The notes beneath the pieces were generated by a model that saw only the letters and a program-made list of their open reading frames with translations, did no database searches and had not been told where the DNA came from. From a virus (lineage: Duplodnaviria; Caudoviricetes), in IMG/VR virus record IMGVR_UViG_3300030372_004503, positions 1 to 38,792 of that record: DNA of 38,792 nt; one strand, given 5' to 3'. Position 1 is the first letter of the stretch; the number at the start of each line of letters is the position of its first letter. The position numbers were made by a program, and so were the translations under genes. Of this stretch, positions 1-38,792 are shown piece after piece.

Positions 1-3000
1 TACCTTTCTCAATACCGTCTCTAACTAATGTCTTATTCTCTATAAAATGAGGATGATAATCGTTAGGGTGAAATGAGCCTGTCTTTTCTAGCATTTGATT
101 TCTTAAAGAACCTATTAGTTTATCATATCCAGCTATAATAGCAGGGTCTGTAGCTCCCTTTCTTTCAAATGTTAAGCGGTCTAAATGAAGTGATCGTGAA
201 ATTTTTCTTAAATTATCTAGACCCATGCTCATATCCATAGGTTTACCACTTTTAATTTGAGTCATTAAATGCTTTGTATATTTAGTTGCATCAATCTTAG
301 GGATATTGCCTAATGGGTCCCAATATTGGATTTTACCTTTTTTAGTAAGAGCAAATTCTAGAATAGGGTCTTTCTTTTCAGGATTTGGAACATATTTCTG
401 AACCTTGCTATCCCACATATAGTGATCGCCTAATATTTTTAACATTGCTTTTTTAGAAGATTCAGTTAAAACATCATTAATTGAATCTACAATTTGTCTA
501 CCAGTTCTTTCAGCAGTACCAGTACCTATTCTTACAGCAAATTTCTGTTTCTCAGTATCATTCCATTCAGCTCTTTCACGAGCTTCTGTTAAATTCCTTT
601 CTAAGCTTGTCATATGATGCTTGTATTGAGTTTTAGACCTTCCCCTATTGGCATTCTTAAAAGCTCTCATATCTCTTTCTGCAGTAGCTACTTCAAAGAA
701 ATCTGCACCCCTACCTTCTGGTAAAGATTCATAACCTGTTTTCTTGAGAAGTTCATTATGAAATTGATTTTTAGTATCTTCATCTAATTTAGTCATAAAG
801 GATTGAGTCTCTCCTAATACATATTGTATAGACTCTATAACTTGAGTAGGTGCCCCAGTAGTACCCGATCTCCAATCTCCTTTAAAGTTTTGAAACCTAC
901 CCTCCTGCTCAAAAAGCTGAAAATCTTTAATCATAAGCTCTTCAGATACAGCTCTAGGAAAGAGGATATGATGCCTTTTTGAGAGCTTAACTATATTATT
1001 TTTTGTCAATTTACCATCTTTAATAAATATATTTCCACTACGCATGTCAGCAAAGAATCTATTCATCACCCTATAGTCTTCTACAGTCATAGCATCAAAG
1101 TTCTTTTGCAGTAGTCCTCTTGCTATTTTATTTAAAGACTGAGGAGTCCCGACGCTATTATGATAATAATTCAAATGACCCACAAGCTCATCAACCATTT
1201 CTCTTTCATGGTTTCTTAAATCCTTAGTAGCCAATTTAGCTCTTTCTCTAGCCTCTCTAATACCAGCTAATTCATCTTCCCATATATCTGGTTGTGCTTT
1301 TTCTTTAGATTCCGCTTCACCAGGCTTTGCTTCAATCTCTTCTTTAATATTAGTCTCTTTAAATTTTCCAATTTTAACTTCATCAAACTCCTTTGCATAT
1401 TCTTTGAAAAAATCACGCAATGGAGCGTCGTATACTAATTCACTTGAAAGACCTGTCTGTTGAAAATAAGTACCACTATTGTTTTTCCATATATCTCTTA
1501 AATGAGGTCTTAAAAAATCTTGCACAGCATTCGGAAGCTTGTCGTAGTAGTAGCTATCCATTAAATTTTTACCCCTATAGAAAGTAGAAAGCATCATAGT
1601 GTCAAAAAGATAAGCTTCTTGGTCACTTAATCTTCCATTGCCACCTTGAGCTTTTTTAAATTTATTTTGATGCTTAAATAAATCTATTCTATCGTTAATT
1701 TTTTGCTGTATTCTAAATGTACCTGCATCTTTATCTGTCTCTAAAAGTTTTTGTAGATACATTTTCCCCTTAGCATCAACCCTAACAAATGTTTGCTCAT
1801 TCATTAAATTAACTAAGCCTTTCTTCTTTTCAGCTCTCTCTAAAGACTTAATATTATTAACAAATTTAGACATTTGGTTAATAAATTTAAGTGAAGTCCC
1901 TGATTCTGTTGCATTATTAATAGCTTTAATAAGTTGCCTAGCAGACACTCTATCCATTGCATCGTTTTGCATGAAGTCAGAAGCCTGTTTATAAATTTTA
2001 TCTATATTCTTTTGTCTAAACTTTTTAGACCTTGTAATAGCAGCACTTAATTCACCAGCATTTTTAAATAATTTAGTATGTTGCCCAGGTAACGAGTACT
2101 TCCAAAAGTTTTCACTTTTAAAGTAATTACTATCCTTAACAGGTAATTTTTCAAAAAAGTCCTTATACAGAGATTTATTGTGAACCATTTCAACTCTAAC
2201 GTCGTGATCCCAAAGTTTTGCTTCAATAGCTTGCCCTATTATAGGATTATAAACAGACCTGAAAGATTTTCTACCTAAAAGCCCACCAGGAACATCAATC
2301 GACTCATTAAGCCTCATAAGCTCTACTGCATCTCCTTTATCATAAAGGTCATATCTATCCTGTAAAGGCTCTCTTTCTACTCTTCTAAGCATATCATCTG
2401 CATAGTTTATAGGCTCAAGCATTTCAACCATCTTGGGAAGCATTAACTTTCTTTGATTTGGAGTTAAACTATGAATAGGTAGCGATTTCTCTTGCATCTC
2501 ATCAAAATAATACCTTCTACCCTCATCCCAATTTTTACTAAAATATGCATTGTTAAAATCTTTAAAAACATTATATAGTCCCTGCTTTGCTTTAAATGTA
2601 GGACTAAATTGACTCCTAACACCTTCATTCCCATTCCAATCTATTTTAAAATAAGAATGCCATGCAGTATCAAAAAAAGACTTAGCACCTGAAAGGCCTA
2701 TTTCATCTAATGGGTCAGAACCAAAAGCAATATGAGCTCTTCCAAGTTCTCTAGCGTATTTTAATTCTGCCTCAGATGTTCTAGGTTCTATATATATTGT
2801 GTGAGACCTTTTCTTTTTACCTTTACCAGTACTAAAAGTAATAGCTTCTCTATAGTCAGGAGTCCAATTCTTTTTAATACTATCGCTTAAAGTCTCCCAT
2901 TTTGCCTCTGTTATAATTTGTCCCTTCTTATTAATATATCTCTGAACTGGATTATGTTGAGAAGCCTCATGAAATGCTTGTAAAATTTGCTTATTTATTA

Positions 3001-6000
3001 CAGCTGGGCCAAGTTGATCCCTACCTTTAGCAGCTCCCTCTCCCATCATATATCTTGATTGAGGGTCATATCTTGATATTAATGATTGTTTTAGCTCCAT
3101 AATGCCGCCTTCACCATCATTAGTAGTGGTTAATAAGTCTTGATATGTAGCTTTACCCTTTTTAATCTTAGCTATAACTTCAGCTTCATGTTTATTCTTA
3201 GGATTTAAATGCTGTAATAAAATTCTTTTACCTGTAGCAGTAATTTCTTCTGACTTATTGTCTTTCATTCTGCCAGTACCCTTTCCATCCTTATCAGTAG
3301 CTTCATATTCTTTTTTATTTCTATGGTACATATCTCTAAACTTTTTCTCTAATCCAAATAATATAGTTGTTTTATCTCCATCCAAATCTGCACCACCTAA
3401 AGCTTTCATAGCCCTAGGATGAAGAACTGCACCATGCCCCTCTATACCTGTGAAGCCAGCAAAGGTTAATTGATGTGCTCCAGAGATTGAATCCATAGGT
3501 GTTCTCATGCTTATAGTTTTAAAAAATTCAGTAACTTTAGGGTACCTGGCTCTTTTTTCAGGAGTGCTATTATAGACATCCCAAAGCTCTCCTAATTCCA
3601 TAGTAGCTTTTTTAGTTGATATTAAGTCACGAACATCATATTTAACCTTTCTATAAGACTCATCTAAGAAGATTAATTCATCTGGATTAGTTACACCATA
3701 TTTTTTCTTTAAATATTGACGAGCAGTCATTCCATCTACCCGATCATCTAAAGATAGGTTCATATCTTTAATACTATCTTTAACTGCAAGCCAAGGGTCT
3801 AAACCTCTCATTCTAGCAGAAACAGACGTCTGATACTTAGGCCTAGTAACTTGATTAACAAAATAATTCCTCATAGCTTGTCTCATATAATCTCTAATAT
3901 TTTTATGAAGAAATATAGATACATCTGGATATATTTCCATAAGACGAGAAATAGAGGATTGAACTGTTTTAGCTTTAGCTATAGCTTCTTGAAATTCTAC
4001 TTTATCTATATTACCGCTATTAAAATCAGAGAGAAGATTATCTGAGTTAACCTTTAATATTTGTTGATATAATTTAGAAACAAGCTCTGGATGGTCAACA
4101 TTTCTAATAGCTTCAGTAATTTCAACTAACCCAAATTTATCCATATTCTTAACTATATCTAGTTGCTCAGCTTCTGTCAAGCTTTCTCTTTTCAAAGCAT
4201 CATATAATTTACCGTTCCACAGAGCCTCACCTTGATAGTTAGTCCCAATATATTTATCTATAAATTCCTCAATAAGCTTTCTATCTATAGGTTTATAAGA
4301 AGATGGTACTAAATTAGATAACAATTGCTTTGGAATCATTTGAGCCTGAAGCATATGATCGGTCTGCTTTTCAGATAAAGAGCCCTTAATGTCGGATAAT
4401 TCCATAGTATATTTCTTACCACTAAAAGCAGCTCCTTGAGTAGCGTCTACATCTAAAACTCCAGGAACTCTAGTTCCAAATTCTTTAGCAGCGCTTACTG
4501 GAATTAATAACTGCCTTTTATTGTCTCTCATCCATTTTGAAGCTTCTGGGCTAGCTTTATGGAACATAAATTTACCTAAAAACATTCCATCGTTTTTGTT
4601 CCCAGACACAATAAAGGACTTATTTTGACCAGACTTAGGCAGTCCAAATGATTCGTTTAATGCATCAACAAACCTTTCTTCTGCCAAAATAGCCCCATCA
4701 GTAGACTCTGCATATAGAGTAGCCTTATCTCTTTTTGTAAGCTTTTTTTGGTCTACAAAAGAATCAGCTTCTTTAAATAAAGAAAAAGTAACTTTATTTC
4801 CTTTATAACCATCTTCATGAACTTCTTTAAACTTTTTAGAATCTAAAGCAAAGCCATCTGTCATCAATATTTGATTTCTTTTATTAAACCCTTTAGCATC
4901 AGGTATTTGAGTATTAAGAAGCTCTCCTTTTTTAGTTTTTATATTAACAACTTTACTTCTTTCACCTATATATTTAGCATACTCTTCTAATGTAAATCTG
5001 CTCTTTAATCCACTTATCTCTCTTTCCCATAATAGGTTAGAAATTATAGCTTCATCAAAAGAATCCTTAGTTAGCAGTCTACCTTTTCCATTAACCCATG
5101 CTTTTTTAAGCGCTTGATGGTGTTTTAAGCCATTCTTTTCAAGGTACCCAGCTATCTCCCTACCTTTTGCATAAATGTCTTTTATTTTGCCTAATTCTTG
5201 ATGATGCTTAAAGAAATACATTTTACCATCAGTTCCCTTGCCTCCAGCATAGTAATAACCTTTTTGAGAGGCTTGATGAATTATTTGCTGAATCAATCTA
5301 TTGGCAGCTTGATTTGCTCCATTCTTTTTCCATTTTGCATCACCCCAAAAATTGTTTTTATCTGCTAGATTTTTCAATTTAATATCATGAAACTTTCCGT
5401 TTTTATCAACAGCTGTAACATGGTCTAATACTATATAAGCTCTTTCAGAAGGCTCTTTTCCAGTAGATCTGATAAGTTCTTCGTATACCATTTCTATAGC
5501 TTTTACAGAATCACCTTGAAGCTTAGAATTTCCTGCATTAGTAGTTGGTCTATCTGATGGCATCATTTCAAGAGTGCCGTTAACCATTTTACCATCAGGT
5601 GTTGTATAGAAGTTAAAGGTAGCATGAGGAACTTGACGCTGCATATTTCGTCTCATTAACATTTGCCTTAATTCCCCTCTAGCAGCTGCATCAAAACTAG
5701 GTTGCTCTGGAAAAGCTTTTTGTATATCTTCTATAAAGGCTGTATCATCAATATGCTTACCATTATACTTATTATAATGCTTTTCTAATATACCTGCCAT
5801 TTCTTTCTTTGCATTACCTTTTATACTAGCAATAGTCTCAGGAGTAGCTCCTTCTGGATATATTTTATCTAAGTACTTATTAATAAAGAATTCTGATTTT
5901 TTCTGTATAACCATATCAGGAGTAGCACCAACATCAGAAGATGTAGAGTCATCTATCACTTCATCTTCAATTTTCTCATCTTTTAACTCTGCTTTAGCTC

Positions 6001-7570
6001 TTTCCCTTACATCTGTTAATTCGTATAGTTTATTATTAAGGTATTCATATGTTTTTGGAGCATCTTTCTTTAAAGCATTCCCAACTCCTTTTCTAAGAAC
6101 AACGATTTGTTTATCGTCTCCTATCTTATCAAAGACTTCCTCTTTTAGCCTTTTTCTATTAAGAGCAAGATTTTCATCTTTTAGATTAATGGGAATAACA
6201 ATAGCATTATCTTTATTCCTAAGACTTGCAGGCGCATTAGAGTCAATTAAAAATACTTTTTCAGGGTTTTGAGTCATTAATGCAGGAGTGATCCCTTCAA
6301 CTGCTTCTAGTTTTTCGCCAAGTTTGGCAGCCTTCTGTTCAACTTGAGCTCTTTCAACTCCTTTAGTAACCTCATTTATAACTATATCTCTATCAATAAG
6401 CTTCTCAAGTCCTGCTTTATCTAGCACTTCTGCTGACATACGAGCCTGAGCACTATGAGTACCATGTCTTAGAGTTATATTTTCTAATACAGATTTTTGA
6501 ACATCTTCGGGTAGCTTGTCCCAGCCTTTAACAAGTCTAGGGTCGTATACTGCTTGGTCCCAATTATAAGGATTACCATCTTCATCTAGCCTCTTTAAAG
6601 CCTTAGCATTAGTCTTGGCTTGCTTCTCAGTTTTTTGCACATGCTTCATAGCTGCCATTTGACCAGCAGTAGTTTCATGAGCACCGAAATAGGCACCTAA
6701 CAACCAAGAATATACTTGTTCAGGAGTAGTTTCTCCTCTCATTTTAGAAGCTAAGCCTTCATATACTGACATAGCTCCCATTCTTAAATATTGGTCTTCT
6801 TGTTGAGTAACATTAAGAACTTTTTTACCAGTTTTAGGGTCTATACTAGGGATACCACCACGATTAATTAAGTTTGCCACACCTCTAAATACACCACCAG
6901 TAAGAGCTCCATGTAAAGCTCCATCAATCATGGCTTTAGCACCGTACTGCCAAGCGCCAACTCCACTTGCTATACCAAGATGAAAAGCTCCTTCGGCTAC
7001 ATGACCAACTTTATCTCCAGTTAAAAATGTAGCAGCATCTTTAAATGCTTTATTTTTAGCACCTGTAGCTTTTCCTAATGTTTGAGCTATAATTGGAGAC
7101 ACTTTTTCAGTAGCTTTTCTAGCAACTACCATAGGTACAGATTTTCCTCTCAATGCTTTAGCGGCATCAACTAGAGACTGAGAGCGTAATAATTTTCCAG
7201 GCAAAGTTGGAACATAGCCAACAAAACCTGCCAATTCTCCAACAGACCTTGCTATTCTTTCATATGGATTTTGAGAAGGCTCTCCTACTTGAAATGTAGA
7301 AAAACCAGATATAAAACCTTCACCAACACCTCTTATAGCTCTTAATAGGTTAAAGTTTCTATCTTTAGGACTACCAACTCTTTCATTAGTAGTAGGTACA
7401 TCAGGGATTTCTAACTTATAATGAACGGCATGATTTTTTATAGCAGCAACAGATTCGCTTCTAAATAAATGAGGCTTAGCTAAGTAAGCCTTTAACATTC
7501 TCTCTGTTTGCGCCCTATCGTAGAAAGGCTTAAACTGGACTAAACTATCCAGCTTATCTAGTGGATTCAT
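1..7570 (-). CDS. Giant (>2,520 aa, 3'-truncated by window) virion protein containing a single-chain two-barrel RNA polymerase; putative virion RNAP
   Basis: ATG at 7570 (MNPLDKLDSLVQFKPFYD...), just past the stop of the upstream ORF. Every segment I translated is in this frame and stop-free down to base 2; absence from the ORF track fits no in-window stop. Motifs: STDGAIL (D958, 4697-4699), LGKF (K1000), SAAKEF (K1029), MRTPMDS (R1356), LGGADLDGDKTTILF (DLDGD at 3374-3388, residues 1395-1399), GRDQLGPAVIN (~3000). Confidence 0.9.
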   Translation of the reverse strand, partial: MNPLDKLDSLVQFKPFYDRAQTERMLKAYLAKPHLFRSESVAAIKNHAVHYKLEIPDVPTTNERVGSPKDRNFNLLRAIRGVGEGFISGFSTFQVGEPSQNPYERIARSVGELAGFVGYVPTLPGKLLRSQSLVDAAKALRGKSVPMVVARKATEKVSPIIAQTLGKATGAKNKAFKDAATFLTGDKVGHVAEGAFHLGIASGVGAWQYGAKAMIDGALHGALTGGVFRGVANLINRGGIPSIDPKTGKKVLNVTQQEDQYLRMGAMSVYEGLASKMRGETTPEQVYSWLLGAYFGAHETTAGQMAAMKHVQKTEKQAKTNAKALKRLDEDGNPYNWDQAVYDPRLVKGWDKLPEDVQKSVLENITLRHGTHSAQARMSAEVLDKAGLEKLIDRDIVINEVTKGVERAQVEQKAAKLGEKLEAVEGITPALMTQNPEKVFLIDSNAPASLRNKDNAIVIPINLKDENLALNRKRLKEEVFDKIGDDKQIVVLRKGVGNALKKDAPKTYEYLNNKLYELTDVRERAKAELKDEKIEDEVIDDSTSSDVGATPDMVIQKKSEFFINKYLDKIYPEGATPETIASIKGNAKKEMAGILEKHYNKYNGKHIDDTAFIEDIQKAFPEQPSFDAAARGELRQMLMRRNMQRQVPHATFNFYTTPDGKMVNGTLEMMPSDRPTTNAGNSKLQGDSVKAIEMVYEELIRSTGKEPSERAYIVLDHVTAVDKNGKFHDIKLKNLADKNNFWGDAKWKKNGANQAANRLIQQIIHQASQKGYYYAGGKGTDGKMYFFKHHQELGKIKDIYAKGREIAGYLEKNGLKHHQALKKAWVNGKGRLLTKDSFDEAIISNLLWEREISGLKSRFTLEEYAKYIGERSKVVNIKTKKGELLNTQIPDAKGFNKRNQILMTDGFALDSKKFKEVHEDGYKGNKVTFSLFKEADSFVDQKKLTKRDKATLYAESTDGAILAEERFVDALNESFGLPKSGQNKSFIVSGNKNDGMFLGKFMFHKASPEASKWMRDNKRQLLIPVSAAKEFGTRVPGVLDVDATQGAAFSGKKYTMELSDIKGSLSEKQTDHMLQAQMIPKQLLSNLVPSSYKPIDRKLIEEFIDKYIGTNYQGEALWNGKLYDALKRESLTEAEQLDIVKNMDKFGLVEITEAIRNVDHPELVSKLYQQILKVNSDNLLSDFNSGNIDKVEFQEAIAKAKTVQSSISRLMEIYPDVSIFLHKNIRDYMRQAMRNYFVNQVTRPKYQTSVSARMRGLDPWLAVKDSIKDMNLSLDDRVDGMTARQYLKKKYGVTNPDELIFLDESYRKVKYDVRDLISTKKATMELGELWDVYNSTPEKRARYPKVTEFFKTISMRTPMDSISGAHQLTFAGFTGIEGHGAVLHPRAMKALGGADLDGDKTTILFGLEKKFRDMYHRNKKEYEATDKDGKGTGRMKDNKSEEITATGKRILLQHLNPKNKHEAEVIAKIKKGKATYQDLLTTTNDGEGGIMELKQSLISRYDPQSRYMMGEGAAKGRDQLGPAVINKQILQAFHEASQHNPVQRYINKKGQIITEAKWETLSDSIKKNWTPDYREAITFSTGKGKKKRSHTIYIEPRTSEAELKYARELGRAHIAFGSDPLDEIGLSGAKSFFDTAWHSYFKIDWNGNEGVRSQFSPTFKAKQGLYNVFKDFNNAYFSKNWDEGRRYYFDEMQEKSLPIHSLTPNQRKLMLPKMVEMLEPINYADDMLRRVEREPLQDRYDLYDKGDAVELMRLNESIDVPGGLLGRKSFRSVYNPIIGQAIEAKLWDHDVRVEMVHNKSLYKDFFEKLPVKDSNYFKSENFWKYSLPGQHTKLFKNAGELSAAITRSKKFRQKNIDKIYKQASDFMQNDAMDRVSARQLIKAINNATESGTSLKFINQMSKFVNNIKSLERAEKKKGLVNLMNEQTFVRVDAKGKMYLQKLLETDKDAGTFRIQQKINDRIDLFKHQNKFKKAQGGNGRLSDQEAYLFDTMMLSTFYRGKNLMDSYYYDKLPNAVQDFLRPHLRDIWKNNSGTYFQQTGLSSELVYDAPLRDFFKEYAKEFDEVKIGKFKETNIKEEIEAKPGEAESKEKAQPDIWEDELAGIREARERAKLATKDLRNHEREMVDELVGHLNYYHNSVGTPQSLNKIARGLLQKNFDAMTVEDYRVMNRFFADMRSGNIFIKDGKLTKNNIVKLSKRHHILFPRAVSEELMIKDFQLFEQEGRFQNFKGDWRSGTTGAPTQVIESIQYVLGETQSFMTKLDEDTKNQFHNELLKKTGYESLPEGRGADFFEVATAERDMRAFKNANRGRSKTQYKHHMTSLERNLTEARERAEWNDTEKQKFAVRIGTGTAERTGRQIVDSINDVLTESSKKAMLKILGDHYMWDSKVQKYVPNPEKKDPILEFALTKKGKIQYWDPLGNIPKIDATKYTKHLMTQIKSGKPMDMSMGLDNLRKISRSLHLDRLTFERKGATDPAIIAGYDKLIGSLRNQMLEKTGSFHPNDYHPHFIENKTLVRDGIEKG

Positions 7571-7573
7571 TTA

Positions 7574-8875
7574 TTACCCCATATTAGTCTGACTAAACTG
7601 ATTGTATGGATCGTAAGGATCTTCTGCGTTCTCTAACTCTTCCCTACTAGGAGTTCTCATACCGCTTAAAGTACTCCCTGCTAACCCTGCTCCTCCTAGA
7701 GCAAAGGCTGTATCCATATTAGCCAAGCTTCTTAGTCCCCCAGCACCGCTTGTTACTCCTGCGGCAGATGGAGTTCCTCCCATACTAACTAAGTGTGGTA
7801 TTGCATCCTTAATTCTAGTAGCACCTTTTTGAGCTAATGATGCTACGATTTTTTCAGCCTGGTCTGTTGTTAATGACACTTTACTATCTGAAGCAAGTTT
7901 TTGTATCCTTTTAGCAGTAATGTAAGGATTACCTCTAAGGTCTATCTGATTTACTATAGACCTTAAGTCTGTAGCAGAAACACCTGCTACTTTATCTGTG
8001 GCTCTAGCTCCAGTTGTTAATTGTCTGATTAATTCATTACCTGTTTTGCCTGTATGTTTTCTTGTAATTTGACTTGTTAATGTAGCTATTTGAGCTGGAC
8101 TCAAATTAGCACCTTTAACTACAGCTTCTAAATTACCGCCTTCTTTAATTGCTTTTCTAGCCTGCCATAATACATTTGCAGTACCGCCTTCCCCTGTTCT
8201 GCCTAATTTAGCAGCTCTATCTGTAGCCCATTTCCATCCTTGGCCAGCACCATAAGGTGTAAGAGCTCTTTTACCAGCTTCAATTGAGCCAGTTGTTAAT
8301 CTTCCAAGAGGTAGTTTTGATAAAGCAGTAGGAACTACTTTAGCAGCTGCAAGTCCAGTACCCCCTAAAGCTTTTGCTCCAGCAGATATTTTACCTAATC
8401 CTTGTGCGCCTCTTATAGCAGTGCCTATTCCTGCACCAGCTTTTCCAACATTACCTAAAGCAGCACCAACAGTAGGAGCAGCAGCACCACCTGTTAAGGC
8501 AGTCGCTACAACAGCCCCAACAACCTGTGCTACAGCACCAGTAATTTTAGCTGCATTAGCAGTAGTTCTAGTACTCTCGTCTGAATACCAAGAATCGGGA
8601 ATCAAATCAAATGCTATAGAATCTAATAAACCTACTCCACCAGCAAGTGCGTGTTCTCCAAAACCTGCAGTAGGCACAACTCTTTTAAATGGGATCTGGT
8701 ATTGCAAAGCAAGGCTTTCTAGTTGATTTACCATGCCTTTATTAAAAGTTTTAGGATTAGCTTGATACATCCTAATATAATGAGAAACTCTTTTTCGCTC
8801 ATTTTTTCTCATTCTTTCTTCTGGAGTTACAGGGGTATTCATTGCACCCATTCCCATATTTTGCATTAAAGGCAT
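7574..8875 (-). CDS. Putative internal virion/ejection protein with Gly/Ala-rich hydrophobic helices
   Basis: 433 aa; AGGAGA RBS; hydrophobic stretch ITGAVAQVVGAVVATALTGGAAAPTVGAAL; lies immediately upstream of the giant protein, the usual position of podovirus ejection proteins. Confidence 0.65.
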   Translation of the reverse strand: MPLMQNMGMGAMNTPVTPEERMRKNERKRVSHYIRMYQANPKTFNKGMVNQLESLALQYQIPFKRVVPTAGFGEHALAGGVGLLDSIAFDLIPDSWYSDESTRTTANAAKITGAVAQVVGAVVATALTGGAAAPTVGAALGNVGKAGAGIGTAIRGAQGLGKISAGAKALGGTGLAAAKVVPTALSKLPLGRLTTGSIEAGKRALTPYGAGQGWKWATDRAAKLGRTGEGGTANVLWQARKAIKEGGNLEAVVKGANLSPAQIATLTSQITRKHTGKTGNELIRQLTTGARATDKVAGVSATDLRSIVNQIDLRGNPYITAKRIQKLASDSKVSLTTDQAEKIVASLAQKGATRIKDAIPHLVSMGGTPSAAGVTSGAGGLRSLANMDTAFALGGAGLAGSTLSGMRTPSREELENAEDPYDPYNQFSQTNMG

Positions 8876-8884
8876 ATTATTCTC

Positions 8885-9934
8885 CTATTCCCAATCCCAG
8901 CTTTCCATACTGGATAGTAGTTTTTCTGTTCCATCAAAATTAATATATACTTTTCTATCCTTACCTTTTCCTTTAAGGATTATCTCATAAGTATCGTCAG
9001 CAAAGCCCATTCCAACATCTCCGTCGTTTTCAGTAATAGTCCAACTGTCTGGACCAGATTGCTGAATCCACATAGTATCAGAGTAGTCTCCTGCCCAATC
9101 TCCAGACTCGCCATCTTTACTTGCTTTAGCTGCTGCCATTATAAGATTATAGTCATCTACATCATCTCCTGAAGGAGCGGTAGTATATCCTTTAAACTCA
9201 ATACCTCCGCCCCACTCATCTCTATCAGCATGAACATCAGACCACTCTCCAGAACTGTATCCTGAAGGAATTGAAAATGCGTCATCTACATCACTACTTA
9301 CAGAACCAATATCCTTAATAGCGTCTCCAATATCCTCATCTTCTGGCAATGTATTACCAATATCAATATTATATCTTCTAAATGCGTTTTCTAATCCTTC
9401 GTGCCTATCAAAAAAGGCTGTAACCTCATCGGCATCCATACCTACGAACATTTTTTGAATATTATTTAACTGATGTTTTGCATAGTCTTCTGTTTGCGAA
9501 GAGATTGTAGCAATATCATCCATTGTAAGCTGAACTCCACCATATTCATCGCCATCAAGACCAGCGGCAAGATTCATTATGGTTCCATAATTACTCTTAC
9601 CTTCCCAGTCTTTTAATATCTCATTTGCGTTATCTGCTACTAATATATTCCCGTCTGGCCCCATACTAAAAGGAGAAGAAGTATTAATGTCGCCATAAAC
9701 GCTTCTTAGCACAGCATCACGCTTTTTATTTAGATTATTAGTCCTTTGAATCTTTTCAAATTCAGCTTGCTTAGCTTGCCTTAAAATTGAGTCATTTTCT
9801 TGCTTTTCTTTAAACTCTCTTTCCCAATTTTTTTGGTCTTGCTTTTTATTCCAAACATCAACAACACGATTCAACGAATTGTTCATCGCATCAGTTAATA
9901 CTTGATGTCCTTGATATGTTCCGAAGTTAGGCAT
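8885..9934 (-). CDS. Hypothetical protein, probable internal virion protein
   Basis: 349 aa; N-terminal charged coiled coil, very acidic C-terminal half; within the ejection cluster. Confidence 0.5.
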   Translation of the reverse strand: MPNFGTYQGHQVLTDAMNNSLNRVVDVWNKKQDQKNWEREFKEKQENDSILRQAKQAEFEKIQRTNNLNKKRDAVLRSVYGDINTSSPFSMGPDGNILVADNANEILKDWEGKSNYGTIMNLAAGLDGDEYGGVQLTMDDIATISSQTEDYAKHQLNNIQKMFVGMDADEVTAFFDRHEGLENAFRRYNIDIGNTLPEDEDIGDAIKDIGSVSSDVDDAFSIPSGYSSGEWSDVHADRDEWGGGIEFKGYTTAPSGDDVDDYNLIMAAAKASKDGESGDWAGDYSDTMWIQQSGPDSWTITENDGDVGMGFADDTYEIILKGKGKDRKVYINFDGTEKLLSSMESWDWE

Positions 9935-9936
9935 AT

Positions 9937-10719
9937 TTATTTATAATACTCTGAAGCTGTTAATTCAGCAGACTCTGGATCATATCCTCCAGGAAGTTTC
10001 CCTTTAAATAGTCCTTTGTCTAAGTCATGCCATCCTTTTTTAAGTAAACCACCGATTTTAGTTTTAGAATCTGCCATTCTTTGGTTTAGCATTTCTGGAT
10101 TTTTATCATATTTTATAGCATCCCCTTTTGGCTTTCCATAATCAGGGTCTCTATCAAAACCCATAAAGGTCTGGCCTGGGTCCCTATTTGCTCCAGCTTG
10201 GTCTTGCTCAACAGCTAGTCTCCAAGCTTTTTCAGTTTGAGGACCAAACTTACCGTCTGCCTCTATTCCTAAAAAACTCTGTAGAGCTTTAACTTGTTCT
10301 GTATTAGAAGGGTCAAGATTTTTTCTAAAGTAATTCATTCCTGCTCCTTGCCTTCTTGTCGCATTTCTTTCTTGCGCCATTGGACTAGGAGTATATTTAT
10401 CTACATCAAAACCCCCAAAAAATGGATCACCACTGCCGCCACCAGGAGCAGTTTGTTCTGCATCATCTCCCGTAAAGTAATTATAGGCATCATATGCTCC
10501 TTTTAGAGGACCATATCCTGGTATTAAGTATTGACTGTAATCTAATATATCACTACCTGTACTAGCCAATCTATCGTATGTATTTGTTACAGGATTTGTT
10601 ACTGCTTCTTTTGTTGGTGTACCCCCTGTCCAAGCATCAGGAAAAAGTCCTTCTTCTCCTGCTATATAACCTGAATATGCTCTTGGGTCAAACCAATAAT
10701 AATCGTCTGGCTTTGCCAT
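9937..10719 (-). CDS. Probable internal virion protein with a peptidoglycan-binding (PG_binding_1-like) motif
   Basis: 260 aa; NTEQVKALQSFLGIEADGKFGPQTEKAWRL fits the V-x-x-LQ-x-x-L...DG-x-FG-x-x-T-x-x-A consensus; AGGAGA RBS. Confidence 0.7.
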   Translation of the reverse strand: MAKPDDYYWFDPRAYSGYIAGEEGLFPDAWTGGTPTKEAVTNPVTNTYDRLASTGSDILDYSQYLIPGYGPLKGAYDAYNYFTGDDAEQTAPGGGSGDPFFGGFDVDKYTPSPMAQERNATRRQGAGMNYFRKNLDPSNTEQVKALQSFLGIEADGKFGPQTEKAWRLAVEQDQAGANRDPGQTFMGFDRDPDYGKPKGDAIKYDKNPEMLNQRMADSKTKIGGLLKKGWHDLDKGLFKGKLPGGYDPESAELTASEYYK

Positions 10720-10740
10720 TTTTTCTTCTCCTTTTTATTT

Positions 10741-11490
10741 TTATTTCCAACTACCATAAGTAGGACTTTCCCACTCATATTCTCGTAGTGCTTTTTTCCA
10801 TTCTGGAACTTTTTCTTTGGTATCTGATGCACTAGTCTCATCGTCGGTCTCGATTGCCCCACTTTGATTTGCAAATGCATCGTTTACTATCCCTGTATCA
10901 TCTCCAGAGGTTCCAGAAGTTCCGCCTGTATTAATCAATTCTTTTTCTGATTCATTTATATCTAGTTGAGCGTTCTTGTCAACGCTGTCATTTTGAGGAG
11001 TTGTATTAACATTTCCAACATTTGTTCCTAATGATGCTTGGTATGCCTCATACCCTTTCTGACTACCTCCACCCCATTTTAAATCAACTGCTCCAGCTTG
11101 TGTTCCCGCCTTATTCATATAGTATGGTAAATTAGTTTGAGGATTTATAGTTTGCGCTAAATGTGCTTGCATAGACCCAACATGGTCAGGATTAGTTTGG
11201 TCAAACTGAAATCCTTGAGCATTAATGTCTACAGGGTTATATGATATATTGTTCATCATTATCTTACTACTTGTTTCTACCTCATTTTTACTATCATTTA
11301 TTAAGTTATCTATTTTCTGGTTACTATCTATAGTGTTATCATCGCTTAATGCCTGAGTAATTTTCAAAATTTCAGAAGCATCTACATCCTGATAATCAAG
11401 TTTATCAAAATTAACTAAGTTTTGATGAACATATGTTTTATCTATTAATGCATTATTTTGTAGCTGGAGAGCGAATTCATTATTATCCAT
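10741..11490 (-). CDS. Probable internal virion protein with a degenerate peptidoglycan-binding motif
   Basis: 249 aa; DHVGSMQAHL...VDLKWGGGSQKGYEAYQASLG resembles the same consensus; TAATG coupling with the upstream gene. Confidence 0.5.
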   Translation of the reverse strand: MDNNEFALQLQNNALIDKTYVHQNLVNFDKLDYQDVDASEILKITQALSDDNTIDSNQKIDNLINDSKNEVETSSKIMMNNISYNPVDINAQGFQFDQTNPDHVGSMQAHLAQTINPQTNLPYYMNKAGTQAGAVDLKWGGGSQKGYEAYQASLGTNVGNVNTTPQNDSVDKNAQLDINESEKELINTGGTSGTSGDDTGIVNDAFANQSGAIETDDETSASDTKEKVPEWKKALREYEWESPTYGSWK

Positions 11491-12179
11491 TACACCATCT
11501 TATTCCAATCTACATATAGTAAACCATTTTTTCCTTTAACTACGGCTTCAGGAAGATGCTTTCTAACTTCTTGAGCCATTACATTAACATGTTTCTTCTT
11601 TCTACCTTTATAATTAAACTCATATATACCAGTTTTTTTACCATTTTTTAACTTTATATTGCCTTTTTTCTTTATATTCTCTTTCATCTTAGCATCACAC
11701 ATAGTCATAGCAGTAGTTGCTAAATTCATAACATTGCCTGCCATTGCTGAGTTATAATTGTTTTTATTGGTAATATTCTGTCCATATGCAGAAGCCATAG
11801 CATCTCTTGCTGTCATATCAGCTGACATATTGCCCTGTTTAATTCCTATAGCTTGTTGGGTATTCATTCCAGCTTGTTTAAGCCAGTTTTGATAGGCCAT
11901 TCCTGTTATATTGCCTACATTTTGATTGTTCATGCCTTGCATTATACCACTTTGATTGCCCATACCTGTAGCAGCCATATTCATTCTATTAATTCTATTT
12001 TGAGTATATGCGCTATCTTCTGTAGACTGTAGTGCTTGTTGCAAAACTCCTTGATTATACGAAGAATTAGGGTCCATTAGGCCAGCGGCCATTTGGTCTA
12101 ATTCCCCCATATAATCAGAGGTCATCATGTCATAGACTTTATTTGGATCTATTGGATCTGGTGCTGAGAACCATCCCAT
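11490..12179 (-). CDS. Putative ejection/pilot protein with a C-terminal intramolecular-chaperone autocleavage (peptidase S74-like) domain
   Basis: 229 aa; N-terminus MGWFS followed by a Q/N/M/A-rich region typical of pilot proteins; C-terminus CDAKMKENI...GIYEFNYK...VMAQEV...PEAV...GLLYVDW matches the S74 pattern. Confidence 0.75.
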   Translation of the reverse strand: MGWFSAPDPIDPNKVYDMMTSDYMGELDQMAAGLMDPNSSYNQGVLQQALQSTEDSAYTQNRINRMNMAATGMGNQSGIMQGMNNQNVGNITGMAYQNWLKQAGMNTQQAIGIKQGNMSADMTARDAMASAYGQNITNKNNYNSAMAGNVMNLATTAMTMCDAKMKENIKKKGNIKLKNGKKTGIYEFNYKGRKKKHVNVMAQEVRKHLPEAVVKGKNGLLYVDWNKMV

Positions 12180-12227
12180 ATATGTAATACCCCCGTATTT
12201 TAAATTATGTAGCTATACTACACCATT

Positions 12228-12240
12228 GTAATATAATATC
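12228..12240 (-). promoter_or_regulatory. Candidate late promoter motif (GATATTATATTAC) upstream of the ejection cluster
   Basis: Lies in one of the few intergenic gaps; shares ATATTATATT(A/G)C with the gap upstream of the portal gene. Confidence 0.4.
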
Positions 12241-12404
12241 TACTTCTTGTCTTTTACAACAGGTTTTTCTTCTTTTGTGCTATTTTTTTCATCCATAATC
12301 ATTCCTTCAGTAAGCTCGATTGCTCCTTGAAGCTTCATAAATAGAACTTTAGCTTGTTCTTGTTGTTCTTTTAGTTCATTTAGTTTCTCTTCCAATTTTG
12401 ACAT
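12240..12404 (-). CDS. Small coiled-coil protein (54 aa), possible tail-fibre chaperone
   Basis: Not in the ORF track. MSKLEEKLNELKEQQEQAKVLFMKLQGAIELTEGMIMDEKNSTKEEKPVVKDKK*; AGGAGA RBS; heptad pattern. Confidence 0.75.
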   Translation of the reverse strand: MSKLEEKLNELKEQQEQAKVLFMKLQGAIELTEGMIMDEKNSTKEEKPVVKDKK

Positions 12405-12417
12405 ATTTGTCTCCTAT

Positions 12418-12945
12418 TTAGTCTGTATCATTATCATAGTTGGCCTCTGCAGTAGTTGTAGCATTCGTGCTATTTGTCGAATCTCCGTGATGAGTAAAGT
12501 AGTCTGCAGCTATCCAATCTTTAATATTATCCTTTACACTGTTGAAATATATAGTATTTGCAGTGTCAAAACGAAATATTTTATTTGTAGTGATTACTAT
12601 TATCCTAGATTCACTTGCAGTTGTTCCGTCTAGCTTTGTCATCATTCCATAATAAGGAAATAAAGAGCTCCCGTTTAAAAGAGAGTTTCTCATTTCAGGT
12701 TTAAAATGATTCATTCCCCAATAAGCACTCGTTTCTACTGGGTCTATAGCCTTTGCAACTATATCTCCTTCATCAACCTTAGTTGGGTCTTCTGCTTTTG
12801 CATAAATACACCCTTCTCTCCAAGCAGACTTTCCCCATTCACTATGTATTTTAGCCTTATCATCATCAGTAAGTGAGGATATACTAGCATCTTGAGCTTG
12901 TATAGCTGAAAGAACATTTGCTTCTAATGTATCACTAAATCCCAT
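12418..12945 (-). CDS. Hypothetical protein (175 aa), tail-associated
   Basis: The track ORF starts at 13023, but the ATG at 12945 overlaps the upstream stop (TAATG) and is the more likely start (MGFSDTLEAN...). Confidence 0.65.
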   Translation of the reverse strand: MGFSDTLEANVLSAIQAQDASISSLTDDDKAKIHSEWGKSAWREGCIYAKAEDPTKVDEGDIVAKAIDPVETSAYWGMNHFKPEMRNSLLNGSSLFPYYGMMTKLDGTTASESRIIVITTNKIFRFDTANTIYFNSVKDNIKDWIAADYFTHHGDSTNSTNATTTAEANYDNDTD

Positions 12946-15900
12946 TACGCCATATTGTATATAATTGCTGAAGTTTGTGAGAATACCTGACTCCCCCAAC
13001 CTGAAGTTGCATCCGTATTCCATCTAATTTGCAGAGTATGTGCATGAGGGCCTGTTGTATGTAAGTTATCAGTTCCAAATATATCGTGCCCAACAAAAAA
13101 TGTAAAGTTTTGATTTATTTGATAATAAGTGTTCAGGTTCGTCCCCGAAAATATCATATACGGAGACAATGCGGCTCCTCCATCGTTATAAACTAGGCTA
13201 CCAGACCAAGTAGAGCCACCGTCATAACTTACTTCTGGACTAACTCCTTCAGGAATATTCATAACACCACCACCAGCCCTCCAGTTAGACCATACATGGC
13301 ATACAGCTCCAACTGCAACATCTTCAAAATGCAAAGAAGAACCTGGCGCAAAAATTGATGATGGGTCATGATAAGTTGGGAAATCAGTGCTTGAATCCCA
13401 GCCTGACGCCATTAAAACAAAAGGAACTGTTCTAGGTGTCCCCCCAAAGCCTGCTGCAGGGTTTGCTAAACATTTTCCAGCTTCTAATACCGCAGCTCCT
13501 ATATTTGTAGAAGTTAACTGCCCTCCCTTTACATCTAAAGAACCAGTACTTGAATTATATTTAATTCCAGTTCCCCCAGAATAGTCTCCTATAGTAAGGC
13601 TTGAACCATCCCAATCAAGTCCACTATTACCAGTCTTGATTGACATATTAGTACCATCATACTTAAGGTGGTTAGTTGTATCACCAATATATACACCTGC
13701 TTGATTTACATCAATCATTCCTAGCCATATTCCTGATGTGTCGTCTGTATATGAGTCTTTACCAAATGTTTGGAGAGAATTTCCTGCGTAATTACCTAAA
13801 ATAATATTTCCCTGAGTAACTGATATATCGTTAGTTAAGTCCCCAAGATTAGAATGTTCAAACATTTCAGATATATCTACCCTACATTGCACAAAGGTTA
13901 TTTTATTTCCATCTGCGTCAGAGTTATTGTTTCTAATTAATCTTAATCTATTTCCGCCTGTTATATGCGAAACAGCGGGAAAATTAGGTATACTCCATGT
14001 ACCTGGACCAGTGCCTACATTCCATGTCGAAGTAACACCTGCAACTGGAGTTTCTACAACATATGTTTTTACTTGTATTGAGCCTCCTGCTGAACTTATA
14101 TTGTCATCCAATACTATGTCATTCCAAGTAAGCTTATTGCCAGTTCCTTCTATATCTGATAAATGTACAGTTATCTGAGCTCTATTAGCTTTAAAATTAG
14201 CATATACAGGTGTCTCTGCATATTTCCAATCACCTCCATCTGCATCATAAGATGCAGTAGTAGTTGACTGAAGCTCATCATAAGAGTTTGGATATACTAA
14301 AGAGCTATCTCCTTCAGTATAAAACAACATCCAAGTTGTTTGTTCTCCTAAAATCTCTACAGTACCTTTAATCTCTAATCCTTCTGAACTACTATACTTA
14401 AGATAGCTACTTTCATCAGAAGCACCTATGTAAGCATATTGATTAGATCCATCGCTTCCTATCTTAATTGGCCAAGTATGACTTGAGCCATCTCCATCAT
14501 AAAATCCTAACCATTGATTTGTAATATAAAATCCATCACTACCTGGATTTGCAGTATTAGCTTGAAAATGGTCTATTGATGAATAAAAATCAGCATCATC
14601 ATTCCAAAATGGCCAATCATTAGGGCTAGTGACATTTACAGCTCCATCTATAGTTAAAGTATATGAGCCACTAGAAGAAGCTTTTTTGAATAAAAGCTTT
14701 GCATTGGTCCAGTTATCAGGTTCTCCAGCGCTTGATGCTGAGCTAGATAAACTATTTCCTACTGCAAGAACATCAAATCCCTCACTATCTTTTCCTGCAA
14801 ATATATTTAAATTAGCACCTTCATATATCTTTAAATCTGTGTTTATTAATCGGACGCCATTATCGCCTTCCACAAGTAACCCTGAGAACGGATTGCTGCC
14901 ATCTATAATTGAATTTTGAATATTAGCTCCAAAAGCAGCTCCAAACTTTTTAGTTGAGATATCTGCAAAACCATTCAAATCCCCTACTTGAGCTACAATT
15001 TTAGCACTATTCCAAGACTGAGCTCCAGTTGTTCTTGAATACATTGATATAGATGGACCTATATCTTCTGTTAATGTTCTTGTTGCAGTTAATTCTATCC
15101 ATCCATCGCCTAAATCATGCCCTATATTTACAACTGCATCACCTTTAATCCATTCGTTAGCTCCTGTAGCATCTGTATTCCTAGTAACAGTATAATCATA
15201 GTTATCTCCATTTTCTGTATAAGATGAAGTAACTGTCATAACTTCCATTTGAATAGGTAAACCACTACTAGTAGCAACAGATGAAGACCTTAATAGTATA
15301 AAATCTCCATTAGTAAGGTTATTGTGTTTAACTGTAATTGTTGTCACGGAATCATTAATATCAGTAATTAATTCAGTAGTTGGAGCAACCATAATCCTAC
15401 CACCTGTAGTAGCTAGAACTTCTTGAGATACAAAAGTTTCTGCATATAACTCGTCTACATACATTGTTTTAAATCTTTTAAGAAGCGAACCTAAATTAAC
15501 GGTGCTGGTTGCCTGTGGTAAAATAGACCCTACGGCTCCGTCATTGGGTTTAAAAATTATATTTCCTTTAGCAGCAAACTCAGTATTTCCACCACTATCA
15601 ACTGAAAAAGTAGCTTTATAAGTATCATCGTGTTTTAATGTTAACTGAGATTCTCCTACACCTAAAGTTTTCTTTATTGTTGTCAGGTTATTTATATCAG
15701 CGGTACCAGATATTGTGGTGTTTCCACCTATTGTAGTTGTCCCTGAATCATTATTTAGTATAACACTTTCTCCAACAGTTAGATCGTCTGTTACTGTTAA
15801 ATTGTCTCCTACAGACGCATTTCCTCCTATTGAAGATGCAAAGTCTACTTCAAGGTCTCCACTTACTTTTGTATCTCCATTCAAGTGAGTCCTTCCTTGA

Positions 15901-16655
15901 ACATATAATGCATATTTGGTTGCTGAGCTGTTATAAGCCCTAAGACTATTAACAGCGTCACTATTAAAATCTACTGTTATTTGATTTGTAAATGTATATG
16001 CAACTGATTGGTCTAATATATGTTCGTGGTCAGACCTAGAATAAGTTCCTGCTATTCCAGCTCCAGCTGTTCCTGTAGCCTTTACCCTAGCTTCCGTTAT
16101 TCCTGCAATATTTGGCTCTGCGTGAATACTTACATCTGATATATGGGTGTCTATCTGGTCATGAGTGTTTGTTCCTTTATCGTCTAATGTAAGGTGACTG
16201 TGAGTATGTGTCCCATCTGCAACTTGTCCACTAAATTCACCTACATCTCCATTCGCTACTAAATTTTCATAAGTAACAACTGTTTGCATTAATGCATCTG
16301 GATTAGAGAGGTCAAAAGTTTCATTACCATAAGATTCTGTACTAGAAGAAGCAGCTGAACCTGTTTCGGTATTTATATTAGATAAGGCTAGTCTTTGAAC
16401 TGCCCAATTTTCTCCAAATTTTCCCTCTAAAAAATAACCTATAGTCCCGTCTTTTGCAGTATCTTGAAATAAACGAACCTCCCCATCTAGACCTTCTGTT
16501 GGAAGTGATGGAGAGTTGTGAGATTTAGTGTTTACTCTATCTAATACTGAAAGCATATCATTGATAGACCTTTCAGCATCTTTGATATCTGTTAGTTTAA
16601 CAGAGGCAAGAAAAGATGCACCTATATTTTCTCTATACCTAGCATCTCTTGACAT
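12945..16655 (-). CDS. Large tail fibre/spike-like structural protein
   Basis: 1,236 aa, G/S/T/D/N-rich beta repeats (GDLEVD/GDNLTVTDDLTVG), HxH motifs (THTHSH, DHEH, PHAH), SILPQATSTVNLGSLLKRFKTMYV fibre-type motif; TAATG-coupled to the nozzle gene. Confidence 0.7.
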   Translation of the reverse strand: MSRDARYRENIGASFLASVKLTDIKDAERSINDMLSVLDRVNTKSHNSPSLPTEGLDGEVRLFQDTAKDGTIGYFLEGKFGENWAVQRLALSNINTETGSAASSSTESYGNETFDLSNPDALMQTVVTYENLVANGDVGEFSGQVADGTHTHSHLTLDDKGTNTHDQIDTHISDVSIHAEPNIAGITEARVKATGTAGAGIAGTYSRSDHEHILDQSVAYTFTNQITVDFNSDAVNSLRAYNSSATKYALYVQGRTHLNGDTKVSGDLEVDFASSIGGNASVGDNLTVTDDLTVGESVILNNDSGTTTIGGNTTISGTADINNLTTIKKTLGVGESQLTLKHDDTYKATFSVDSGGNTEFAAKGNIIFKPNDGAVGSILPQATSTVNLGSLLKRFKTMYVDELYAETFVSQEVLATTGGRIMVAPTTELITDINDSVTTITVKHNNLTNGDFILLRSSSVATSSGLPIQMEVMTVTSSYTENGDNYDYTVTRNTDATGANEWIKGDAVVNIGHDLGDGWIELTATRTLTEDIGPSISMYSRTTGAQSWNSAKIVAQVGDLNGFADISTKKFGAAFGANIQNSIIDGSNPFSGLLVEGDNGVRLINTDLKIYEGANLNIFAGKDSEGFDVLAVGNSLSSSASSAGEPDNWTNAKLLFKKASSSGSYTLTIDGAVNVTSPNDWPFWNDDADFYSSIDHFQANTANPGSDGFYITNQWLGFYDGDGSSHTWPIKIGSDGSNQYAYIGASDESSYLKYSSSEGLEIKGTVEILGEQTTWMLFYTEGDSSLVYPNSYDELQSTTTASYDADGGDWKYAETPVYANFKANRAQITVHLSDIEGTGNKLTWNDIVLDDNISSAGGSIQVKTYVVETPVAGVTSTWNVGTGPGTWSIPNFPAVSHITGGNRLRLIRNNNSDADGNKITFVQCRVDISEMFEHSNLGDLTNDISVTQGNIILGNYAGNSLQTFGKDSYTDDTSGIWLGMIDVNQAGVYIGDTTNHLKYDGTNMSIKTGNSGLDWDGSSLTIGDYSGGTGIKYNSSTGSLDVKGGQLTSTNIGAAVLEAGKCLANPAAGFGGTPRTVPFVLMASGWDSSTDFPTYHDPSSIFAPGSSLHFEDVAVGAVCHVWSNWRAGGGVMNIPEGVSPEVSYDGGSTWSGSLVYNDGGAALSPYMIFSGTNLNTYYQINQNFTFFVGHDIFGTDNLHTTGPHAHTLQIRWNTDATSGWGSQVFSQTSAIIYNMA

Positions 16656-19600
16656 TACTTAACTGTTCCTGTTCTGTAAACTATTGCGACACTATCTACC
16701 TCTACATCAAAATTAACAAATTCAAACCTAAACTTCTTACCGCGTTTATTTGGTCCAGATATTTTTATTTTAACAGTACTGTCATCTACTTCTATCAATT
16801 CGTATTGAGATTCTATTTTAACATTATCTACATATAGGCTCCAATTACCAATTCCACCATCAGCTAAATCTTGAGCCTCTTCATTTGTATTGCACATTAT
16901 CTTGAAGCTTACGAATGTTTTATCTTGAGAAGATACATTCATATCGTAAGACTTAGAATGATAAGACCAAGGTTTTCTTGAATTTTTACTAGTAGATATT
17001 TGATATAAATAATCTGTATTAGATACATATATATCATTTCTATTTCCAGTTAACTTTCCTATAGGAGTAGGCATTTCTCTCATATCCCATCTCTTACGCG
17101 TAGTGCTATAAACCCAAGCTCCTGAGAACAATGTTCCGTCATCATGCTTATCTTCAAAGCAAAAGTACACACTTTGTGTCTTGCCATCATATAAAACTTG
17201 AGGATCTCTATTGTGGTTAATATGCTGCCAATTATGGTATTGATAGCTTTTATCTGTAAGAGAATTAGCTTCAATTAATTGGTCATCATCGCCTGCAAAA
17301 GAAGAAAGCAATATATCTCTACTTATATTCTCAGCTCTTGAACCATTGTGCCAATACATTCCTTGATAATCACAAAAGAACATTCCTACATCAGTTATTA
17401 TAGCAGAGTCTGGTCCAATACAACCAATACCTTCAAAAGTATCCTCTAATGTAAGCGATTGAATGTTTACTCTATATATATTTGATAAATCAAAGACATA
17501 TAGTTTCCCTGCCCACCATGCTATATGAGTCGGTTTTGAAGGCATTACGCAATAATCCCTAGTCCATTCAAAATTAGAGTATTGAGTTGGCTTTGATTTA
17601 AATATAAAGTTTTGCCCTTGCTTTATTTCTGGGTGATAGCAATCAGCAACTATTAAATGACCTTGTGCTACAGTGGAAAGCCTGTAATTCACATTTGTTT
17701 GAGAAATGTTTTCTGGCATACCAGTAATAGCAGAGTAAGTTGCTTTCTGCTTACCTTCATCTACAACTATTGTTTTCCATTGGTCTTTTGATGAATTATA
17801 TACCCATCCATGAGTTAGCGGAACTTCTGCTACAAATCTATAAAATTGTTCCGCAGCATTTTTTCTATAAGCTATGATATGAGTAACTCTTTTTGGAGGG
17901 TCTGCTATTCTAAGAGTTAAAGTGGCTCTATTGTAATGATCGCCTGATACTGTCTTAGTAAATTCAAAAGTAGTTAAAGGTCCTTCCTGGAACCCGTCAT
18001 ATAACATTGATAATTTCCAATAATATGTTGTGCCATTTTTAAAATTTGCTGAAGGCTCATCAGCTGCAGTATCAGTATACGCTATATCCATACCAAAGTC
18101 TAACTCACTATCTGGATATTGCCAAAAATAAGGACTTAGAGTTGAAGCATGTGTACCGTCGCCAGTAGATGTAAGAAAGTCTCCTGAACTTTTGTCAAAT
18201 TTTAAAAATCCTGCAACATAGTCCCCTGTTCGAGGAGATAAATTAATCTTAACATCGTCTGTGTTTAATTTAATATCAGTCATTATTGCCGAACCAAAAC
18301 CTTCTAATTGCAGTGGATTCATATTATTAGGAGCATTCATATTTCCAGAAATTTCATAATCTACTGCTTTTGAACTATAACTATGAGGGTTCTTGCTCCA
18401 TCTTGTTAAATATGTCTCTGTAATTGGTCTGTTCGTATCTTTAGCAGTTATAAATGTAAAATCTTGAAGTTCATGATTTTTACTAACAGTAACAACATCA
18501 CCTTTCCCTATAGGAGATATAGCTGTTTCATTATTCCCTGCTGCAGCGCCAGTTCCATCTAATTGACCAGATTGAGGACTTGTAGCTTGGTCTAGCTTAT
18601 AGATATGAGTATTATAAGATTTTTGAATACTATCTGTAGGCGCATAATCAACCCCTCCAGCTGATGATGCATTAAGGTTGTAATAAGACCCAGTCCTAAA
18701 AGTGTTTTTGCAGCTAAGTATATTATCATCACTATTGTCTTGGGATGTTCCAGCACCTTCTCTTGCTGCCCAAGTTCCACCCTGATTAGCCCATGTATTT
18801 GCCTTGGTTCCATTAAAAAGTAAATGAGTGTCTTCAGTATTTAAGGTATTGGTTAGTGTTCTTGTACCTGTTTCTAATCCACCTTCGTCATCAGTATATG
18901 TATATTCCTCTGAATATTGTCTAAAATATTGAGCTCCATTTGGCACACATCTTTGCCTAACTCCTAAAGATTCTTTATTTACAGTCATTATAACATGTTC
19001 GTTCCAATCTTTTATTACGGGTTCAGTAAGATTATAAGTAGAGTATCTTTTATACCTAGATAACCCCCATTTTCTAGACCATTTATGAATATGTTTACCT
19101 AAGTTTAAATCTGATACAGCTTGTTTTCCCTCTAAGTGAGTAACAACCCCTATATCATCAGATGATGATGGTCTAGTTAATCCCTTTTGTGCAGGAGTGA
19201 CAATATATTCTGTAAATCCATAAGATGCACCAAACGATCTTCCAGAATAACCATTATTCATCTCAACATGAGGGTCTCCTTGCCTGTTTCCAGCTGTATT
19301 TATTCCAGCTGTATACCCAGGGAATTTATTATCTTCTGAAGAGGATAAAGTGCTTATTGAATCAGCATATGCTAACTTCCAGCCAGTCCCTGTAAGCTGT
19401 CCATTGTCTTCAGATACATGCCCGCTATCAGGACTAGTTGCAGCGGCAACATACCCTAGCGCATCGCAATTCCTCCAATAAAAATAATTAGCATAACAAC
19501 CTCTTGAGCCACATTGTCCAATCCAATTTCCAGCAGATAGTCCACCTCCATTAAACACATCTGCAGGCATATACCAATCATAACCTGCTCCATTTACATC

Positions 19601-21625
19601 ATTTCCCCAGTTTTTAACTTTTATAGCTGGAGGTGTGATTGGCTTTACATTTATTTGCAATTCATTATTTGTCATTTGATATGGACCAGAACCTGCTGTA
19701 GCTTCAAAGCAATATAGCCATTCTTCGTCAAATGTAAATCCTGAAGGGTGCCAATATAGTAAATAAACCCATCCATCTACTTCATATATATCGCTTATAT
19801 ATGAACCTGATTTAGGAGGTCTAGGTATTTCTGTTCCAGCTGACAAGTTTAGATTCATGTCATCTGTTACTACTAAATTATAAGTCAATGAATAGCTTCT
19901 TAAAGGACTGTTTAAATTTGTGACTTGGTCACTATCATTAACAAAGTGCCTATAGGCTTCTAAATAAAGCTTATCTCCATCTGCTCGACTTGCTTGCCAG
20001 CAATATATTGTATCTCCGTCTCCATGACCATCTAATGCAGTTGCGGTATTATCTTGAGTCCCGTTCCATGTATTGTCCGTAAATGGCTCTAATTCGTCCG
20101 AACCATTTGCTTGTAGGGTAGTGTTAGCCATCTTTGTTAAAACGGCTGTAGATGAGGATATAGAGCTCATTTGATAGCCAACTAAGTTAGTCTTATATTG
20201 TTTTCCGTTAGAACTAGCTGGTCCAGATGAATTTGTCTTCATTATAACACTAAAATATTTGCCTGGAGATGTTCCTATAATAAAATCTTCTGTTCTCCCT
20301 ATCCCTGTAGGAGTACCTGCTGCCGCTGTTGCAGTAACAGGGTTTTCTATAAAGTCAAGATTAAAAAGACTTTGTCCTTCATCTAATGCCTCAAGCTGAG
20401 CTTCTTCTAAATGATATCCATCTACTTTATCTCCAAATCTTTTTTGAAGTATCTCCCCTAGCCACATTGATTTTGAATTAGCTGTATTACCCGTACCTAT
20501 ATATGTTCCATTAGGACCCTGAGCTAAAGATACAGCATTAGGCTCACCAATTACATCACCATTAGCTGAATCTTTTATTAAAGGACTACCTTGTTCTCCA
20601 TAAAAATCTTCTATAACTTTCATTTTATGAGGGACTTCCCCTTCCTCAATAGTTGTGTCTATATCATAATATATTACATTGGTAATAGTCTTATCTGAGC
20701 CTTCTGTTTTTTTGTTAGCTAAAATAAGGTTCCTAGCATGAATAGGTAAATATTCACTTACATCTAATATAACAAATTTTATTTGAGAGGAAGATACTGG
20801 GGTATGGACTATTTTGAAATCTGGAGTATCTATATTAGGATGCCATATAATAATATGAGCATAATAACTACCAAGAGCCGATATTACAGCTGTGTTAAGA
20901 TGTGTATCAGGAGTTGTTCCAGGCTCCGTTTCTCCATCTATAAGAGTTCCATCTCCACTTGAAGACTCTTGACCTCTTAATACCTTTATCAAACCATCAG
21001 ATGCAGATATAATTTCTTGAACAATCATAATCTCACTATCAACTTTAATATATTGTCCTACAAATATAGATTCGACATTGTCAAGATTTGCTACAGTACC
21101 ACTATCTGCTCCAGTCAGAACAGAAACAATTTCCACACTATTATTTATTCCAGATGACAAGTCTGTTGGATCAGCGAGACATAGAACAGTTGCCTGGTAA
21201 TCTATATCATTATTTATACCATTTCCATCTCTTCCGTTAAAGTTTACGATGTCAGCGCTTTGTAATTCTGGATAGCTAGAATTTATAGCTGTATAAGAAG
21301 CTTTTACGGCATCTTTAAATTTCCAATCATCAAGAATCTCATCACTAGTAAATGTTTTTGTGTAAACCAACTTGTCTGATATGTAGAATTCCCATTTTGC
21401 ATTTGCTTCTGGCCTACTAAGAGTTTCTTGATATACATAAGAACTTGAATTTATGTCCTTATATTTTTTAGCTACCTCTGCTTGACAGCCCTTTAATTTA
21501 CCCTCTTCATCAATAGCTTCTAAATTTTTAGAGTATATTGCTGCTTCATCTGGAATATCCACAGAAGATGGGGAAGAGGCTGTCCCCGCTATAAAGTTTC
21601 TTAATTCTTTTACTTGTTTTGGCAT
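16655..21625 (-). CDS. Tail nozzle / DNA-stabilisation protein (P22 gp10 / T7 gp12-like) with large insertions
   Basis: 1,656 aa; N-terminus MPKQVKELRNFIAG...DIPDEAAIYSKNL...GKLK and C-terminal beta-propeller-type EGIGCIGPDSAIITDVGMFFCDYQGMYWHNGS...YHSKSYDM...KTF...GKKFRFEF, as in podophage nozzle proteins. Confidence 0.7.
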   Translation of the reverse strand: MPKQVKELRNFIAGTASSPSSVDIPDEAAIYSKNLEAIDEEGKLKGCQAEVAKKYKDINSSSYVYQETLSRPEANAKWEFYISDKLVYTKTFTSDEILDDWKFKDAVKASYTAINSSYPELQSADIVNFNGRDGNGINNDIDYQATVLCLADPTDLSSGINNSVEIVSVLTGADSGTVANLDNVESIFVGQYIKVDSEIMIVQEIISASDGLIKVLRGQESSSGDGTLIDGETEPGTTPDTHLNTAVISALGSYYAHIIIWHPNIDTPDFKIVHTPVSSSQIKFVILDVSEYLPIHARNLILANKKTEGSDKTITNVIYYDIDTTIEEGEVPHKMKVIEDFYGEQGSPLIKDSANGDVIGEPNAVSLAQGPNGTYIGTGNTANSKSMWLGEILQKRFGDKVDGYHLEEAQLEALDEGQSLFNLDFIENPVTATAAAGTPTGIGRTEDFIIGTSPGKYFSVIMKTNSSGPASSNGKQYKTNLVGYQMSSISSSTAVLTKMANTTLQANGSDELEPFTDNTWNGTQDNTATALDGHGDGDTIYCWQASRADGDKLYLEAYRHFVNDSDQVTNLNSPLRSYSLTYNLVVTDDMNLNLSAGTEIPRPPKSGSYISDIYEVDGWVYLLYWHPSGFTFDEEWLYCFEATAGSGPYQMTNNELQINVKPITPPAIKVKNWGNDVNGAGYDWYMPADVFNGGGLSAGNWIGQCGSRGCYANYFYWRNCDALGYVAAATSPDSGHVSEDNGQLTGTGWKLAYADSISTLSSSEDNKFPGYTAGINTAGNRQGDPHVEMNNGYSGRSFGASYGFTEYIVTPAQKGLTRPSSSDDIGVVTHLEGKQAVSDLNLGKHIHKWSRKWGLSRYKRYSTYNLTEPVIKDWNEHVIMTVNKESLGVRQRCVPNGAQYFRQYSEEYTYTDDEGGLETGTRTLTNTLNTEDTHLLFNGTKANTWANQGGTWAAREGAGTSQDNSDDNILSCKNTFRTGSYYNLNASSAGGVDYAPTDSIQKSYNTHIYKLDQATSPQSGQLDGTGAAAGNNETAISPIGKGDVVTVSKNHELQDFTFITAKDTNRPITETYLTRWSKNPHSYSSKAVDYEISGNMNAPNNMNPLQLEGFGSAIMTDIKLNTDDVKINLSPRTGDYVAGFLKFDKSSGDFLTSTGDGTHASTLSPYFWQYPDSELDFGMDIAYTDTAADEPSANFKNGTTYYWKLSMLYDGFQEGPLTTFEFTKTVSGDHYNRATLTLRIADPPKRVTHIIAYRKNAAEQFYRFVAEVPLTHGWVYNSSKDQWKTIVVDEGKQKATYSAITGMPENISQTNVNYRLSTVAQGHLIVADCYHPEIKQGQNFIFKSKPTQYSNFEWTRDYCVMPSKPTHIAWWAGKLYVFDLSNIYRVNIQSLTLEDTFEGIGCIGPDSAIITDVGMFFCDYQGMYWHNGSRAENISRDILLSSFAGDDDQLIEANSLTDKSYQYHNWQHINHNRDPQVLYDGKTQSVYFCFEDKHDDGTLFSGAWVYSTTRKRWDMREMPTPIGKLTGNRNDIYVSNTDYLYQISTSKNSRKPWSYHSKSYDMNVSSQDKTFVSFKIMCNTNEEAQDLADGGIGNWSLYVDNVKIESQYELIEVDDSTVKIKISGPNKRGKKFRFEFVNFDVEVDSVAIVYRTGTVK

Positions 21626-21885
21626 TACTTATCTTTCCTCAATAATTTAGTTATAACTTCTACTAGTGTTTTAAAACTAGATTTAAGTCCTCTATTTTCT
21701 ATCTGCATCTTCTTTTGCTGGTCTATTAATTTAATAATAATTCCCTCTAATCTGTTAAACTTATTATGTAAATCTTTAGTAAGGTCATCTTGTATATACT
21801 TGTTTTGCTTCCAGATAAAAAATCCAAAAGCTACTGCAACACATATGGGAATACCATAATTCTCTAATATACTTAAAAAATCCAT
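21625..21885 (-). CDS. Holin-like membrane protein
   Basis: 86 aa; single N-terminal TM helix (YGIPICVAVAFGFFIW) followed by a coiled coil and basic C-terminus. Confidence 0.55.
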   Translation of the reverse strand: MDFLSILENYGIPICVAVAFGFFIWKQNKYIQDDLTKDLHNKFNRLEGIIIKLIDQQKKMQIENRGLKSSFKTLVEVITKLLRKDK

Positions 21886-21887
21886 CC

Positions 21888-22646
21888 TTACCCTTCGAGT
21901 AAATTTCCATTAATAATCGCCTTGCCATTTTTTATTTCAACTATCTCAACATAATGATCGTTCTTATCAAATGTCACTATAGCAAATGCCTGCTTCCAAT
22001 TCATGGGTCTTCCGCCTATAAATTCGTTATCTTCTCTAGACATACTTTTTAAACAGCCTATGCTATATGCCGATATTGGTCCTTTTCCTGATTTATCAGT
22101 AAATACCTGTATATCGTGAAAATGTCCATACATGACACTTTCTTTTAAATTCTTACAATGAGCATTAGCATGATGCATTCCACCATAATTATGCCCATGA
22201 TAGAAGTTTAAATCGCCTATTTTTAAACAACTATCAAAACCTGCTCTATAGAACTTGTATCCCCTATCCTTAAGATTTAATGCTACCTTGCACTCATATT
22301 GAGGTAAATAAGGATAACTATCTACAAAATAATCTAACCATAGTTCATGGTTGCCTTGAATGAAGTGCTTTTCTTTAACATTGACTTTATCTAACGCTTC
22401 ATCAATTATATCCATTCCTTTATTAACATCGTCTACATCTGTTATTACTTCAGGAAGATAATATTCTAAATTAGGTTTAGTTTTATTCTTCCATTTCCAC
22501 CTAGAGACACTAGACCATTCTCCAGTATCTCCAAGGTCGATGTACCCATCAGGCTTGATATCTATTATTGCTTTACATAGCAATGATATAGACTTCTTAT
22601 CATGCAATGGGAAATGCTTATCAGGAGTAACAATATATTTCTTCAA
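21888..22646 (-). CDS. Calcineurin-like metallophosphoesterase
   Basis: Motifs PDKH, DLGD, GNHE, FYHGH, GHFH in the canonical order. Confidence 0.9.
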   Translation of the reverse strand: MKKYIVTPDKHFPLHDKKSISLLCKAIIDIKPDGYIDLGDTGEWSSVSRWKWKNKTKPNLEYYLPEVITDVDDVNKGMDIIDEALDKVNVKEKHFIQGNHELWLDYFVDSYPYLPQYECKVALNLKDRGYKFYRAGFDSCLKIGDLNFYHGHNYGGMHHANAHCKNLKESVMYGHFHDIQVFTDKSGKGPISAYSIGCLKSMSREDNEFIGGRPMNWKQAFAIVTFDKNDHYVEIVEIKNGKAIINGNLLEG

Positions 22647-22948
22647 TTAAGATTCTCCTTTAAAGGTGGAATCCAATCGTTCCTATTGGTCCAATATTTC
22701 TTCCCCTTTTGTAAATGCTGCTCTGTTTCTTTATGGGTAAACTTGCAAAACAACTGTTCACATTCATTGCATTCCCAAAACAGGGTGCTCTCATAAGCAC
22801 CAAGAACTTCAAGTGATATTATATCACCCCCCTTGCAACGGGTACATTTCCTAGGTCTTCTTTTATATACTCTATCAGTCTTCTTTATTCCAAGAGACCT
22901 TAAACATGTTTTAGCTTCCCTTACTACTAGATCGCTATAAACAGTCAT
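22643..22948 (-). CDS. Zinc-ribbon protein
   Basis: CTRC...CNEC pair. The ATG at 22948 (MTVYSDL) is preferred over 22999, which would overlap the upstream 59-aa ORF by 40 nt. Confidence 0.65.
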   Translation of the reverse strand: MTVYSDLVVREAKTCLRSLGIKKTDRVYKRRPRKCTRCKGGDIISLEVLGAYESTLFWECNECEQLFCKFTHKETEQHLQKGKKYWTNRNDWIPPLKENLN

Positions 22949-22959
22949 TTCAGTATACT

Positions 22960-23139
22960 TTATATTTTTGTTAACAAGAGTGACTTTACTTTTTTCCATA
23001 CTTTATCGTCCAATTCGTTTTTTGTGCTTTTAACAAGCATATCTCCTAGACCACAAACTATTCTAATTTTAAGCTTTTCGCTAACTATTCCTTTAGCTGC
23101 AAGCTTTAGCAGTTTACCTGCTATAAGTTTAGCCACCAT
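22960..23139 (-). CDS. Small basic amphipathic protein (59 aa)
   Basis: Not in the track. MVAKLIAGKLLKLAAKGIVSEKLKIRIVCGLGDMLVKSTKNELDDKVWKKVKSLLLTKI*; TAATG overlap with the upstream stop. Confidence 0.7.
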   Translation of the reverse strand: MVAKLIAGKLLKLAAKGIVSEKLKIRIVCGLGDMLVKSTKNELDDKVWKKVKSLLLTKI

Positions 23140-23348
23140 TATAATTTATCAATAATAGTCTTCTTAACAACCTCTTCAACAGAGTCATAGATAGCATTTA
23201 ATATCTTTTCTTCTGTTTTTTCAGAGATAATAGGTATATTTACATTTTCATTTAACTTGGTAACAATCTTCTTTTGAAGCTCGTCATCAAATATTTTAGC
23301 TACTAGTTCATCTTTATGGTTTGCAATTAAGTCTTTTACGAAACTCAT
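23139..23348 (-). CDS. Small helical hypothetical protein (69 aa)
   Basis: GGAGAGG RBS; ATGA and TAATG overlaps on either side. Confidence 0.75.
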   Translation of the reverse strand: MSFVKDLIANHKDELVAKIFDDELQKKIVTKLNENVNIPIISEKTEEKILNAIYDSVEEVVKKTIIDKL

Positions 23349-23494
23349 TTATTCCTCTCCTTTATTATTTTTATTATCATGTATATCAAAGTTGCTAATG
23401 CTGCTAATGCACTAAACAATGGGGGAACCCACTCTGTCCAACAAAGTGAGCTTCCAGTTATTCCTACTGCACTAGTTTTTAAGGTATCTAACAT
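23345..23494 (-). CDS. Small membrane protein (49 aa), holin-like
   Basis: Not in the track. MLDTLKTSAVGITGSSLCWTEWVPPLFSALAALATLIYMIIKIIKERNK*; TM helix with basic tail; TAATG and ATGA overlaps. Confidence 0.7.
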   Translation of the reverse strand: MLDTLKTSAVGITGSSLCWTEWVPPLFSALAALATLIYMIIKIIKERNK

Positions 23495-24204
23495 TAAAAG
23501 TTTGCTCCAAATATATTTGCATTATAAGTAACTCCACCAGATGTATAAACAACTTCTAGTACTGGCCTTTTTGATGCAGTTGTATTTTCCATTGTAATAA
23601 TTTTTGCACCATTAAAAACAACAAAACCAGTCCCAGTTAAAGTATAATCTTCATCCCATTCTCCATCATACAGAAACATTAATTTCAAGTATCCAGAGCT
23701 TATTACATCTTCTACATCACTTACAGCTGTTGAGTTTAATGATATGTCATAGTCTGTACTTGCAGCAGATGTAAACTCTCCATACTCAGTAACAACGCCT
23801 TCCCAATCTCCACTAGAAGGCCATCCATCAAAATCATTATAAGTAGAAGACCCTGATGATGCAGTCCAAGTTCCTTTTGCAATATAAATAGTTCCCATAT
23901 GAGTATGAGTTAAAAACCCTGATGAATTTGATTGAGTGCTTATTTTTAAATTGACACTATCTATAGTAGAGCCAGCTGGTATTGATGCAGCTCCAATATT
24001 AAATGTCATATGTCCTCTATAATTAAATTTATTAGCTGTTCCAAAAGCTACAGAACCTAAACCTACATACGCAGCATTTATACTAGTGCTTCCAGATGTT
24101 GAATTTGTTGCATCCCTATTAGTAGCGTGAGAGCCACTTCCTAATATATGATATCCATCATCTAAAGAGCCTGTATCAATTGCTGATATATCTGCTTGAG
24201 GCAT
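23494..24204 (-). CDS. Virion-associated beta-sandwich protein (DNRLRE/CBM96-like)
   Basis: 236 aa; YRGHMTFNI...IPAGSTIDSVNLKI...ENTTASKRPVLEVVY pattern. Confidence 0.55.
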   Translation of the reverse strand: MPQADISAIDTGSLDDGYHILGSGSHATNRDATNSTSGSTSINAAYVGLGSVAFGTANKFNYRGHMTFNIGAASIPAGSTIDSVNLKISTQSNSSGFLTHTHMGTIYIAKGTWTASSGSSTYNDFDGWPSSGDWEGVVTEYGEFTSAASTDYDISLNSTAVSDVEDVISSGYLKLMFLYDGEWDEDYTLTGTGFVVFNGAKIITMENTTASKRPVLEVVYTSGGVTYNANIFGANF

Positions 24205-24372
24205 CTAAAAACTCCAATTTGTTTCGTCTGAGTGATAGGACTTAAATTCTTCCTTAATATTGTCTACAGGAACTTGTGTAGCTATATGGATATGATTAAA
24301 ATAATCTTCCATAGTAACTCCATCTGAAGTTCCTAATAATTTCACACATTCTTCTTTTTCTATAGTATTCAT
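24205..24372 (-). CDS. Small acidic hypothetical protein (55 aa)
   Basis: Not in the track. MNTIEKEECVKLLGTSDGVTMEDYFNHIHIATQVPVDNIKEEFKSYHSDETNWSF*; fills the gap between the fibre gene and the next gene exactly. Confidence 0.65.
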   Translation of the reverse strand: MNTIEKEECVKLLGTSDGVTMEDYFNHIHIATQVPVDNIKEEFKSYHSDETNWSF

Positions 24373-24373
24373 A

Positions 24374-26839
24374 TTAACTAAAATTTAAACTTGGCACTCC
24401 AAAAGCCATTTCTCTTTCTGCATCCCAATAAAAGCTAACTATATCAAATGATCCAGCTGCCGTTGATAATGTTGGTGCAGAACCTCCTGCCCATCTAATT
24501 GCACCTGCAGTTCCTCCATCATTGTTAGCATCATTACCAGTAGAATCTAAAGCCTTCCAAGAAGAAAGAGTTAGACTTCCAGTAAGATATTGCTCTACAA
24601 CTAATGTAAAGTTTCCAGAATAAGGAGGAAACTTAAGCTCTAAAGCTGTATTATCAAATCCTGCCATCCTTAATTCTGCTTTATTCCCATCTCTAAAATC
24701 TATAGTCGTACTAGAAGCTCCAATTGCTTCAGATATCTTTGTAAATCCTACAGCAGATTTAGAATGAACTGTCTTTCCAGATGCTGTCTCAACTATTAAT
24801 TCACCATCAGGGTTAAGAGTTAAATTGCCGTCTATGCCTACACCACCATCTAATGTTGATAAAGTAGTGGCTCCGTCTGCACCTACATTAATTTCAAAGT
24901 AATTATTTGCATCATGGTTAAATTTAGTAGAAGGTCCGTCATGTCTAAATCTTAAAGCTGTATCGTCCCAAAATTCTAATAAGCCTCCAGCATCATACTT
25001 AAATACTAAATTTCTAGTAGTGTCTCCCTCCGTTGATATAATAAAGTCATCTGCGTTAAGATATAGTTTTCCGTATGCAGTTTGAGCAGTATTATGTATA
25101 TAAAAAGCTGCATTGTCTGCATCAAAATCAAATATATTATTAGTACCATCGTCTATTAAGACATTCCCTCCATCAGTAGATAATGTTATATCTCCAGCGC
25201 AATCAATCTTAAAGGAAGGAGTGTCTGCTTCTATTAATTGAGTACCTTCATGAAATTCAATTGTGGTTAAACCTAGAATGCCTAACTGTCCAGCTGAATA
25301 GGAAACATTGCCTAAATCCTCTAGATCTGATACATTGCTTGTTCCTGCACCTATATCTGCTCTTACTTGTCCAGTACTTCTGCTCTCTAATCCATTAGCT
25401 GTGAATCTTGCATACTCATCATCAGCTACGGAGGCTGAGTCAATTTTAACATAATTAGTATCTGCTATTCCGTAAGTTCCATCACCAGTATTAGTTCCGC
25501 TTAAATTAGTAGCAGTTATGCTACCACCAAAAGTACCTCCACTTGCAGCAGAAACAAAGTCTGTAGGTAGTACTTGGTCACCAGTATTAGTTCCAGAAAG
25601 ATTACCTATATCTGTAAGGTCTTGAGCAGATAATGAGCCAGTTCCAGTTATATAGTTTCCTGAGGCTTGCCCTCCTATATATGTTAGCAAATTAGCTCCT
25701 GTAACATATTTAACTTGACCAGAAGAAGACATAAGGAATTTATCACTATCACTTCCAATCTCATCTATAGACCCTATATCGAACTTTCCAGCTATAACTA
25801 GATCTCCAGTAGTACTTAATCTCACTTTCTTATCTGAATTTATATTTCCAAGTGAGTTAGTACCTATAACAAATTCATCACTTGCGTCTCCATCATTTCC
25901 TATAGTCCATCTAACAGTTGAACCTTCTGTAAAGTTTATCTTAGGGTGTCCATCTACTGAAGGACCGACAATCTTTAGGTCAGAGCATATAACTCTAGAT
26001 TCTACTTCTAATTCTCCAGTAATATCAAGAGTCATCATAGGAGAGGCAGTTAATCCCACTCCTTGTGACCATGTATATGTTCCTGTTGTATTTCTTACTC
26101 CAGTTGACCACCATGTTGTTGAAGACTCTTCGTGCCTAATAAAGGAATCATGTCCTGAAGCAGTATCTAATTTAAATTGTATATTATCAGTAGATTCAAC
26201 TATAAGCAATCCATCAGTAGAACAATCTATTGATGTGCCGCTTCCAAAAGATATTTTTTCGCCAAGAGTTATATCTCCACCAATGTTTAACCCTTCTGTG
26301 AGAGTTAAAGTTCCTGATGCAGTTAATTTAAATATAGGTGATGAGGTTATATCGGCAGGTGCGCCAAAATTTATAGAAAACGCTGAATTAACTACATCAT
26401 GGCCTATTTTAAAGCCAGTACCAAGATACGAATTAAATGCAATTTGCTGAGGTTTGCCTCCTCCAGAAGAGCTACTATTGTCTAATATTAATTCTGTATA
26501 AGAAGCGCTGTCTGATGTAATTTTAAAGTTATTAGTTACATCTGCTAAAATGCCATCTTGGATAGCCTCTAACTTTCCGTCTACTCCTTCAGAAAGTTCT
26601 GCTCTTTTAAAGCCAACGAAATTGCCAGATTTATAACATTTTATAGCCTTGTTAGTGGCCATTACAAGGTGACTATTTCCAGCTAAAGAATTAAGCCATG
26701 AAGTATTATCAGTAGCACCTGTTCCGCCTTTTGCTACAGAAAGAACAGAGCCAGTATTTAAGTCAGTTGCAGTTGCGGCATTTTGAGCAATGTTATTTGC
26801 TGTAGTTTCATGTACTAGCTTTTTAAATGCATTAGACAT
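24374..26839 (-). CDS. Tail fibre protein
   Basis: 821 aa; LSVAKGGTGAT motif, repeated W-x-x-G beta units, NLSGTNTGD twice, C-terminal IRWAGGSAPTLSTAAGSFDIVSFYWD tip-type motif. Confidence 0.75.
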   Translation of the reverse strand: MSNAFKKLVHETTANNIAQNAATATDLNTGSVLSVAKGGTGATDNTSWLNSLAGNSHLVMATNKAIKCYKSGNFVGFKRAELSEGVDGKLEAIQDGILADVTNNFKITSDSASYTELILDNSSSSGGGKPQQIAFNSYLGTGFKIGHDVVNSAFSINFGAPADITSSPIFKLTASGTLTLTEGLNIGGDITLGEKISFGSGTSIDCSTDGLLIVESTDNIQFKLDTASGHDSFIRHEESSTTWWSTGVRNTTGTYTWSQGVGLTASPMMTLDITGELEVESRVICSDLKIVGPSVDGHPKINFTEGSTVRWTIGNDGDASDEFVIGTNSLGNINSDKKVRLSTTGDLVIAGKFDIGSIDEIGSDSDKFLMSSSGQVKYVTGANLLTYIGGQASGNYITGTGSLSAQDLTDIGNLSGTNTGDQVLPTDFVSAASGGTFGGSITATNLSGTNTGDGTYGIADTNYVKIDSASVADDEYARFTANGLESRSTGQVRADIGAGTSNVSDLEDLGNVSYSAGQLGILGLTTIEFHEGTQLIEADTPSFKIDCAGDITLSTDGGNVLIDDGTNNIFDFDADNAAFYIHNTAQTAYGKLYLNADDFIISTEGDTTRNLVFKYDAGGLLEFWDDTALRFRHDGPSTKFNHDANNYFEINVGADGATTLSTLDGGVGIDGNLTLNPDGELIVETASGKTVHSKSAVGFTKISEAIGASSTTIDFRDGNKAELRMAGFDNTALELKFPPYSGNFTLVVEQYLTGSLTLSSWKALDSTGNDANNDGGTAGAIRWAGGSAPTLSTAAGSFDIVSFYWDAEREMAFGVPSLNFS
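25482..25594. repeat. 17-nt direct repeat TCACCAGTATTAGTTCC (25482-25498 and 25578-25594) within the two NLSGTNTGD motifs
   Basis: Exact copies read directly, 96 bp apart, in frame. Confidence 0.85.
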
Positions 26840-27186
26840 TATTCAGTAACCGCTACATATAAAGCTCCGCCAGACCTAATAACAGTTCCGTCTGTGTATG
26901 CGGTTGGATCTGGCAAAGAACCTAAGTTTGTTAATGATAAAGAAGAGGTTAATGGTTCGTATCCAGCTGTTGTAAAGGTTACTCTAGGAGTTTTGTTATA
27001 ATTGTATGTTAAGGATTTAGTAGAGCTATCGATTCTTACTGTCCAACCTAAACCTAAATCCCAACTGAAACCAGTTTGGTCAGATATATTAGTCCAAATA
27101 CTGAATTGAGGGTTACTTATATTTTCAAGTTCACCTCCAGTATTAAACGATGAAGCGTTATTTATAGTTTGCCTAACAAAGCCCAT
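26839..27186 (-). CDS. Hypothetical structural protein (115 aa)
   Basis: AGGAGA RBS; TAATG-coupled to the fibre gene; beta-rich. Confidence 0.65.
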   Translation of the reverse strand: MGFVRQTINNASSFNTGGELENISNPQFSIWTNISDQTGFSWDLGLGWTVRIDSSTKSLTYNYNKTPRVTFTTAGYEPLTSSLSLTNLGSLPDPTAYTDGTVIRSGGALYVAVTE

Positions 27187-27194
27187 TATATCTC

Positions 27195-27596
27195 CTAAAA
27201 ATCATAAGGAGTGATAACACCCCCTTGAGTATGGTGAGTTCTTTTATATTTTTTAGCCTCTCTTACGGCTAGTCCGTATTGTTGGTCAAAGTATTGAGCC
27301 ATTTGTAAATTCATTCCATCTCCTGGCAATTTATATAATTCTCCAAGCACTTTAAATACTAATGCTTCATGAAATTGAGAAGGTAACTCAGAAGATTTAG
27401 TTAAATCAGTTGTAAAAGGAGTAGGCTTTGATGTATAGTGAAGCCTTAGAGTCTTACCAGCAGATGTTGTTGTAGGTGATTGCCAATGTGGGTCGGTATT
27501 AGCATCAGCACTACCTTCTGTCCTAGTTTCAACTACACCTATTCTTTCTCCGTCTATAAACCAATAATATTTATCTGCATTACTTACTGTAGACAT
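27195..27596 (-). CDS. Head-tail adaptor/ring protein, C-terminal half
   Basis: YYWFIDGERIGVV...LRLHYTSKP...ELPSQFHEALVFKVL...AQYFDQQY matches the second half of podophage adaptor (P22 gp4 / tail tubular A-like) proteins. Confidence 0.65.
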   Translation of the reverse strand: MSTVSNADKYYWFIDGERIGVVETRTEGSADANTDPHWQSPTTTSAGKTLRLHYTSKPTPFTTDLTKSSELPSQFHEALVFKVLGELYKLPGDGMNLQMAQYFDQQYGLAVREAKKYKRTHHTQGGVITPYDF

Positions 27597-27859
27597 TATG
27601 TAATATCTCCTTCTATAGGTTTGTTAAGAAGTCTTTTTATTGCAATGTTATCCACCTCTACTCTTTTTATATCAAGCATAGAAGGGTCTAAATCATAATA
27701 TCTTTTACCTGCAACTAAAGTGTCATCTGCTACAGCTTCTATCATTTTTGTTCTTGCACCAAAATCATCTTGAGCTCTATTCAAAGCTTTCCGTATAAGA
27801 GTTTCCCCTGATTCAGGATGATGTTGTTGAACCATTTCTATCATTTCTTTTTGTGTCAT
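27596..27859 (-). CDS. Head-tail adaptor/ring protein, N-terminal half
   Basis: MTQKEMIEMV...IRKALNRAQDDF...LVAGKRYYDLDPSMLDIKRVEV matches the first half of the same family. Confidence 0.65.
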   Translation of the reverse strand: MTQKEMIEMVQQHHPESGETLIRKALNRAQDDFGARTKMIEAVADDTLVAGKRYYDLDPSMLDIKRVEVDNIAIKRLLNKPIEGDIT

Positions 27860-28812
27860 TCTCTTTCTCCTTGCTTCTCATCCTGAAGATTTTTAATAAT
27901 ATTTCCTAAATTCTGAGCAACAGTTGCATGCAAGTCTTTAACTAATGCATACACCTCATTATCCTCGTCTTGAGTGGCGAGAGTAGCTAATTTGTGCTCT
28001 AATATTTTCATAGCTATTCTTTGGATAAATAAATCTTCAACTTCCTCTGGAATTCCGTCAAAACTTTCTTTAAAGTCCCAACAAATTCTCCAGACATTTG
28101 TCCCTACCCCTGGCTTACCATCATCTGCATCTCCGCTTGCTAAGTCTGAAGTATGAGCAACTATGCAGTAATAGTTTTTACCACCTTCAGAAACAATATC
28201 TCCAACAACATAACCTGTTGCGTCTGCCCAAGCAGTAGCACTTGAAGAAGTTGGATACCATTGTTCTCTATTATATAGGAATACTTGTATCCCGCTACCA
28301 TTATTATCTGTAACTGGATGGCATAAATATTGAATATTAGTAGTTCCAGTTGCGCTTGGAGCAACATTTAGCCTTTGAAACTGACTGTTATTCTCTAACC
28401 AGTAAACAGGACTTAAGCTTGTTGCATAATATATGCTGCTTGCATCTTTTGCTTTAAATGAACTTTCATAAGGGATTTCTTTACAGGGTCTTGTTATATA
28501 GTTTTCTGCTGTCATAGCACCATCTGCAATAGTATAGTCAGTTTGAGTTCTCATAACTAATAGAACTAAAGAATTAGTAACATCCATAGGACTACCTTGA
28601 ACATTTAAATAATCACCCGCACCTGGGTCTGCTGGAATATCTTCTGGATCTACAGGTTCGGTAGCCTTTAATAAAAGCATCCTACGAGGAATCGTAGTAG
28701 CCATGTCCCAAACTCCTTCTTCAAATATATTCTCTGGAGAAGTAAGATTGTCGATGTATGTAGCGTTATTCTCACCTAAAACTTGTAATACTCTTGATTT
28801 AATTGTTGCCAT
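27856..28812 (-). CDS. Neck/adaptor-like protein with an inserted CBM5/12-type carbohydrate-binding module
   Basis: First gene after the MCP; SPVYWLE...LNVAP and GIPEEVEDLFIQRIAMKIL adaptor-like segments flank AWADATGYVVGDIVSEGGKNYYCIVAHTS...KPGVGTNVW. Confidence 0.6.
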   Translation of the reverse strand: MATIKSRVLQVLGENNATYIDNLTSPENIFEEGVWDMATTIPRRMLLLKATEPVDPEDIPADPGAGDYLNVQGSPMDVTNSLVLLVMRTQTDYTIADGAMTAENYITRPCKEIPYESSFKAKDASSIYYATSLSPVYWLENNSQFQRLNVAPSATGTTNIQYLCHPVTDNNGSGIQVFLYNREQWYPTSSSATAWADATGYVVGDIVSEGGKNYYCIVAHTSDLASGDADDGKPGVGTNVWRICWDFKESFDGIPEEVEDLFIQRIAMKILEHKLATLATQDEDNEVYALVKDLHATVAQNLGNIIKNLQDEKQGERE

Positions 28813-28830
28813 TTTTTCCTTTTCTAATCA

Positions 28831-28850
28831 GGGGGAGCGAAAACTCCCCC
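28831..28850 (-). terminator. Stem-loop downstream of the major capsid gene (leaky terminator or mRNA-stabilising hairpin)
   Basis: Minus strand GGGGGAG-TTTTCG-CTCCCCC, 7-bp stem, followed by TGATTAG (no proper U tract). Confidence 0.65.
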
Positions 28851-28874
28851 GTCATAGATTTATTTAACTATTGA

Positions 28875-30407
28875 TTATGCACCAGCTTCAAAGTCAATAA
28901 CAGCGTGAGTCTCAGGTAGTAATACCTCAAGTCCAGCTTCTGTTATAATCATGTCTTTTCTGCCGTCAACGTCATTGTCTTGAACATTAGTTTCAACGAA
29001 AGTATCACGAGATACTCCGTTTCCACTTAATGGTCTTAACGATACGTTTGATAAATCAACACATACTGCCTTATCTTCCATATCATTCCTAAACAATGGA
29101 TGTGCTACGAAATTCATAGCTCCCCATGATGTAGAGATTGATGTGATATCGATAGGCATAAAGCTAGATGTTTTAACTTCCATTCCAGCTCTGAATACAC
29201 CTGAGGCTTCTGAAGCGACGCCTTCTGGTTTCAAAGAGTTAGAAACGAAGTTACCAGCACCTACTTTATGTAGAGCATTTATAACTTTACGAGAAGTTAG
29301 GCATAGCTTTTGACCGCTATTTCCACCTTCCCAATTCATGTAGTCATCCATGATGTCAATAATACCATCATAATGGAATCCAGCTCGCACATCATAACCG
29401 CTTCCGCTGCCATGAGTTGTACCACTGTATCCTAATTGGTATTTTTTACCACCATTGTTTCTAATGAATGGCTCGATACCCCAAGAGTTTCTTGTATCTT
29501 GATCGGTATATTTACCATAACCAAACAAGAATGCATTCTCTAGATCCATTTTATGAGATTTAAGATGTTCCCCATAAATACGTTTCCATTCGTTTGCATA
29601 CCCTCTGTATCTAGTAGCCATCATTGAACCTGACATTAATGGAACTGAAGTTTTGAATATCTGTGTGTAGAATTCTACTGCAGACAGTTCATCTCTCCAT
29701 CCATCAGGAGCACCAGTAGCCTCACCCCATTGAGAACCAATTACTTGACCTTCATAGAGTTGCTCGCTATCTGTTGCTTCTGTAGCTATTCCGCTTCCAG
29801 TACTTACTGTTACTAAACTAGCTAAAGGAACTACAGCGAATCCGCCTCGAGCTTTACCAGCTTCTGATTTTTCCACTTTGTTCCAATTAGCTGCGTCAGG
29901 GTCTTCTGTATAGTATATAGGCTCAGCCATGAGCTTATAAGCTGTACCATCTATTCTTACTATTTGATTTTTAGTTAAGAATATTGGCGAATAACCACCT
30001 GTTGCACTAGTTCCAAGAGATGTAAAGCTTTGCAACTTTTTACCTTGGTAACTATAGTCAACTTCAAATGTAATATGTGTACTTGTATTAGCTACAGTAC
30101 TACCTGCTACTACTATATCTGCTGCATCATCATATGCGCCAGATGAAAAGTATACATGTTGCATTGTAAAGTTTCGTCTTTGCCACTGGTTACGATATTC
30201 TAATGGTTTCCAAACTGTTTCGTCAGTAGGTTTTTTACCTAACTTAGATAAGTATGAGAAGAAAATTGATGTTTCTGGAGCCAATTCATGAACCTTATCA
30301 CCAATACCAAACGTTCTTCTAATATTATCAACATCTTGTCCACCAAAAGCAGGTCTCGCAACGCCAGTATGTCCTACTTGGTACCCCGTACCCGTATAAT
30401 CTGCCAT
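28875..30407 (-). CDS. Major capsid protein (HK97 fold)
   Basis: 510 aa after portal and scaffold; GGAGG RBS; YTQIFKTSV...SGS..AT..G, HKMDLENAFLFG and DGRKDMIITEAGLEV...HAVI motifs; followed by a hairpin. Confidence 0.9.
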   Translation of the reverse strand: MADYTGTGYQVGHTGVARPAFGGQDVDNIRRTFGIGDKVHELAPETSIFFSYLSKLGKKPTDETVWKPLEYRNQWQRRNFTMQHVYFSSGAYDDAADIVVAGSTVANTSTHITFEVDYSYQGKKLQSFTSLGTSATGGYSPIFLTKNQIVRIDGTAYKLMAEPIYYTEDPDAANWNKVEKSEAGKARGGFAVVPLASLVTVSTGSGIATEATDSEQLYEGQVIGSQWGEATGAPDGWRDELSAVEFYTQIFKTSVPLMSGSMMATRYRGYANEWKRIYGEHLKSHKMDLENAFLFGYGKYTDQDTRNSWGIEPFIRNNGGKKYQLGYSGTTHGSGSGYDVRAGFHYDGIIDIMDDYMNWEGGNSGQKLCLTSRKVINALHKVGAGNFVSNSLKPEGVASEASGVFRAGMEVKTSSFMPIDITSISTSWGAMNFVAHPLFRNDMEDKAVCVDLSNVSLRPLSGNGVSRDTFVETNVQDNDVDGRKDMIITEAGLEVLLPETHAVIDFEAGA

Positions 30408-30420
30408 TGTTTATTCCTCC

Positions 30421-31497
30421 TTAAAGGATGTTTTGTTTGTTATTGTCATCTATTAGCACGTCCATAAAGCTTTTTGGAGCATTATGCTGAGAAGGAGCTG
30501 CAGTCTGAACACCCATAGGGGTAGGAACTGACTGGGCTCTTTGCATCTGCTGAAACTCAGGACTTGGCTGATTGTTGACAGGAGGAGCACTTGGAGGAGG
30601 TGGAGCAGGTGGCGCTTGAGCTGGAGGAGTTCCTCTAAATTGCTGGTCGCCTGTTGACTGCTTAAACTTATAGTAGCCAACTAGATCGTCCATATTTATA
30701 GAGCTCGGACTATTCATTGTCTGAATAAACTGCTCTGCTTCTTGCGGCTGCATTCCATACCTTTTTCCTACAAATTCTCGTATCCTATTCATCTCTTCAA
30801 CTTGTTGTCGTCCTTGCTTTCTTTGTAACTCCAACTTTTCAAGCTTATCGATACGTGTTTCATACTCGTCGCGCATTTTTTGAGTTTCATATTGGTGAGC
30901 AAGATTGCTATAAGTCTGCATATCTTCTCTCCATTGCTCATGTTCTTGCACATAACGAGCGCTTTCGCTATTAGGATCATTTAGAGCATCTTCTTGAGTA
31001 AACCCAAGAGGGGCTTGCGGTCTTTCTGGTGGTGGAGGAAACTCTTCGCCACCTTCAGGAGCCTGGCCTTCTGCTGTATGTTTAGCAGTATCAATCTGCT
31101 TTACAGCCTCGGGGTTATTTCTAAGATAATCTACCATAGGAGCATATTCATTCATCTCCTTTAATTGATTCTCTAGCTTGGCAGCTTTAGACTGCCAATG
31201 CTGATATCTAACTTCGTCGTTGCTTTTAACCTCATTTTGTGAAAAATCAGGTTGTTGCTGAGGTGGAACCTGGTTAGGTTGCTCAGTTGGTGTAGGTGAC
31301 CCTTGTGGAGGAGGAGCTTTACCTAATTCAACAGCCGCAGCTCTTGATTCAATAACTTCCTCTGTCTGCAAAGGCAATCCTAATGCAGCTTCAAAACTTC
31401 TATCAGCTTTTTGTTCTAGCTCTTGTATTCTGGTTTCCTCGAGCTTTTGTTCCATTTCTGGCAAGTCGGGAGCAGAATTTTCTCTAGCTTCATTCAT
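30421..31497 (-). CDS. Capsid scaffolding protein
   Basis: 358 aa; acidic, Pro/Gln-rich, coiled coil; between portal and MCP. Confidence 0.75.
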   Translation of the reverse strand: MNEARENSAPDLPEMEQKLEETRIQELEQKADRSFEAALGLPLQTEEVIESRAAAVELGKAPPPQGSPTPTEQPNQVPPQQQPDFSQNEVKSNDEVRYQHWQSKAAKLENQLKEMNEYAPMVDYLRNNPEAVKQIDTAKHTAEGQAPEGGEEFPPPPERPQAPLGFTQEDALNDPNSESARYVQEHEQWREDMQTYSNLAHQYETQKMRDEYETRIDKLEKLELQRKQGRQQVEEMNRIREFVGKRYGMQPQEAEQFIQTMNSPSSINMDDLVGYYKFKQSTGDQQFRGTPPAQAPPAPPPPSAPPVNNQPSPEFQQMQRAQSVPTPMGVQTAAPSQHNAPKSFMDVLIDDNNKQNIL

Positions 31498-33918
31498 TTA
31501 CTTTTTTTTCCTCTCTTTTGACTGCTTCTTAGATGCGGAAGAAGGTGAGTCATCTTTTTCTTTAGCAGCATCTGCGGCTTCTTTAGACAGCATTGATAAA
31601 TTATCATCTAATCTCTTCTCAAATAAAGTACCAGCCATTTTAGACTTGTTCTTAACTTGGTCAAGGTCAGCTTTAAACTTCTCAACCTCTACCTTCTGTT
31701 TCAGGTGAACATTCTCACGAGTCAATGTTTGCATATCGCCATTAACCTTCTTAAGCTGCTGCGTAACTGACTTGAGTTGTTGCTGTAACTTTCCGATAGT
31801 ATCTGTCCTTTGAAGTACGCCCTCCATGTCGAAGACCTCTGTTTTCTTGAGGACCTCTTGTTTATCTATGATACCTTTACCATATGCATCCATGTAAAAC
31901 TCGAGTTCCGCATATCTATTAGACGGAAGTGTCGAGCCTGAAACATAGACAACATCGTATTTACCTATCGTGATATCATTAATAATTTTTACTTCTTGAG
32001 TCTTATCATCATACAATTTCTTATTAACTGCATATTCGCTCAATGAATTGTTTGGATTAACAATTCTAAAAATCTTTTCATTCTGAAACAATTCTTGCAT
32101 TAATTGTATAGCTACTTGCCCTACTTTTGTTAATGCTCCCTCTATATCTGCTAATTTAGATTTAATCTTTCGTTGACCGAATTCATCTAGAGATATAGTA
32201 GCTTTATATGTTTGAGGGGCAGCCTGAGAGTTACCCATCATTAACTCATATAGGCCAAGCTGATGGTCGATGTCGTTTTTCGCCGTCTGCTCATTTTGGT
32301 AAAGCTCGTTAGGAAGAGGAGTTGGACTAGCAACTACAGGTTGCCCCAAATCGAAATCCACTTCTATACCAACACCAGGTTGTGCCCATTTCTTTTCAAA
32401 TTCTTGCATATCAACACTACCTGCAGGAATCAACACCTTCATATTAGTAGATGTTGTAGCATGAGCTATTATTAAAGACCTAGTTTTATTGATATAGTCT
32501 TGTAGTCCTTTTACCATTCTTACATCGCTTATAGGATATGGGGTTCTTGTATGTAAGTTGCATATTGGGACTATAGGATATCTACTTGTTGGTAATATCC
32601 TAGAATAAAGGTATTTATCTCCTAAAACAACACATTGCTTTACAACAGTTAATTTAACAGGGATCGCTTCTATCATTCCTTTCTTTATTAATTCTGCTTT
32701 TACATGCATTTTAACATCAGGAATATTTTTAACTTGACCTGCCTCTGCCATAGCTTTAGTTCGAGTATCCTCTACCTGCTTATCTATAGCTTCTCTAAAC
32801 TTAGTTATTTCTAATTCGTATCTATCTGGAAGCATTTGTCCTATCTGAACAAGCTCCATTAACTGCTTTTCTTTTTCTTGAAGCTGTACTTCTAATTCTT
32901 CTTGAAGTTTCCAAACATCTTGTTCGATTATTTTAGCATTTTTTTCAAGTATTTGCTCTCTTATTTTAGATTGACCCATCATTGCTTTCTCTATATTTTG
33001 AGGGCCTTCTATTATCTGGTCATTAAGTATACCTACTTGAGTTTGTATGTATTTTTGGAATTCTTCTTCTGTAAATCTAAATTCTTTCTTATTCCACTTC
33101 TCGTGTACCCTGTACGCGTTCTGTGTAGTTTTGTAATATCGTTCGTAACCTCTGATATATTCGTCATCTTCAAGAGTTTCTATTTCTCCTGGGAAGCTTA
33201 TTCCTATAGAATCGGTTCCTCCAGTAATAATTTCATCACTTTCATAGCTTCCAGACGCTGCCTGTATAGCTGATGCATACTGAGGATATAATTTTTTAGC
33301 TTGCTCTTTAGTGAAGTTTCTAGATATAATTATGTTTTCAGCATCTTCAAAGAAAGGATCTCTTGAGTTTGGGTCAACATATACATCTAAGGGGTCTATA
33401 TCCTTAATCATTACCTCACCCTTTCCGTCATCAGCAGAAGGATTTTGATATACTAAGATATAACCTAGTCCAGATACATAGTAGTCATCAACAGCTTGTC
33501 TTATTATAGACCTTCCGTCTGATATATCATACATATACGAAAGAAGCTGGTTTAATACATTAGCTACTTTTACATCTGAATCTTCTCTTGGGGATACCTT
33601 GAATGAAGGTCGATTAGCTGTAAGCATAGCTTTTGCTGTTTCAACTGCTGGATGAATACGATTTACGACTATAGGAGCCTGACCTCTTTCTCTAAGAGAA
33701 TCTTCTTGCTCTTGAGTCCATTGTCTTCCTAATCTATATTCTTGGTCTTGACGTGCATTTAGTTCCCAGGTATCTCTTTTATCTCTATATAGGATAAATA
33801 AATCCTTTGTCTCATCTACAATGTCGTGAGTTTTACCCTGATTTTCTTCGCTACTATAGCCTTTAACAGCTGTTTCGCCTTTTTTGAATGGATTAAAGTC
33901 CAATTTAGATACCCCCAT
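31498..33918 (-). CDS. Portal protein (P22-like)
   Basis: 806 aa; GRQWT...LRERGQAPIVVNRIHPAV...SPRED, DPLDVYVDPNSRDP, YPIVP, LQDYINK motifs; long C-terminal coiled coil; follows terL. Confidence 0.92.
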   Translation of the reverse strand: MGVSKLDFNPFKKGETAVKGYSSEENQGKTHDIVDETKDLFILYRDKRDTWELNARQDQEYRLGRQWTQEQEDSLRERGQAPIVVNRIHPAVETAKAMLTANRPSFKVSPREDSDVKVANVLNQLLSYMYDISDGRSIIRQAVDDYYVSGLGYILVYQNPSADDGKGEVMIKDIDPLDVYVDPNSRDPFFEDAENIIISRNFTKEQAKKLYPQYASAIQAASGSYESDEIITGGTDSIGISFPGEIETLEDDEYIRGYERYYKTTQNAYRVHEKWNKKEFRFTEEEFQKYIQTQVGILNDQIIEGPQNIEKAMMGQSKIREQILEKNAKIIEQDVWKLQEELEVQLQEKEKQLMELVQIGQMLPDRYELEITKFREAIDKQVEDTRTKAMAEAGQVKNIPDVKMHVKAELIKKGMIEAIPVKLTVVKQCVVLGDKYLYSRILPTSRYPIVPICNLHTRTPYPISDVRMVKGLQDYINKTRSLIIAHATTSTNMKVLIPAGSVDMQEFEKKWAQPGVGIEVDFDLGQPVVASPTPLPNELYQNEQTAKNDIDHQLGLYELMMGNSQAAPQTYKATISLDEFGQRKIKSKLADIEGALTKVGQVAIQLMQELFQNEKIFRIVNPNNSLSEYAVNKKLYDDKTQEVKIINDITIGKYDVVYVSGSTLPSNRYAELEFYMDAYGKGIIDKQEVLKKTEVFDMEGVLQRTDTIGKLQQQLKSVTQQLKKVNGDMQTLTRENVHLKQKVEVEKFKADLDQVKNKSKMAGTLFEKRLDDNLSMLSKEAADAAKEKDDSPSSASKKQSKERKKK

Positions 33919-33936
33919 AAACTAAATTACATTTCA

Positions 33937-33949
33937 GCAATATAATATA
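33937..33949 (-). promoter_or_regulatory. Candidate late promoter motif (TATATTATATTGC) upstream of the portal gene
   Basis: In the 34-bp terL-portal gap; near-identical to the motif at 12228-12240. Confidence 0.4.
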
Positions 33950-33952
33950 CGC

Positions 33953-35452
33953 TTATAGCACCCGCCAATCAAGAAATTTCTTATTTTTCTTAATTCTATT
34001 ATCTATAGGCTGCAGTTCCTTGATTCTACATGGTCTAGAGCCCTCTAGTGCGGTCCATATTGCGTCCATTACATCATCGTGTCTCCCCTTCGGATAAGAA
34101 AGGAATTCAGCTTGAGCTTCAGTATCTTGAGTCCTGAAAAAGAATTGCCCTTTAGCAAACATAGGAACTAAGGATAAAAGCCTTTCTGACTTACGAGTCC
34201 TTGGCTTGACCCCTTTTTCCAATCCAGGAATATATATGTTTTCATCTATCATTCTCTTTTTTACTGATGCTCTTAATGCTTCTTGATATGCAACTGTTTC
34301 TATTTTCATTTTTTTATGTTTATACTTCTTAAATGTGTCTATTATTACATCTGGCTGTTCTGCTGGAGATACATGCTTTCTATATAAGTCTACAATGTAT
34401 TTATTTCCATCATGATCTATTGCCAATGTAACTAGAACAAAGTAGTCAGCTCTTGCCGATAAAGAAGATGCTGGGTCAACACCCCCGTATATCTCCACTG
34501 GAATTATCTTTTCTTCATCCTTACCTAGTTTTTTAACTAAGCAAGGCTGACCTTCCCTTCGTTCATAGTCATACTGATGTAATTTTATCCAATCAGGCTG
34601 AAATGGTGCTTCATCAGGTGATTGTGCTATATTCATGTACTCTTGATAGAATCCATTGATATTCCCTACAGATGAATACTCTTCTTTTATTTGATTTATT
34701 CTTTCCTGTGGGAATCTTTCAGGCCAAATAGGGTCTCCGTCATCATTTATTATAGAATACCAAAGAGTATTCCATGCAGACGAATCCTTTGCCCAGTATA
34801 AAAAGCAGTCTTCAGATATAACTGTTCCTATCATTACTATTCTTCCTTCATCTGATAATGATGGTATAACTGCCTCTGTCATCCATTTTCTATTCTTTGC
34901 TCTGGCTTCCATAGTATATGCATTAAGTTCTGACTCAAAATCATCTACTATTATAAGCGTAGGACGAGTATCTCCCTCAATAAACCCCCTAACCCTTTGT
35001 CCTGTACCTACAGCTACTATTCTGACTCCATTGTTAGTAACTACATCTGTAGCAGTCCATCTTTTAGCAGTATTAGGACCTTGGTCTCCAAATAATTGTT
35101 TGAATCTATCACTATGAGTTAAGTGATATTTAATACGAGATAAGAAGTTAATAGACTGCGCCTGGGATTCAGAAATGATTACAATAAACTCTTCTTGATC
35201 ATCTTGTTTAAATGCAATGCGGTGCATAGGAAGGAGGAGGGAGGTTACTGTAGATTTGGCTGTTCCACGGGGCGCAGCTATCAGTACGCGCTTTTTGTCT
35301 ATATCTCGTAAATGTGAATATATTTCATGATGAAAGGGAGGAGTAGCCTTTCTTAATGCCGTTGGGAAACAAGTTCTCCCAAATAAAGCCATATTACGAT
35401 ATAATTTCTTTAATGCTTGCTTTTTCTGATATAAAGCTTCGTAATCTTCCAC
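33953..35452 (-). CDS. terL: Terminase large subunit
   Basis: Walker A APRGTAKST, Walker B LIIVDDFE, IGT motif, RNase H-like nuclease GGVDPA...HDDVMDA. Confidence 0.96.
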   Translation of the reverse strand: MEDYEALYQKKQALKKLYRNMALFGRTCFPTALRKATPPFHHEIYSHLRDIDKKRVLIAAPRGTAKSTVTSLLLPMHRIAFKQDDQEEFIVIISESQAQSINFLSRIKYHLTHSDRFKQLFGDQGPNTAKRWTATDVVTNNGVRIVAVGTGQRVRGFIEGDTRPTLIIVDDFESELNAYTMEARAKNRKWMTEAVIPSLSDEGRIVMIGTVISEDCFLYWAKDSSAWNTLWYSIINDDGDPIWPERFPQERINQIKEEYSSVGNINGFYQEYMNIAQSPDEAPFQPDWIKLHQYDYERREGQPCLVKKLGKDEEKIIPVEIYGGVDPASSLSARADYFVLVTLAIDHDGNKYIVDLYRKHVSPAEQPDVIIDTFKKYKHKKMKIETVAYQEALRASVKKRMIDENIYIPGLEKGVKPRTRKSERLLSLVPMFAKGQFFFRTQDTEAQAEFLSYPKGRHDDVMDAIWTALEGSRPCRIKELQPIDNRIKKNKKFLDWRVL

Positions 35453-36228
35453 TATTCCTCAGTATTAGGAGTTGTTTTAGCCTCTATAGTGACTTGCTTA
35501 CCTTTTAACTGAGCTTCCTCTTCATTTATCTCATCAAGTAGCTTTCTAGTAGCAGATGCTTCTAATTGAGTAGTTGTCTTAGTAACAGTCTTATCTCTCA
35601 TACCTAACATATCTTGTATATTCTCTACTACTCTTAAAAAATTAGTTATATCTTTCTTTTCTTCAGCCATTGCTAGAGCTTTATCTAATAAGTCTATTGT
35701 TTTAGACCTATTATGTCCTTTTTCGGCTAATACTTCATTTAATTCATCTTTGACCATGCTTTTAAACTCCTGTGTTCTCATCCATCTCTTAGCAGTCCTT
35801 ATTTTACTAGGAGAAGGGTTATCATATACTGCATCTATAGCTAATTCCATATCGAATACTACAGCATATACCATTGCAAGATTTTTCCACTCTTGAGTAC
35901 CCTTTCTTACTTCTAATTGTGGCTTCCCAGAAAGTGTGTGATTAGATAGTCTACCATCTGCTTTAAGCTTTTGAGTAGGGTACTTAGGACTATGAAAGGC
36001 GTAGCCAAAAGGCATACGAACATATATAGAATCAACACCATTATTTGAGCTATATTCTTTCTTTTGGATGACCTTTCCAACATAATTATCATCAGTGAGC
36101 GCATATTCCCCTTTTTTTGCATCTTTCCAGTATGTATACGCTACACCTTTAGTGTCGGCTTCTTCTTTTGTGTAAATTTCATAAGATACTCTTCCCTTTT
36201 TCTTATGATTTATAGATATTTCATACAT
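35452..36228 (-). CDS. Probable terminase small subunit
   Basis: 258 aa abutting terL; helical region (AIDAVY...AKRWMRTQEFKSMV) followed by oligomerisation-like helices. Mainly positional evidence. Confidence 0.55.
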   Translation of the reverse strand: MYEISINHKKKGRVSYEIYTKEEADTKGVAYTYWKDAKKGEYALTDDNYVGKVIQKKEYSSNNGVDSIYVRMPFGYAFHSPKYPTQKLKADGRLSNHTLSGKPQLEVRKGTQEWKNLAMVYAVVFDMELAIDAVYDNPSPSKIRTAKRWMRTQEFKSMVKDELNEVLAEKGHNRSKTIDLLDKALAMAEEKKDITNFLRVVENIQDMLGMRDKTVTKTTTQLEASATRKLLDEINEEEAQLKGKQVTIEAKTTPNTEE

Positions 36229-36951
36229 TTAGAAATCTACGCCTGGAACTCCATATATTGGGTGCTCTGCACCTGTTTGCCCTACATTATCTGGACCAGA
36301 CCTGCCATAACCTGGGCCTCTATATTTCGCTTTTCCCATAGCAGCTTTATATGAATTTTCTGCCCTAGAAAGACCCCTTCTTTTCATAGCAAGATAAGTT
36401 CTAGCTAAAGATTCTCTAATTCTAGGAGTAATATTCTCTACTCTTGCATTACCAACAGCTCTTTTAATAAACTGTCGGAACCCTGGATCTCTTTGTAATA
36501 GAGTATTAAATGTACCAGCTCTAGATATATTACCCATATATGTTAAAGGTTTACCACTCCAAGGAGTTCCCCCTGTATTTAACGCAGAAGCCTTCCTAGA
36601 CTCTAGTCTTTGAAGACCTGCTCCTATACCTGGATTCTTCCTCATAGACGATATACTCTCCATAGTCTTAACTTTAGTAGGATTAGGTAAAGAGTGACCA
36701 GTTAATAAGTCGTCTAAATTACCTTCCTTTATTCCGCCTTTCATTGTGGCTTTATCGATTGGATACTTTTCAATATTCCAGAAATCGTCCCTTACTTCAG
36801 ATTTCTTTCCAGGTACTTTAAGCTTCTGATGAGCTTGTTTAACAAGTGTCCTAGGTTTTACCCCTTCTTGTCTAGCTAGAGTGCTTAAACCTTGCTTATT
36901 ACCTGTTTTAAACAGTCTCATTACTAGTTTAGCTAATTGAGCACCTATCAT
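36229..36951 (-). CDS. Strongly basic hypothetical protein (240 aa)
   Basis: K/R-rich ORF tightly packed between the endolysin and terS; GGAG RBS. Confidence 0.6.
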   Translation of the reverse strand: MIGAQLAKLVMRLFKTGNKQGLSTLARQEGVKPRTLVKQAHQKLKVPGKKSEVRDDFWNIEKYPIDKATMKGGIKEGNLDDLLTGHSLPNPTKVKTMESISSMRKNPGIGAGLQRLESRKASALNTGGTPWSGKPLTYMGNISRAGTFNTLLQRDPGFRQFIKRAVGNARVENITPRIRESLARTYLAMKRRGLSRAENSYKAAMGKAKYRGPGYGRSGPDNVGQTGAEHPIYGVPGVDF

Positions 36952-36952
36952 A

Positions 36953-37345
36953 CTAACTCCTTATCTCAAAATGAGGAAAATCATCAAATCTATTGTCTTG
37001 TACTTCAAAATCTTGGTCCCAGTCACCACCCCATCTTAGGTTGATACCCATGCCACGAGCGATACCAATAACAAACCCAGCAAAAAGAGTTTGTCGTTCC
37101 CTGTCAGACCAGTCCACGGGATAAGGTGTGACATCGACAGCGCGACTAGGGGAACTATTATGCCTCCCCATAGGGAATTTAACCTTTGTTTTACCTTCGT
37201 CAAAAAGCTTGTTTTGTCTCCATTCATCTCTATGTCCCTCCAATACACTACAATCAACATATTTTATGACTTCGTTAAACACTTTCTGCAAGTCTTCGTG
37301 ACATGTAGCTAGGTTTTTTTTAGATGTTTTGCCGAATTTGAACAT
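36953..37345 (-). CDS. Endolysin, M15-family (L-Ala-D-Glu type) zinc endopeptidase
   Basis: EGHR...RQ..L...G, HNSSPSRAVD (HxxxxxxxxD-type), LRWGGDW, DFPHFE. Confidence 0.93.
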   Translation of the reverse strand: MFKFGKTSKKNLATCHEDLQKVFNEVIKYVDCSVLEGHRDEWRQNKLFDEGKTKVKFPMGRHNSSPSRAVDVTPYPVDWSDRERQTLFAGFVIGIARGMGINLRWGGDWDQDFEVQDNRFDDFPHFEIRS

Positions 37346-37346
37346 A

Positions 37347-37802
37347 TTAGAAGTTAAAACTCCCTTCTAACTTAATTCCTTTAGGCACATTATCTTCAGT
37401 AATGTAATCAGGTGATAAATTAAACTTTAAATTAGATATATTCTTGAATTCTTTATTAGGTTTGTACTGTAAGCTTAGGTTTTCAGCGTCAAAATCAAAC
37501 TCATTTCCTTCATCAAGCTCCTTATCCATACTATTATAGAAGGCATTAAATAATAATGCAGAGCTACCGTACTTTTCTGAAGCTTCATAATACTCAGAAA
37601 GCTTTTCTAAGCCATCTTCAAGCTTTTCATGCTGATTCCATTTAGGGGCAACAAATGCTGAGTCGCCTATACCAGATTCATTAAAGGGATTAGTGCTAAA
37701 ACCGTCATCTTCCCAGGTAGATGTAGTATCTTCATTATATGTCTGCTGCACTACGCCTCCCCAAGACTGAGGTAAACGAGACTGATCGCCTGTTAAACTC
37801 AC
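37347..37802 (-). CDS. Acidic hypothetical protein (151 aa)
   Basis: GTG start overlapping the upstream stop (GTGA); ends in beta-strand-like GIKLEGSFNF. Confidence 0.6.
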   Translation of the reverse strand: MSLTGDQSRLPQSWGGVVQQTYNEDTTSTWEDDGFSTNPFNESGIGDSAFVAPKWNQHEKLEDGLEKLSEYYEASEKYGSSALLFNAFYNSMDKELDEGNEFDFDAENLSLQYKPNKEFKNISNLKFNLSPDYITEDNVPKGIKLEGSFNF

Positions 37803-37906
37803 TTCTTTTTACCTACTTTAGGGTAACTTCTTACATTATTCACTGATTTAGTTCCTCCCCAAGGGGTATTCGGTGTATTAGTCTTTAATACTCTATATTT
37901 ACTCAT
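37799..37906 (-). CDS. Small basic peptide (35 aa), first gene of the late module
   Basis: Not in the track. MSKYRVLKTNTPNTPWGGTKSVNNVRSYPKVGKKK*; GAGGT RBS; GTGA overlap with the next gene. Confidence 0.6.
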   Translation of the reverse strand: MSKYRVLKTNTPNTPWGGTKSVNNVRSYPKVGKKK

Positions 37907-38058
37907 ATATTACCTCTAAGTATATTTATATATCTAAACTATGGTACTTCTATACATTGCTTCTTATAGGCCTGTATAGAGTAAAGGAGCGCCGCAATAT
38001 ATAGTACTAATATAGTATAGGGTGGTATGCATTTCCAAAAACTTTTTCAAAAAATTTT

Positions 38059-38231
38059 CTAGGGGGACCCAATTACGAAAATTGCCCCAAGAATTGGTGT
38101 ACGCGATATACATTGAACCGACCCCGTCGGAATTCACGGCGTGGGGTGCCTCGCCAGGTTGAATCCCCGATGGGTTACGGTTCCGTTCCGCCTTTGGCGG
38201 TGCCCCTAGCTCACTGGAGCTCGTTTTGCTC
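38059..38231. other. GC-rich multi-hairpin non-coding element at the strand switch (structured ncRNA, ssDNA promoter, or packaging/terminus signal)
   Basis: CTAGGGG 38059-65 pairs with CCCCTAG 38203-09; long irregular stem 38115-38183; CCGCC-TTT-GGCGG 38188-38200; AGCTC-ACTG-GAGCT 38208-38221; preceded by A/T tracts. Confidence 0.55.
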
Positions 38232-38272
38232 TTTAATTAACTTTTAATAATACACATAAAGGATAAAATAAC

Positions 38273-38689
38273 ATGAAAGTACTTAATTATAAAAACTCAA
38301 TTAAATCACAAAAGACAGACCAACTTAAATACAAGGACGGAGTTCTACAAACCGACTCTAATGGCAATCCAAAGTATAAATATGACCCTATATATACTAC
38401 TGATGATTCAGGCAAGAAATGCATAAGCTACACGAATTTCTTAGAGGTCACATTTATCCCTGAAGAAGGCTCTGAAGTTCCTAAGCTCCTTTCTATCGAC
38501 AACTTGAATGCTATGAAGAAAGAAGCTAAAGCCAATGATAAGCCTCTTCAGATTGCCGATAACACCTACACACTTAAGAGAAGTAACTTGTTTACCGTTG
38601 TAGACGCCGAGACAGGCGAGGAAAAGACTCTCTTAAGTGCTTTCTACATGCCTACATACACTCCTAAACCCTCTACACTCTCCTTCTAA
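38273..38689 (+). CDS. Hypothetical protein (138 aa), first gene of the divergent (probably early) region
   Basis: AAGGA RBS; only plus-strand ORF not overlapping a minus-strand gene; followed by hairpins. Confidence 0.8.
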   Translation: MKVLNYKNSIKSQKTDQLKYKDGVLQTDSNGNPKYKYDPIYTTDDSGKKCISYTNFLEVTFIPEEGSEVPKLLSIDNLNAMKKEAKANDKPLQIADNTYTLKRSNLFTVVDAETGEEKTLLSAFYMPTYTPKPSTLSF

Positions 38690-38738
38690 CCTCTTTCAGA
38701 GGTAGTAATAAAGGGATAAGCTAACGCTTATCTCTTTA
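38689..38738 (+). terminator. Tandem hairpins after the plus-strand gene
   Basis: ACCTCT-TTC-AGAGGT (38689-38703) and TAAAGGGATAAGC-TAAC-GCTTATCTCTTTA (38709-38738, one G-U pair). Confidence 0.55.
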
Positions 38739-38792
38739 GATCGTGGACAATAGAGCGATAGGAATGTCCTTTAGTATACATAAAATAGTTTT

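Follow-up and report, generated by a model that had tools for sequence, protein, structure and literature searches.

A cysteine-free giant protein of an uncultured marine phage is predicted to be a single-chain two-barrel RNA polymerase, probably carried in the virion

The window, by which we mean the whole 38,792-nucleotide stretch of phage DNA analysed here (IMG/VR record IMGVR_UViG_3300030372_004503), carries at one end a giant gene whose product is most probably a DNA-dependent RNA polymerase with a predicted two-barrel core in a single chain, likely packed in the head, threaded into the host before the DNA and transcribing the early genes there. A first-pass annotation had described an open reading frame of more than 2,520 codons, and we confirmed 2523 stop-free codons (2-7570, minus strand), open at the contig end; the other five frames of this region hold 124-399 stops. 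The closest relative, P0001, is 3104 amino acids long and matches all 2523 residues at 60% identity, so that approximately 590 C-terminal residues are missing from our sequence, and relatives in general are ~3100 amino acids long. Contigs from four marine runs, one of them (X1) possibly the source sample, differed from the gene by 29 substitutions, 26 of them synonymous, and by no indel. The protein had no match in Pfam, PHROGs or NCBIfam, among PDB sequences (phmmer and three profiles) or among the INPHARED phages (tblastn), and the two NCBI-named homologues that we looked up are both annotated as 'hypothetical protein'. The features are collected in Table 1.

Table 1. Coordinates of the giant gene, its parts and associated features in the window
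Feature	Position	Strand	Remark
Giant polymerase ORF, 2523 aa, without cysteine	2..7570	-	Flanking domains around a predicted single-chain two-barrel RNA polymerase
N-terminal region, aa 1 to ~430, conserved, Gly/Ala-rich	6281..7570	-	Hydropathy peaks <1.0
Polymerase core, aa 880-1680, modelled part	2531..4933	-	AlphaFold2 pLDDT 88.2, pTM 0.86
NKR motif (896-898)	4877..4885	-	Kept in 86-89/101 rows, remainder mostly gaps
D958-G959, first barrel	4694..4699	-	D in 100/101 rows, G in 99/101
Three first-barrel lysines, K984, K1000, K1029	4484..4621	-	Each in 101/101 rows
R1356-T-P1358, RxP 'Pro-gate'	3497..3505	-	R and P in 101/101 rows
DLDGD (1395-1399), predicted catalytic metal-binding triad	3374..3388	-	DxDxD in 106/106 core-spanning relatives
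Predicted kinked long helix, aa 1503-1537, holding QLGPAVIN, R1506, R1517	2960..3064	-	Model helices 624-638, 641-658
Predicted helix-DP-helix, aa 1600-1640, holding AHIAFGSDP	2651..2773	-	Model helices 721-739, 750-761
C-terminal helical region, aa 1681-2523, running past the contig end	2..2530	-	No fold match for the C-terminal 900 aa of relative L007
433-aa Gly/Ala-rich cysteine-free protein, directly upstream of the polymerase gene	7574..8875	-
Three more cysteine-free genes, 349, 260 and 249 aa	8885..11490	-
229-aa protein, C-terminal S74 chaperone	11490..12179	-	PHROGs matches
Head module, same operon as the polymerase	27195..35452	-	SU10-type adaptors and major capsid protein, P22-like portal, terminase large subunit
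Conserved non-coding element, core ~38078-38164	38070..38231	+	In the divergent gap immediately ahead of the first gene on the opposite strand

The proposal of a single-chain two-barrel RNA polymerase draws support from the predicted fold of the core together with the invariance of catalytic residues in relatives. When the core model was searched with Foldseek, as the first-pass annotation had suggested, the top matches were two-barrel polymerases, namely gp66 of phi14:2, which is a crAss-like phage (E 1.6e-6) and QDE-1 (E 6.3e-5), with low TM-scores of 0.32-0.35, and predicted crAss proteins ranked high in a Foldseek search of BFVD. By VIA, the model aligned with QDE-1 at Z 17.4 (rmsd 4.7, 448 aligned), with gp66 at Z 13.1 (rmsd 4.3, 574 aligned) and with maize RDR2 at Z 13.0; the six best rows (Z 10.9-17.4), which comprise these three, P74 gp62 and P23-45 gp96 twice, are all single-chain two-barrel polymerases, and rows other than RNA polymerases reached Z ≤7.4. 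As target length affects Z, the rank of QDE-1 above gp66 is no measure of kinship. The model matches QDE-1 655-1167 and gp66 743-1751 along nearly its full length. With regard to a T7-type core, the part modelled (aa 880-1680) gave positive matches to two-barrel enzymes. The middle of the protein is thus predicted to hold two double-psi barrels, a bridge helix and a trigger loop in one chain. QLGPAVIN (1519) and AHIAFGSDP (1612) lie where they had been reported; from their order, the kinked helix is likely to be the bridge helix and the helix-DP-helix the trigger loop. R1506, R1517, D1619 and P1620 are conserved in helices of fitting order after the second barrel, and D1619 and P1620 are invariant in alignment A1.

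Relatives were gathered by phmmer without a motif filter, and 106 of the 150 matches listed (267 in all) span both barrels. RxP and DxDxD were present in 106/106 of these core-spanning proteins. GGADLDGD is also invariant in a second alignment, A2, but the loci in it had been chosen by that very pattern; we dropped this circular evidence in favour of the phmmer set. Conservation was counted over 101 aligned rows (100 relatives for the fourth motif position). TDGAIL (D958), K1000, SAAKEF (K1029), RTP (R1356) and GGADLDGDK were all found at the positions first given for them, and DLDGD is the sole DxDxD of the protein. Two lysines had been expected in the first barrel; K1000 and K1029 stood, but the count did not, as K984 is a third invariant lysine. 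RxP had been placed ~35-40 residues ahead of DxDxD, and the spacing to the first catalytic Asp is indeed 39 in 99 of the rows and 45 in one. The fourth DxDxD position is Gly in 69 relatives, Ile in 25, Ala in five and Ser in one, so that crAss-type DxDID occurs in 25/100, with repeated switching on a rough tree. According to PMC9508822, the catalytic set of QDE-1 is D709, K743, K767, R962-x-P964 and D1007/1009/1011, and the conserved residues of the giant protein match this set in order; the equivalences are drawn from order and spacing rather than from superposition. On this basis D958 is likely to be the fourth metal-binding aspartate (QDE-1 D709), and NKR, by its order, is a candidate equivalent of the helix that precedes the first barrel (R671 in QDE-1).

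The claim that the enzyme is packaged in the virion and injected is supported indirectly, and we infer packaging from the late-operon position of the gene, its lack of cysteines and its cysteine-free neighbours. The giant protein has no cysteine in 2523 residues, where the window's genes from 12418 upwards would lead one to expect 15. Among 194 homologues of at least 2700 amino acids, 184 are likewise free of it, and only 17 cysteines occur in 605,371 residues; the upstream neighbour of the polymerase gene is cysteine-free in 73/74 loci, and the opposite-strand ORFs contain 1.47% Cys. Because a number of short proteins in the window with no ejection role are also cysteine-free, this absence is telling only for long proteins. 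For comparison, N4-like ejected polymerases are reported in PMC11445570 to have 0.00075% Cys as against 0.865% in their proteomes, and gp65, gp66 and gp67 of phi14:2 have one, two and one cysteines respectively. The 433-residue protein encoded directly upstream is a candidate membrane or tunnel ejection protein, the 260-residue protein gave a weak peptidoglycan-binding domain match (PF01471, E 2e-4, below the cut-off) and the 229-residue protein matched PHROGs 'virion structural protein' and 'DNA ejection protein' families (phrog_6121, E 1.5e-13; phrog_4287, E 2.9e-13). The first-pass annotation had the polymerase gene as the last of the ejection cluster; the window, which ends inside the gene, does not show this, and it holds in just 22/64 evaluable related loci, the gene often being penultimate. 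In 64/64 evaluable loci the strand switches within 0-2 long genes after it, as it does after g066 of phi14:2, and in relatives the opposite strand carries a convergent early arm.

An intracellular two-barrel enzyme, like YonO or the Thermus non-virion polymerase, that transcribes middle or late genes and is never packaged would fit two of these observations: the motif is a canonical DLDGD, lacking the Ile thought to keep gp66 self-inhibited before packaging (bioRxiv 2020.03.07.982082), and the non-virion P74 gp62 scores Z 12.2. We nevertheless consider such a role quite unlikely, as the giant gene and its neighbours are cysteine-free and early-arm genes are not, ~2300 residues are carried beyond the core, and the protein would be made last because its gene sits at the distal end of the virion operon.

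Under the packaged and injected reading, the polymerase would, by analogy with gp66 and N4, be made late and packed into the virion, ejected unfolded through a channel formed by its small cysteine-free neighbours, and refolded in the cytoplasm. It might then start transcription at the conserved non-coding element ahead of the first early gene, or close to that element, and host-independent early transcription would follow as for gp66 and N4. The element (38070-38231) is a candidate for a promoter used by the polymerase, for a genome end or for an RNA leader; it had no Rfam match and no sigma-70 consensus site, and its RNA covariation was weak (six sequences, three groups). The early regions showed no repeated promoter motif, only this one conserved upstream element, a finding that would also suit an injected enzyme whose main job is transcription-driven genome entry or the making of replication primers rather than early-gene expression. 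Transcription-coupled DNA entry has been proposed for the N4 and P23-45 enzymes, and complete relatives have a primase-helicase but no recognizable DNA polymerase. However, relatives already encode a primase domain (PriCT-1, weak) and such a role is compatible with early transcription; as the main job, it seems about as improbable as the intracellular role.

The lack of a recognized DNA polymerase in relatives, and the presence of the RNA-copying QDE-1 and RDR2 among the top fold matches, could also point to a PolD-like two-barrel DNA polymerase or an RNA-dependent polymerase, which we regard as very unlikely. The RxP arginine is invariant, and in QDE-1 the RxP (R962, P964) reads the 2'-OH, its arginine contacting 2'-OH groups (PMC9508822); PolD lacks the bridge helix and trigger loop that are predicted here (PMC10770324); the RdRP-specific pair Q736/R738 appears, by inferred mapping, to be replaced with Lys and mostly Phe; and the genome is that of a dsDNA tailed phage. 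The failure of every profile library tried to recognize the protein would fit motifs that arose by chance, or a dead polymerase fold in a structural ejection protein, but eight catalytic-type positions are invariant among proteins ~25-55% identical and the population variants are overwhelmingly synonymous (26/29), leaving this explanation a negligible chance.

The core is flanked by long regions on both sides. The N-terminal region possibly has an ejection role, and no transmembrane stretch was found in the giant protein by Kyte-Doolittle hydropathy. ESM Atlas gave LPD22 (0.91) and P22 gp16 (0.87) for this region, as leads only, and hits to LPD38 and LPD39 of the same standing. The most conserved part of the C-terminal region falls in the stretch missing from the contig, and one of three full-length homologues scanned gave a sub-threshold PLxRFG match (E 3e-7). 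The C-terminal 900 residues of relative L007 gave a moderate fold prediction (pLDDT 71.7) with no real match in Foldseek (best E 0.057) and a best VIA Z of 8.0, confined to a 62-residue helical hairpin; we did not take this absence of matches as proof of a new fold. Some homologues carry inserted cpYpsA SLOG, AlkB-type oxygenase, NADAR, DUF7831 or HhH domains, as expected of injected cargo.

Judged from the sequences of its capsid, portal and replication genes and from the genome size of its relatives, the phage does not look like a member of the Crassvirales. The major capsid protein matches Pfam SU10_MCP, and its only match among 50,697 records, phi14:2 included, was in Roseobacter phage CRP-810, the giant gene of which has no DxDxD and no profile match. 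None of the 30 portal matches listed, out of 31, is crAss-like by name (BLAST level). For TerL the best matches are 27% identical and none of the 40 listed, out of 811, is crAss-like; the matches include 27 'Bacteroides' records. No DnaG primase, SNF2 helicase, IHF or DNA polymerase was detected by Pfam in 27 window ORFs and 20 further ORFs of relative G001; the first three, usually a DNA polymerase, and a genome of ~100 kb or more are Crassvirales markers according to PMC7886860. G001 encodes a PriCT-1/DnaB primase-helicase (the PriCT-1 match being weak), and no second polymerase was found in its early arm. Four relatives rated complete measure 52.4-53.9 kb, and relatives overall 52-56 kb. 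Shine-Dalgarno motifs precede 17/27 genes, against a random mean of 5.3; Bacteroidota rarely use such motifs, and the count argues against a host from that phylum. A scan of GTDB genomes gave one phage-like contig, 47 kb long and assigned to a Saccharibacteria MAG, and a GenBank homologue is encoded on a contig of 31.7 kb from a Rhodospirillaceae MAG; we counted neither as evidence for a host.

We found no paper on this family in a literature search that did not take in the 23-family alignments of PMC10770324 or Yutin et al. 2018. A gp66-type injected polymerase is likely to be carried by unrelated, smaller, uncultured ocean phages: a gp66-type core appears to be at work, in an N4-like ejection chassis, in a large group of marine phages whose genomes are half as long and whose head and replication genes differ, and the polymerase module, missed by every profile library tried, therefore appears to move between phage lineages. 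Because Gly, Ile and Ala all occur naturally at the fourth motif position, the gp66 self-inhibition idea becomes directly testable; the single upstream element offers a candidate promoter, still lacking for gp66, and the family adds to the sequences on which a phage origin of RNAi polymerases, as proposed, can be examined. More speculatively, and in our view doubtfully, the family (at least 267 half-identity clusters) could be a separate ancient injected lineage, nearer the ancestor of eukaryotic RNAi polymerases than gp66, whose active-site loop flipped many times between an always-ready DxDGD and a self-inhibited DxDID; 38070-38231 would then be the first promoter to be identified for an enzyme like gp66.

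Among known systems, QDE-1 and RDR2 (PDB 7Y7P, 2J7N, 7W84) share with the giant protein the glycine at the fourth motif position, the order of catalytic residues and the highest VIA score, but the phage protein is three times longer and its RxP-DxDxD spacing is 39 rather than the 45 of QDE-1. The Thermus phage enzymes, virion gp96 of P23-45 (fused to the tape measure) and non-virion gp64/P74 gp62, are likewise single-chain and two-barrel (Z 10.9-12.2), although P23-45 is a siphovirus with two polymerases, whereas the operon here is of podovirus type, lacks a tape measure and encodes a single such enzyme. The polyvalent proteins of phages (Iyer et al. 2017, PMC5512222) are similarly large and late, with several domains and enzyme inserts that vary, and the present family has weak leads to LPD38, LPD39, LPD22 and PLxRFG; the sole polymerase module named in the passages considered is of the N4 type. 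The virion polymerases of N4 and Schitoviridae (gp50, DEV gp71) are also ~3000-3500 residues long, without cysteine and encoded by the largest gene, after small ejection genes. Their three-part layout (N-terminal, polymerase and large C-terminal regions) would be that of the giant protein with a gp66-type core placed mid-chain, but the N4 core is T7-type and its N-terminal domain membrane-spanning, and no such domain was detected here. Closest of all by Foldseek is gp66, which aligned over the most residues and shares two barrels in one chain, RxP 39 residues before DxDxD, few cysteines and a gene near the late-operon end (g066) facing the early arm. At the sequence level, hhalign placed the RxP-DxDxD segment correctly (E 0.23) and an HMM search within a nine-protein set gave E 0.035, neither being significant; crAss RNA polymerases are themselves very divergent from one another, according to PMC7886860. 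A crAss virion polymerase is recognized by Ile or Val at the fourth DxDxD position (bioRxiv 2020.03.07.982082), and gp66 has DFDID where the giant protein, with its Gly, falls outside that definition. Finally, gp66 is a protein of 2180 amino acids accompanied by gp65 and gp67, in phages with different head and replication genes, whereas the present enzyme is one chain of ~3100 residues in a phage of ~54 kb.

The window, a single 38.8-kb virus contig, holds within its first 7570 bases a minus-strand reading frame of 2523 codons that contains zero stops and is open at the contig end; the remaining five frames across the same bases contain 124–399 stops. Translation placed all of the motifs named in the first-pass annotation at the positions it had assigned, and DLDGD (1395–1399) is the only DxDxD of the protein. 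Four studies contributed eight marine metagenome runs that contain part of the stretch (the best run may be the source sample). Contigs from four marine runs carried 0 indels and 29 substitutions, 26 of them synonymous. At two other loci the polymerase gene lies in two ORFs (L005, 246 + 3078 aa; L065, 445 + 1481 aa, cut by the contig), each a candidate frameshift, assembly error or true split.

A word-indexed search with residues 880–1680, hereafter the core, scored 7978 candidates (limits 1387–4416 aa) and found 254 relatives, of which the 120 listed have 2418–3561 aa and lie on contigs of up to ~56 kb. Searching without the word index gave 267 clusters at 50% identity, and 80 of 194 stretches found in IMG/VR were retained as loci. 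The closest relative, P0001, has 3104 aa and is 60% identical across the entire ORF, indicating that ~590 aa are absent from the window's copy. None of the libraries searched (Pfam, PHROGs, NCBIfam, PDB sequences, INPHARED phages) named the protein, and the NCBI entries for two named homologues read ‘hypothetical’.

In an alignment of the core with 60 of the 120 listed homologues (selected to fit a size limit), D958, G959, K984, K1000, K1029, R1356, P1358 and the three aspartates were invariant. A second alignment was left out of the conservation counts because its sequences had been picked by the motif itself. In a set found without a motif filter, 106 of 150 listed hits covered both barrels, and 100 of these were aligned (101 rows), five having been missed by the motif pattern and one left out for its length. 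K984, K1000, K1029, R1356 and P1358 were again invariant, with D958 in 100 of 101 rows, and inspection of the six unaligned hits revealed RxP and DxDxD in all six. RxP and DxDxD are kept in 106/106 core-spanning relatives. The order of catalytic residues is that of the RNA-interference polymerase QDE-1, given in the accessible text of PMC9508822 as D709, K743, K767, R962-x-P964 and D1007/1009/1011. The RxP-to-Asp spacing, 39 in 99/101 rows, matches gp66 of phi14:2, a crAss-like phage (R1322, D1361), but differs from the 45 of QDE-1.

The AlphaFold2 model of the core, built from 77 sequences, had a pLDDT of 88.2 and a pTM of 0.86. The first Foldseek matches were gp66 (E 1.6e-6) and QDE-1 (E 6.3e-5), with low TM-scores of 0.32–0.35. 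In VIA comparisons QDE-1 gave Z 17.4 (448 aligned, rmsd 4.7) and gp66 Z 13.1 (574 aligned, rmsd 4.3), followed by maize RDR2 (13.0), P74 gp62 (12.2) and P23-45 gp96 (11.1), and then by large polymerase subunits from cells and viruses (Z 7–8). Unnamed proteins, one 43% identical, headed the BFVD matches, ahead of giant proteins of uncultured cr-phages. Profile–profile comparison with gp66 put the RxP–DxDxD segment in register at a non-significant E of 0.23. In the model, QLGPAVIN sits within a kinked long helix and AHIAFGSDP closes one helix before a second follows; by their order these may represent the bridge helix and trigger loop. The protein is almost certainly an RNA polymerase.

According to the accessible text of the gp66 preprint, crAss-like RNAPs all have Ile or Val at the fourth position of DxDxD, tied to a self-inhibited state, whereas the window protein has Gly. 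Among 100 relatives we counted G 69, I 25, A 5 and S 1. A FastTree phylogeny without the motif columns needed 11 G/I changes, a count made rough by long branches, and on the same rough tree the well-supported branches alone force at least six changes for the Ile group. The polymerase of L089 (CAZVQB010000004.1), a 47-kb phage contig of the window lineage, is Cys-free, of the Ile type (DVDID) and faces the same primase-helicase, so both states occur within one lineage. A Saccharibacteria MAG includes this contig, probably as a contaminant.

Gene position, cysteine content and cargo-like inserts together make it likely that the polymerase is packaged and injected. Its gene comes after those for terminase, portal, capsid and tail and after five small ones, of which one matches a PHROG ‘DNA ejection protein’. 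The proposal that it ends the ejection cluster fits only 22 of the 64 loci with at least 3 kb downstream (80 loci in all); in the other 42, one or two same-strand genes of at least 200 aa come after it, and the strand switches downstream in all 64, an arrangement shared with phi14:2 g066. The following gene is variable (200–900 aa) and mostly cysteine-free, the first being so in 38/42 loci; it is likely further injected cargo, and the single one scanned had no Pfam match. The 2523 aa of the polymerase contain 0 Cys, with 15 predicted from the window genes at 12418 upward; its four neighbours likewise have none, nor do 184/194 homologues of at least 2700 aa. Across 74 loci the upstream neighbour has a single Cys in a total of 32,628 aa, compared with 1.47% in opposite-strand ORFs. 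Such suppression in ejected Schitoviridae polymerases is attributed to passage through the periplasm (PMC11445570, accessible text). Inserts of cpYpsA SLOG, 2OG-Fe(II) oxygenase, NADAR, DUF7831 or HhH domains, which we read as cargo-like, occurred in 3/6 and 5/14 scanned homologues, a sample picked partly by such annotations or length. Against packaging, the window protein has no hydrophobic membrane stretch, its C-terminal region has no fold match, and polyvalent-protein domains gave weak leads only.

Coordinates of features in the window and related loci
Feature	Sequence	Position (strand)
Non-coding element	window	38070-38231 (+)
Non-coding element	L082	17240-17410
Non-coding element	L085	13462-13626
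Non-coding element	L103	11031-11095 (-)
Strong hairpin past first plus-strand gene, scoring as minus-strand terminator	window	38707-38735
Metallophosphoesterase	window	21888-22646
Virion-module protein with CBM5/12 carbohydrate-binding module	window	27856-28812
M15-type endolysin	window	36953-37345
PriCT-1/DnaB primase-helicase	L083 (G001)	5938-7722
Gene after polymerase (example)	L083 (G001)	11380-12744 (-)
Ubiquitin-like operon: 79-aa ThiS-like (weak), unknown protein of 450-514 aa, JAB peptidase (weak) and ThiF/E1 enzyme	L083 (G001); likewise L085-L087, L103, L105	1163-4382
Peptide deformylase	L082 (G001)	18716-19123
Spore photoproduct lyase-like radical SAM enzyme (genomes G003 and G002)	L085	15521-16381

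Four relatives rated complete measure 52.4–53.9 kb, and their other arm carries the primase-helicase, an AAA protein, HNH, small genes and the four-gene ubiquitin-like operon. A scan of 20 ORFs of the related genome G001 recognised neither a second polymerase nor a DNA polymerase, DnaG, SNF2 or IHF, and the primase-helicase stands in the complete relatives without a recognisable DNA polymerase. The major capsid protein is SU10-type, with Roseobacter phage CRP-810 as its sole match among 50,697 records; terminase and portal had no close cultured match. Shine-Dalgarno motifs precede 17/27 genes (at random, 5.3 on average and at most 13 in 1000), and such abundance argues against a Bacteroidota host. 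Size, head and replication genes are unlike the Crassvirales markers in the accessible parts of PMC7886860 and PMC10136315.

Immediately 5′ of the early arm's first gene lies a GC-rich non-coding element conserved far above the neighbouring proteins; past its conserved 5′ core comes a stretch that varies and may be structured. In the window it sits in the divergent gap ahead of the first plus-strand gene, where 38078–38166 has 91% identity to G001, the polymerase of which is ~50% identical. Two patterns each retrieved it from five IMG/VR contigs, an identical set in which four are known to carry the polymerase; in genome G005 a profile matched its 5′ 64 columns (E 1.3e-10), and the G004 record stops short of the region. 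It gave neither an Rfam match nor a sigma-70 site, and is a candidate promoter, genome end or RNA leader.

We found no published description of this polymerase family in a searched literature with few subscription papers, and the accessible part of PMC11348598 does not mention it. Two-barrel polymerases of the virion have been described in Crassvirales and Thermus phage P23-45 (PMC10770324), and the three-part Cys-free chassis in N4, there with a T7-type core (PMC13434306, PMC4496689, PMC5512222), as far as the accessible texts go.
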